Source: Dehalococcoidia bacterium
Lineage (GTDB): Bacteria; Chloroflexota; Dehalococcoidia; Dehalococcoidales; SURF-40
Direction of reading: 5' to 3'
Length of the DNA: 47,488 nucleotides
Assembly (NCBI GenBank): GCA_003599745.1
Contig: QZJL01000040.1
Span: forward strand, 1-47,488
Below the pieces are notes generated by a model. It saw nothing but the letters and a program-made list of their open reading frames with translations, was not told the origin of the DNA and ran no database searches. Position numbers and translations under genes: made by a program. This document shows, in pieces, positions 1-47,488 of the stretch. Numbering within the stretch: the stretch's first letter is position 1; each line of letters opens with the position of its first letter.

Positions 1-1698
1 GGTGACGCCGAAATCCCCCGGGAGCTGCGCTACCTGGTCGAGCGCGGCACTGCCCTGGGTATGGAACTCAACGCCAGCTTGGAAAGCTTGCAGTCGCTCC
101 TCGACGAGGCGTCGCGCCTGATAGACGCCCGCCAGCTCGGGACGGCTGAAATTAAACTCGTCCGGGCTGGCGCGGAAATCGAGGTTGCCCGGGAGACTCT
201 CGCGGAGCTCGATGAGGCGGTCGGCGCCTTATCGCGAAGACTGGCCTTCAGCGTGATGCCTGCCCGTCTGGCGCAGGCCTACAACCAGGTGACGGCTTCG
301 CTGGAAAGCCTCGAGGCGCTTATCGAAGAGTTCGCCCGGCTGCGGCAACAACTCGAGACGGCCCGCCAGGCGGTATTGCAGTCGGAGTTGATTGCCACCG
401 ACCTCCAGATTGAGGTTTTGCCGCTTGAGGTGTTCTGGGGGGAGAACTTCACCGTAACGGGGAGGCTCACCGGTGGTGATGCCGGGTTTGGCGGACGGAG
501 CGTATTGCTGCTTGCCGGCGGACGTTCCTTCGTGGTAACCACCGGAGATGATGGTTTTTATTCCCTGAAAACAGTCGCCGCCCCCGATGATTACTCGGGC
601 AGCCTTGCGGTGACGGCGTACTACCGTGCCAGCGGCGAGGACATGTCCCGCTACCTGTCCGCCGAGAGCCGGACGGTGATTCTGAAGGTCGGCTTTAACA
701 CCACGCGGCTTGAAGTGACCGTCCCGGATAAAGCTTTTACCGGTCAACCGGTTACGGTGTACGGTCGCATTGTCGCCAGTGATGTGACGTTACCCCGTAC
801 CACCAGGCTTTTCTGGGACGGCGCGTCGCTGGCGGAAGGTGTTTTCCGTGAAGAGTTCAGCATCGGCTTCGAAGCACCTTCCTCCGGTACTGGTGAACAT
901 GTCCTGGAGGTGGCGGTGCTTCCCCGGGACAGCTATGCCGGGACATCTGCCCGTCTGCCGGTCAGCCTTTTGGCGGGCATCATCAGCGCCGATATCGAAA
1001 CTCCGGCGGTTGTTTTCGTTCCCCGGACGGTGCGCCTCGGGGGACAGGTGTTTGCCGATGGCATTCCTCTGGAAAACGCCGCCGTAAATGTGGGGTTGGG
1101 AGGCGGACAGTCCCGGGCGACGACGTCCCGGGGCGGCAGCTTTGAAGTGGCTTTGGCGGTGCCGTTTAACCTGTTGATGATTGGGCCGCAAATGCTGGAT
1201 ATAAGTATTACCCCCGATGAGCCGTGGCTTAAGCCTTTGCGGGCGACGCCGACCGTAGTGATGCTAAATCCGGCGGCCATCGGTCTTCTGGCATTGTCAA
1301 TGCTCTTCATCGTGTTGGCACTTATCCGGCGGCGAGCACCCCTGCGGCAGGCTGTTCCGGTTGCCGCGGTAGCCCCGGTCGGCCTGGCTGGCGGCGGCGC
1401 GGTGGCATCTGCGGTGGAAACCGTTTCCCCTGCGTTTGCCGGCGAAAGGGGCAGGGTGCTGTCCGCCTATTTGCGTGCCCTGGAGCTGGTGGCCGTAGCC
1501 TGCGGGGCGGTACCCGAGCCTCACACCACCCTCCGTGAATACCTGGCGGTCGCCCGGCGGCTCGATGGTGCTGAGTCTTTTAAGGAGCTTACCGGGCTTG
1601 CCGAGCTGGTGCTTTACGCGCCCCGCTTGCCGGCCTCCCCCTTGGTCAGCCGGTCGGCGCAGCTCGCTGACGATATCAAAAGGAGACTCCGGCAGTGA
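1..1698 (+). CDS. Large membrane-anchored protein, 5'-partial: coiled-coil, Ig/beta-sandwich-like repeats, TM helix, probable C-terminal DUF4129
   Basis: The frame is open from base 1, so the ATG at 61 is probably internal. Beta-rich repeats (VTGRL, VYGRI, LGGQV), one hydrophobic helix (AIGLLALSMLFIVLALI), and C-terminal 'PHTTLREY...FKELTGLAELVLYA' typical of DUF4129. Confidence 0.65.
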   Translation, partial: GDAEIPRELRYLVERGTALGMELNASLESLQSLLDEASRLIDARQLGTAEIKLVRAGAEIEVARETLAELDEAVGALSRRLAFSVMPARLAQAYNQVTASLESLEALIEEFARLRQQLETARQAVLQSELIATDLQIEVLPLEVFWGENFTVTGRLTGGDAGFGGRSVLLLAGGRSFVVTTGDDGFYSLKTVAAPDDYSGSLAVTAYYRASGEDMSRYLSAESRTVILKVGFNTTRLEVTVPDKAFTGQPVTVYGRIVASDVTLPRTTRLFWDGASLAEGVFREEFSIGFEAPSSGTGEHVLEVAVLPRDSYAGTSARLPVSLLAGIISADIETPAVVFVPRTVRLGGQVFADGIPLENAAVNVGLGGGQSRATTSRGGSFEVALAVPFNLLMIGPQMLDISITPDEPWLKPLRATPTVVMLNPAAIGLLALSMLFIVLALIRRRAPLRQAVPVAAVAPVGLAGGGAVASAVETVSPAFAGERGRVLSAYLRALELVAVACGAVPEPHTTLREYLAVARRLDGAESFKELTGLAELVLYAPRLPASPLVSRSAQLADDIKRRLRQ

Positions 1699-2582
1699 CC
1701 TTTCACCGCTTCATCGCCTGGTTCAGCCTGGGGCTGGCGCTTGCCACTGCCGTGGCCATCTGGTTTGTGCCGCCGGTTGAGGACTTCCAGCCGGATAACC
1801 CTTTCTGGAACGGGAGCCGCCAGTTGAAGGAGGTCGCCCGGATTACGCCGATCAGTTCTCTTGCGGAACTGCCGCCTTCACCGAAGGGGGTAACGCTCAT
1901 CGTTATCCCTTACCGAGAGTTCGACGGCGGCGAGCTTGAACTAGTCAGCCATTTTGTTGATGGCGGCGGCACGCTGGTGCTGGCCGATGACTTTGGCTGG
2001 GGCAACCAGCTACTTGAGTACCTGGGACTGGCAGCACGTTTTTCCGGTAAGGTGCTTCTCGATCCCCTGTTTAACTATAAAAGCCGGTGGTTGCCCAGAG
2101 TGGGTGTTGCCATCGGCGACCCGCTCACCGCCGGTCTTGAGCACTTAACATTGAACTACGCTACCGTACTCGAAGGAGTTACTCCGGAGAGGGTTCTGGC
2201 GACCTCTTCGTCTTTCAGCTTCCTTGATGGCAACGGCAACGGTTTAGCCGACCCGGGCGAGCCGTTGGGCCGCCAGGCGGTGATGTCCCGCGAGGCTTTC
2301 GGAGAGGGTCAGGTGGTGCTGCTTGGCGACCCCAGTGTTTTCATAAGCGGCATGCTGACGGGAGAAAATCTGAAACTGGCGGAAAATATCGCCCGGACGA
2401 GCGAGGCTGGTCTCTATTTTGACCAGTCTCATCTTACGATCTCGAACCTGCGCCACGCGCAGGACGGGCTGCGTGCGCTGCGGGGTTTTGTCTTTAAGCC
2501 GCCGGTGTCGGTGGCGATGGTGGCGGTGGTCCTTGCGCTAGTGCTTTTGCCGGTGTGGCGTCAGGGAAGCAGGCAGGAATAG
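1695..2582 (+). CDS. DUF4350-like membrane-anchored protein (GATase-like fold)
   Basis: N- and C-terminal TM helices, 'FVDGGGTLVLADDFG' and 'GQVVLLGDPSVF' motifs. GTGA overlap with the upstream stop; lies next to MoxR. Confidence 0.7.
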   Translation: MTFHRFIAWFSLGLALATAVAIWFVPPVEDFQPDNPFWNGSRQLKEVARITPISSLAELPPSPKGVTLIVIPYREFDGGELELVSHFVDGGGTLVLADDFGWGNQLLEYLGLAARFSGKVLLDPLFNYKSRWLPRVGVAIGDPLTAGLEHLTLNYATVLEGVTPERVLATSSSFSFLDGNGNGLADPGEPLGRQAVMSREAFGEGQVVLLGDPSVFISGMLTGENLKLAENIARTSEAGLYFDQSHLTISNLRHAQDGLRALRGFVFKPPVSVAMVAVVLALVLLPVWRQGSRQE

Positions 2583-2619
2583 CGGGCAGAATTTGCCCGG
2601 GAAGGAGTAACAGGAACAA

Positions 2620-3564
2620 ATGAGCGACGAGATGATTAAAGGAAAAGAGGCGCTGGACCGGATTACGTCCGAGATAGCTAAAGTCGTGGTTGGCAAGGAA
2701 GATGTCAGAGAGTTTTTGCTGCTGGGTTTGCTGAGCCAGGGGCACCTGCTTATCGAAGGTTGGCAGGGAACTGCCAAGACCACGCTGGCGCGCACCTTTT
2801 CCCAGGCCATCGGCGGCAGCTTCAAGCGGGTGCAGGGGACTCCCGACATGATGCCCGCCGACATTCTGGGTTTCTACCTGCACAGTCTTGATGGGGTGCC
2901 CCGCTTCATCCCCGGCCCCATCTTTGCCAACGTGTTGCTGGTTGACGAGATGAACCGCATCACGCCGCGCGCCCAGGCGGCGCTACTGGAGGCGATGCAG
3001 GAAAGGCAGGTTACCATCGAGCGCCAGACGCACCCTATCGAGGAGCCGTTTCTGGTGGTTGCCAGCCAGGTCCCCTACGGCAGCGCCGGTACCTCGCCGC
3101 TCAGCGAAATCCAGATTGACCGTTTCACCTTCCGGGTGTGGAGCGATTACCCTTCCGAGGAAGAGGAAAGCCGGGTATTGGATGAGATTGACCGCATTGA
3201 CGAGGCTCGCGTTTTACCGGTGGTCACGCCGGAAGAGGTCAAGTGGCTGCAGCGGTCGGTAAAGAAGGTGCACGTCGCCGCTGGAGTACGGGAGTATATC
3301 GTGAACCTGGTGAACCGGCTGCGCCGCTATCCCGACCTGCGCTCCGGCCCCGGCCCCAGGGGCAGCATCGCGCTGCTTAAAGGCGCCAGGGCTAAAGCCT
3401 TTCTCGATGGCCGGGACTTCGTCATCCCGGACGACGTCAAGAGTCTTTTATTCGCGGCGCTTTCCCATCGCTGCCGCCTTACTCCCGAAGCCGAAATGGA
3501 AAACGTCACCGTTGAGAAGGTTATCGAGCAGGTTAGCGGCGAGGTGCCGGTTCCCAAGACGTGA
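2620..3564 (+). CDS. MoxR-family AAA+ ATPase
   Basis: Walker A GWQGTAKT, RVQGTPDMMPADILG, Walker B LLVDEMNR, ALLEAMQERQVT, DFVIPDDVK. Confidence 0.92.
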   Translation: MSDEMIKGKEALDRITSEIAKVVVGKEDVREFLLLGLLSQGHLLIEGWQGTAKTTLARTFSQAIGGSFKRVQGTPDMMPADILGFYLHSLDGVPRFIPGPIFANVLLVDEMNRITPRAQAALLEAMQERQVTIERQTHPIEEPFLVVASQVPYGSAGTSPLSEIQIDRFTFRVWSDYPSEEEESRVLDEIDRIDEARVLPVVTPEEVKWLQRSVKKVHVAAGVREYIVNLVNRLRRYPDLRSGPGPRGSIALLKGARAKAFLDGRDFVIPDDVKSLLFAALSHRCRLTPEAEMENVTVEKVIEQVSGEVPVPKT

Positions 3565-3592
3565 AGATGTCTCGCCGTCTTTCGGAGTGTAA

Positions 3593-5218
3593 ATGACCGG
3601 GAACGTATCAAGCAAAAGCGGGCGTGTTAGCGGCGGCTTGCGGCTGGCCCGCGGGTATCTGTTTTTACTCCTGTTGCCGGTCGCCGTCATGGGGACGCTT
3701 TTCTACTCGCTGTTGGCCTGGGCGCTCTTTGCTTTGAGCCTGTATTTCAGCGTTCGAACGCTGAAGCCCCGTTTTGCCTTGGCCTACTACCTTGGGGTTT
3801 TCTTCCTGCTGCCGATGGCGCTTGGTTCGCTGGCCGATTACCCGGTTTCGGCGGGACTGGTCACGTCCTCTGCCTTTGCCTTGCTCGCGTCGCTTGTCTT
3901 AGCCCCGTTGCTTTTTCTGATTGATGACGAGGTGAAACACTGCGCCGGTGAAATGGCGCTTGAGCCGGCGGGACCGGGCAGCCGACTTGCGCCTCTTTCC
4001 AGGACGCTTTTCGTCACCGGGCTGGCAGTGATGTTCGTGGCGCTGGTTACCGGACGTACCGAGTTACTGCTTGCCGCCGCCATACTTCTGGGGTATCTTG
4101 CTGGTGCCGTTCTCGTGGCGTATCGCCGCCTGCACCGGGCGGCTGTCCGAATCCCTGGAACGGTCGCCCGGGTTATCGCCGGTAACGAGGCGGTTATCTC
4201 CCTGCCGGCTGCCATTCCTTCGGATGTGGAACTGCGGGCGGTGCTGTCGCCCCATGACAGGTGGCTCAGTATCTTTCCCGGGATTTTCCAGCTTAACCGG
4301 GCATGCCCCGGGGTGGAGTTAGTCTTTAAGCTGGTGCCGCCGCTTTCCGGGCCGGTACACCCGGTGGTGACGCTGTCGGTAACAGATAGCCGGGGTTTGG
4401 TACAGAGTGACCGTTACTTAAGTCCTCTTGAGCTCCACGTTATTCCGAGGGCGAAATATGCCGAGTGGCTGGCCCGCAAATACCTGCGGGAGGGTGATGG
4501 TGGCGGGGTGGCGATAGCTCCGGCTTCGTCTTCAGTAAGGCTTGCCTACGAAAAGAAGGGGGGTGGCGAATACTATCAGAGCCGCGATTATCAGCCGGGG
4601 GATTTCCTGAAAGACATAGACTGGAAACATACTCTGAAACTCGGGCACCTGGTGACGAAAGAGAGGGTTGACGTGTCCGAGCGCCTGGCGGTGCTGGTGG
4701 TCAATCTCTCGGTGACCGATGCCGAGTCCGCCGACCGGCTGGCCTACCGTCTCATCACCACCGCGCTGACGCTGTCGCGCGAGGCGGTGCCGGCGGCGCT
4801 GGTCGCCTACCGTGAGGAGAAGGTGGTGCTTGCCGTACCATTGTCGCACCCCAGGGACGTATTGAAAGCCGCCCTGCGGGTGGTCAAAGACATCGTGACG
4901 GTGGCAGAGCCGCGTTGTCTCGGGCCGGCCGACCTCGCCGGGCTGAAACGCAACATCGCTCGCCTCGGGAAAGTGGACTCAACGCCGGCTCAGCGGCTGC
5001 GCACACTGCTTGAACTGGAAAACCGGGCCATCGAAGAGACGGCTGCAAAACACGTCGTCACCGGGGCTTTGCTCAAAGCGACCGGCCGCCTGTCATCCCC
5101 GGCCTCGGTCATCGTGTTCTCAGAGCTAAACCACGACGCCGAAGCCCTGGCGGTTGCTGGGGAACGACTGAAAAAGAGGGGCTTTACCACCTATTTTATG
5201 ACAGCGGACGGGCGCTAA
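3593..5218 (+). CDS. DUF58-domain membrane protein
   Basis: Several N-terminal TM helices; DUF58 signature 'GEYYQSRDYQPGDFLKDIDWKHT'; follows MoxR. Confidence 0.82.
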   Translation: MTGNVSSKSGRVSGGLRLARGYLFLLLLPVAVMGTLFYSLLAWALFALSLYFSVRTLKPRFALAYYLGVFFLLPMALGSLADYPVSAGLVTSSAFALLASLVLAPLLFLIDDEVKHCAGEMALEPAGPGSRLAPLSRTLFVTGLAVMFVALVTGRTELLLAAAILLGYLAGAVLVAYRRLHRAAVRIPGTVARVIAGNEAVISLPAAIPSDVELRAVLSPHDRWLSIFPGIFQLNRACPGVELVFKLVPPLSGPVHPVVTLSVTDSRGLVQSDRYLSPLELHVIPRAKYAEWLARKYLREGDGGGVAIAPASSSVRLAYEKKGGGEYYQSRDYQPGDFLKDIDWKHTLKLGHLVTKERVDVSERLAVLVVNLSVTDAESADRLAYRLITTALTLSREAVPAALVAYREEKVVLAVPLSHPRDVLKAALRVVKDIVTVAEPRCLGPADLAGLKRNIARLGKVDSTPAQRLRTLLELENRAIEETAAKHVVTGALLKATGRLSSPASVIVFSELNHDAEALAVAGERLKKRGFTTYFMTADGR

Positions 5219-5953
5219 TCATACGCCGTAACTGAGCCGGGCGATAAGCCGCCGGGGCAAGCCGAGAGATGTCATGCGGGACTGTACGGCGGCAATGTCG
5301 TAGGTAACGCGGTGGAGAGTGATTGACTTAGCCTGATTGTCGTAGATGGCATAGCTGGCACGGGGGTCGCCGTCGCGCGGCTGGCCGACACCGCCGGGGT
5401 TGATGATGAGCCGCTTTTCGCCAAGCTCCAGGCGGCGGTCATCGCTAAAGGCTGCAAGCCGGATGTCATCATTTTCGTCTGCCTCGAAGACCATTGGCTG
5501 GTGAGAGTGCCCCACCAGGCAATAGCGCGTCTTGAAATGGCCGAGGTTTGCCCGGGCACGTTCGGCGTTAACAAGATATTCCCAGACCGGGTCTCTGGGA
5601 CTGCCGTGCACCAGCGTGAAATCGCCGTTTTCGATGACCAGCGGCATAGTTGCCAGGTATCTTCTGGCTTCGGCGTTCAGCCGCTCACCGGTCCAGCTGG
5701 CGGCGGTGGCGGCCTCGGGATTAAAGTCAATGGTGGAGATTTTGCCGATGGCGGCCAGGTCGTGGTTGCCGGCGACGCTGACATGCTCCAGCTTTGATAG
5801 CCGGTCGAGACACTCGTTGGGGTCAGGGCCGTAGCCGACCGTATCGCCCAGATTCCAGAACCGGTCAACCCCGCCCCGGCGCTCAACATCATCGAGCATC
5901 GCCTCGAAGGCGGTGAGGTTGGCGTGAATGTCGGCCAGGATAGCATAACGCAT
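5219..5953 (-). CDS. Calcineurin-like metallophosphoesterase (YfcE/MJ0912-like)
   Basis: DIHAN, LGDTVGYG, GNHD, HGSP, GHSH, NPGGVGQPRDGDPRASY motifs. Confidence 0.92.
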   Translation of the reverse strand: MRYAILADIHANLTAFEAMLDDVERRGGVDRFWNLGDTVGYGPDPNECLDRLSKLEHVSVAGNHDLAAIGKISTIDFNPEAATAASWTGERLNAEARRYLATMPLVIENGDFTLVHGSPRDPVWEYLVNAERARANLGHFKTRYCLVGHSHQPMVFEADENDDIRLAAFSDDRRLELGEKRLIINPGGVGQPRDGDPRASYAIYDNQAKSITLHRVTYDIAAVQSRMTSLGLPRRLIARLSYGV

Positions 5954-5968
5954 ATATCAAACATAGCA
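5954..5968 (-). promoter_or_regulatory. Extended -10 promoter (TGcTATGTT), probably giving a leaderless mRNA
   Basis: On the minus strand, TG-c-TATGTT (5968-5960) ends 6 nt before the ATG at 5953; no SD is visible. Confidence 0.45.
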
Positions 5969-6053
5969 GCTTTCGGCGTTGCAGGCCAGTGTGGTTTAGA
6001 TGGTTCAGGTTGCGCCCTGCGTCCCGCTTTATTGGCGCTTTGCCAGACACGGG

Positions 6054-6062
6054 TGCTATAAT
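6054..6062 (+). promoter_or_regulatory. Extended -10 promoter (TGcTATAAT) for thiL, probably leaderless
   Basis: Consensus TGnTATAAT ends 6 nt before GTG 6069. Confidence 0.6.
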
Positions 6063-6068
6063 CTGAGT

Positions 6069-7061
6069 GTGAAAGTTTCCGAGCTTGGCGAATTCGGCCT
6101 AATCAATCTTATCGGGGAGATGGTTGGTCGGGCGGGCAAAGCCCCGGGCGGGCTTATCCTGGGCATTGGCGACGACGCCGCTGCCTGGAAATGTGCGGGG
6201 GGCACACAACTTGGCACGGTGGACTCGCTGGTTGAAGGCGTCCACTTCACCCTGGACACTATTTCCTGGGAAGAGCTTGGCTGGAAGTCGCTGGCCGTGA
6301 ACTTGAGCGACATTGCCGCCATGGGTGGGGTCGCCCGCTACGCCCTCATCTCGCTGGCTTTACCTCCGGAAACGACGGTCGCCGACGTTACCGCTTTTTA
6401 CCGTGGCATACTCGAACTTGCCGGTAAAACCGGCGTGGCGCTGGCCGGCGGCGATACCTGCCGCAGCCCGCTGGTGAATATCACCATCACCGTTATCGGC
6501 GAAGCGCCCGGCGGCAAAATGCTGCGGCGTTACGCAGCCCGTGCGGGCGAGATGGTGGCGGTTACCGGCTACCTGGGAAGCGCCGCCGCCGGCCTCGTGA
6601 TGCTTTCCGGAAATCTAAATCTTGAGACGGGGCTGGCCGCCTGCCTCGATACCGCTTTCCACAAACCTTTGCCCCGCCTGGCTGAGGGACGTATACTAGT
6701 CGAAAACGATGTACGGGCCGGGATGGATATCAGCGACGGTCTGGTCATTGACCTCGGCCACCTCGCCGAGATGAGTGGTGTCAGCGCCCGCATCGAGGCG
6801 GAAAAGGTGCCCGTTGAGCCGAGAGTGAAGGAAAGTTTCGGAAAGCGCGCCCTTGAGCTGGCGCTGAGCGGCGGCGAGGACTACGAGCTGCTCTTCACCG
6901 CTGACCAAGAAACGATTATCCGCCTGCAGAAGGTGCTCCCGGTGCCGGTGACGGTGCTGGGCGAAGTCATCGCCGGTAAAGCGGGTAAGGTAAGCGTGGT
7001 TGACGGCAAAGGAAGAGAAATAGCGCTCTCCAGTCCCGGCTGGGAGCACTTTACGGCATGA
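6069..7061 (+). CDS. thiL: Thiamine-monophosphate kinase
   Basis: GEFGLI, GIGDDAA, AVNLSDIAAMG, GGDT, MDISDGL, GGEDYELLFT. Start placed at GTG 6069 (VKVSELGEF). Confidence 0.95.
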   Translation: MKVSELGEFGLINLIGEMVGRAGKAPGGLILGIGDDAAAWKCAGGTQLGTVDSLVEGVHFTLDTISWEELGWKSLAVNLSDIAAMGGVARYALISLALPPETTVADVTAFYRGILELAGKTGVALAGGDTCRSPLVNITITVIGEAPGGKMLRRYAARAGEMVAVTGYLGSAAAGLVMLSGNLNLETGLAACLDTAFHKPLPRLAEGRILVENDVRAGMDISDGLVIDLGHLAEMSGVSARIEAEKVPVEPRVKESFGKRALELALSGGEDYELLFTADQETIIRLQKVLPVPVTVLGEVIAGKAGKVSVVDGKGREIALSSPGWEHFTA

Positions 7062-7555
7062 AATACGTTCTGGAAGTGGTGAGCACCAGTCCTGAAGCGA
7101 CCCAAAAAATCGGGACGAAGCTGGCGCGGCGTCTGGCGGCGGGCGATACTCTTTTTCTGTCGGGAGAACTCGGCGCCGGTAAGACCTGCCTGGTACAGGG
7201 CGTTGCAAAGGGTCTTGGCGTAAGTGAATACGCCCAGAGCCCGTCTTTTGTCCTGGTCAGGGAGCTTTACGGCGATTTGCCCCTTTATCACGTTGACCTT
7301 TACCGCCTCGACCATATCGAGGAAATCGCCGACCTGGGGCTTGACGATTATCTTTACGGCAGCGGGGTCTGCGTGGTCGAGTGGGCGGAGAAAGGTTCGG
7401 CGGTATTGCCCGCCGAGCACATGGAAGTCCAGATTGACTATCTCTCGGATAACGAGCGCCGCCTGCGCCTGGTGCCCCATGGTCGGCGGTACGTTGATTT
7501 GCTAAAGGAATTAAAAAGCGATTTACGGGAGGGAGCGGTTGCTGGTAGCGATTGA
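7058..7555 (+). CDS. tsaE: tRNA threonylcarbamoyladenosine biosynthesis ATPase
   Basis: LSGELGAGKT, SPSFVL, HVDLYRL, VEW. Confidence 0.95.
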   Translation: MKYVLEVVSTSPEATQKIGTKLARRLAAGDTLFLSGELGAGKTCLVQGVAKGLGVSEYAQSPSFVLVRELYGDLPLYHVDLYRLDHIEEIADLGLDDYLYGSGVCVVEWAEKGSAVLPAEHMEVQIDYLSDNERRLRLVPHGRRYVDLLKELKSDLREGAVAGSD

Positions 7556-8234
7556 CACCTCGACGGCCAATGCCTCGCTGGCTCTGTTTCAAAACGGGGA
7601 AGTCGTTGCTGAGCTTAGCTGGCGCTCCAGCTTAAACCACAGCGTTGAGCTTTTGCCAAGCCTTGATAACCTGCTCTGCCGGGCCGGCTGGAAGATTGGC
7701 GACCTAAAGGCCATCGTCGTCGCCCGGGGGCCGGGCAGCTATAACGGCCTGCGTGTCGGTCTCGCCACTGCCAAGGGTCTGGCCTTTGGTCTGGGTATTC
7801 CTCTGGTGGGGGTGAGCACGCTCGAAGTGATGGCTTATCCATGGTCGGCGACTGGCCTGCCGGTCTGCGCGCTGCTCGGCGCCGGTCGCGGCGAGGTCGC
7901 CGCCGCCCGCTTCCGGACAGTGGCGGGGCAGTGGACTACCACCGAAGATGAGCATATCACCAGCCTCAGCGCCGTTTGCGCCGCAACCGCCGAACGTACG
8001 GTCTTCTGCGGCGAGCTGAATGATGAGATGAGCAAAGAAATCACTGAGCGGCTGGGTGACCTGGCGGTGCTGCCTTCAGCAGCGGCCAGGCTGCGGCGGG
8101 CGGCTTACCTTGCCGAGCTGGGGCAGGCGCGGCTTGACCGGGGCGAAGCTGACCCGGTGGCGGCGCTGGAACCGCATTACCTGAGGAAGCCGCCAATAAC
8201 CATGCCGAAAGTGTCGCTGAAGAAAGGAAGCTAG
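7539..8234 (+). CDS. tsaB: tRNA threonylcarbamoyladenosine biosynthesis protein TsaB
   Basis: LVAIDTST, HSVELLP, GPGSYNGLRVG, C-terminal LEPHYLR; follows tsaE. Confidence 0.93.
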   Translation: MLVAIDTSTANASLALFQNGEVVAELSWRSSLNHSVELLPSLDNLLCRAGWKIGDLKAIVVARGPGSYNGLRVGLATAKGLAFGLGIPLVGVSTLEVMAYPWSATGLPVCALLGAGRGEVAAARFRTVAGQWTTTEDEHITSLSAVCAATAERTVFCGELNDEMSKEITERLGDLAVLPSAAARLRRAAYLAELGQARLDRGEADPVAALEPHYLRKPPITMPKVSLKKGS

Positions 8235-8668
8235 TGGAAATCCTGCCTGATTTGCTGGTGGATACCGAAAAAAGCCCGACCATGTGTTTTGGCTGCGGGA
8301 AGGATAATCCCATCGGCCTGAAGCTTGAGTTTCGCTGGAACGGCGAGGTGGCGCGGGCGGAGTTTACGCCCGACGAACGCCACCAAGGATGGTCGAATAT
8401 CGTTCATGGCGGCATCATCACCTGTCTGCTGGATGAGGCTCTGAATTACCCTCCTTACTTTGTTGGGCTGCCTTGCCTCACCGCTAAAATGGAAGTCAGG
8501 CTGCGTCGCCCGGTGATGGTCGGCGAACCGCTGGTGTTGATTGCCAGCATCGTCAGGAAGAACCGCAGGCTGGTGGAGACCCGGGCGAGCCTGGAGCTTG
8601 GGGATGGCACCATCGCTGCTGAGGCTACCGGCACGATGTTTGTCATCAGGGGAAAGGGGGCCGCATGA
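8234..8668 (+). CDS. PaaI-family hotdog-fold thioesterase
   Basis: CFGCGKDNPIGL, HQGW..IVHGGIITCLLDE. Confidence 0.88.
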   Translation: MEILPDLLVDTEKSPTMCFGCGKDNPIGLKLEFRWNGEVARAEFTPDERHQGWSNIVHGGIITCLLDEALNYPPYFVGLPCLTAKMEVRLRRPVMVGEPLVLIASIVRKNRRLVETRASLELGDGTIAAEATGTMFVIRGKGAA

Positions 8669-9351
8669 TCCGGCCCGCCAACTCCAGAGCCGTTATCTGG
8701 GACATGGACGGCGTTATCTGTGATTCCGGCGACTGCCACCACCTGGCGTGGAACCGGGTAATGGCCCGGTGGGGGATAGCGGTTAGCGAGGAAGTTTTCC
8801 GAAGCGGCTTCGGCACGCGCACCGACGCCTTTATCCGTTGTCTGGTAGGGGATATGGTGCCGGAAGCGCATATCCAGAAAATCGCTCTGTTCAAAGAAAG
8901 GTTCTTCCGCCGCATCGCACGGGGTCATATTGAACCACTGCCCGGCGTCGTGCCGCTACTGGGTTCCCTCCGGAGCGCCGGTTACCGGATGGCGCTGGCG
9001 TCATCAGCGCCGCTCGCCAATATCCGTCTTACCATCCACGAACTTGACATAACTGTCTTTTTCGAGGCCGTGGTAAGCGGTGATGATGTTACCGACGGGA
9101 AACCCAGCCCGCAGATTTTCCGGCTGGCGGCGCAAAAGCTCGGTGTATATCCTCGGGACTGTCTGGTAATCGAGGACGCGGCGGTGGGGGTGACGGCGGC
9201 GCACCGGGCGGGTATGGCGGCGTTGGCGGTGACCAACACTCTTTCCGCCAGGCAGCTCGGGATGGCAGAAAAGGTGGTGGGCAGTTTGACTGATGTCAAT
9301 CTGGATGACATCGAGGCTATTTTTGAAAAATCGAAAGGAGCTGGCAGTTAG
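8665..9351 (+). CDS. HAD-superfamily phosphatase (beta-phosphoglucomutase/CbbY-like)
   Basis: WDMDGVICD, ASSA, GKPSP, VIEDA motifs. Confidence 0.88.
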   Translation: MIRPANSRAVIWDMDGVICDSGDCHHLAWNRVMARWGIAVSEEVFRSGFGTRTDAFIRCLVGDMVPEAHIQKIALFKERFFRRIARGHIEPLPGVVPLLGSLRSAGYRMALASSAPLANIRLTIHELDITVFFEAVVSGDDVTDGKPSPQIFRLAAQKLGVYPRDCLVIEDAAVGVTAAHRAGMAALAVTNTLSARQLGMAEKVVGSLTDVNLDDIEAIFEKSKGAGS

Positions 9352-9768
9352 ATGGAAAAATCGCTGGTGCTGATTAAGCCGGATGCCGTCGAGAGAAATC
9401 TCATCGGCAAAATCATCGGGCGCATCGAAGACAGTGGGATGAAGCTCCTGGCGCTCAGGATGCTGCTTATGGGCCGCAAATTGGCCGAAAAGCATTACGC
9501 GGTGCACGCCGATAAGCCATTTTTCAAAGGCCTGGTGAGTTATATCACTTCGGGGCCAATCGTGGCATGCGTCTTCGGTGGGGAGAACGCCGTCGAGGTC
9601 ATCCGGGGGGTTATGGGGGCTACCGACCCGGCTAAAGCCGCCCCGGGCACCATAAGAAAGGCCTTCGCCGAGAACATCGAGCGCAACAGCGTCCACGGTT
9701 CCGATGCCCCGGAGACCGCAAAGGAAGAAATCGCCCTGTTTTTCAGCGATAAAGAGATTTTCGGGTAG
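9352..9768 (+). CDS. ndk: Nucleoside-diphosphate kinase
   Basis: LIKPDAV, HY..HADKPFF, APGTIR, NSVHGSD. Confidence 0.97.
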   Translation: MEKSLVLIKPDAVERNLIGKIIGRIEDSGMKLLALRMLLMGRKLAEKHYAVHADKPFFKGLVSYITSGPIVACVFGGENAVEVIRGVMGATDPAKAAPGTIRKAFAENIERNSVHGSDAPETAKEEIALFFSDKEIFG

Positions 9769-9803
9769 CCTCTGTCGTTATTCGTGGTTGACTCTGTGGT
9801 ATC

Positions 9804-9823
9804 AGGGTGGGGTTTCCCGCCCT
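9804..9823 (+). terminator. GC-rich hairpin between convergent ndk and rsfS, possible terminator
   Basis: AGGGTGGG-gttt-CCCGCCCT, an 8-bp stem with one G-U pair; no clear U-tract. Confidence 0.35.
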
Positions 9824-9878
9824 CAGGAGAAATCTTAGCATGTTAGCCAAGATACAAGGGATGAGGTTGCCACCTGCT

Positions 9879-10223
9879 CTACTGAATCCTGAGGAGGGGG
9901 TTAGCGCCTTCCCAGAGCTTATCGAGCTGGTAGAACTCTCTTACCGGGGCGCTGAAGATGTGTATCACCACGCTGCCGTAGTCTAAAAGCAGCCAGCCCG
10001 AGTCGGCGGTGCCTTCGTGATGGTGGGGGAATACCCCCCAGTTTTCCAGCACCCGCTCGATTTCTTCCTGAATGGCTCGAATCTGCCGCGGCGATTCAGC
10101 GGAGCAGATAACGAAAAAGTCGGTGAAGCGGTTTTCGCCCCGGGTATCCAGCAGGACGATGTCGCTCGCCAGCTTTTCACTGGCGGCGCTCACTGCCTTG
10201 CGGGCAATTTCGATTGGTTCCAG
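9879..10223 (-). CDS. rsfS: Ribosome silencing factor (Iojap/RsfS), probable CTG start
   Basis: K.ASDIVLLD, TDFFVICS, EG...SGWLLLDYGSVVIHIF, REFYQLDKLW. SD AAGGAGG (10237-10231) lies 7 nt before an in-frame CTG at 10223, which gives the N-terminus (M)EPIEIARKAVSAASEK. Confidence 0.92.
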   Translation of the reverse strand: MEPIEIARKAVSAASEKLASDIVLLDTRGENRFTDFFVICSAESPRQIRAIQEEIERVLENWGVFPHHHEGTADSGWLLLDYGSVVIHIFSAPVREFYQLDKLWEGANPLLRIQ

Positions 10224-10284
10224 TGAGGAACCTCCTTCGCATCCTCGTTAAGAAATCTTAATAAAATCTTAACCGCTTTAATAT

Positions 10285-10293
10285 ATTATAGCA
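10285..10293 (-). promoter_or_regulatory. Extended -10 promoter for rsfS
   Basis: Minus strand TGcTATAAT at 10293-10285. Confidence 0.6.
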
Positions 10294-10351
10294 TAAAGCT
10301 TATTCTCGAACTGAGTTCCGCAGGTGCCCGGCGGCGATTTTCGTCTTGAAA

Positions 10352-10380
10352 TCGAAATTGCCGGGGGTTTCTGTTATAAT
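10352..10380 (+). promoter_or_regulatory. Sigma70-type promoter for ftsH
   Basis: TCGAAA (10352-10357), 17-nt spacer, TATAAT (10375-10380) with an extended TG. Confidence 0.6.
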
Positions 10381-10403
10381 ACCATTGTAATAGCGGGGAG
10401 TGG

Positions 10404-12335
10404 ATGATGAAATCAGCCTGGAAGTCAAGCGCTTTAATCTACATCGCGATTATGGTCGCCGGAGCTTTGATTCTCTATAACCTGCTGGTGGCGCAGGATA
10501 AGCCGCATACTATCACGCTGTCCCAGGCGATCGAGATTTCGGAGATGGGGAACATCGAACGGCTGGTGGTCAAGCCGGACGATGGCGTCATGGAAATAAC
10601 CGCCTCGGTCAAGGGGTCGCCCCTGTTGATTCGCGACGTGGATGGCAACCAGTTTGAAGTCACCGACGGTACCAAGTTGATTGCCGATATTGCCAACCTG
10701 AACCTGGCCGAGCTTAAGGAACTGGGACTGGTTTTACCGGCTGACTACGCCACCAGGATAAACACCGGCTTTGACTGGGGTCAGATATTCCTTAACCTCC
10801 TTTTGCCCATTTTGATAATCGGGGGTCTGCTCGTTTTCTTATTCCGCTCGGCACGGGGCGCTAACTCCCAGGCGCTCAGCTTTGCCCGTTCCCGCGCCCG
10901 GCTGTTTCCCGCCAACACACCCACCGTGACTTTCGATGACGTGGCCGGGGTGGAGGAAGCCAAAGAGGAACTCCAGGAAGTGGTGGAGTTCCTGAAAGAC
11001 CGTGAGAAGTTCCAGACACTGGGTGCCAGGATTCCCCGCGGGGTGCTGCTTGTCGGCCCGCCGGGTACGGGCAAGACGCTGCTCGCCCGGGCGGTGGCTG
11101 GTCAGGCGGGGGTGCCTTTCTTTTCCATTTCCGGCAGCGAGTTCGTCGAGATGTTCGTTGGCGTCGGCGCTTCGCGGGTGCGCGACCTTTTCGACCAGGC
11201 CAAGCGCAATCGCCCCTGCATCGTTTTTATTGACGAGATTGACGCCGTCGGTCGGCAGCGGGGCTCTGGCCTGGGGGGTAGCCATGATGAACGTGAGCAG
11301 ACCCTGAACCAGATACTCACCGAGATGGATGGTTTCGATACTAATACCGGCGTCATCGTGCTGGCGGCCACCAACCGCCCGGATATTCTCGACCCGGCAC
11401 TCCTGCGCCCCGGCCGGTTCGACCGGCGGGTTATCCTTGACCGGCCGGATATTAACGGACGCAAGGCTATCCTTAAAGTCCATTCCAAGGGCAAACCGCT
11501 GGCGGAAAACGTTGATCTGGAAGTGCTGGCCAAGCAAACCGTCGGTTTCAGCGGTGCTGACCTTGCCAACCTCATCAACGAGGCGGCCATCCTTGCCGCC
11601 CGGCGTAACAAGAAGGCGGTTGAGATGGCGGAGATGAATGAATCCATTGACCGCGTCATCGCCGGGCCGGAGAGAAAGAGCCGCAAGGTCAGCTCCAAAG
11701 AGAAAGAGATTGTCGCCTATCACGAGGCGGGACATGCTCTGGTAGCCAGGATGCTGCCTAACGCTGACCCGGTGCACAAGGTGTCCATCGTGGCCCGGGG
11801 GCTTATGGGCGGTTACACCCGGCTGTTACCCACCGAGGACCGCTACCTGATGACGCGCTCTCAGTTTGACGACAGCCTGGCGACCCTGCTTGCCGGGCAC
11901 GTCGCCGAGGAAATCATTTTCAACGAGGCTTCCACCGGCCCTCACGATGACATCCAGCGGGCCACCAGCCTGGCGCGCAAGATGGTCACCGATTACGGCA
12001 TGAGCAAGGAGCTCGGGCCGCGCACCTTCGGGCATAAAGAGGATATGGTCTTCCTGGGACGGGAAATATCCGAGCAGCGGGACTACAGCGAGCAGGTAGC
12101 TCAGCAGATTGACGAAGAAGTGCGGAAAATAATCAACAGTGCCTATGACGTAGCTAAGAAAGTTTTGACCGATAATAAGGCGAGGCTCGTTCACCTCGGT
12201 AAGAAGCTGGTGGTCGAGGAATCCCTGGAGGGTCCCGACCTCGAGACGGCGTTTAATGAGCCTATCGAGGAACCAAAACCGGATGAGCAGCCGGCAGCGT
12301 CTCCGACTTCGGCGAGCATAACCCCGTTATCTTGA
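10404..12335 (+). CDS. ftsH: ATP-dependent zinc metalloprotease FtsH
   Basis: Two TM helices, [45 protein letters not shown]. Confidence 0.98.
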
Positions 12336-12344
12336 GGAGGTAAC

Positions 12345-12758
12345 ATGATAGAGCGTGTCCACGAGCACATCATCAGCGAGCTGGGGCAGAACACACGCAC
12401 CGACACGGTTTTTGTTCTGGTAGCCATCCTCCTTAACCTGCTGACACTGGGGATTAACTCCGGGGTGGCCGCCGGTGGAGAGAGGACTAGCACCACCTGG
12501 ATAGTCTTCTTCACTTTCATGGTGCTGGTGATAATCGTTAATTTTGTGGTGGAAATTGGCCTCATCAAGGGACGGCAGACACGTACCAAACTGATAAACG
12601 GTCTGCTCAAGATGTACCAAGACCAGGGCGTGGCCGGTTACTACGACCCATCGCTGTTGAGCAACTATACCACCCGGTACAACCTCTTCATGATGGCGGT
12701 CATCGCTACCGGCCTCATCGCTATGATTGTGCCGCTGGTGCTTATCATCTCTCCCTAG
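12345..12758 (+). CDS. Hypothetical membrane protein (about 3 TM)
   Basis: Strong SD GAGGAGG, three hydrophobic segments, directly after ftsH. Confidence 0.75.
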   Translation: MIERVHEHIISELGQNTRTDTVFVLVAILLNLLTLGINSGVAAGGERTSTTWIVFFTFMVLVIIVNFVVEIGLIKGRQTRTKLINGLLKMYQDQGVAGYYDPSLLSNYTTRYNLFMMAVIATGLIAMIVPLVLIISP

Positions 12759-12761
12759 CTT

Positions 12762-13745
12762 CTATTTCCGGCGTGCCAGGATGAAGCTGCAAAGCTCTTC
12801 CAGCGCGCCGCGAATTGCGCCGGGAGGTAGTGTCTTCAGGCAGTTGCACGCATTGCGGGAGTATTCCGAGGCTGCTTTGCGGCAGTCTCTGGCGATTTGT
12901 GAGCGGTTGATGATTTCCCGTGCCTGCTTGACATAAGATTGTACTTCCAGCTCCGAAAGGTGCGCGTGGTTTTCAAACAGACGCTTTATCGGGTTATCTT
13001 CGGGATAGCGTTCTAAAATCATCATTGAGGGCAGGGTCAGGGTGCCCTGCATCAGGTCCGAGCCGATGGGCTTGCCTAACTGTCTTTCGTTGCTGGTAAA
13101 GTCCAGGATGTCGTCGGTTATCTGGAAGGCGATGCCCAGGTTATAGCCGTAGTCTCGCAAGGCGCGGGTCTGAGCCGGTGGCGCTCCGCCGAGCAGCCCG
13201 CCGGACTCAGTGGACAGGGCGAAGAGAGAAGCCGTTTTACGGGCAATCCTTTCGATATATTGTGTGCGCGTTTGTTCAAGGTTGAAGGCGCTGAAGGACT
13301 GGTTCACCTCGCCGGTGGAGATGGTGGCCAGCGTCTCGGTGAAAAGCCTGACCGCCGCCAGGCTTCTGGTATCGGTTGCCATCCCGCCGGCCCGGGCGAA
13401 GAGGAAGTCGCCGAGCAGGATTGCTTTGGCCTCTCCCCAGACGCAGTAGACGGTGCTCTTGGCGCGACGCACCGCCGATTTATCAATCGCGTCGTCGTGT
13501 ATCAAAGTGGCGGTGTGCATCAGCTCGATGGCGGCCGCCATCGGCAGAAGGCCTTCGAGCCGGTACTGGTAGAATTTGCCCGCCAGCAGTGTTAGCGCCG
13601 GGCGAATCCTTTTCCCCCCGCTTTGCAGGCTGTAGGCTACCATTTCGTCAAGCCAGGCCGAGCCTTCGCTCCTGACCGAGAGCAATAACTCTTCCACCCC
13701 GCCCAGGTCGGCTTCAACCGCCTGGTAAATGCTCCTCAGCGACAA
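12762..13745 (-). CDS. Polyprenyl diphosphate synthase (HepT/IspB-like)
   Basis: GGKRIRP, HDDAID..VRR, GDFLFA, RKTA, FQITDDILD, GKPIGSDL. Confidence 0.93.
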   Translation of the reverse strand: MSLRSIYQAVEADLGGVEELLLSVRSEGSAWLDEMVAYSLQSGGKRIRPALTLLAGKFYQYRLEGLLPMAAAIELMHTATLIHDDAIDKSAVRRAKSTVYCVWGEAKAILLGDFLFARAGGMATDTRSLAAVRLFTETLATISTGEVNQSFSAFNLEQTRTQYIERIARKTASLFALSTESGGLLGGAPPAQTRALRDYGYNLGIAFQITDDILDFTSNERQLGKPIGSDLMQGTLTLPSMMILERYPEDNPIKRLFENHAHLSELEVQSYVKQAREIINRSQIARDCRKAASEYSRNACNCLKTLPPGAIRGALEELCSFILARRK

Positions 13746-14542
13746 GGTGCTCCTTTCTCCAGCTTTTTCGGGATGCGGAAGAGGCTGAGCGCGTTTTCTG
13801 CCGTTGCCCGGCTCACGGTATCAGTGTCAATCCCCCGAAGACGGGCGACCCCCGCAACCGTGATGGATATATAGGCCGGTTCGTTGCGTTTGCCCCGGTA
13901 CGGCTGCGGCGGCAGGTAAGGTGCGTCGGTTTCGACCAGCATTTTATCGAGGGGCATTTCGCGGGCTACCGCAGCCATGTCCTTCGCGCCGGGATAGGTC
14001 ACTGCCCCCGGGACGGAAATCATAAAGCCAAGCTCGATGTAGCGGCGGGCAAGCCCGGTGTCGCCGGAAAAGCAGTGGATGACGCCCAGCCCGCTCTTTC
14101 TGTCCAGCGAGTTTGCCCAGGGCACCAGTATTTCCAGAAGTTCACGGTGCGCCTGGCGGCAGTGGATTATGACCGGCAGCTTCAAAAGAGCGGCTTTTTC
14201 CAGTTGTGCCTCAAAAACTTCAACCTGTTTGGTTTGCGGCGAGCGGTTGCGGAAAAAGTCCAGTCCCATTTCACCCAGAGCAACGACGCGGTCGTTTGCT
14301 GCCAGCGCCGCGATTTCATCTAAATCTTTCCCACCGCAGCTGGCCGCCTCGTGGGGATGTATGCCTGCCGTGCTGAAAATATCACGGTGTTCTCCGGCTA
14401 GTTTCAATGCTGCCCGGCTTGAGGCCAGGTCAATACCCACGGTGACGATGGTGCTCACGCCCTGCGTCCGGGCACGGGCAATTACCGCTTCGCGGTCGCC
14501 ATCAAACTCGTGCATGTCGAGATGGGCGTGGGAATCAATCAC
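13736..14542 (-). CDS. tatD: TatD-family hydrolase/DNase
   Basis: IDSHAHL, GIHPH, GEMGLDF, IHCR, IHCFSG, LVETDAPYL, RNEP. Confidence 0.95.
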   Translation of the reverse strand: MIDSHAHLDMHEFDGDREAVIARARTQGVSTIVTVGIDLASSRAALKLAGEHRDIFSTAGIHPHEAASCGGKDLDEIAALAANDRVVALGEMGLDFFRNRSPQTKQVEVFEAQLEKAALLKLPVIIHCRQAHRELLEILVPWANSLDRKSGLGVIHCFSGDTGLARRYIELGFMISVPGAVTYPGAKDMAAVAREMPLDKMLVETDAPYLPPQPYRGKRNEPAYISITVAGVARLRGIDTDTVSRATAENALSLFRIPKKLEKGAPCR

Positions 14543-16206
14543 CGGCCTTCACCCAGGCGGCGGGTCTCTTCTTCCGCCAGCTTCTCGTCGAGCTTGGTAA
14601 AGAGCGGCTGCGGCTCGTTCAGCTTCTGGCCCGGCTCAAGCCTGGAAAGCTGCCAGCCGCCGTCCTCGCTATGCCCGGCGAGCCCCAGGTAGTGGTGCAA
14701 TTTCTGCGAGCTGAACGGCAGGAAAGGGTAAAGCATCGTCCTGAGGTTACAGATGGTGTTGAGCGCGGCGTAAAGCGCGCCCGCTGCCGCCGCCCGGTCG
14801 GTCTTGATGACTTTCCAGGGGGACTTTTCGTCGAGGAAGCGGTTGGTCTCGGCGGCGAGCGCCATCGCCCGTTTTAGCGCCAGTTTGAAGTTGCAGCGTG
14901 AGATAAGCTCGCCAACCTCGCCAAGCGCGGCGGCGGTTGATTTTTCCAGTTCATCAGCGCCGGGAACGTTACCGGCCGCCGGTGGCACTTTACCATCGAA
15001 ATTGCGGTAGACGAAGGTCAGCACCCGGTGCGCCAGGTTGCCGTAGGTGGCTACCAACTCGTCGTTGTTGCGGCGGAAGAATTCGCGCCAGGAGAAGTCG
15101 GCATCGCTGGTCTCGGGCATGTTGATGGCGATGGCGTAGCGCAGCGGGTCGGCCTCGTAGCGGGAGAGGAAGTCGGGCACCCAGATTGCCCAGTTCTTGC
15201 TCTTGGAGAACTTGCCGCTTTCGATGGTCATCCATTCGTTGGCGGGTACATCGTAGGGCAGGTTTAGGTCCTGGTAGCCCATCAGCATTGCCGGCCAGAT
15301 GATGGTGTGGAAGGGTATATTGTCCTTCCCGATGAAATAATAGGTTTTGGCATCGCCCTGCCAGAAGGCACGCCATTTTTCCGGGTCACTACTACTCCGC
15401 GCCCATTCTTTCGAGGCCGAAAGGTAGCCGATGACCGCTTCGAACCAGACGTAGATGCGCTTATCGGGGTAGCCGTTGACCGGCAGGGGTATGCCCCAGT
15501 CAATATCGCGGGTGATGGCCCTGTCTTTCAGTCCCTCTTCAAGGTAGCCAAGCGTGAAGTTCCGTACGTTGGCGCGCCAGTGCCCCTGTTCTTTTACCCA
15601 CCCGGTGAGCCTGTCCTGAAAAGCGCTTAATTTTAAGAAAAAGTGCTCCGACTGGCGGAATTCCGGAGCGCTGCCGCAGATGCGGCAGCGGGCCAGGGTA
15701 AGTTCGGTGGGGTCCATCGGGTGGCCGCACTCGTCGCACTGGTCGCCCCGTGCCTGCGGGTGTTTGCAGAGAGGACAGACGCCCTCGACGTAACGGTCGG
15801 GCAAAAAACGCACGCATGTGGGGCAATAAGGCTGCTGCATAACATCATTGTAGATGTAGCCCTTATCCAGAAGCTTCAAGAAGATGTCGCCGGTCACCGC
15901 AGCGTGGTTTTCGGTCTCGGTATGGGTGAAAAGGTCAAAGCTGATGCCGAGCTTCTGCCAGCTTTCGAGGAATTTCCGGTGATAGTAAGTAGCCACTTCC
16001 AGGGGTGTTTTATTTTCCTGCTCGGCCTTGATTGTGATGGGCGTACCGTGCATATCCGAGCCGGAGACCATCAATACGTCGTTACCCTTTGCCCGGTGGT
16101 AGCGGGCGAAGATATCGGCGGGCAGGTAAGACCCGGCGACATGCCCCAGGTGTAGCAGCCCGTTGGCATAAGGCCAGGCGGCGCAGACCAGGATTTTTTC
16201 GGTCAT
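14539..16206 (-). CDS. metG: Methionine--tRNA ligase, short form lacking the C-terminal tRNA-binding domain
   Basis: WPYANG.LHLGH, four CxxC (two Zn knuckles), YVWFEA, FIGKDN, KFSKS. Start ATG 16206 overlaps the rsmI stop (ATGA). Confidence 0.97.
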   Translation of the reverse strand: MTEKILVCAAWPYANGLLHLGHVAGSYLPADIFARYHRAKGNDVLMVSGSDMHGTPITIKAEQENKTPLEVATYYHRKFLESWQKLGISFDLFTHTETENHAAVTGDIFLKLLDKGYIYNDVMQQPYCPTCVRFLPDRYVEGVCPLCKHPQARGDQCDECGHPMDPTELTLARCRICGSAPEFRQSEHFFLKLSAFQDRLTGWVKEQGHWRANVRNFTLGYLEEGLKDRAITRDIDWGIPLPVNGYPDKRIYVWFEAVIGYLSASKEWARSSSDPEKWRAFWQGDAKTYYFIGKDNIPFHTIIWPAMLMGYQDLNLPYDVPANEWMTIESGKFSKSKNWAIWVPDFLSRYEADPLRYAIAINMPETSDADFSWREFFRRNNDELVATYGNLAHRVLTFVYRNFDGKVPPAAGNVPGADELEKSTAAALGEVGELISRCNFKLALKRAMALAAETNRFLDEKSPWKVIKTDRAAAAGALYAALNTICNLRTMLYPFLPFSSQKLHHYLGLAGHSEDGGWQLSRLEPGQKLNEPQPLFTKLDEKLAEEETRRLGEGR

Positions 16207-17045
16207 TGCTTGAGAGGTGCCTTTCTTTGCTTTTGTAAATCCAACCACGTCCGGTACATTTCTTTGCGCGACACCTTTCGGTCTCCGGCAAGCGCCATGG
16301 CGTCTTTAGCGCTGACGCCTGCCGCCCGCAGCTCGCCTAGGCGCGTCACAAGGTCAGTGGTCGGGGCGCTTTTTCTCTTTTTCGCTGGCTGGCCGCTGAC
16401 GACCAGCGTGAATTCGCCCTTCGGCTCGGTGAAACGGGCGATAGCCTGGCTGATTGTTCCCCGGAAAATTTCCTCATAGATTTTAGTCAGTTCCCGGCAT
16501 ACCACGATGCGGCGGTTGTCCAGCACGCCAAGCATATCTTCGAGGGCGGCGGCGAGGCGGTGGGGCGATTCCAGCAGCACGATTGTTCCCTCCTCACCGG
16601 CGACCGACTCCAGCACTTTTTTTCTTGCGCCCGGTTTGTGGGGCAAAAAGCCCAGGAAGATGAATTTTCCGGTGGGCAGGCCGGAAGCCGCCAGCGCGGT
16701 GGTCACTACCGAAGGCCCCGGGATAACCACCACCGGAAAACCTTCCCGGCTGGCTTTATCTACCAGGTCGGGGCCGGCGTCGGAAACACCGGGCATACCG
16801 CTATCGGAGACCACCGCCACGTCGCCCTTTGCCAGTTGTTCCAGGATGAAGGCGGTCTTGGTCTTCTTGTTCTGTTCGCGGTAGCTGGTGGTGGGCGTCT
16901 TGATATCGTAGGCCTTGAGCAAACGGTGGGTGTAGCGCGTGTCCTCGCAAGCAATCAGTTTTACTTCGCACAGCGTGCGCAGGGCACGCAAAGAAATATC
17001 CTCAAGGTTGCCAATCGGGGTTGCCACAATGTAAAGGGTGGTCAT
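16203..17045 (-). CDS. rsmI: 16S rRNA (cytidine1402-2'-O)-methyltransferase
   Basis: LYIVATPIGNLEDIS, ACEDTR, VSDSGMPGVSD, ESPHRL, RELTKIYEE. Confidence 0.96.
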   Translation of the reverse strand: MTTLYIVATPIGNLEDISLRALRTLCEVKLIACEDTRYTHRLLKAYDIKTPTTSYREQNKKTKTAFILEQLAKGDVAVVSDSGMPGVSDAGPDLVDKASREGFPVVVIPGPSVVTTALAASGLPTGKFIFLGFLPHKPGARKKVLESVAGEEGTIVLLESPHRLAAALEDMLGVLDNRRIVVCRELTKIYEEIFRGTISQAIARFTEPKGEFTLVVSGQPAKKRKSAPTTDLVTRLGELRAAGVSAKDAMALAGDRKVSRKEMYRTWLDLQKQRKAPLKQ

Positions 17046-17118
17046 ATTCCCTCTAACTTGAATTTATCAATATAGTATAGCCTAAGGCCGATACTGGCGT
17101 CTATATACGCACGCTTCC

Positions 17119-17148
17119 TTGACTTTATCTTCCAGACTTTGATATTAT
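17119..17148 (+). promoter_or_regulatory. Sigma70-type promoter for the IMPDH-like gene
   Basis: TTGACT (17119-17124), 18-nt spacer, TATTAT (17143-17148) with an extended TG. Confidence 0.6.
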
Positions 17149-17174
17149 TTTTCTTTAAAGAAACGGAGAAAGTG

Positions 17175-18323
17175 ATGATGGCGACGGTGAAATTTCGGGA
17201 ACTGCGGCGGGCTTACGGATTTGACGAGGTGGCTATTGTGCCCGGAAACGTCACCGTGAACCCCGACCAGACCAATGTCGAGTTCAAGATAGCCGGTTTG
17301 ACTGTCCCGTTGCCTATAATGGCGGCGGCGATGGACGGCGTCACCGACCCCGCCTTTGCGATTCTGATGAGCAAGCTGGGGGGACTGGCGGTAATGAACC
17401 TCGACGGCGTCCAGACCCGCTACGATAATCCGGACAGGGTGCTGGAGGAAATCGCCAATACGCCGGATGGGGAAACGACCGCGCTGATGCAGAAGATTTA
17501 TTCGCAGCCGGTGAAGGAAAACCTCATCGGCGAGCGCATCAAGACCATCAAAAAGGCGGGGTCGGTCTGCGCGGTGTCGCTGGTGCCGGCGCTTACCAAG
17601 AAATACGCGCCGCTGGTGGTGGAAGCTGGTGCCGATATCCTGGTAGTCGCGTCAACCGTGACCACCGCCCGCCACGTTTCCAAGAGTGTCAAAGGGCTGG
17701 TCTTGAGCGAACTGAAACGCAATCTGCCCATCCCCATCATCGTGGGCAACTGCGTGAGCTATCAGGCCTGCATTGACATTATGCGGGAAGGCATTGACGG
17801 CGTGCTGGTCGGCGTCGGGCCCGGTGCGGCCTGCACCACCCGGCAGGTGACCGGCGTCGGCGTGCCCCAGATAACCGCCACCATGGACTGCGCCCTGGCG
17901 CGCGACCATTACCAGAAGGAATCGGGGCGCTACGTGCCCATCATCACCGACGGCGGCATGAACAACGGCGGCGATATCTGCAAGGCGGTTGCGGCCGGCG
18001 CCGATGCCGTGATGCTCGGTTCCATTTTTGCCCGGGCAAAAGAAGCCCCGGGACGCGGCTATCACTGGGGCATGGCGCACCCCCACCCGGCGCTGCCCCG
18101 CGGCACGAGAATCCGGGTCGGCACTTCGGCCACTCTGGAGCAGATTCTTTTCGGCCCCACCAGCGTCACCGACGGCAGCCAGAATCTGGTGGGTGCCCTG
18201 CGCACCTCGATGGGCGTCTGCGGCGCGCTGGACATCACCGAGATGCACCGCGCTGAGATGGTGGTGGCCCCGGCCATCGTCACCGAGGGGAAGATGTGGC
18301 AGCTTACCAAGGGACGCTGCTAA
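17175..18323 (+). CDS. GuaB3-family IMP dehydrogenase-related protein (no CBS domains)
   Basis: [32 protein letters not shown] with catalytic Cys, GVPQITA, IITDGG, AVMLGS, HWGMA. Confidence 0.9.
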
Positions 18324-18550
18324 AACCGTAAAGTCGGGCTGACTGCTGTCCCCTGCTTCTCCCGTTGTTGTTTTTCTCCTGGTTTTCGTTGCGGTTGGCA
18401 TTGCCCTGGAGAGTAATCCTGGCGGCCACCATGGTCACCGGGTCGAACCGTGCCTCCACCCGGCTGACTACCTTGATATCGGCAAAGGTGCCGTTGGTGA
18501 TGCGCGTGGTATTATCGGTTATAAAGCTCAGCACGCGTTCTTTTCGGTCG
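18304..18550 (-). pseudogene. Possible 3' remnant of a DUF5666-like beta-barrel repeat protein
   Basis: Frame reads ...TDRKERVLSFITDNTTRITNGTFADIKVVSRVEARFDPVTMVAARITLQ, resembling DUF5666 repeats; no SD or credible start. Confidence 0.3.
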
Positions 18551-18551
18551 G

Positions 18552-19295
18552 TTACCAGTCTTCGTCTTCTTCGTCGGGTTCGGCGGTGGAAAAACCGACG
18601 GAGGGAATTACGGGGGTTCTTTCCTCTGTCTTGTGCTTGGCCGGGTATTTCAGTCCGTCAACCGCCTTGCGCAAGCGGGCGATGTTGCCGGGTAGGGCTG
18701 AAGCCACAACTCCGGCGGCTCCAGCATCCCAGAGAGCTTGAAGCTCGCTTTCACTGGCGGTGTCCGGCACCGAGACGAGCAGGGGCTTGCTGAGCCAGGC
18801 GCTAAGTGCTCTTATCAGCAGCAGGTGTCGCCATGTCAGCGGTTCGCTACCCTGGGCGGTGATTAAATAGACGACGTCCGCCTGGGAGTCGTTGACGGCT
18901 CTCGGCAGCTTTTCCGCCGCATCGGTGGAAATCTCCAGCACCCGCTCGGTCTCGCGCTCCGGCAGGGTTTTCAGGGGCGTGTCCTGAGTGAAGGTGACGA
19001 AATCTGCGCCAGCCTGGATGACCGATGCTAGCCTGTCCTCCGGTTGATTAGCCAGCGCGCATCCCCAGGGAATCTCAGCCGCCGCTTTGGCAACCCCCTT
19101 GATTTGCGTCTCTTTCAGTTCCGAAGTGACCAGCAGGGCATTCGCCCCCTTCGTGTTTTCGGCCAGTTGGCTGTCAGCGGCGTCGGTGCTGGCAATGAGT
19201 AATAGCCTGGGTCTGGCGGCGGTTTCTCTGGCGGACTTAAATCCCATCGGCTGCGGCGAACCGCAGGTTTTCAGCGCTTCAACCAGCTTGTTCAT
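18552..19295 (-). CDS. Conserved hypothetical protein, probable TIM-barrel-like fold, acidic tail
   Basis: 247-aa ORF with SD (GAAGG), 'QAGADFV', 'ALWDAGAAGVV', ends EPDEEDEDW. Confidence 0.65.
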   Translation of the reverse strand: MNKLVEALKTCGSPQPMGFKSARETAARPRLLLIASTDAADSQLAENTKGANALLVTSELKETQIKGVAKAAAEIPWGCALANQPEDRLASVIQAGADFVTFTQDTPLKTLPERETERVLEISTDAAEKLPRAVNDSQADVVYLITAQGSEPLTWRHLLLIRALSAWLSKPLLVSVPDTASESELQALWDAGAAGVVASALPGNIARLRKAVDGLKYPAKHKTEERTPVIPSVGFSTAEPDEEDEDW

Positions 19296-19331
19296 CAGCT
19301 TGACCTTCTGCTTCGGCGGTGGATTAACCGG

Positions 19332-19403
19332 AGCCAGCGAAGAGAGTCGAACTCTTGACCAGCGGTTTACGAAACCGCTGCTCTACCACTGAGCTACGCT
19401 GGC
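19332..19403 (-). tRNA. tRNA-Thr (anticodon CGT); CCA not encoded
   Basis: GCCAGCG acceptor pairs with CGCTGGC; D-arm TAGCTCAGTGGTAGAGC; anticodon arm GCGGT-TTCGTAA-ACCGC; T-arm AAGAG-TTCGACT-CTCTT; discriminator T followed by CCG. Confidence 0.96.
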
Positions 19404-19418
19404 GCTTGAAGCTAACTG

Positions 19419-19630
19419 CTAAGAAGTTGCCGTTATTTTGCCGTTATTTTTTCCCACCGGTAACACTTCGTCCAGTAGGCCATGGCATCTTCCTGCATAA
19501 CGTCTATTATATGGGAAGAATCGTCCATAGTAAAGGCGACTGAGCTATGGCCTAGTGCTTCCGAGATAACCTTAGGAGACGCACCGCGCAGTAACATTAA
19601 AGAGGCAAAGGTATGCCGCAGGTCGTTAAA
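19419..19630 (-). pseudogene. C-terminal remnant of a tyrosine recombinase/integrase
   Basis: My translation: FNDLRHTFASLMLLRGASPKVISEALGHSSVAFTMDDSSHII. It carries the (H)xLRH and LGH boxes; the first His is Asn and the catalytic Tyr position is Ser. A frameshift after 'DAMA' continues as LLDEVLPVGKNNGKITATS*. Confidence 0.88.
19427..19448. repeat. Perfect tandem 11-bp direct repeat TTGCCGTTATT x2, candidate integrase arm-type sites
   Basis: Copies at 19427-19437 and 19438-19448, about 24 bp from the tRNA 5' end. Confidence 0.6.
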
Positions 19631-19735
19631 CCAATTAGCGGCCCCGGCCGGGAGCTTTATCTCACCGACCCGAACAAGACGAAAAACCCGGAAGATAACG
19701 TCACCGAAATCCAGTTCCCGGTGAGGAAAGTCTGA
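19631..19735 (+). pseudogene. 3' remnant of a GyrI-like effector-binding domain gene (MerR/BmrR-type regulator tail)
   Basis: My translation: PISGPGRELYLTDPNKTKNPEDNVTEIQFPVRKV*, matching the 'GP.RE.Y..P......TEIQFPV' GyrI-like C-terminus; no start. Confidence 0.75.
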
Positions 19736-19745
19736 GCGGCAGGTC

Positions 19746-20216
19746 TTAAATGCCGGGGGTACAGCCCGGGGCGCGTATCACCAGGATGGGGGCGATGATG
19801 GAGCGCAGAAGCCGGTCGGCGACGCTGCCCCATACCCAGCGGCTTACCCCCGAGCGCCCGTGGGTGGCGATGACCACCAAGTCGGCGCTGTTTTTAGTGG
19901 CGAACTCGGCGAGGGCTTCGGCGGCCTTGCCGAAGACGACATAAGGCCTGGCATTTACGCCGGCCTTTGCCAGCCGGGTGGCGGTTTCCGCGAGGTATTT
20001 CTCGGCTTCGGCCTTGTTGTGGGCCTCAAAGGTTTTGAGCTGCTCGATGGACTCGACTTTGGCCGCTTCCCGGCCGTATGGTATGCTAATCGGCTCGACT
20101 GCCTGGACGAGCATTATCTCGGCAGATTTGTTTAACACGCCGATGGCTTCCACGTGGGCGAGCACGCATTCCGCGAGCTGTGAACCGTCCAGCGGCACCA
20201 TGATTTTGCGGTACAT
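19746..20216 (-). CDS. Universal stress protein
   Basis: MYRKIMVPLDGS, ADLVVIATHGRSG, WGSVADRLLR. Confidence 0.93.
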   Translation of the reverse strand: MYRKIMVPLDGSQLAECVLAHVEAIGVLNKSAEIMLVQAVEPISIPYGREAAKVESIEQLKTFEAHNKAEAEKYLAETATRLAKAGVNARPYVVFGKAAEALAEFATKNSADLVVIATHGRSGVSRWVWGSVADRLLRSIIAPILVIRAPGCTPGI

Positions 20217-20223
20217 CTTTCGG

Positions 20224-21177
20224 CTACTCCTTCTCTGGCTGGCTTTCAGGAATCGTGGATTCTGCCTCTTTCTTTTTAGGAAACAGAACCGAAGCCAGGA
20301 TAGAACCCACTATCAGGACGAGCACCACTCCCAGCGAAATTGAAACCGGCACGTGGTAAATATCAACGATGAGCATCTTTACGCCGACGAAGGCAAGGAC
20401 AATCGCCAGGCCATAAACCAGGTAACGGAAGAGGTAAAACAGCCCGGCCAGGGCGAAGAAAAGTGCCCGCAGCCCGAGTATGGCGAAGATGTTCGAGGTA
20501 TAGACGATGAGAGGGTCGAGGGTAATGCCGAATACCGCCGGTACCGAGTCAACCGCGAACATAACGTCCATCGTCTCAATCGCGAGCAGGGTGATAAAAA
20601 GGGGCGTGGCAAAGAGCAGGCCATTTTTCCGGGTGAAAAACTTGTTGCCGTCGTACTCCGTCGTGACCCGCATAAATTTACGGCAAAGCCGCACCACCGG
20701 GTTTTTCTCGGGGTTGACCTCCTTCTCTTTCTGGGCAATCAGCCGGTAGGCGGTATAGAGCAGGACGACCCCGAGTAGGTAGAGTAAGAAATGGAACCTT
20801 TCGACCAGGGCGATGCCGGCGAAGATGAAAATCCCGCGGAAGACGATGGCGCCGATGATACCCCAGAGGAGGACTTTACGTTGGGCTTCCCGGGGCACGG
20901 CGAAGTAGGTGAAAAGCGCGAGGAACACGAACATGTTGTCTACGCTAAGGGAATACTCTATCAGGTAGGCGGTTAAAAACTCGAAGCCCTTCTGTGTGCC
21001 CTGTGTGAGATAGACGATGGCGTTAAAGATGAGGGCGAGCGAGACCCAGAACCCGACGAGTTTGAGAGCTTCTTTAAGGGGGATGATGTGGGCTTTACGC
21101 TGGAAGACGAATAAGTCGAGGGAAAGCGCCGCCACGAAGATAACGATAAAAACTATCCAGAGGTAATTTTCTGGCAT
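20224..21177 (-). CDS. TerC/Alx-family metal homeostasis membrane protein
   Basis: YLIEYSLSVDNMFVF, ETMDVMFAVDSVPAV, YTSNIFAILGLRALFF. Start set at ATG 21177. Confidence 0.93.
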   Translation of the reverse strand: MPENYLWIVFIVIFVAALSLDLFVFQRKAHIIPLKEALKLVGFWVSLALIFNAIVYLTQGTQKGFEFLTAYLIEYSLSVDNMFVFLALFTYFAVPREAQRKVLLWGIIGAIVFRGIFIFAGIALVERFHFLLYLLGVVLLYTAYRLIAQKEKEVNPEKNPVVRLCRKFMRVTTEYDGNKFFTRKNGLLFATPLFITLLAIETMDVMFAVDSVPAVFGITLDPLIVYTSNIFAILGLRALFFALAGLFYLFRYLVYGLAIVLAFVGVKMLIVDIYHVPVSISLGVVLVLIVGSILASVLFPKKKEAESTIPESQPEKE

Positions 21178-21221
21178 GATGACGGTTTGTTTACCTTTTC
21201 CTGCGCAAATGTACCAAGATA

Positions 21222-21250
21222 ATGATAGCGTTTCCGCACGCATAAATCAA
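21222..21250 (-). promoter_or_regulatory. Sigma70-type promoter for terC-usp
   Basis: TTGATT (21250-21245), 17-nt spacer, TATCAT (21227-21222). Confidence 0.6.
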
Positions 21251-21420
21251 GTCTGCGTTAGAGGGCTTGGTTTGATGAATGTGAAGATAATCGCCGCAAC
21301 TGCCGCCAGCTCCAGTACCGCCAGGGTTATGGTGAGGGTTTTGTGCCACCATTCCTTTTTCGAACGGTCATTATGTATGTCACTGTGTTATCGAGCAAGT
21401 GAGGTGTTAAATGTACGAGG

Positions 21421-22476
21421 TTATTGCACTCTACCGAAAATAATTCTGTCCAGAGCCGCAAATGCCTGGCTCCGTAACACCTCATTCGGATTTCCTTCCG
21501 GATAAGGCTCAAGGCATCTTTCGAGAGCGTCCTTAAAGGAACTGCTTGAGTTTATGTCTACAACGATACAATACGGTTGTACCTCAACTGGTAATCTCTG
21601 ATAAAGCTTTCTCGTCACCAGCACGTAGCATTTATAATAAATCGCGTCCAGCAGTTTGGTCTTAAATCCCATTCCGTAATCGGATAGAAGGGCGATGGCA
21701 CGTGATTCTGCGAGGATTCTGAGTGGCGTTTCCAGAAAACCAGTACGCTTAACGCGCTCAGGGAGCTTGATAAGGTTTTCCGGGAAATCTCCGGTTATGC
21801 AAAATCCCCATTCGGGGCATTGGTCTTCCAACTTCTCAACCGACTTTGAAAATCCTCGGGCTGCGTCTATCAGGAATGGCAGAAAACCCTGTGCGGTGGA
21901 CATCAGGCAAACGCACTGCGCCTTTTTCTCTAGCTGAAGCGGGATTCCCTCACTATATGAGCTGGGCAGGAAGTACGGTACGGTCACGATTTTGGAAAGT
22001 TTTGTGAAGTATTTCCAGTAGTTGTTTTTTTCCCACTCGGTGATGCTGAGAATGAAATCTGACCTCCGGGCACACAAATAATCGAGCCGCAGATTTATCA
22101 AGCTGATGGCGAGATAGAGTGGTATTTTGCCGTAATTGCTCGATTTCAGACTTGCGAAAACGTAATGTAGCGAGTGGTAAAAATCCGCATTATGGGAACG
22201 GGTCAATAACCTGAGATGGGGATATTTCCGGCGTAAAAAATTTAGCGATTTTGGGTAAATAGGGTATTCGAAAAAAGCTGCCGAATACTGCCCGAGTTCC
22301 AGATTTTGAAGATTTTCCAGCAGGAAAGCGTCGGAACGGTGCTCCACAATCAGCTCATCAAACGCGATACCTTGTGTCTTGAAATATTCCGTCCGGCACC
22401 TTATTTCTTTGGTGCTTCCCAAATACAGGTGTCGCGGATTTACCGCGCTGTCAGGAATGATATGAATTACCTTCAC
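21421..22476 (-). CDS. Putative GT-B (GT4-like) glycosyltransferase
   Basis: SD GGAGG plus GTG; 'RSHN', 'GMGFKTKLLDA' resembling the GT4 G.G.K.K.lEA motif; last gene of the glycan cluster. Confidence 0.55.
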   Translation of the reverse strand: MKVIHIIPDSAVNPRHLYLGSTKEIRCRTEYFKTQGIAFDELIVEHRSDAFLLENLQNLELGQYSAAFFEYPIYPKSLNFLRRKYPHLRLLTRSHNADFYHSLHYVFASLKSSNYGKIPLYLAISLINLRLDYLCARRSDFILSITEWEKNNYWKYFTKLSKIVTVPYFLPSSYSEGIPLQLEKKAQCVCLMSTAQGFLPFLIDAARGFSKSVEKLEDQCPEWGFCITGDFPENLIKLPERVKRTGFLETPLRILAESRAIALLSDYGMGFKTKLLDAIYYKCYVLVTRKLYQRLPVEVQPYCIVVDINSSSSFKDALERCLEPYPEGNPNEVLRSQAFAALDRIIFGRVQ

Positions 22477-22640
22477 AGTTACCTCCGGGTATTACGTGTC
22501 CTATATAGGTAAAGCAATGCCATCAGCTACAAATGTGAAACATACCCCACCTACCGCCCGATTGACAGGCTATCGACCCAGCCGCTTACCACATGATCAA
22601 GCGTATTTCTTCGAATGTGTGCAGGACCGTGAACTCAGAA

Positions 22641-23450
22641 TCATTGATAACGCCCTTTCGTTTTTCGAAGAGCAATAAATGCAAATGTAAATTCTCGGTC
22701 TACTCGATCCCAGCGTACGGCACGTTCGGTCGTATCTAAGTTCAATGGGCTGCAGAGAGTCAGGCCATTCCTCTCCGCAACCTGACAAAACCCCTCGATT
22801 TCGTGGCGTTGAAATACTTTCATTCGACCCATTTGGCTGCCATATGGATAAATACCGTTGCAATCAATGGGCTCCGACCAATAATCAGTGGATGTTAGCA
22901 ATAGTCCGCCCGGTCGCAGAATCCTTGACATTTCTTTCACATAGGCGTCAATAGGGACGCCATGTTCAATGACCGAAATAGCGGTGATCGCCTGGAAAAA
23001 AGAAGCCGGGTAGTTAGTTTGAGTCAGGTCTTGCACACTAAAGCGAATTTTTTGCTGCGGATACTTACCAGGATCTATGGGGCGAATATCACATGCATAA
23101 AGTTTCTGGTACCCCAGCTTCGATAACCATTTCAAAATCACACTATTGATGCCACTCCCCACATCAACAACGGGTAACTCGCGACTACTTAACATCAGAA
23201 CATAATAAAGTGACTTTAATGTATCCCAATTCTTTTGTTGGTCATGGTGGGATGGCAAGCCCAGCCAATGTGCCACAGTTGACGCGGCCATGATTTCCGC
23301 CCGTGATTGTAGCGCGCCACAATCACCAAGTCTCCCCATAAACTGTAAAATCTCACGATATTGAAACATGTTGAGAGGATGCTTGTAGACATTGTTTAGA
23401 CTAGACGTCCTGTCTATTATTTGGGCCAGCATCTTCTGTAGTAATTCCAT
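22641..23450 (-). CDS. Class I SAM-dependent methyltransferase
   Basis: VVDVGSG, ISVIEHG, RILRPGGLL. Confidence 0.85.
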   Translation of the reverse strand: MELLQKMLAQIIDRTSSLNNVYKHPLNMFQYREILQFMGRLGDCGALQSRAEIMAASTVAHWLGLPSHHDQQKNWDTLKSLYYVLMLSSRELPVVDVGSGINSVILKWLSKLGYQKLYACDIRPIDPGKYPQQKIRFSVQDLTQTNYPASFFQAITAISVIEHGVPIDAYVKEMSRILRPGGLLLTSTDYWSEPIDCNGIYPYGSQMGRMKVFQRHEIEGFCQVAERNGLTLCSPLNLDTTERAVRWDRVDREFTFAFIALRKTKGRYQ

Positions 23451-23485
23451 AGCTATGACTTCTCCATTACCTTTTAGCCATCCTA

Positions 23486-24610
23486 TTACACACTATCGAT
23501 GGGACAATCAGGTTTAATCCAGTCGCGCAGGCGCTGTGACTCAATCTCAAGAGCACGGAATTCGGTTTGCCATTCGCATTCATCAGAATGAGATGCCTTT
23601 ACCTGCTCTATCGAAGACGCAATCTCCTCTGCGTTACTTTCCAGCGGGATGACGTTATTCGGATTTCCGAACTTGGCGGCGGTTATTTCTAGCTTGGGTG
23701 CGATGCGAAGGGAAATCGTCGGCACGCCTGAAAGCAGACCAAGTATGACGCCGTGCGCCCGCATACTTGCCAGTACACTGAAACTGGTTAGATACCGGCA
23801 GAACTCCGGAATAAAACCCGTTTCGGCTTCCCAGCTTCGAACATGTTCTCCATGGCTCTCAATCTTGCGGGTTGCTTCCAAATCGTATTTGCTCTGCAGG
23901 GAGATGAATTCTACTTGCCACCCTTTGCTGTGAAGTATTTTAGCCGCTGCAAGGAGTTCGTCGATTAGACCGCTGATATCGGGCACCCGTGGCCAGCGGC
24001 GAAACACAATCCCCACGGTTTTTAGGTTGTGCCGGTTCGCTTGGCAAAAAGTGTTTGCCAGTCTGATTGAAGGGTCGGTAGCAACCCTGACATTGTTTAT
24101 CTTCAGTTTGTTGAGAATTTCTTTTGAGACGTCATCACGCACGCTGATTTCATTAAAATGGGAGAACAATTCGCGCGTTACCCAGCGCGCCCCAAAACCT
24201 TCTAGTGGGCCGACTCCGATGCAGAATGCGTAGGTGTTCATCCGCTTCCACCCCAAGCTGCCGAGCATTCTCCAGTAGCGGAAGGCGGGGCAGTATAAAA
24301 AGCCCCAGAGATTTCGGAAATTAACTGGCGGGAACGAAAAAAACTGCCCGCCGCCACCGAATATTACCTTCTTTAAATCATTGTTTGAAGGGCAGAGTAT
24401 TTGTTCAGCCGGCTGGCATCTTATACCCGGAAACCACCGCTCAAGGTAACTTCCTTCGGGTGCGCTGACAACAACCCTGTCGAGAGAGACCGTCTGGTGT
24501 ATTAGTTCAAGAATGTAAGACGACAGCAAATCATCACCGAAATTCCCCTGGCCGAAGTATCCGATAACGGCTATATCCCGTCGCTCGCTGCCGGTCCCGA
24601 TGGCTTTCAT
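23486..24610 (-). CDS. Polysaccharide pyruvyl transferase family protein (CsaB/WcaK-like)
   Basis: GYFGQGNFGDD, FGGGG, GVGP, SVRD, DP, MRAHG. Confidence 0.88.
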   Translation of the reverse strand: MKAIGTGSERRDIAVIGYFGQGNFGDDLLSSYILELIHQTVSLDRVVVSAPEGSYLERWFPGIRCQPAEQILCPSNNDLKKVIFGGGGQFFSFPPVNFRNLWGFLYCPAFRYWRMLGSLGWKRMNTYAFCIGVGPLEGFGARWVTRELFSHFNEISVRDDVSKEILNKLKINNVRVATDPSIRLANTFCQANRHNLKTVGIVFRRWPRVPDISGLIDELLAAAKILHSKGWQVEFISLQSKYDLEATRKIESHGEHVRSWEAETGFIPEFCRYLTSFSVLASMRAHGVILGLLSGVPTISLRIAPKLEITAAKFGNPNNVIPLESNAEEIASSIEQVKASHSDECEWQTEFRALEIESQRLRDWIKPDCPIDSV

Positions 24611-26283
24611 TGAGAGGCCTCCGTAACAGGGTCGTAGGTAAAATCGGCGCCGTTTAGAATCCCGTCGCAGATTACATCCAGCCCCGGATAATGCCCCCGC
24701 GATAAGTCTTTTATGCTGGAGATTCCTAATCCGAAATAGATGCCTTTCCCCGGTGTTATGAAAGGCATGGGAATCATGCGCCTGGAAAAGAAATGGTAAG
24801 CATATTTCCGTGCGCGCTCGAGTTTTTCCGCACTGAGACCGGTCGCAAACGGCAACTCCTCCAGTATCCGGAAATATGCCGACGGTGAGGAAGCATCAAT
24901 CGAAAAACCCTTATTGCGTATCCAGGCCTCACCGGCAACAATTACCGGGATACCCATGCTCGAAACTTCGATGCCCATCTTGGTGTTGTAGATGATGGCG
25001 GCGTTACATTTTGACACCACGGCATAACTGCTAATCTGGCTCTCGGGAGGAATTACAAACACGTTAGGTGGTAAAACCGGAAACTCTCTTTTGATTTCGG
25101 CAACCAGCGGCTGCCGCGAGGGATTAAAGCCCCGCACCTCAGCGGGGTGCACCCGGATAACCAGTTGTAACCCGGGCCGTTTTGCGAAATTGGCAATTGT
25201 CTGAAGCACCCAATCCAGCATACTGGGGAAGGCGTTGGAAGCGTAATGTAGCCTTGCGTCCCACATCACGCTGGTCAACATCGCAACCGTCGGGCGGTTA
25301 AAATCAATGCCAGTCTCCCTCTGAATTTCGTCGGTATTTTCCTGTGGCCTGTCGTGGAACCATATCCAGTCCTGTGTTCCCTGCCAGCGGCTTTTCAGAT
25401 ACTCTAGAATCTCCTTTTCGGTTTCAGAATTCCAGGGGATGTTTTCCCATTCGGCAACAGGTTCGGAGACCATCGTGTGATGGTAGGTATCTCCATGGCT
25501 AAAGATGAAACACTGCTTGCGGTAAGCCGAGCACCAGTTGACCACCCTGACACCGTTTTGCCGGCATACCTCGCCAATCAAGCCCTGCGGTACGTAAATC
25601 CCGTGGTTGAAGCAGGCGACATCATAACGGGTTCGTTTCAGCAGGTTCTGTAGTGAATATACCGTGAGCACCGACGCTTCTAGATAGCGCCGCAGCACCA
25701 CTTCGCTCGTCGGGCTGTTTTCCAGGTCGCTCCGGGCGAAGTATCTCAGGTCGCCGGCCAGGGCATGCTCGCCCACCGCCAGATTATTCAGGCGAAACTC
25801 GCCGATTTGCTCTGGAGGAATGCTTGCCGCGATACGCCGCGCCTCATCAGCCTCCTCCGCCGTAACCAGCTGTCCGTACCAGTGTATAGGCAGGCCGAGT
25901 GGCTTGAATAATTTCTTCCCCTCCCACTGGCACGAATCGCAACGTTTCTGGGGGGTTTGCCGGACCAGTTGCTCTGGAGGAGTGACAGCGAAATCTGTCA
26001 ACTGGCAAGCTGGCAGGAAACTATCGCATAACAGCACGTCCACCGAAGCTCCGCGTAAAGTCAACGCTGCCGCCAGCGCACTCTCCACTAGGGCGCCGCG
26101 CTGGTAGCCTCCCATACTGGTCGCAATCAAGACGCGCTGGCCGGCCCTGGCAGTCTGCTTGGCCGCTTGCCAGTAAGCTGATTCACTACGTATCAGCGAA
26201 GCCCAAATTGAGACTTCGCTCTTGATACCCAGCCGGCTGAAGACGCTCCGCTTGATATGCGAAAGAGGTTCAAGAAGGTTCAT
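24607..26283 (-). CDS. Capsule-biosynthesis (KpsS/KpsC-like) protein, candidate ulosonic-acid transferase, with a Cys-rich N-terminal domain
   Basis: HGIYVPQG, WDA, IRVHPAE (HP motif), TKMGIE...G.PVIVAGEAW; N-terminal CDSFLPAC...CDSC. Confidence 0.7.
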   Translation of the reverse strand: MNLLEPLSHIKRSVFSRLGIKSEVSIWASLIRSESAYWQAAKQTARAGQRVLIATSMGGYQRGALVESALAAALTLRGASVDVLLCDSFLPACQLTDFAVTPPEQLVRQTPQKRCDSCQWEGKKLFKPLGLPIHWYGQLVTAEEADEARRIAASIPPEQIGEFRLNNLAVGEHALAGDLRYFARSDLENSPTSEVVLRRYLEASVLTVYSLQNLLKRTRYDVACFNHGIYVPQGLIGEVCRQNGVRVVNWCSAYRKQCFIFSHGDTYHHTMVSEPVAEWENIPWNSETEKEILEYLKSRWQGTQDWIWFHDRPQENTDEIQRETGIDFNRPTVAMLTSVMWDARLHYASNAFPSMLDWVLQTIANFAKRPGLQLVIRVHPAEVRGFNPSRQPLVAEIKREFPVLPPNVFVIPPESQISSYAVVSKCNAAIIYNTKMGIEVSSMGIPVIVAGEAWIRNKGFSIDASSPSAYFRILEELPFATGLSAEKLERARKYAYHFFSRRMIPMPFITPGKGIYFGLGISSIKDLSRGHYPGLDVICDGILNGADFTYDPVTEASQ

Positions 26284-27212
26284 GATTTACTTCGCTTCAT
26301 TTTCAGGCTTTTCAGGAACAGCCGGATTTCTTCTTTTAAAAAATGTCTTTCGTCCACCAGATGCATATAGGCCATATACGGTCCCAGGTGAGCGTTGGCG
26401 TAGCTGTTGCTCGGGGGCCGTATGCTCAGATGATAAATAAGACCGAGCGCGTGGCCGATGATGGGGAAGCGCGAATACCATGGTGGTTTCCCGTCAAAAA
26501 GGAGGGACTGTTGGCGCTTTATAGCTTGCTCGTGGTCTGGTGATACTCCGCCACCGGGCTTGGGCAGGCTCCCCGGATAGCGTCTGTACCACAGTTCACG
26601 GGGGATTTGCTTGAAGGTGCCATATACCGACGCCTCGAGCAGGAGCAACCGGTCGGGTGCGGTGAAGTCAGGGTAAACACCGCATTTGGCGATAACGCTT
26701 GACCGAAAAAGGCCATAGACCATGTTGCCGGCGCCGGACATTCTCGTACAGGCTGCCCGGATTCGTTCCATCTTGCTTAAGCCGACAGTTTCATACCGCG
26801 GCCAGCGCATCGGAAGTAATTCATCATTTGCCGAGATAGCCACTGCTATGGGATAGGCCAGTACCACCTCGGGGTCTTCATCAAGCGCACTTACCAGGGA
26901 CTGGATCCACTCGGGATGCCAAACGTCATGGTCTCCGGCCCAGGCAAAGTACCGTCCGCGTCTTTTTTCGTACACGGTGCGGAAATTCCGGCACATTCCC
27001 AGGTTGCGCTCGTTGTGATAAACCCTTATGCGCTTATCCCTGGCGGCATACTCCTGGCATATTTCCAAGGTGGCGTCAGTTGAAGCATTGTCGGAAATAA
27101 CAATCTCAAAATCCTGGAAAGTCTGGGCCAGCAGTGAGTCCAGCGCTTTCCGGATGTACTTTTCGCCGTTAAATACCGGCATCCCGATGGTAACGAGGGG
27201 GGAACTATTCAC
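26280..27212 (-). CDS. GT2 family glycosyltransferase
   Basis: VTIGMPVFNGE, ISDNASTD, NLG...NF, WAGDHD. Confidence 0.9.
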   Translation of the reverse strand: MNSSPLVTIGMPVFNGEKYIRKALDSLLAQTFQDFEIVISDNASTDATLEICQEYAARDKRIRVYHNERNLGMCRNFRTVYEKRRGRYFAWAGDHDVWHPEWIQSLVSALDEDPEVVLAYPIAVAISANDELLPMRWPRYETVGLSKMERIRAACTRMSGAGNMVYGLFRSSVIAKCGVYPDFTAPDRLLLLEASVYGTFKQIPRELWYRRYPGSLPKPGGGVSPDHEQAIKRQQSLLFDGKPPWYSRFPIIGHALGLIYHLSIRPPSNSYANAHLGPYMAYMHLVDERHFLKEEIRLFLKSLKMKRSKS

Positions 27213-28146
27213 CGCGGGCTCCCTGCTCCGAGCTTTGTAAACGTTCTCGCCACCACTCGATAGTGTTTCTCAACCCCTTTTCCAGGTCATAATGAGGAAC
27301 CCAGTCCGTGTTATTTTTTAACCGGCGGTTATCGGCGCAAATGAACATCGGGTCTTTGGCACTATACGGGATGGCACCAAGCAATATCAACTCAGGATGA
27401 CCCAATATGGTGCCTATTCTTGTGACAACGTCTCTCACAGCAACCGGCCGGCCTGAACCGATGTTGACGGGTCCGGTAAGGCGGCTATTGGCGATGGCCC
27501 ATATAGCTGATGCCACGTCTTCGACATGCAAATAGTCCCTGATTTGCTCTCCTTTGGTGGTCTTAATTTCCTGGTTACGTAAAAGCGAGCTTATAATGGA
27601 AGGGACTAAACGCCTTTCATCCTCGAAAGGCCCATACTGGTAGAAGAGGCGGGGCCAGGTAACCTCCATCCCGCTGGTTTCGCCGAAGTGTTGCAGAACC
27701 ATTTGCAGCGCCAGTTTGCTGGCAGCGTAGAGGCTTTCCGGTCTGGTCGGACTGGTCTCGGAAAGCCGTCCTTTGCTGGTGTCATACTCAAAACATGTTC
27801 CCACCCCGACAAAACGCCGGCAACCCGCTTCCCTTAAAGAAGACGCCAGGTGCAGACTGGCAGCCAGGAGGGTCATATTATCCTCGGCACCGAGGTATTT
27901 CCCGGGAACAGCATACCACGCCAGGTGAATGCACATCTCCGGCTTAATCTTTTGTAAGTGGGCATCCAACTTGTCGAATGCCAAGAGATTACATCGCACT
28001 AGATGCAGTTTTTGGATAATGTCCTTGATTCGCCAGGGGTCGCTATTTTCCCGCACCAGGGCAAAGACTTCACAGCCCTCGCGCACCAGGAGCCTGGCAA
28101 GGTGCGAACCGATAAAACCGGTGGCACCGGTTAAAAAAACTCTCAT
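27205..28146 (-). CDS. NAD(P)-dependent nucleotide-sugar 4-ketoreductase/epimerase (extended SDR; CDP-abequose/paratose synthase-like)
   Basis: TGATGFIG, HLAW, GTCFEY, YAASK, YGP.E, RDYLHVEDVA. Confidence 0.8.
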   Translation of the reverse strand: MRVFLTGATGFIGSHLARLLVREGCEVFALVRENSDPWRIKDIIQKLHLVRCNLLAFDKLDAHLQKIKPEMCIHLAWYAVPGKYLGAEDNMTLLAASLHLASSLREAGCRRFVGVGTCFEYDTSKGRLSETSPTRPESLYAASKLALQMVLQHFGETSGMEVTWPRLFYQYGPFEDERRLVPSIISSLLRNQEIKTTKGEQIRDYLHVEDVASAIWAIANSRLTGPVNIGSGRPVAVRDVVTRIGTILGHPELILLGAIPYSAKDPMFICADNRRLKNNTDWVPHYDLEKGLRNTIEWWRERLQSSEQGARGE

Positions 28147-28159
28147 CCACCCCTACCCC

Positions 28160-28663
28160 TCAACTATGTTTCACCGCCCAGTCATACGGGATATGATTTT
28201 TTAACGGGTCAAGTCGCATGCTGCGCAAGGGGTCATGCACATGCGTGCAACAATTGGCTACCATTGCGTAGGGTTCGCTCATTCCCTTGAACCCGTTCCA
28301 TACTTCCGGGGGAATTACAACCAGCGAGTAGCTGTCCTGACCGAGAAAAATCTCCACCAGCGACCCTTTGGTTGGGGATTCTTTGCGCTCGTCGTAGAGC
28401 ACCAGCTTGATGCGCCCGAAGATGCAGGCATAGCTTAGCGTCATCTCGCGGTGCTGGTGCCACCCCTTTATCACATCCTTATAGATGGTTGAGAAGTAGA
28501 TTTCACCGAACTTTTGAAAATGACTGTCCGTTGCCCTTAACATGTGGAAAATGGTTCCTCGCTCATCGGGGATGCGTCGCAGGGGGATGACTTTCACCCC
28601 TTCGATTAGACGGTCGCCGCTGAGTATTTTCACACCGTCGGTTATATTCACATTTGAACTCAT
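28160..28663 (-). CDS. RmlC-like NDP-4-keto-6-deoxyhexose 3,5-epimerase (cupin)
   Basis: IPDERG, KGWHQH, IPPEVWNGF, IPYDW. Confidence 0.85.
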   Translation of the reverse strand: MSSNVNITDGVKILSGDRLIEGVKVIPLRRIPDERGTIFHMLRATDSHFQKFGEIYFSTIYKDVIKGWHQHREMTLSYACIFGRIKLVLYDERKESPTKGSLVEIFLGQDSYSLVVIPPEVWNGFKGMSEPYAMVANCCTHVHDPLRSMRLDPLKNHIPYDWAVKHS

Positions 28664-29898
28664 ATTATTTCCACCTCCGGGATAGGGACGATGAATTTCC
28701 CGCCTTCCCGCTGGTATTCAACTTGCTGTTTTAATACTTCGTTGGCGATGTTCCAGACCAGCAGCAGCGTGTAATCTGGCTTGTCTTGCTGCAGTTTTTC
28801 TATCGGATATATCGGCAGGCGTACTCCCGGCACGTAGCGCCCCTGCTTGTAGGGGCTGCGGTCTACCACGAAATCCAGGATGTCCGGGCCAATGCCAAAA
28901 TAGTTTAGCAACACGGTTCCTTTGGCGGCTGCCCCGTAAGCTGCCAGCCGTTTCCCCTCTTTTTTCAGTTTGAACAGGGTGTTGCGTAGGGAGCTTTTCA
29001 GGGTTTCAACGCGCTGGCCGAAGCTCCGGTAGAACTCGATGCGGTCCATCCCTGCCTTTTCTTCCTCGTCCAGCAGGTTAAGTACGTTGGAGCCTGGACG
29101 TTCCGTGTCGTGGGTGACAAACAGCCGCAGCGTGCCGCCGTGAATGGGGATTCGCTCCACGTCTTGAACGATGAGTCCGTGCCGCCGGAACAGGCGGTCT
29201 ACCGCCGTCAGGGAAAAATAGCAGAGGTGCTCGTGATAGATGGTATCGAATTCATAGTGGTCAATCAAGTCTTTCACATAGGGAACTTCAATTACGGCCA
29301 CGCCGTTATCTTTCAGCAAAATTTTGATTCCTTGCACGAAGCCGTTGGTATCGGCGACGTGTGCCAGCACATTACAGCCGTGAATGACGTCGGCGCGTTC
29401 GCCACGCTCCCTGAGTTGAAGCGCCAGCTTTTCGCCAAAAAATTCGCAAAGGGTGGGGATACCCTTCTCTTCCCGGGCGACCTTGGCGATGTTGGCCGCC
29501 GGTTCGATGCCCAGCACCCGGATGCCTTTTTGCTGATAGAACTGTAGCAGGTAACCATCGTTGCTGGCGGGTTCCACCACCAGGCTGTTATTGTCAAGGT
29601 GGCGCGTGCTAATCAGGCGTTTAGTAATTTCGGCAGCGTTTTGCACCACCGTGTCGGAAACCGAGGAAAAATAAAGGTATTCCCCAAACAACTTCTGCGG
29701 CGGCACCGTTTCCGTAATCTGCACCAGTGAACATTCGGGGCAAAAGACCACGTCAAGGGGGAAAATTTCCTCGGGCTTATCCAGTTCTTCGGGCGTGAGC
29801 AGGGCGTTGGCCAGCGGCATACTGCCCAGCGACAGCACTGGCAGCAGCCCGGTGTGCCCACAGGAACGACAGGCGGGTTTTATCTTTGTGTTAATCAT
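28660..29898 (-). CDS. NDP-sugar C-methyltransferase (NovU/TcaB9/EryBIII-like)
   Basis: Zn ligands CRSC and CPEC, EPASNDG, NVLAHV, DTIYHEH, HGG, YGAAAKG, WN. Start ATG 29898. Confidence 0.9.
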
Positions 29899-30940
29899 TA
29901 GCGTCCTCCGTCTTTTGCCACCGGAGCGAGCTGTCGAGGCGGCCGGCATCGAGCAGATACTTTAGTTGCTTGAGCCGGGTGAACCTGCGCCCGTTAAAAT
30001 CTTCCAGAGTCAGGGATACGTGCTGGAAAGCGGCGTATAGCTCTTTCGCTCCGAGCCGGGCATTCCATTTGGCTTTAAAATCGGTGAGCGTTCTGGCCAG
30101 TTTGCTGAAGTCCACCCGGTAATTGCGGGGGTCAGGGCCGCTTTCTCCGGCATATTCGACTTCGCAATCCGGCACCGTCTCCCGCACAATCGCGGCAAGG
30201 TCTCGTACCTGGTAATTCTCGCCATTGACGCCGACATTAAAGGCCTGGCTGTGAATTTTTTTCTCGTTGGCGCTGAGGACGGTAGCGAAGGCTCGGGCAA
30301 TGTCCTCGATGTGCACGATGGGTCGCCAGGGGGTGCCGTCGCTCATGATACGGATTTTTCCGGTAGTATAAGCCCAACAGACCAGATTGTTGAGCACCAC
30401 GTCGGCCCGCAAGCGAGGCGAGACGCCGTAGGCGGTGGCGTTGCGCAGGAAAACCGGGCAGAAGCTGCTATCGGCCAGTTTGGCGATATCTTCCTCCGTG
30501 CGTACTTTGGATAGGGCATAGGGCGTTATCGGCCGCATAGGAGCGGTCTCGGTTAATATTTCATCGCCGTTTGCTGCTCCGTATAGGCTGCATGAAGACG
30601 AATACAGAAAGCGGCGCACGCCGGTTTCTTTCGCCATTTTTGCCAGGTGAACCGAAGCCAGATGGTTAATATCATAGGTCAGCTCGGGGTTCAGGCTACC
30701 GAGGGGGTCGTTGGACAATGCCGCCAGGTGCACGACGGCATCAATTCCCGTCAAGTCTTTGACGGTTACATCGCGGATGTCTTTTTTGATGGACGTGACC
30801 TTGTTATCGCCCGGGCCTTCGAGGGTGCATTCTTTGAAAAAATAAGTATCCAGGCCGATTATTTGATGGCCTGCCGCCTGCAGGATTGGCACCATAGCCG
30901 ACCCGATATACCCGTTATGACCCGTCACCAGTACGCGCAT
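29891..30940 (-). CDS. NAD-dependent nucleotide-sugar dehydratase/epimerase (extended SDR)
   Basis: [36 protein letters not shown]. Confidence 0.85.
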
Positions 30941-30944
30941 CCGT

Positions 30945-31718
30945 TTACTCCTGCCAAATCTTCCAGGGTGCCTTGCCGTTTTGCCACAGGTTTTCTAGTA
31001 GTTGCACATCGCGCAGCGTATCCATGCACTGCCAGAAACCTTCGTGTTTATAGACTGCCAGTTCTCCACCGGCGGCAAGTTGTCTCATCGGTTCGTGTTC
31101 CCAGTGGGTGGCATCCCCCTCGATGTAGTCCACCGCCCCAGGTTCCAGCACGAAGAAACCGCCGTTTATCCAGCCTTCGCCAATCTGGGGCTTTTCTTCA
31201 AAGTGGCTTGCCAGGTCGCCGTTTAGAGTGATGCCGCCGAAGCGGGCCGGCGGGCGCACCGCGGTAACCGTTGCCAGCTTGCCCCGGCGGCGGTGAAACT
31301 CAACCAGGCGCTTGATATCTATGTTCGCGACCCCATCCCCGTAGGTGAGCAGGAAAGGCTCCTTGCCGATAAACCCGGCAGCGTGCTTGACCCGGCCGCC
31401 GGTCTGGGTATTCAGCCCGGTATCCAGAAGATGCACCGTCCAGTCTTCGGTTTCGCCATTGTGGCGGGTCACTTCACCGCTGGCTAATCTCACGCTCAAG
31501 CTGTTTGTCCGGTTGCAGTAGTTAACAAAGTAGTCCTTGATGACTTCGCCGCGGTAGCCGAGGGCGATGATAAACTCATTAAAGCCGTAAGCGGCATAGC
31601 TTTTCATAATGTGCCAGAGAATCGGGCGTCCCCCGATTTCAACCATCGGCTTCGGAATTTCAGTTGTTTTTTCCGATAGACGGGTGCCAAGTCCACCTGC
31701 CAGGATTACCACTTTCAT
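30945..31718 (-). CDS. rfbF: Glucose-1-phosphate cytidylyltransferase
   Basis: [50 protein letters not shown]. Start ATG 31718. Confidence 0.93.
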
Positions 31719-31747
31719 AACTACTCTCCGCACCGGAATGCAAGTCT

Positions 31748-31776
31748 ATTATAATACAAGACTCCTTAACCTGTAA
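31748..31776 (-). promoter_or_regulatory. Internal promoter upstream of rfbF
   Basis: TTACAG (31776-31771), 17-nt spacer, TATAAT (31753-31748). Confidence 0.45.
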
Positions 31777-31780
31777 TATG

Positions 31781-32890
31781 TTACGTCTGTCTCTGCTTGA
31801 TAGTTCCTACTAGGTGACGGTATTCGTGCACGCTGCGTTCCCGCACGACCGGCCTGCTGAGCAATTTCCCGGCGATTGCCCCGGCGAGCTTCAGCGGGTT
31901 TAAGGTCATGCGGTTTTCGGCTGCGCCGGGAACCGTAAGATTGGTGTAGGGAATGCCGAGCACCTGCCATTCCTTCACATCATAATATTCCCCCATAATA
32001 GAGCTAACAGTGGTGAGCTGGTCGTTATGCTTGGAACGGTCGCGGTTATGGCTGTAAAGGTACTGGCACTCCAGTTCCGCCAGCTTGCGGATATATCCCG
32101 TGACCTGTTCGGTCGTCATCTCCTGGAAGGAAATCATGTTGATGGCTAAATCAACCTTGTTCAACTTCATTTGATTAAAGAAAAAGTCCGGCAGAAAGGT
32201 GAAATCATATGACTGGTAGCTGTCGAGCAACTGCCCCTCGGGCTTGTCGCCGTAAATGAGCATCGCCGCCTTCGGGAAAAGCGCTTTGAGATAGACGGCG
32301 GAAAACAGCAGTGTCTGGGGCAGGTCGAAAATGATGTAGCAGGTGTTCGGGAAAATGGTCTTGAACTGGTAGGCAAAGCCTCCCCACCCCGCGCCGATTT
32401 CAATTGCTACCCTCCGCTCATCGCTCCGGTTACGGAAGTCATCAAGCAGTCCGGCCTTATTCATGGCGATGAGGGTTTCGTAAAACTTGAGGGTGTCGAG
32501 GTTTACCAGCGCGCCATCAACTACGTGGCCGAAGCCTCCCAGTAGCGGCGATTCGGGCACGAATAAACCCTCCCCGTCCAGGTGCTTCAGGGCGTGCAGC
32601 TTATTTACGAAGGGTTCGCTCTTGTGGGCGTGATGGTCGCGGTACTCGTAAGAGCGGATGCCACTGATGTGGTGGCAGTGCTCGCGCAGCTTCTCGATTA
32701 TCAGGGGGGAAGCGTCGAGCATATAGGTAAACCCCGCCAACTCCTCCGCCCAGTAGTCGGAGGGATGATTGCCAAGCTTCTGCGCCTGCTCCAGCATTTC
32801 TACCACGCGGTCGCGAACGTGAAGATAGTAGCGGAATACCTCGCTCTGCCTGGCGGTTTCAATGGCGTTTTGCAGGGCGTTACTGCTCAC
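31781..32890 (-). CDS. Putative sugar O-methyltransferase (TIGR04371-like)
   Basis: PSDYW, IEIGAGWG, IFDLP, N..SFQEM. Confidence 0.75.
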   Translation of the reverse strand: MSSNALQNAIETARQSEVFRYYLHVRDRVVEMLEQAQKLGNHPSDYWAEELAGFTYMLDASPLIIEKLREHCHHISGIRSYEYRDHHAHKSEPFVNKLHALKHLDGEGLFVPESPLLGGFGHVVDGALVNLDTLKFYETLIAMNKAGLLDDFRNRSDERRVAIEIGAGWGGFAYQFKTIFPNTCYIIFDLPQTLLFSAVYLKALFPKAAMLIYGDKPEGQLLDSYQSYDFTFLPDFFFNQMKLNKVDLAINMISFQEMTTEQVTGYIRKLAELECQYLYSHNRDRSKHNDQLTTVSSIMGEYYDVKEWQVLGIPYTNLTVPGAAENRMTLNPLKLAGAIAGKLLSRPVVRERSVHEYRHLVGTIKQRQT

Positions 32891-34313
32891 TTTTCACCTT
32901 TTCTCTCTCCGGCAAGCGAGAGCCAATTTCCGAGTTTATTTGCGCGGCGCTTTTCCCCCTGGCCGCAAGCTCAATTGCCCGGGCGGCAACCTCCCCGGCG
33001 GAAAGCTCTAACCCGTATGGTCTTATAAAATCCAGGATGAATTTGCGCCGGTTTTCTCTTTTGGCGTCTTTGCCGTCCAGCAAGTCGGCGATAACGCTGG
33101 TCGCTTGCTCCACAGTTTCCGCTTGTTCATACACGCCGGCATCCAGGATATATTGGAAATGGACTGCCCGGGAAGCGTTGGTATTGCGGTACTCATCAAC
33201 CAGGAGGGTGATGACCGGGCAGTCGGCTATAACGGCGTCTACCATCGCGGTGGTGTTCAAACCCGCCGCGCAGACCGCATAGCGCAGCGAGGCCGCGAAC
33301 TCGGCAAACGACCCGGGGGTATCTGGCAACTGGTTATCCCTGAGCCAGACTTTAACGTTGGGTGCCGATATCTTTTTATAGACTTCCTGGTTAGCGCCAT
33401 GGGGGCGGGCGAGAATGGTCATTTCCCCTAAGCGTTTGTCCGTGGCGTTTCGCAAGCTGGCAGCCAGCTTCTCTACCAGCCAGGTTTCGTCACGGGCGAT
33501 GTTCGCCGACGAACCCAGATAAACGATAAATGGCCTGACGGGGTCAAGCCCGACTCGCCGGCAGAACTCGTCTCTCGGTATTGTCGGTAAGCTGGCATCG
33601 AACCACTTGTCCAGAAACGGCGAGCCGGTAATTACTATCTTATCAGCCGGGACATGGTGGATGGAAGCTGCTTCCCCGGCCTGGGCGCGGTTCCACGCAA
33701 GTGTAATATCGGGAATGGCGTGGAAAAGCCCCTTGGTCGTGAGGTTATCCCAACTTAAAACCGGCACCACCGTTGGTATGCCCAGGGATTTGGCGGCTTT
33801 GACGTATTCCACTTCTTCGGAAAAACGCATGTCAACCGGCGATGCCACCACCACGTCGGGGCGGTTTTCCTTGAGCCAGCGCTTGATTTGTGTATCGGGC
33901 GGGACGAGGCGTTCAAATGTTCTGAGGGCTGACGCCACCGGTCTGCTCGCAATAAATTTCCGGGCGAGCTTTGACCTCTGGACGGCCAGCTTAACGTAGG
34001 GGTGCTGGTAATTTTGCCATCTTTTGGTATAGAACTCGTCCTGGTCTTGGCGGTGAAGGTAGCTTGAGTAGCTGAGCAGTTCACGCGAGGCGAACAGCGG
34101 GCGTCGCCAAAGTCCCTTCCGGCGTAGCGACCAGCCGGTGGTCAAATTTTTATTGGCGGCCAGGCAGGCCTGCACCGGAGTGTCGGGGTAATTCTTGCTC
34201 CACCCATTGTCAAATAGAACCAGAACCCGGTGTCCATCAGAGTACAGGCTCTTTACCACCGACTCGTGGTAGGTAAAGTGAGAGATTGAGCGCATTACAT
34301 AAAGAATTTTCAT
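32880..34313 (-). CDS. GT-B fold glycan transferase-like protein (CDP-glycerophosphotransferase/KpsC-like)
   Basis: RPDVVV, LSWDNLTTKG, TGSP..D, RPH, NTTAMVDA; located in the glycan operon. Confidence 0.55.
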   Translation of the reverse strand: MKILYVMRSISHFTYHESVVKSLYSDGHRVLVLFDNGWSKNYPDTPVQACLAANKNLTTGWSLRRKGLWRRPLFASRELLSYSSYLHRQDQDEFYTKRWQNYQHPYVKLAVQRSKLARKFIASRPVASALRTFERLVPPDTQIKRWLKENRPDVVVASPVDMRFSEEVEYVKAAKSLGIPTVVPVLSWDNLTTKGLFHAIPDITLAWNRAQAGEAASIHHVPADKIVITGSPFLDKWFDASLPTIPRDEFCRRVGLDPVRPFIVYLGSSANIARDETWLVEKLAASLRNATDKRLGEMTILARPHGANQEVYKKISAPNVKVWLRDNQLPDTPGSFAEFAASLRYAVCAAGLNTTAMVDAVIADCPVITLLVDEYRNTNASRAVHFQYILDAGVYEQAETVEQATSVIADLLDGKDAKRENRRKFILDFIRPYGLELSAGEVAARAIELAARGKSAAQINSEIGSRLPEREKVKSEQ

Positions 34314-34349
34314 TTCATTCGTAGCTGGAAGCTTGTCCTGATGCCTTGG

Positions 34350-35510
34350 CTAAAGATTTTTGCCCTCTTTTGAAATCTTGTCATCTGATAGGTCAGGTGG
34401 AAGAATCCACTTTCTATGGGTCGAGTCAAAAGTAGCAGCGGAGTTGTCCCTGAAACGGCGATGGCAAAATAGACAATCTTCCGATAGATGATGCGCTATC
34501 ATAGATTTTCTGAAATTAATGATACCTTGGCTGTTGAAATGATAACCTTTAAATATATTGCCTATTTCCGGGTTAAAGGGGAGATGACAGCAGTAGCTTA
34601 TATCACCGGTAGGACTGATATAAACTTTATTCCAGGGGTATTGACAAATTTCTTTTTTGAATGTTTCAGAACCTGGGTTAAGTATTAAAGGAAGATGTAT
34701 CGAAAAAGGGAAATCATCCTTGCTGATGAACTCTGCAAGAAAATGTTTTACAGCCGGGCTGCTACTGACAAGGGATGTTAATGAGCTTGAGCCGTGGGCG
34801 TTTCCGGGGCTAAAGTTCAGAAACGTAGGCTTAACCTGTTTAGCAAACTGAATTACTTCCTGAACCTTGCTCAAATTTTCTTCAAATAAAACATAGCTCA
34901 GCGTAAACGGAATCTTTTGTGCATTTAATAAATCAATCCCGCTCATCATCTTGTCAAATTGCTTCCTGGTCCCGTTTGTGGTTCGTTCAAAGGATTCATA
35001 ATCAAGACCATTAAGACTGATATTCAAATCATCAATCGACTTTAAATCGTTTATTCTTTCTTTGATTAAGGTCCCGTTGGTAGACATTTTCAAACGAAAG
35101 TTTTTGCTTTTTGCGCTCGTTACGATTTCAGAAAATTCAGGGTGAGCCGTAGGCTCTCCACCTTGTAATGCGATGGTTCCGATATCTTTACCGAATTTGT
35201 CTAGAATGCGATTGAAATCCAGAACACTCATTGTGGGTGCATTATCAAAAGCGTCTTTATCCTGAAGTAACCACTGGCAATATGAGCATCTAAGATTGCA
35301 ACGGAAAGTGATGTATATGTGAAATGAAGGTGGCACATAGCGAATTTTGGCTTTACGCCCGTAGGATTGTTTTATTAAATCTGACCTTCTGCGCTTTTTG
35401 TATTGTTGGCTATGGCGCTTAATATCCAAGGGGTCGAAAAGTAAGTTTAAAAGAAATATTGCTTCCGGTTTTGAAACGAGCATTTCAGACACTTTTTTTT
35501 TGAAGTTCAT
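34350..35510 (-). CDS. Radical SAM enzyme with a Twitch/SPASM domain
   Basis: CNLRCSYC, GGEP, STNG; C-terminal CQYPW...GDISYCC...CLFC; AT-rich. Confidence 0.9.
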   Translation of the reverse strand: MNFKKKVSEMLVSKPEAIFLLNLLFDPLDIKRHSQQYKKRRRSDLIKQSYGRKAKIRYVPPSFHIYITFRCNLRCSYCQWLLQDKDAFDNAPTMSVLDFNRILDKFGKDIGTIALQGGEPTAHPEFSEIVTSAKSKNFRLKMSTNGTLIKERINDLKSIDDLNISLNGLDYESFERTTNGTRKQFDKMMSGIDLLNAQKIPFTLSYVLFEENLSKVQEVIQFAKQVKPTFLNFSPGNAHGSSSLTSLVSSSPAVKHFLAEFISKDDFPFSIHLPLILNPGSETFKKEICQYPWNKVYISPTGDISYCCHLPFNPEIGNIFKGYHFNSQGIINFRKSMIAHHLSEDCLFCHRRFRDNSAATFDSTHRKWILPPDLSDDKISKEGKNL

Positions 35511-35629
35511 CGCATGGAATCCTCATGGTGCGATTGATTAGGCTCACGAAATTTAAAAGATGCACTTCCCCATCTTAGACATAATCTTCCCGGGCTGAAG
35601 AACACGGATATATTTGAGATCGATTTCAT
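35507..35629 (-). CDS. Putative 40-aa small ORF (not in the ORF track)
   Basis: MKSISNISVFFSPGRLCLRWGSASFKFREPNQSHHEDSMR*. The ATG is 1 nt after the upstream TAA, and the TGA overlaps the radical SAM ATG (ATGA). Confidence 0.4.
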   Translation of the reverse strand: MKSISNISVFFSPGRLCLRWGSASFKFREPNQSHHEDSMR

Positions 35630-35630
35630 A

Positions 35631-36098
35631 TTAACATTCCCTATCGAGTGTGTAGCCAATTACCTTCGCCGGCACACCTGCAAGAATGCAACCATTTGGA
35701 AAACTCTTCGTCACAACCGACCCGGCGGCAACAATACAATTGTCCCCTAAAGTAACACCGCCTATTATTGTGACTCCTGATGTAATAAAAGATCCGGCAC
35801 CTATTCTAATATCATAACCTTGAGTTGGCACTTGTTCGGATTTCGGTTGTTTTAGCTTTCCGCCTTCAAAAGCGTGTCTTCCAGTAATGAACATGCAATT
35901 ATAGCCAATAACCGTCCCTTTGCCTATGTATATGTGGCCACTTCGTGTATTGAAAATGGCATTGACAGTTGTCCGTTCTTTCGCTCTTTCCCAATGAAGC
36001 CGTTCAGCCGGGCCGTGTATGAAGTGCCGATAATAATGCGCAAAACCTAAACCGGAAAGGTAATTAATAATAAATTCCTTGACTTTCACAGATTTCAA
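35631..36098 (-). CDS. Left-handed beta-helix O-acyltransferase (maltose acetyltransferase-like)
   Basis: Hexapeptide repeats IYIGKG, IRIGAGSFI, GVTLGDNCIVAAGSVVTK, AGVPAKVI. Confidence 0.88.
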   Translation of the reverse strand: MKSVKVKEFIINYLSGLGFAHYYRHFIHGPAERLHWERAKERTTVNAIFNTRSGHIYIGKGTVIGYNCMFITGRHAFEGGKLKQPKSEQVPTQGYDIRIGAGSFITSGVTIIGGVTLGDNCIVAAGSVVTKSFPNGCILAGVPAKVIGYTLDREC

Positions 36099-36105
36099 CC
36101 TTCTA

Positions 36106-37374
36106 TCATTCTCTAAACAATGATTTCCATTTTAACAAAGGTCGCATCACCCCAGCCAAATTCTCGGCATAGTCTCCACGAGCGGAGGGTTCGGTCATCG
36201 GGTCGAATATCTGGAAAGTGATTGTATCCCTTACTCGGACGAATTGAAGTTTTATTCCTCTGGAGTTGAAAATCGTGATTCCTACTGTATATTCCCCTTC
36301 AGCCAGCAAGTTTGGCGGAATAAAGACCTCGGAAAAATAGTCTCCAATTTGTTCCTGCCTAGTTTCAGAAGGCTCAATAGTTGAAAATGCACAGACGCCC
36401 TGCGTGAAAAAGAGAGCGGCACAGCGGAACGACAGGCCGGGTTGCCCAATGTGATAGCCGATACGTAGTGTTAACGGCTCATGCACTTCAACCACCGAAG
36501 CCGGTGTGCCGTCTGCCTTGAGCAACTTGATTGAGGTGAGTCTTAGCTCGTCGGTGCCCGGCGCTTCCTCCAATTCCCAGGTTCTCTGCCCGCCCACCCC
36601 GGCTTCACCGTTCAGGTAGGCGTTGGTCACGCTGACCGAATGCCCGTCCTGCACCAGCCGCCCGTTATCCAGCAAAATAGCCCGCGGGCACAGGCGGTTG
36701 ATGGCTGCCATGTTGTGGCTCACGAATAAAACCGTCCGCCCCTCTTTTGAGACGTTCTCCATTTTGCCCAGGCATTTCTTCTGGAACTGGGCATCGCCCA
36801 CCGCCAGCACCTCATCCACCAGCAATATCTCCGGCTCGAGATGGGCGGCTACCGAAAACGCCAGGCGCACCTGCATGCCGGAGGAGTAACGCTTTAAAGG
36901 AGTATCTATAAATTTCTCGACGCCGGAAAATTCCACAATCTCGTCGAACTTGCGCTTAATCTCGTATCGCTTCATTCCCAGTATGGCGCCGTTGAGATAG
37001 ACGTTCTCCCGCCCGGTCAGCTCGGGGTGAAAACCGGTGCCCACTTCCAGCAGGGCGCTTACCCGCCCGCGGATTTCGGCGCCGCCCTCGGTTGGCTCGG
37101 TGATGCGGGTGAGAATCCGCAGCAACGTGGTTTTGCCCGCCCCGTTACGGCCGATGATGCCCACCACCTCGCCTTGTCTGACCTGGAAAGAAACGTCCTT
37201 GAGCGCCCAGATATAGTTATCCGGCTTCGTAGCCTGCGTGCTTCCGTCTCTGAAACGCCGGAAAGGGCTCAAAAGGGCATGTGACAGGTTTTCCTGCAGG
37301 TTGCGGTAGCCGACAAACTGGCCGGTTCGATAGAGCTTGCCCAGGTTTTCAGCTTTGATGGCGAAATCGCTCAT
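36106..37374 (-). CDS. wzt: Glycan ABC exporter ATPase with C-terminal carbohydrate-binding domain
   Basis: GRNGAGKTT, LEVGTGFHPELTGREN, YSSGM..RLAF, DEVLAVGD, VSH, about 170-aa C-terminal extension. Start ATG 37374. Confidence 0.93.
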   Translation of the reverse strand: MSDFAIKAENLGKLYRTGQFVGYRNLQENLSHALLSPFRRFRDGSTQATKPDNYIWALKDVSFQVRQGEVVGIIGRNGAGKTTLLRILTRITEPTEGGAEIRGRVSALLEVGTGFHPELTGRENVYLNGAILGMKRYEIKRKFDEIVEFSGVEKFIDTPLKRYSSGMQVRLAFSVAAHLEPEILLVDEVLAVGDAQFQKKCLGKMENVSKEGRTVLFVSHNMAAINRLCPRAILLDNGRLVQDGHSVSVTNAYLNGEAGVGGQRTWELEEAPGTDELRLTSIKLLKADGTPASVVEVHEPLTLRIGYHIGQPGLSFRCAALFFTQGVCAFSTIEPSETRQEQIGDYFSEVFIPPNLLAEGEYTVGITIFNSRGIKLQFVRVRDTITFQIFDPMTEPSARGDYAENLAGVMRPLLKWKSLFRE

Positions 37375-37375
37375 G

Positions 37376-38209
37376 TCACAGCACGTCCGCAAACTCTTTT
37401 TCACGGTGACGGAAATAGTAAAGCCCGGAGACCAGCAGCAGGATAACAATCGCCGCTGACACGGCAATCAGGTAGCCGGGAGGCTCCGTCCCCAGTAGCG
37501 TCCAGCGGAAGCCTTCGATGACGCCGGCCATGGGGTTCAGCCCGTAGAAAGTCTGGAAGCGCTGCGGTAACAGGCTGGCAGGATAGACAACCGGCGAAAC
37601 GAACAGGCCAAGCTGAATCAGGAACGGGACGATATGCCCGATATCGCGGTATTTGGCGTTGATGGCCGAGAGCCATAAACCTATGCCCGCTGCCGTCAAC
37701 ATTGCCAGGATGATAAATACTGGCAGCCATAACATTCTTAAAGTAAGCCCATAGCCGAAGTAAAACATCAGGCCGACTAAAACTAGAAAGCCGATGAGAA
37801 AATCAACCAGGGGCGGCAGAATGCCGGAGAGGGGCATCGCCAGCCTGGGGAAATAGACCTTCTTCACCAGGTTGGCTTCGCTGACGAGACTGTTCGAGGA
37901 AAGGGCAACTCCCTGGGCAAACAGGTTCCAGGGAAGCAAGGCGGCGTAGCTGAAGAGGGGATAAGGAGTACCTTCTGAAGAAACTCCGAGCAGGTTACCG
38001 AAAAAGAGCGAAAATACCACCATCATCATGACCGGCTGGATGATTGCCCAGGCGAAGCCGAGCACCGTTTGTTTGTAGCGTACCTTGATTTGCCGCCAGG
38101 TGAGGAAATAGAACAACTCGTGATAAGCCCACAAATCTCTCAGGTGGACGGGAACCCAACCCCTTGATGGTCGAATCCTGATAACCGGCTCAGATATAAT
38201 GCTTTTCAT
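37376..38209 (-). CDS. wzm: Glycan ABC exporter permease
   Basis: KVRYKQTVLGFAW, LVKKVYFPR, YRD, SPVVYP, LNPM, EKEFADVL. Confidence 0.93.
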   Translation of the reverse strand: MKSIISEPVIRIRPSRGWVPVHLRDLWAYHELFYFLTWRQIKVRYKQTVLGFAWAIIQPVMMMVVFSLFFGNLLGVSSEGTPYPLFSYAALLPWNLFAQGVALSSNSLVSEANLVKKVYFPRLAMPLSGILPPLVDFLIGFLVLVGLMFYFGYGLTLRMLWLPVFIILAMLTAAGIGLWLSAINAKYRDIGHIVPFLIQLGLFVSPVVYPASLLPQRFQTFYGLNPMAGVIEGFRWTLLGTEPPGYLIAVSAAIVILLLVSGLYYFRHREKEFADVL

Positions 38210-38221
38210 TCGTCGCTGCTT

Positions 38222-39178
38222 TTAATTCCCTAATTGCAAACCGGCAGTTTCTCGGGCCGTCAGCGCTTCGATGGTCTCTCTTAGCCCCTCCTCGAACCTA
38301 TACTCGGGCTGATAGCCGAAACCCGCTGCCCGGGAGATATCCGCTAGGCTGTGCCTGATGTCTCCCGAGCGGGGCTTGCGGTAGGCGAGTTTCATTTTTT
38401 TTCCGCCGAGGCGGATGATGAGCTTCGCCAGGTCGTTGATTGAGCTTTTTTCGCCGGTGCCGATATTAAAAACCCCGTTAGCATCGCTTTCCGCCGCCAG
38501 CAGGCTTGCCCTCACCGCATCTTTAACAAAGGTAAAGTCACGGGTCGCCTCGCCGTCGCCGAAAATTTCCGGCGGCTTGTTCTTTAAGACGCTGGTCAGG
38601 AATTTCGAAATCACGCCGGAGTATTCCGAATTCGGGTCCTGGCGCGGCCCGTAGACGTTGTAATAGCGGAGAACCGCGGTGGGCAAATCGTAGGCCTGGC
38701 TGAATACCGTGCAGTAATATTCTCCGGCGAGTTTTGATACGGCGTATGGTGACTTCGGGTTAGGCAGGATGTCTTCGTGCTGGGGAGCTTCGCCGGTGTC
38801 ACCGTAAACCGCCGCCGAAGAGGCGAAAACCACTTTCTTCACCTTGCTGCGCCGGGCGGCCAAAAGCACGTTCAGGGTGCCGGTGGCGTTCACCTCGTGG
38901 GTGAGCCTGGGGTCGGTAAGGCTTTTCGGCACGCTGGCGATGGCCGCCAGGTGGAAAACATATTTTGCCCCCGAGAAAGCACTCTCCAGCCGTGACAGGC
39001 TGGTGACACTGTCTATGATGAGCGTTGCCTTGCCCTCCTTCAGGTGGCGTGCGATATTAGATTCTTTCCCGCTGGAAAGGTCGTCGATGATGGTGACCCG
39101 ATGGTCCCGGTTTACCAGCTCATCGACGAGGTGCGACCCGATAAACCCGGCGCCGCCGGTAACGACCGTCTTTATCAT
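38222..39178 (-). CDS. UDP-hexose/HexNAc 4-epimerase family (extended SDR, WbpP-like)
   Basis: TGGAGFIG, HLAAIASVP, SSAAVYG, PYAVSK, NVYGPRQDP, TRDFTFV. Confidence 0.88.
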   Translation of the reverse strand: MIKTVVTGGAGFIGSHLVDELVNRDHRVTIIDDLSSGKESNIARHLKEGKATLIIDSVTSLSRLESAFSGAKYVFHLAAIASVPKSLTDPRLTHEVNATGTLNVLLAARRSKVKKVVFASSAAVYGDTGEAPQHEDILPNPKSPYAVSKLAGEYYCTVFSQAYDLPTAVLRYYNVYGPRQDPNSEYSGVISKFLTSVLKNKPPEIFGDGEATRDFTFVKDAVRASLLAAESDANGVFNIGTGEKSSINDLAKLIIRLGGKKMKLAYRKPRSGDIRHSLADISRAAGFGYQPEYRFEEGLRETIEALTARETAGLQLGN

Positions 39179-39180
39179 GG

Positions 39181-41118
39181 TTATTCCTTATCCGCCTTCA
39201 CCACGTCCAGTATACGTTCCGCCAGGTTCTCGCCGTCAAGCCGGTGATACGCCAGGGCTTCCGCCGGCGTGCCGCAGGCGGGGAAGCCTTCCACCGCGAA
39301 CTTGTGAAATTTCCTGGCGCGCAGCTTTACCGAGGAAAGCGATGCGTTCAGCAGGTTGTCTCCCAGGCCGCCATAAGGCGAGTGGTCATCCAGCACGAAG
39401 ATATTAGAACAATCCCCGGTTACCGCCTCAAACCAGGCTACGTCAACCCGGTTCAGCCAGGGCATATTGACCACTTTCAGGGCGAAACCCTTTTCGGCCA
39501 GGAGTTCGCCCGCCAGCAGTACCTCGTTCAGCATCACCGGGCCGTAGGCGAAGATGGCAGCGCCGTTGCCATTACGCAAGACACAGCCCTGTCCCGGTTC
39601 GAATTTATAATTTGCCGGCAGGGCGATGGTGCGCGGCGAGGGCGAAATCACCAGCCGCAGCATGCAGTTTTCTTTGGCTTCGTTGACGCACCACTCCAGT
39701 GCGAGCGCCGTCTCGGTGGCGTTGGCGGGCTCGATAGCGACCAGGTTGGGCATAGCGCCCAGCAGCGAAATGTCGCGCAGGCTCTGGTGAGATTGCCCCG
39801 GCCCGGCGGGGATGAGACCGGCGTAATGGCAGACATAGATGATTTTTGTCCCTTCGGTCGAGTTGGTGTAAATCTGCTCGTTGGCTCGCGACGCCAGGAA
39901 AACCCCGAACGAGTTGACGATGGGCAAAAAGCCCTGGAGCGCCAATCCTCCGGCGGTAGACACCATATCCTGTTCGGCGATGCCGTTTTCGATAAACCTG
40001 TCAGGGAACTTCGCTTCGAAGAAACGCAGGCCGCAGTCCGCCGCCAGGTCGGCATCCAGCACCACAATGTCCGGGCGCTTTTCGCCAAGCTTCGCCAGCG
40101 CCTCGCCGTAGGCGTCCACCACCTTTTCGGCGGTATCCTTGAGGCGGGTGGTGCGCCTTCCCCTGGTCTCAATCAGTTCGTTGGTAAGCGGCTCAAGCCC
40201 GGCTTCCCCCAGTTTTCGGTTGATTCTTTCAGCAATCTCGGCGTGCGCCGCTTCGAAAGCGTCATCGTCGGGTGCGCCGGAGTGCCAGCGGTAAAGACCG
40301 CCGCCGTCTTTCAGCGCCTGAGGTCCTTCCATGAATGAGATGCCTTTGCCCTTGACGGTGTCGGCGATGAGGGCCTTCGGTCTATCGGTGACATTCTCGA
40401 ACTCGCGGAAAATCTTTTCTAGCTGCGCGAAGTCGTGGCCGTCGCCGCGGGCGGCATGCCAGCCGAAATCCTCGAATTTTCTTTGCAGGTCGCCGAGATT
40501 GATGACTTCTTTCACCGGCCGGTCGGTCTGAATCTTGTTGCAATCTACGATTACCTGTATATTGTTGACCTTTTGGTGCGCTACTGTCTGGAGGGATTCC
40601 CAGATTTGCCCTTCCTGGAGCTCGCCGTCGCCGGTCATGACGAAGACCCCTCCGCCGTGGCCGCTCATCTTCTTGGCTATTGCCATGCCCTTTGCCTTGG
40701 AGATGCCCATACCCAACGAGCCGGAGTTGGCTTCGACGCCCGGCGTGCCGACATCGGGGTGGCCGCAGGTGCCGCCGAACCGCCTCAAGTTGATGAACTT
40801 TTCTTTGGGCAAAAGCCCCAGCGAATATAGCACGGCGTAGAAACCGGGCACGTCATGCCCCTTGGAGGAAAAATAAATATCGCGGTCGGGGTGTTCCAGC
40901 CCCAGTTTTGCCGTGTTCATTACCGAATAATAGAGCGCCACCACGATGTCCAGCGAGCTTAGAGAAGAGCCGAGATGTCCCGAGCCGGCGCGCTTTACCA
41001 TGTTAAGGGCATTAAGGCGGCACATGTCGGCGATTAACTCAAGTTTACGGTAGTAGTCAATCCCGGCGGCACTTACCCGCTGGAACTCCTGTATGGGTAC
41101 GAGCCTGATTTCCGGCAT
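39181..41118 (-). CDS. ThDP-dependent transketolase-like enzyme (fused N- and C-terminal parts)
   Basis: SGHLG, SKGH, GHP, GSLGMG, ThDP motif GDGELQEG...DCN, TVKGKG, DADL, GIAEQ, GQSHQ. Confidence 0.9.
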   Translation of the reverse strand: MPEIRLVPIQEFQRVSAAGIDYYRKLELIADMCRLNALNMVKRAGSGHLGSSLSSLDIVVALYYSVMNTAKLGLEHPDRDIYFSSKGHDVPGFYAVLYSLGLLPKEKFINLRRFGGTCGHPDVGTPGVEANSGSLGMGISKAKGMAIAKKMSGHGGGVFVMTGDGELQEGQIWESLQTVAHQKVNNIQVIVDCNKIQTDRPVKEVINLGDLQRKFEDFGWHAARGDGHDFAQLEKIFREFENVTDRPKALIADTVKGKGISFMEGPQALKDGGGLYRWHSGAPDDDAFEAAHAEIAERINRKLGEAGLEPLTNELIETRGRRTTRLKDTAEKVVDAYGEALAKLGEKRPDIVVLDADLAADCGLRFFEAKFPDRFIENGIAEQDMVSTAGGLALQGFLPIVNSFGVFLASRANEQIYTNSTEGTKIIYVCHYAGLIPAGPGQSHQSLRDISLLGAMPNLVAIEPANATETALALEWCVNEAKENCMLRLVISPSPRTIALPANYKFEPGQGCVLRNGNGAAIFAYGPVMLNEVLLAGELLAEKGFALKVVNMPWLNRVDVAWFEAVTGDCSNIFVLDDHSPYGGLGDNLLNASLSSVKLRARKFHKFAVEGFPACGTPAEALAYHRLDGENLAERILDVVKADKE

Positions 41119-41885
41119 TACCGTCTGGGCTCCTTGATGGGATAGGGGTCCTGGGGAACTTCCGGCAGCTTCGCCTGGCCGGTGCGTACCAGTTCCTCGG
41201 CTACCAGCCAGTCTTCGGGCCGGTTAATGTCGAACCCTTCGTAGCCCTTCGTGAGAAAAGGCATCACCACCTTGCCGGCGATGGTGCCCTCCTCGAAGAC
41301 GACGCGGCTCCAGGCAATCTCTAAGCTCGCGTTCTGGGCGTAGACTTCGGGCAGGCTCTGGTAGGGCGTGCTGTGAGCGGGCAGCCCGGCGGGGCTGTCG
41401 AGAAGCGGGCGCATGCGATTACCGTTTACCAGCCACATCTTGGCGGGGTGCTGGCGGCATTTTTCCACTGCCCGCAGCGAATCAACTCTGTTTTGCGAGA
41501 TGAATTCGCGCCGCGCCCGCCTGATGGTCGCCGGCTGGCGGAAGGGGCTGGTGGGGCGCAGGATGGCAAAGCAATCATAATTTTCGCCCTCGTCGGCGAG
41601 CCGTACCAGGGTGTATTTCACCCACTCGATGTCCGGGCTGAGCTCACCGGCGAACTGCTTTGGCCGGAGGAAGGGCACATCAGCGCCGTAGTAGCGGGCG
41701 ATGGCGGCGTAACGCCGCGAGTCGGTTGATACCACCACCCGGCTAAATACGTCGCTTTCAAGAACGGCGGCGATGGCGTAAGCCAGGAGCGGGTGGCCGC
41801 CGAGCGGCCTGATATTTTTGTGGCGCACCCGCTTCGAGCCGGCTCTGGCCGGGATGAGGGCGATAGCGGTCAGTTTTCTGGTCAT
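41118..41885 (-). CDS. CMP-ulosonic acid synthetase (NeuA-family cytidylyltransferase)
   Basis: IPARAGSKRV..KN, VSTD, PFLRP, PTSPFR, QNAS, FDIN...DW. Confidence 0.92.
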   Translation of the reverse strand: MTRKLTAIALIPARAGSKRVRHKNIRPLGGHPLLAYAIAAVLESDVFSRVVVSTDSRRYAAIARYYGADVPFLRPKQFAGELSPDIEWVKYTLVRLADEGENYDCFAILRPTSPFRQPATIRRARREFISQNRVDSLRAVEKCRQHPAKMWLVNGNRMRPLLDSPAGLPAHSTPYQSLPEVYAQNASLEIAWSRVVFEEGTIAGKVVMPFLTKGYEGFDINRPEDWLVAEELVRTGQAKLPEVPQDPYPIKEPRR

Positions 41886-41895
41886 ATGAGAAACC

Positions 41896-43377
41896 CTATG
41901 CCGTTTCCGGTTGAATATTAATATAAATATCTTTAAGTTCGGAATAGACGTCCAGCGCCTCCGTGCCCGGCTCGCGCCAGCCGTTGCCGGAGTTTTTCAC
42001 CCCGCCGAAGGGCATGTGCGGTTCGCTGCCGTAGGTACCGGCGTTGACCACCGCCACTCCTGCCTGGACTTTATGGCTGAATTCCAGCGCCCGGTTAAAG
42101 TTTTGGGTGTGAATGCAGGCTGTCAGTCCGTAAGGCGAGTTGTTGGCCAGTTCCAGCGCTTCCTGGAAATCCCGGGCGCGATAAAGGCAGGCCACCGGGC
42201 CGAATAGCTCAGAAGTGGAAATTTCGCTGTCGGGAGCGGCGTTCTCAATCAGGGTAGGAGCTATGTAAAAACCGTTACGATGTGCGGGGTCGGTGAGCCG
42301 CTTGCCGCCGGTAAGAATTTTAGCCCCCGCCCTGCGCGCCCGTGCGACCGTGCCGAGTATGTTGCTTAGCTGTTCTCCGTTGATGACCGGGCCGAAGTCA
42401 TCGCTGTCCGCCGTGCCCACTTTCAGCTTGGCGGCTCTCTCCACCAGATTCCGGCGGAATTTATCATAGACGCTGCTGAAGATAATGATGCGGCTGGCGG
42501 CGGCACAGCGCTGGCCGGCGTTTGAGAAGGCCGAAAGAAGCACCCATTTGGCGGCGTTTTCCAGGTCGGCATCGTCACAGACCACCATCGGGTTCTTGCC
42601 GCCAAGCTCCAGCGACACCTTTGCCATGCGTTCACCGGCGATACCCGCAATCTGCCGCCCGACGGCGGTCGAGCCGGTGAAGCTGATGAGGTCAACTCCG
42701 GGGTTTTTCACCAGCGCCGCCCCGGCCTCTTCGCCGTACCCCTGGATGATATTGAGCAGTCCGGCGGGCAATCCCGATAGACGGGCAATCTCGCCGAAAA
42801 TCCAGGCGGTGACGGGCGTGTCCTCGGCGGCCTTGAGGATGGCGGCGTTGCCGCAGACGAGCGCCGGAAATACTTTCCAGGCGACGTTGGCGATGGGGGT
42901 GTTGGCGGCCACAATCAATCCAGCAACACCGACCGGCTGGCGCACCGTCATGGCGTATTTGTTCGGCGTGCCACTGGTGGTGGTCCTGCCGTAGAGCCGC
43001 TGGCCTTCGCTGGCATAAAAAAGCCCCAGGGCGATAGCGCCGCCGGTCTCGCCCAGGGCGTCTTTTAATGATTTGCCGGTCTCGGCGGCCACGACTTGTG
43101 CGACCTCTTGCTGGCGTGCCTTTAAGCCAAGCACGATGTCGTGGAGCAGCATGCCGCGTTGGACGGCGGGGGTATTCGCCCAGACGGGCTGCACTTTGCG
43201 GGCGGCCTTCACCGCCCTGGCGATGTCTTTTTCATCGGAGCGTGCCGCCCGGCAGAGAATTTCGCCGTCAGCCGGATTAAGCTTATCGAAAAGCTTTCCT
43301 GATGCCGCCGGGAGTTCTTTGCCGCCAATCCAGTTCGGAATTTCCGTAGGGAAAGTCCTTTTTTGCGGTCTCACCAT
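41896..43377 (-). CDS. Aldehyde dehydrogenase family protein
   Basis: ETGK, FTGST, LELGGKNP, catalytic NAGQRC, ELFGP, YGL, PFGGVKNSG. Start ATG 43377. Confidence 0.93.
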   Translation of the reverse strand: MVRPQKRTFPTEIPNWIGGKELPAASGKLFDKLNPADGEILCRAARSDEKDIARAVKAARKVQPVWANTPAVQRGMLLHDIVLGLKARQQEVAQVVAAETGKSLKDALGETGGAIALGLFYASEGQRLYGRTTTSGTPNKYAMTVRQPVGVAGLIVAANTPIANVAWKVFPALVCGNAAILKAAEDTPVTAWIFGEIARLSGLPAGLLNIIQGYGEEAGAALVKNPGVDLISFTGSTAVGRQIAGIAGERMAKVSLELGGKNPMVVCDDADLENAAKWVLLSAFSNAGQRCAAASRIIIFSSVYDKFRRNLVERAAKLKVGTADSDDFGPVINGEQLSNILGTVARARRAGAKILTGGKRLTDPAHRNGFYIAPTLIENAAPDSEISTSELFGPVACLYRARDFQEALELANNSPYGLTACIHTQNFNRALEFSHKVQAGVAVVNAGTYGSEPHMPFGGVKNSGNGWREPGTEALDVYSELKDIYINIQPETA

Positions 43378-44189
43378 GCCGTCCACCCGCCATCAATTAC
43401 CAGATTCGAGCCGGTCATATAAGAAGAAGCAATCGAGATGAGAAATATGACCGCTCCGTTATACTCGTCCTCGCGCGCCATCCGTCCCAGCGGCACCCGG
43501 GCAATGTAGCCTTCCAGAAAGTTCTCATCCTGGTCATTGAAAACCCCGCCGAAAGTGAGGGTGTTGACGCGTACGTTCTTCGCTGCCCAGTAGGTGGCGA
43601 GGTAGCGGGTCAGGTTAAAGAGCGCCGACTTTGACGCCGAGTAGGCCACCGGCTTGAAGAACGGCGCGCCGCCTTTATTGCGGTATTCGTAAAGGCGCTG
43701 GTCGGGCGAGACCAGGCCGTACATCGAGCTGATGTTAATGATTGAGCCACTTTGGGCTTTGGCCATCTCCTCGCCAATCACCTGGCAGCACAGGAAAACC
43801 CCCTTTACGTTTACCGCCATCACCGAGTCCCAGGAGCTTTCCGGGTAACTCTCGAAAGGCCCGTTCTCGCTGGTGGGGGCACCGGGCGGCGAGTCCAGTG
43901 CGGCGTTGTTGATGAGGGCGTTCGGGACTCCCCAGGTTTTTTTCACGTTTGCCAGCGCGGTTTCGATTGAACCGCGCCTAGTAATATCAACCGCCGCAAA
44001 AAGCAGGTTTTCATCTTTGGCACGACTGCCGAATCTTTCGGCGACTGTCTTTTCGTCTACTTTCTGGTCAAAGACTGCCACTTTTGCTCCCCGGTCAGCT
44101 AGCGCCAGGCTGAACTGCCGGCCAAGCTGCCCCAGGCCGCCGGTAACCACCACAATTTTTCCGTTTATGTCGAAGAGGTCTTCGGACAT
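43371..44189 (-). CDS. Classical SDR oxidoreductase (PtmA/FlaA1-like flavour seen in nonulosonic acid loci)
   Basis: TGGLGQLG, INNA, ISSMYG, YSASK, RVN, MTGSNLVIDGGW. Confidence 0.88.
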   Translation of the reverse strand: MSEDLFDINGKIVVVTGGLGQLGRQFSLALADRGAKVAVFDQKVDEKTVAERFGSRAKDENLLFAAVDITRRGSIETALANVKKTWGVPNALINNAALDSPPGAPTSENGPFESYPESSWDSVMAVNVKGVFLCCQVIGEEMAKAQSGSIINISSMYGLVSPDQRLYEYRNKGGAPFFKPVAYSASKSALFNLTRYLATYWAAKNVRVNTLTFGGVFNDQDENFLEGYIARVPLGRMAREDEYNGAVIFLISIASSYMTGSNLVIDGGWTAW

Positions 44190-44194
44190 ATTAG

Positions 44195-44728
44195 TTATTC
44201 CTTACCGTGAGCCAGCACCCGCTCGAACAAATCGCATACCTCGCGCACCGCGCCCCGACCGCCCGGCAGGTTGGTGCGGTAAATGGCGGCGGGAACGACC
44301 TCCGGCTGAGCATCCTGCACCACGATGGGCAGCCCCACGTGGCTTAGGCACTCAAGGTCGTTATAGTCATTGCCCACGAAGGCCACCTGCTCCAGAGAGA
44401 ATCCCATTTCACCGGCCACCTGGTTAAGGGCGGCGCACTTGTCGGCGCAGTTCTGGAGGCAACGGATGCCCAGCTTGCGGCTGCGCTGTGTGACGACCGG
44501 GTTGGCTTCGGTTGATATGATGACGGCTTCGATGCCGGCGGCCTTCAGCTTGCCCAGTCCCAGGCCGTCCCCCCGGAAGCAGCGTACCATCTCGGTGCCG
44601 TCTTCGGAGACATATACCATGTTGTCGGTAAAGACGCCGTCGAAGTCGAAAGCTACCAGCCGCACCGCCCGGATACGTTCTTCAAGCGTTCTGGTATTGG
44701 CGCTTTCCCGGCTATTTCTTCTTGGCAT
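44195..44728 (-). CDS. KdsC/YrbI-family HAD phosphatase (Kdo8P/KDN9P phosphatase-like)
   Basis: FDFDGVFTD, DGLG, IIS, K, FVGND.ND, GGRGAVRE. Start probably ATG 44728. Confidence 0.9.
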   Translation of the reverse strand: MPRRNSRESANTRTLEERIRAVRLVAFDFDGVFTDNMVYVSEDGTEMVRCFRGDGLGLGKLKAAGIEAVIISTEANPVVTQRSRKLGIRCLQNCADKCAALNQVAGEMGFSLEQVAFVGNDYNDLECLSHVGLPIVVQDAQPEVVPAAIYRTNLPGGRGAVREVCDLFERVLAHGKE

Positions 44729-45776
44729 TAGCCAGGTCCTGGTAGGAAATAGACTCATCTTCCTTGAAGGCGCGGAGGGTCACTTTGCCGATAACATTTT
44801 TCAGCTCGTAAGGGGCAAGGCCGTCGTTCGGTGACTTGATGGCGATATCCTCGCGGGTGAGTGTGTGGCCGGCCCGGAGATTACGGGCGGCCACCAGCTT
44901 TTTGCCCATCTTGTACAGGCCGTTGGTCTCGCTGGGATAAACCCGTTTCACCCCGTCGCCTTGGGCGACGCGCGCCCGTTTGAGGTCGCGCACCACCCGG
45001 CTCAAGCCGGGACGTTCCAGCGAGAAAGCGTGGTCGGTGCCTTTCATGGCGCGGTTGAGGGTAAAGTGCTTTTCGATAACCCTGGCGCCCAGCACCGCCG
45101 CCACCAGCACCATGGCGATACCGCTGTCGTGGGCGGAGAGACCGATAACGATGTCCGGGAAACGTTCGCGGTAGGTGGTGATGGTCTTCAGGTTCATCTC
45201 TTCGAAGGCACAGGGATAGGAACAGGTCGCCTGCATCAGGCAGAGCTGGCGGTTGATGGGCATGATGGTGTCGTAGGCGCACTCGACATCCGCCATCGTG
45301 CCGCCGCCGGTGCTGACAATCATCGGTTTCTGGAAGCGGGCGACGTATTCCAGGAGGGGCGTATTCTTGAGGTCGCCGGAGGCAATCTTGAAAGCGGGCA
45401 CGTCAATGTCCATCAAAAAGTCGGCGCTTTTGAAATCGAAGGCGGTGGCGAAGAGGGAGATGCCGATTTCCTTGGCATACTGCTTCAGTTCGCGGTATTC
45501 GTTTGGTCCGAACTCAAGGGCTTCGCGGTGCTCCCCGTAGGTCTTGCCGAAGCTGTTTTCGTTTTCGTAAGGCTGGTTGTAAAGCGCCCGGGTATAAAGG
45601 CTGCGGTTATCCCGTTTCTGGAATTTGGCGGCGTCGGCGCCGCATTCTTTGGCTGCCCGGAGCATCTCCAGGGCGGTTGACAGTTTGCCCTGGTGGTTGT
45701 GGCCGATTTCGGCGACGACGTAGCAGTCGGTGTCGTCGGAGATGCGCCGACCGTTGATTATCAGTTCGCGTACCAT
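44712..45776 (-). CDS. N-acetylneuraminate synthase (NeuB/SpsE)-family PEP-condensing synthase with C-terminal SAF domain
   Basis: AEIGHNHQG, AKFQK, FKIASGD, STG, CSYP, GLSAH, IEKHFTL, GTDH, SAF tail. Start ATG 45776. Confidence 0.95.
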   Translation of the reverse strand: MVRELIINGRRISDDTDCYVVAEIGHNHQGKLSTALEMLRAAKECGADAAKFQKRDNRSLYTRALYNQPYENENSFGKTYGEHREALEFGPNEYRELKQYAKEIGISLFATAFDFKSADFLMDIDVPAFKIASGDLKNTPLLEYVARFQKPMIVSTGGGTMADVECAYDTIMPINRQLCLMQATCSYPCAFEEMNLKTITTYRERFPDIVIGLSAHDSGIAMVLVAAVLGARVIEKHFTLNRAMKGTDHAFSLERPGLSRVVRDLKRARVAQGDGVKRVYPSETNGLYKMGKKLVAARNLRAGHTLTREDIAIKSPNDGLAPYELKNVIGKVTLRAFKEDESISYQDLANAKKK

Positions 45777-45859
45777 TTTCCCACCAACTCCATCGTGGTA
45801 TTGTCGCCTGCCCGGGTAACCCAAGGTGCTGGCTTCGGCAGTCGGTAATTTCAGATTAG

Positions 45860-45889
45860 ATTATATTGCAAAGCTTTCGGCGATGTAAA
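45860..45889 (-). promoter_or_regulatory. Promoter of the NeuB-led glycan operon
   Basis: TTTACA (45889-45884), 18-nt spacer, TATAAT (45865-45860). A divergent TATAAT lies at 45913-45918 on the plus strand. Confidence 0.55.
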
Positions 45890-45936
45890 GAGACACGTGG
45901 TGCCCCTTAGTGTATAATTGGTTAAAGTTTGAACAG

Positions 45937-46674
45937 ATGAAGCAAATAAAACATTATCTCATATATTTGATATTTCGGTTGATGGGCACCGGTTCCTTTG
46001 TACGCCGTCTGGAATGGTGCAGGATGCTTGAATGGCTTTCTCCCCGAAAAGACGAAAGAATACTTGATGTCGCCTGCGGCATGGGGGAACTTAGCCTGCT
46101 GATTGCCAGAAGAGGGGCTGAGGTCTTCGGACTGGATATGTCGGAAGCGGCCATCGAAGCCGCTGAACGGCTATCAAGAAAGGCAAAAATACCTTGCAAG
46201 TTCCGGGTCGGAGATGCGCAGAAACTGCCCTATCCCGATGGCTATTTTGACAAAATCGTTTGCAGTTCGTCCCTGGAGCATTTCGAGGATGACAGCCTGG
46301 CTTTGAGGGAAATGAGGCGGGTCTTGAAAGATGGCGGGAGGGTGGTACTCACCGCCGACAGCTTTACCATCCCCATCAAGGCTGAGCTTGAAGAACGGCA
46401 CCGGAGGAAGTGTTCTGTCATCCATTACTACACGCGTGAGTCTATGGAGGCGAGTTTCCGAAACTGTAACCTGGGCATATGCCGCAGCGACTACCTGATA
46501 AAGTCATCTCTGGCTAGCTTCTTCCTGAAACAGTGGATAAAGTATCCCGGGCCGGCTGTTTTCTGGATTACAGTCGCTTTTTGTGGTTATCCACTCTTTA
46601 TTGTTTCGGAGAAGCTTGCCGGTGGTCGGGAAGGCGGCTACACCCTGATTGCGGAGGCGGTAAAGTCTGGCTAG
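45937..46674 (+). CDS. Class I SAM-dependent methyltransferase (Methyltransf_11-like)
   Basis: ILDVACGMG, GLDMS, GDAQKLPY, SSLEHF, RVLKDGG. Start set at ATG 45937 because the GTG at 45910 overlaps the -10. Confidence 0.88.
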   Translation: MKQIKHYLIYLIFRLMGTGSFVRRLEWCRMLEWLSPRKDERILDVACGMGELSLLIARRGAEVFGLDMSEAAIEAAERLSRKAKIPCKFRVGDAQKLPYPDGYFDKIVCSSSLEHFEDDSLALREMRRVLKDGGRVVLTADSFTIPIKAELEERHRRKCSVIHYYTRESMEASFRNCNLGICRSDYLIKSSLASFFLKQWIKYPGPAVFWITVAFCGYPLFIVSEKLAGGREGGYTLIAEAVKSG

Positions 46675-46803
46675 TACCTGGTTGCATAAGAAAGCGAATC
46701 ATGAGACGTTCGTGGTGAGCTTGTCGAACCACAACGGCGCCCTTCGACAGGCTCAGGGCGAACGGTAACAGGCGTAACGCGAATTTCTGCAACTTAGCAC
46801 TAG
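46671..46803. mobile_element. Miniature inverted-repeat element bounded by CTAG, containing a REP-like long hairpin
   Basis: Left end CTAGTACCTGGTTGCATAA versus reverse complement of the right end CTAGTGCTAAGTTGCAGAA (14/19 identical). Internal hairpin 46707-46764 CGTTCG..TGAGCTTGTCGAA / TTCGACAGGCTCA..CGAACG. Confidence 0.65.
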
Positions 46804-46836
46804 TCAGCGGGCTGGTAGGCTTGTTTGGTGGTATCG

Positions 46837-47488
46837 GTGACAGGTTTACTTAAATCTTACGCATTGCGTTCCCTCCTTTTAAAGCGGCTCTACCTGGAAA
46901 TTGTTTCCAGAAGGCATGGCTATTTGCCGGACTGGGGCAAAACTTTTAGCCGGGAACGTGATGCCTGGAATAACGCCCTCAAGTCAGCGAAAGGCGGGGC
47001 GAACATCCTGATAGCGACGAACACTGGCGGACACGTTCCATCATCCACCCTGGAAAGTCTTCTGGCGGTGGCTTTAACTTTGCGCGGCGCCAACGTCCAC
47101 GTAATGCTTTGTGACGAGGCGCTACCCGCCTGCCTGCTCTGCACGGTGGGTTTGTATCCCGACCACAAACAGTTCGTGCGCTATGGCCCCAACCGGGATG
47201 CCTGCAAGGGCTGCTATCGCCCGGCCAGCCGGATGTACCGCTCTCTTGGTCTTACCGTTCACCGCTTCAGCGAGCTGCTTGTGCCAGAAGATGAAGAAAG
47301 AGCCGAGTCGGTGTCAGCAAGTCTTCCCTTCGCCGACATACCCGGCTACACGATGGACGGTCTCAGTCTGGGAGAACATGCTCTGGCCGGGGCGCTACGC
47401 TTTTACGCCCGGGGCGACCTCGAGGGCCAGAAATACGCCGAACCCATCCTGCGGCGCTATCTCAAGGCGGCCATTTTGACTGCCTGCG
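46837..47488 (+). CDS. Second capsule-biosynthesis protein, paralog of 24607..26283, 3'-partial (absent from the ORF track)
   Basis: Open frame from GTG 46837 to the window end: ILIATNTGG...LESLLAVALTLRGANVHVMLCDEALPAC...CKGC...GEHALAGALRFYARGDL...LRRYL, co-linear with the first copy. Confidence 0.88.
   Translation, partial: MTGLLKSYALRSLLLKRLYLEIVSRRHGYLPDWGKTFSRERDAWNNALKSAKGGANILIATNTGGHVPSSTLESLLAVALTLRGANVHVMLCDEALPACLLCTVGLYPDHKQFVRYGPNRDACKGCYRPASRMYRSLGLTVHRFSELLVPEDEERAESVSASLPFADIPGYTMDGLSLGEHALAGALRFYARGDLEGQKYAEPILRRYLKAAILTAC

Follow-up and report, generated by a model that had tools for sequence, protein, structure and literature searches.

A conserved six-gene cassette with a modified transketolase as a candidate pathway to a non-canonical CMP-ulosonic-type acid in a Dehalococcoidia bacterium

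Six closely spaced genes of a Dehalococcoidia bacterium very probably serve a pathway of their own that leads to a CMP-activated, non-canonical acid of the ulosonic type. The set recurs in numerous unrelated bacteria and in certain archaea, as an apparent route to an undescribed acidic cell-surface sugar. The cassette occupies positions 39181-45776 on the minus strand of the 47,488-nucleotide stretch of DNA analysed as a whole (contig QZJL01000040.1; hereafter the window), and it encodes a NeuB-family synthase, a KdsC-like phosphatase, a short-chain dehydrogenase (SDR), an aldehyde dehydrogenase (ALDH), a NeuA-like cytidylyltransferase and a transketolase-like enzyme (TK). Together with a KpsC-like glycosyltransferase (GT), these genes appear to form a horizontally mobile module that would make, CMP-activate and transfer a nitrogen-free, non-canonical 3-deoxy-2-ulosonic acid derivative. 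As to the chemistry, we tentatively favour a chain-shortening route to a CMP-activated ulosaric diacid resembling Dha (3-deoxy-D-lyxo-hept-2-ulosaric acid). Our literature search found no published description of the cassette or of the pathway.

Gene layout and enzyme families

The six genes are co-directional, and in the list of open reading frames they abut or overlap: the KdsC-like and NeuB frames share 47 nt, those of the ALDH and SDR 16 nt and those of the TK and NeuA-like protein 1 nt, with gaps of 5 nt between the SDR and KdsC-like genes and 10 nt between the NeuA-like and ALDH genes. These coordinates and the Pfam domains (Table 1) bear out the initial annotation, which had described six tightly packed or overlapping genes. 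The NeuB frame is also open to a TTG at 45824 (44712-45824), the ATG at 45776 being the end coordinate adopted in that annotation. Of the promoter that had been assigned to the cassette, the upstream match stands; however, the region contains five promoter-like sites against 3.8 +/- 2.2 in shuffled sequences, a count not above chance, and the site is therefore to be read as a consensus match only.

Table 1. Features of the cassette and its surroundings in the window
Feature	Position	Strand	Supporting evidence
NeuB-family PEP-condensing ulosonic acid synthase, C-terminal SAF	44712..45776	-	PF03102 256 bits, SAF 43 bits
KdsC/YrbI-type (HAD-IIIA, C0) sugar-acid phosphate phosphatase	44195..44758	-	Pfam Hydrolase_3; DxDG nucleophile motif
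Classical short-chain dehydrogenase (SDR)	43371..44189	-	adh_short_C2 147 bits
NAD(P)-dependent aldehyde dehydrogenase (ALDH)	41896..43386	-	Aldedh 503 bits; catalytic Glu (ELGGK), Cys (GQRCAA)
CMP-ulosonic acid synthetase (NeuA/PseF-like cytidylyltransferase)	41118..41885	-	CTP_transf_3 68 bits
ThDP-dependent transketolase-like enzyme (TK), distinct subfamily	39181..41118	-	Transketolase_N, _pyr, _C; signature D361, Y/L432, P440, R448
Sigma-70-like promoter match TTTACA-18-TATAAT	45860..45889	-	11/12 positions; just 5' of NeuB
KpsC/WbbB-like (beta-Kdo-transferase fold) glycosyltransferase	24607..26283	-	PF05159 23 vs 20 bits; structure model pLDDT 85.7
KpsC-like GT paralogue, N-terminal 221 aa, runs off contig end	46825..47487	+	Divergent from cassette
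Wzm (37376-38209) and Wzt (36106-37467)	36106..38209	-	ABC2_membrane, ABC_tran, Wzt_C 34.7 vs 30.4
NanM-family putative sugar O-methyltransferase	31781..32890	-	TIGR04371 102.6 vs 44

None of the six proteins reaches any curated equivalog cut-off in NCBIfam. NeuB, the sole strong member of its family recovered by a search of the genome, scores 290 bits against the Neu5Ac-synthase equivalog (NeuB_NnaB, cut-off 399.65) and 227.5 against PseI (cut-off 340.25), while its nearest solved structures score just ~130-150 bits, which places it outside both curated equivalogs, as a non-canonical product would have it. The KdsC-like protein likewise falls below the KdsC equivalog (120.9 against 208) and TIGR01670 (101.4 against 106.95), its best solved relative being 3mmz at 120 bits, and the same is true of the NeuA-like protein against PseF (130.3, cut-off 205.7) and of the TK against the NCBIfam transketolase cut-off (398.2 against 488).

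The top NCBIfam matches of the two dehydrogenases are suggestive, albeit at similarities of 30-40% and below cut-off throughout, so that they do not fix the substrates. For the SDR these are PRK09186, gluconate 5-dehydrogenase, mannonate oxidoreductase and KduD, the last three being omega-1 sugar-acid dehydrogenases; the Asp after its beta-2 strand (VAVFD), by the rule that we take to apply to this fold, suggests the use of NAD+. The ALDH leans toward the dehydrogenases of 2-keto-3-deoxy omega-aldehydo acids, with alpha-ketoglutaric semialdehyde dehydrogenase (423.7 against a cut-off of 770) and 2,5-dioxovalerate dehydrogenase at the top. Both sets of matches speak for the chain-shortening route.

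Conservation of the cassette and search for canonical genes

Conservation was assessed in 46 genome loci seeded with the TK and having at least 6 kb upstream, and in 23 metagenome loci seeded with NeuB and having at least 6 kb downstream, all of them related or horizontally shared copies and hence not independent observations. All six genes are present in 24 of the 46 TK-seeded loci and all except KdsC in 14, with SDR, ALDH and TK together in 40 and NeuB in 44; the NeuB-seeded loci carry the SDR and NeuA without exception (23/23 each), the TK in 22 and the ALDH in 21. Absences amount to the ALDH in 3/46 and 2/23 loci, the SDR in 2/46 and the TK in 1/23, and the three enzymes are thus conserved neighbours elsewhere, as the initial reading required. 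The partner phosphatase on which that reading also leaned is retained in part: among 66 loci, 30 have a KdsC-type enzyme, 17 another HAD protein and 19 neither in view, so that a HAD protein accompanies the cassette in 47, but the KdsC type is not universal.

Hosts of the cassette span at least 10 phyla, plus archaea, and the identical genes recur in identical order in dozens of unrelated genomes, which puts the arrangement far from chance. More than 12 loci show the order NeuB-(KdsC)-SDR-ALDH-TK and keep NeuA-GT apart as a pair of its own, an arrangement that groups the TK with the sugar-making steps. The cassette was not found in 40 relatives of the host and hence looks horizontally acquired.

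Neither NeuC, PseB/C, LegB/C nor an aminotransferase was found in the window: genome-wide searches with PF02350 and with PF01041 had no hit on this contig, and no scanned open reading frame carries a domain of the NeuC, Pse, Leg or aminotransferase type, the five frames at 61-5953 having been scanned against NCBIfam only (E<=1e-20). The absence reported initially therefore holds, and it extends beyond the window, since neither NeuC nor a Pse/Leg set occurs in the 78%-complete genome; both of its Epimerase_2 genes are WecB-type above cut-off (70-78 against NeuC, cut-off 236), and its single strong DegT aminotransferase lies in a UDP-diacetamido-uronic-acid-type cluster. It could be argued that the cassette is a standard pathway to KDN, Kdo, Neu5Ac, Leg or Pse flanked by an SDR, ALDH and TK of unrelated metabolism, given that a KDN-type acid would need no more than NeuB, NeuA and a KdsC-like phosphatase, as in Bacteroides thetaiotaomicron. 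However, the three enzymes accompany NeuB across phyla and domains in fixed order, and this, together with the missed cut-offs and the lack of NeuC and of a Pse/Leg set in the 78%-complete genome, makes such an explanation very improbable.

Transketolase pocket and proposed chemistry

The TK aligns with human TKT (4kxu) at 224 bits and has the same fold of three domains, the ThDP/metal motif and the set of catalytic His and Glu residues. The positions for cofactor binding and catalysis (H48, H88, H120, GDG, H279, E382 and H444) are invariant in 71/71 and 25/25 sequences. Unlike in canonical transketolases (human TKT 4kxu, E. coli TktA), the residues for phosphate binding and D-threo selection are exchanged across the cassette subfamily. 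Human S345 corresponds to D361 and D424 to P440, each in 96/96 sequences, and the H416 position holds Tyr, Phe or Leu and never His, these three being the positions placed with confidence; Arg is also missing at the R318 and R474 positions, where the alignment has low posterior support. We presume for these residues the roles in substrate-phosphate binding or D-threo selection assigned to them in the human, yeast and E. coli enzymes. The signature is present in 47 of 89 full-length representatives, more distant ones reverting to S/H/D, and marks a subfamily; we know of no ulosonic-acid pathway with such a modified transketolase. Because the residues that bind sugar phosphates are lost, the TK would be expected to shorten the chain rather than supply a precursor.

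On the chain-shortening route, NeuB would join PEP to a phosphorylated aldose; with a hexose 6-phosphate, for instance, the product would be a KDN-9-P-like nonulosonate. The HAD phosphatase would then liberate the terminal hydroxyl. The NAD-dependent SDR would oxidise the penultimate hydroxyl, converting the tail to the ketose end HOCH2-CO-CHOH-, from which the specialised TK would strip the C2 unit and leave a terminal aldehyde on a chain two carbons shorter. Oxidation of this aldehyde to a carboxylate by the ALDH would turn a KDN-like precursor into a stereoisomer of Dha, namely a 3-deoxy-hept-2-ulosaric acid, which NeuA would convert to the CMP-sugar. The KpsC-like GT would transfer the acid, possibly as a cap that ends the chain and is recognised by the C-terminal domain of Wzt, and the ABC transporter would export the glycan carrying it. 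KDN and Kdo would both present at the omega end the D-threo arrangement required of a TK donor, and in the pyranose form of a nonulosonate the ring oxygen would occupy the place that the lost Asp reads. The usual C2 acceptors of transketolases are sugar phosphates, which counts against the route with respect to the C2 fragment; if glycolaldehyde were freed, the ALDH might act on it instead. The initial annotation had offered a nitrogen-free ulosaric diacid and an unusual chain length owed to the ThDP enzyme as two options; both are kept for the predicted product, but as parts of one route in which the TK shortens the chain.

Taken separately, the two options amount to an ulosaric acid of unchanged length, in which the terminal CH2OH becomes a carboxylate through the SDR and ALDH and the TK just supplies NeuB with an unusual aldose phosphate. 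The conservation data would fit this as well, and dedicated precursor-supplying transketolases do occur in secondary-metabolite clusters, such as that of the rifamycin AHBA pathway. Terminal oxidation of free Kdo by KdnB is a natural precedent (PMC5125639). This alternative is nevertheless unlikely, as a pocket without sugar-phosphate binders (Ser replaced by D361, His missing at 432 and Arg at two further positions) makes a supplier role doubtful, a separate housekeeping transketolase is already present in the genome (contig C64) and, with less weight, the nearest classical SDRs act on secondary and not primary hydroxyls.

The E. coli TktA variant R358I/H461S/R520Q is reported to become active on 5-keto-gluconate, a keto sugar acid without a phosphate group, yielding tartaric semialdehyde (PMC12016104). 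The three mutated positions are phosphate-binding positions altered in the cassette TK, and the variant is thus a precedent for the pocket change that the chain-shortening route draws on. This same chemistry would allow the SDR and TK to act first, cutting a keto sugar acid such as 5-keto-gluconate to threuronate (tartaric semialdehyde), to which NeuB would add PEP, so that 3 + 4 carbons give heptulosaric acid in a single step; the pocket would suit a non-phosphorylated acid. Such an order is improbable, for it leaves no role to the HAD phosphatase (47/66 loci) or to the ALDH (61/69 loci), which would moreover compete for NeuB's aldehyde. Still less credible is chain extension, in which a terminal aldehyde receives a C2 unit from the TK and the SDR reduces the resulting ketone, giving a ten- or eleven-carbon ulosonic acid: transketolases are reversible, and the residues for the hydroxymethyl-ketone intermediate are intact, but with the SDR spent on reduction no enzyme would make the first aldehyde, and the near-universal ALDH would be idle.

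The KpsC-like GT is likely the transferase for the CMP-sugar acid and a seventh cassette partner. Its homologues adjoin the cassette in 21 loci (14/21 match PF05159), and the top five structural matches of its model are all KpsC (Z 15.2-16.0), with WbbB at about 13; known members of this fold use CMP-beta-Kdo. The truncated paralogue matches the same gene as the full-length copy in 20 loci, at a median identity of 47%. Wzm and Wzt, from context the ABC exporter of the glycan, have homologues close to the cassette in about 10/80 loci, and the O-methyltransferase, with homologues in 2 cassette loci, is a possible tailoring enzyme.

Comparison with known systems

The Bacteroides thetaiotaomicron-type KDN pathway consists of KDN-9-P synthase, KDN-9-P phosphatase and CMP-KDN synthetase. 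The cassette resembles it in having a NeuB-family synthase, a C0-type HAD phosphatase (KdsC/KDN9PP family), a CMP-synthetase and no nitrogen chemistry, but it adds three conserved enzymes, and its phosphatase scores 82.8 against the KDN-9-P phosphatase cut-off of 180. The Shewanella route to Kdo8N uses the Kdo 8-oxidase KdnB, which acts on the terminal carbon of free Kdo, and then the aminotransferase KdnA (PMC5125639). There a dehydrogenase tailors the far end of a free 3-deoxy-ulosonic acid prior to CMP activation, as is predicted for the cassette; KdnB, however, is an iron-type alcohol dehydrogenase coupled to transamination, whereas the cassette has an SDR, TK and ALDH and no aminotransferase. 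A proposed tartrate route leads from 5-keto-D-gluconate through a transketolase to tartaric semialdehyde and on to a semialdehyde dehydrogenase (PMC7970118). It is a precedent for the three-step logic predicted for the cassette, with an omega-1 keto sugar acid, removal of C2 by a transketolase and oxidation of the new aldehyde, but it is catabolic or engineered, employs a housekeeping or mutated transketolase and starts from a hexonic acid, whereas the cassette has a natural, dedicated TK subfamily within a CMP-sugar biosynthetic operon.

To our knowledge, no natural ulosaric acid sugar is well known except Dha, which is found in plant RG-II and in Rhizobiaceae LPS. The product predicted for the cassette is of the same kind, although one derived from KDN would be the L-arabino and not the D-lyxo isomer. 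The biosynthetic enzymes and nucleotide form of Dha are listed as unknown in PMC12168206. The cassette GT shares the fold and PF05159 with the beta-Kdo transferases KpsC/KpsS (GT107) and WbbB (GT99), and the operon has a Wzt_C ABC exporter; at 558 aa, however, the GT has extra N-terminal parts and shows about 10-15% identity, and its donor is presumably not CMP-Kdo. In Klebsiella O12 and Raoultella, a terminal beta-Kdo cap is read by the carbohydrate-binding domain of Wzt, and by analogy the cassette sugar possibly serves as a cap as well.

Gene organisation of the cassette and its glycan operon

Six open reading frames that abut or overlap on the minus strand (a 47 nt overlap, a 5 nt gap, a 16 nt overlap, a 10 nt gap and a 1 nt overlap) encode, according to Pfam and NCBIfam, a NeuB-family synthase with a SAF domain, a KdsC/YrbI-type HAD phosphatase, a classical short-chain dehydrogenase (SDR), an aldehyde dehydrogenase (ALDH), a NeuA/PseF-like cytidylyltransferase and a three-domain transketolase-like protein (TK). 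The coordinate 45776, with which the initial annotation had closed the cassette, is the ATG of the NeuB ORF. Directly upstream of NeuB lies the best promoter-like site of the region, a consensus match only, at 11 of 12 positions.

Features of the window and of other loci
Feature	Location	Position	Strand	Remark
Promoter-like site	window	45889-45860		
Six-gene cassette	window	39181-45824	-	
TK	window	39181-41118	-	
Epimerase	window	38222-39178	-	same direction, downstream of cassette
Wzm; Wzt with Wzt_C domain	window		-	same direction, downstream of cassette
Acetyltransferase	window		-	same direction, downstream of cassette
Radical SAM protein	window	34350-35510	-	same direction, downstream of cassette
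NanM-type O-methyltransferase	window		-	same direction, downstream of cassette
CDP-glucose-based C-methyl deoxysugar set	window	27205-31733	-	same direction, downstream of cassette
Glycosyltransferases	window		-	same direction, downstream of cassette
KpsC/WbbB-like glycosyltransferase	window	24607-26283		
Truncated paralogue of the latter	window	46825-47487		
CsaB-like pyruvyl transferase	window	23486-24610	-	same direction, downstream of cassette
G+C drop	window	34001-36000		0.42, against 0.57-0.63 elsewhere
G+C drop	window	20001-24000		0.47-0.51, against 0.57-0.63 elsewhere
HAD_2-type hydrolase	L118	15081-16052		with matching places, 17 loci
Galactose-3-O-sulfotransferase-like gene	L070 (Caldilineales MAG)	12007-12816		directly after TK
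Aminotransferase cluster	L097 (host genome G000, contig C23)	4755-8808	-	
STT3 oligosaccharyltransferase	L095 (host genome G000, contig C37)	5137-7533	-	

All six cassette proteins fall below every curated equivalog cut-off of NCBIfam. The placement of NeuB relies on such cut-offs and on PDB scores. Both the TIM barrel (PF03102, 256.3 bits, full length 1-241) and the C-terminal SAF domain (42.7 bits) are present, and the protein reaches 290 bits against the 399.65 required for the NeuB_NnaB equivalog (TIGR03569) and 227.5 against 340.25 for PseI. Similarly, NeuA scores 130.3 against 205.7 for PseF, while the phosphatase misses the cut-offs for KdsC (120.9 against 208), for KDN-9-P phosphatase (NF058599, 82.8 against 180 bits) and for the TIGR01670 subfamily (101.4 against 106.95). 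The ALDH, at 423.7 against 770 for alpha-ketoglutaric semialdehyde dehydrogenase (NF042993), can be placed in the Aldedh superfamily only; its best family rows are enzymes for 2-keto-3-deoxy omega-aldehydo acids. Those of the SDR are omega-1 sugar-acid dehydrogenases, and an Asp after beta-2 in its sequence suggests that it uses NAD+.

The epimerase that follows TK does not count as a seventh member, as a homologue occurs in only 7 of 80 loci, at about 29% identity. Further downstream, the complete-looking CDP-hexose branch comprises a glucose-1-phosphate cytidylyltransferase (376, above the cut-off of 300), an epimerase/dehydratase, a C-methyltransferase (PF08421/PF08484), a 3,5-epimerase and a reductase; it suggests that this glycan also carries a C-methylated deoxyhexose. 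The CsaB-like polysaccharide pyruvyl transferase scores 119.9 bits, below its cut-off of 213. Pyruvylated wall polymers serve as anchors for SLH-domain S-layer proteins in monoderm bacteria, and given the CsaB-like gene, the glycan of this region may therefore be a secondary cell wall polymer. Of the two dips in G+C content, the deeper one spans the radical SAM and acetyltransferase genes; the operon may be a mosaic of differing origins, with the cassette itself at host G+C.

Conservation of the cassette and the content of the host genome

A scan seeded with TK, at one genome per species, detected 405 relatives; 80 of them (55-76% identity) were retained. Their hosts include Desulfobacterota, Chloroflexota, Nitrospirota, Planctomycetota, Acidobacteriota, Gemmatimonadota, Ignavibacteria, Omnitrophota and Gammaproteobacteria, together with Methanoregulaceae, Methanospirillaceae and one Helarchaeota MAG. 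Cassette genes (E<=1e-15, coverage >=60%) were counted in the 46 loci that reach 6 kb or more upstream of the TK match: 24 hold all six genes and 14 all except KdsC, the others being without ALDH (3), KdsC and SDR (2), NeuA (1) or NeuB (1), or having TK alone (1). The gene order in these loci is that of the window. In metagenomes, a separate scan with NeuB as seed yielded 23 loci that extend 6 kb or more downstream; SDR and NeuA are present in all of them, TK in 22 and ALDH in 21, whereas just 2 have KdsC. Thus, when the cassette was looked for in other genomes, as the initial annotation had advised, SDR, ALDH and TK were kept with NeuB in 40/46 and in at least 20/23 loci, which are not independent samples. 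Such conservation contradicts the reading that an ordinary ulosonic acid pathway merely has an unrelated SDR, ALDH and TK as neighbours.

The arrangement does vary. More than 12 loci have the order NeuB-(KdsC)-SDR-ALDH-TK, and there NeuA forms a pair with a glycosyltransferase. Among the 66 pooled loci with both NeuB and TK in view, KdsC is present in 30, another HAD in 17 and neither in 19, and in many of the NeuB-seeded metagenome loci a different HAD hydrolase follows TK. In a second cassette subtype, with a TK about 46% identical, an unrelated HAD_2-type hydrolase after TK replaces the KdsC-type enzyme, which looks like a non-orthologous displacement of the phosphatase step. The place of ALDH is taken by an unknown protein in locus L002 and by a GDSL hydrolase in locus L070; since neither is an aminotransferase or another ALDH, no amino-sugar variant of the cassette was found in these two. 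In L070, the sulfotransferase-like gene and the GDSL hydrolase hint at further tailoring variants.

Forty relatives of the host (one from its genus, one more from its family and 38 more from its order; 19 at least 90% complete) were searched for TK at E<=1e-100, none with a match, and the cassette therefore looks horizontally acquired. The host assembly itself (1.56 Mb, 74 contigs, 78% complete) is bacterial, with FtsH, TsaB/E and RsmI. Its one strong NeuB is that of the cassette, and a housekeeping transketolase lies separately on contig C64. Both of its UDP-GlcNAc 2-epimerase genes (Epimerase_2; contigs C37 and C40) exceed the wecB cut-off (409 and 338 against 210) and score 70-78 against the 235.9 of NeuC, which was not found in this 78%-complete genome, where the gene may be unassembled. 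On the contig of the window PF01041 has no match, and a PseB/PseC or LegB/LegC pair of dehydratase and aminotransferase accompanying the synthase was not found. The sole strong DegT aminotransferase, on C23, lies beside genes for a UDP-GlcNAc 3-dehydrogenase-like protein, a NeuD-type acetyltransferase and a UDP-sugar 6-dehydrogenase, not beside Pse or Leg genes. The initial annotation had allowed that neuC, leg or pse genes might lie just outside the window; the rest of the 78%-complete genome does not bear this out, because the 2-epimerases are WecB-type and the strong DegT gene stands outside any Pse/Leg set.

Two further loci of this genome deserve mention. The aminotransferase cluster on C23 resembles a set for UDP-2,3-diacetamido-2,3-dideoxy-uronic acids. 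On C37, an archaeal-type STT3 oligosaccharyltransferase (TIGR04154, 549.8 against 450 bits) occurs in this bacterial genome next to an AglJ/PpgS-like polyprenyl-phosphate glycosyltransferase, WecB, a B12-radical SAM enzyme and sugar epimerases, and suggests an N-glycosylation-like system.

A transketolase subfamily and a glycosyltransferase partner

The nearest solved relatives of the cassette TK are human transketolase (224 bits) and a split bacterial transketolase, not DXS. The residues for cofactor binding and catalysis (H48, H88, H120, GDG163-165, H279, E382 and H444) are invariant in 71/71 genome-derived and 25/25 metagenome-derived proteins, and TK has the ThDP/metal motif GDG...N, the cofactor-activating Glu and the catalytic His residues expected of EC 2.2.1.1. 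It scores below both transketolase equivalogs, at 398.2 against 488 for NF004559 and 161.4 against 682.25 for TIGR00232.

The differences lie in the substrate pocket. In the human enzyme, with numbering checked against the chain indices of the structure, we take R318, S345, H416 and R474 to bind the sugar phosphate and D424 to select the D-threo configuration. In the cassette proteins, S345 corresponds to D361 and D424 to P440 (96/96 each), E432 to R448 (95/96), and H416 to Tyr, Phe or Leu but never His; no Arg occurs at the positions of R318 or R474, where the alignment is less certain. The loss of this phosphate site argues against a diacid of unchanged chain length for which TK would supply a precursor.

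A search of the entire protein library yielded 89 full-length representatives, which were aligned with MAFFT on a fast setting. Of these, 47 carry the cassette signature (33-57% identity to the query), and the more distant ones show the canonical S/H/D pattern (19/89) or are of other types. A group of 12 of the 89 (P0083, P0099, P0101, P0117, P0128, P0135, P0136, P0146, P0147, P0152, P0153 and P0156) has Trp at position 48 instead of the first catalytic His, together with Tyr at 432, but keeps Asp at 440; it is another uncharacterised transketolase-like subfamily. In one engineering study, the R358I/H461S/R520Q variant of E. coli TktA gains activity on 5-keto-D-gluconate, a non-phosphorylated keto sugar acid, yielding tartaric semialdehyde (PMC12016104). 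The three phosphate-binding positions engineered there are the same as those changed in the cassette TK.

A seventh partner came from two window ORFs of no clear family, one of them truncated, both of which match the same cassette-adjoining gene in about 20 loci. The full-length protein matches Capsule_synth (PF05159) marginally, at 23.0 bits against a gathering threshold of 20; 14 of 21 homologues match it too (best E 4.4e-07). PDB sequence searches with the 558-residue protein and with a 21-sequence profile gave no meaningful match, and only a fold search identified it. With the AlphaFold model (pLDDT 85.7), VIA ranks 1-5 all go to KpsC (Z 15.2-16.0 and rmsd 3.7-4.2 A over 266-292 residues), followed by WbbB (Z about 13, rmsd 4.6-5.0), and generic GT-B rows exceed 7 A in rmsd. 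The predicted fold is thus GT-B-like and closest to KpsC/WbbB (GT107/GT99). Beta-Kdo transferases have a catalytic Asp nucleophile and a CMP-binding HP motif. The motif R377-x-H379-P380-x-E382, with a candidate HP pair, is invariant in 21/21 sequences. The known members of this fold use CMP-beta-Kdo, which fits a CMP-ulosonic-type donor.

A candidate chain-shortening route and its relation to known pathways

How might these seven proteins work together? The scheme we infer gives a role to every conserved enzyme. NeuB would make an ulosonate phosphate, from which the HAD phosphatase would free the terminal hydroxyl; the SDR would oxidise the penultimate hydroxyl, and the resulting ketose end of the tail would be removed by TK as a C2 unit. 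The ALDH would then oxidise the new aldehyde, NeuA would activate the diacid and the KpsC-like enzyme would transfer it. Two rival orders of events leave enzymes without a task: a route in which TK acts first, via threuronate, gives neither the phosphatase nor the ALDH anything to do, and chain extension has no use for the ALDH. For the shortening route there are parallels. A succession of dehydrogenase, transketolase and semialdehyde dehydrogenase is proposed for tartrate formation (PMC7970118), and KdnB is a case of tailoring at the far end of free Kdo (PMC5125639). By our own stereochemical reasoning, KDN and Kdo would both present the D-threo pattern required in a TK donor, and in a pyranose nonulosonate the ring oxygen would be the hydroxyl normally read by the Asp lost in the cassette TK. 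A KDN-like start would then lead to 3-deoxy-L-arabino-hept-2-ulosaric acid, an isomer of 3-deoxy-D-lyxo-hept-2-ulosaric acid (Dha).

The module could, though this is less likely than not, represent the first pathway for building an ulosaric acid sugar, in which a KDN-like nonulosonate is shortened by two carbons through a dedicated TK acting on its glycerol-like tail, oxidised to a CMP-activated 3-deoxy-heptulosaric acid (a Dha-type diacid) and placed by a Kdo-transferase-like enzyme, as a cap bearing two charges, on surface glycans that many anaerobes, bacterial and archaeal, export by ABC transporters. Its TK would then be the first one known to serve nucleotide-sugar or ulosonic acid biosynthesis, and the module a template for the unsolved Dha pathway. 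If the chain-shortening route holds, it would reveal a new class of acidic sugar in prokaryotic envelopes and a natural enzyme for the C2 cleavage of non-phosphorylated keto sugar acids, at present achieved by TktA engineering for tartrate production. It would also offer the first concrete enzymatic model for the origin of heptulosaric acids such as Dha; a 2025 review lists the biosynthetic enzymes and nucleotide form of Dha as unknown (PMC12168206), and a working bacterial route would make the question testable. Should the product prove different, the cassette would still be a clean target for testing, with its enzymes already defined. No description of its gene combination, and nothing joining ulosaric acid to transketolase, was found in the literature searched, the main texts of papers outside most subscription journals, so that an earlier description may exist.

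The CMP-activated ulosonic acids (Kdo, sialic, legionaminic and pseudaminic acids, and KDN) are key surface sugars whose pathways are regarded as well catalogued. The seven-gene module, six biosynthetic genes and a transferase, has spread through at least 10 phyla of bacteria and several lineages of archaea, its hosts being mostly uncultured anaerobes; it fits none of those known pathways, and recruits a TK subfamily with a rebuilt substrate pocket. It shares with them the logic of synthase, phosphatase, CMP-synthetase and transferase, and all of its enzymes come from known families. In the KDN pathway, three enzymes suffice (KDN-9-P synthase, phosphatase and CMP-KDN synthetase), the synthase taking mannose 6-phosphate, with no further tailoring enzymes, whereas the cassette adds an SDR, an ALDH and a TK that are conserved with NeuB; no precedent is known for a transketolase step in a pathway of the ulosonic type.
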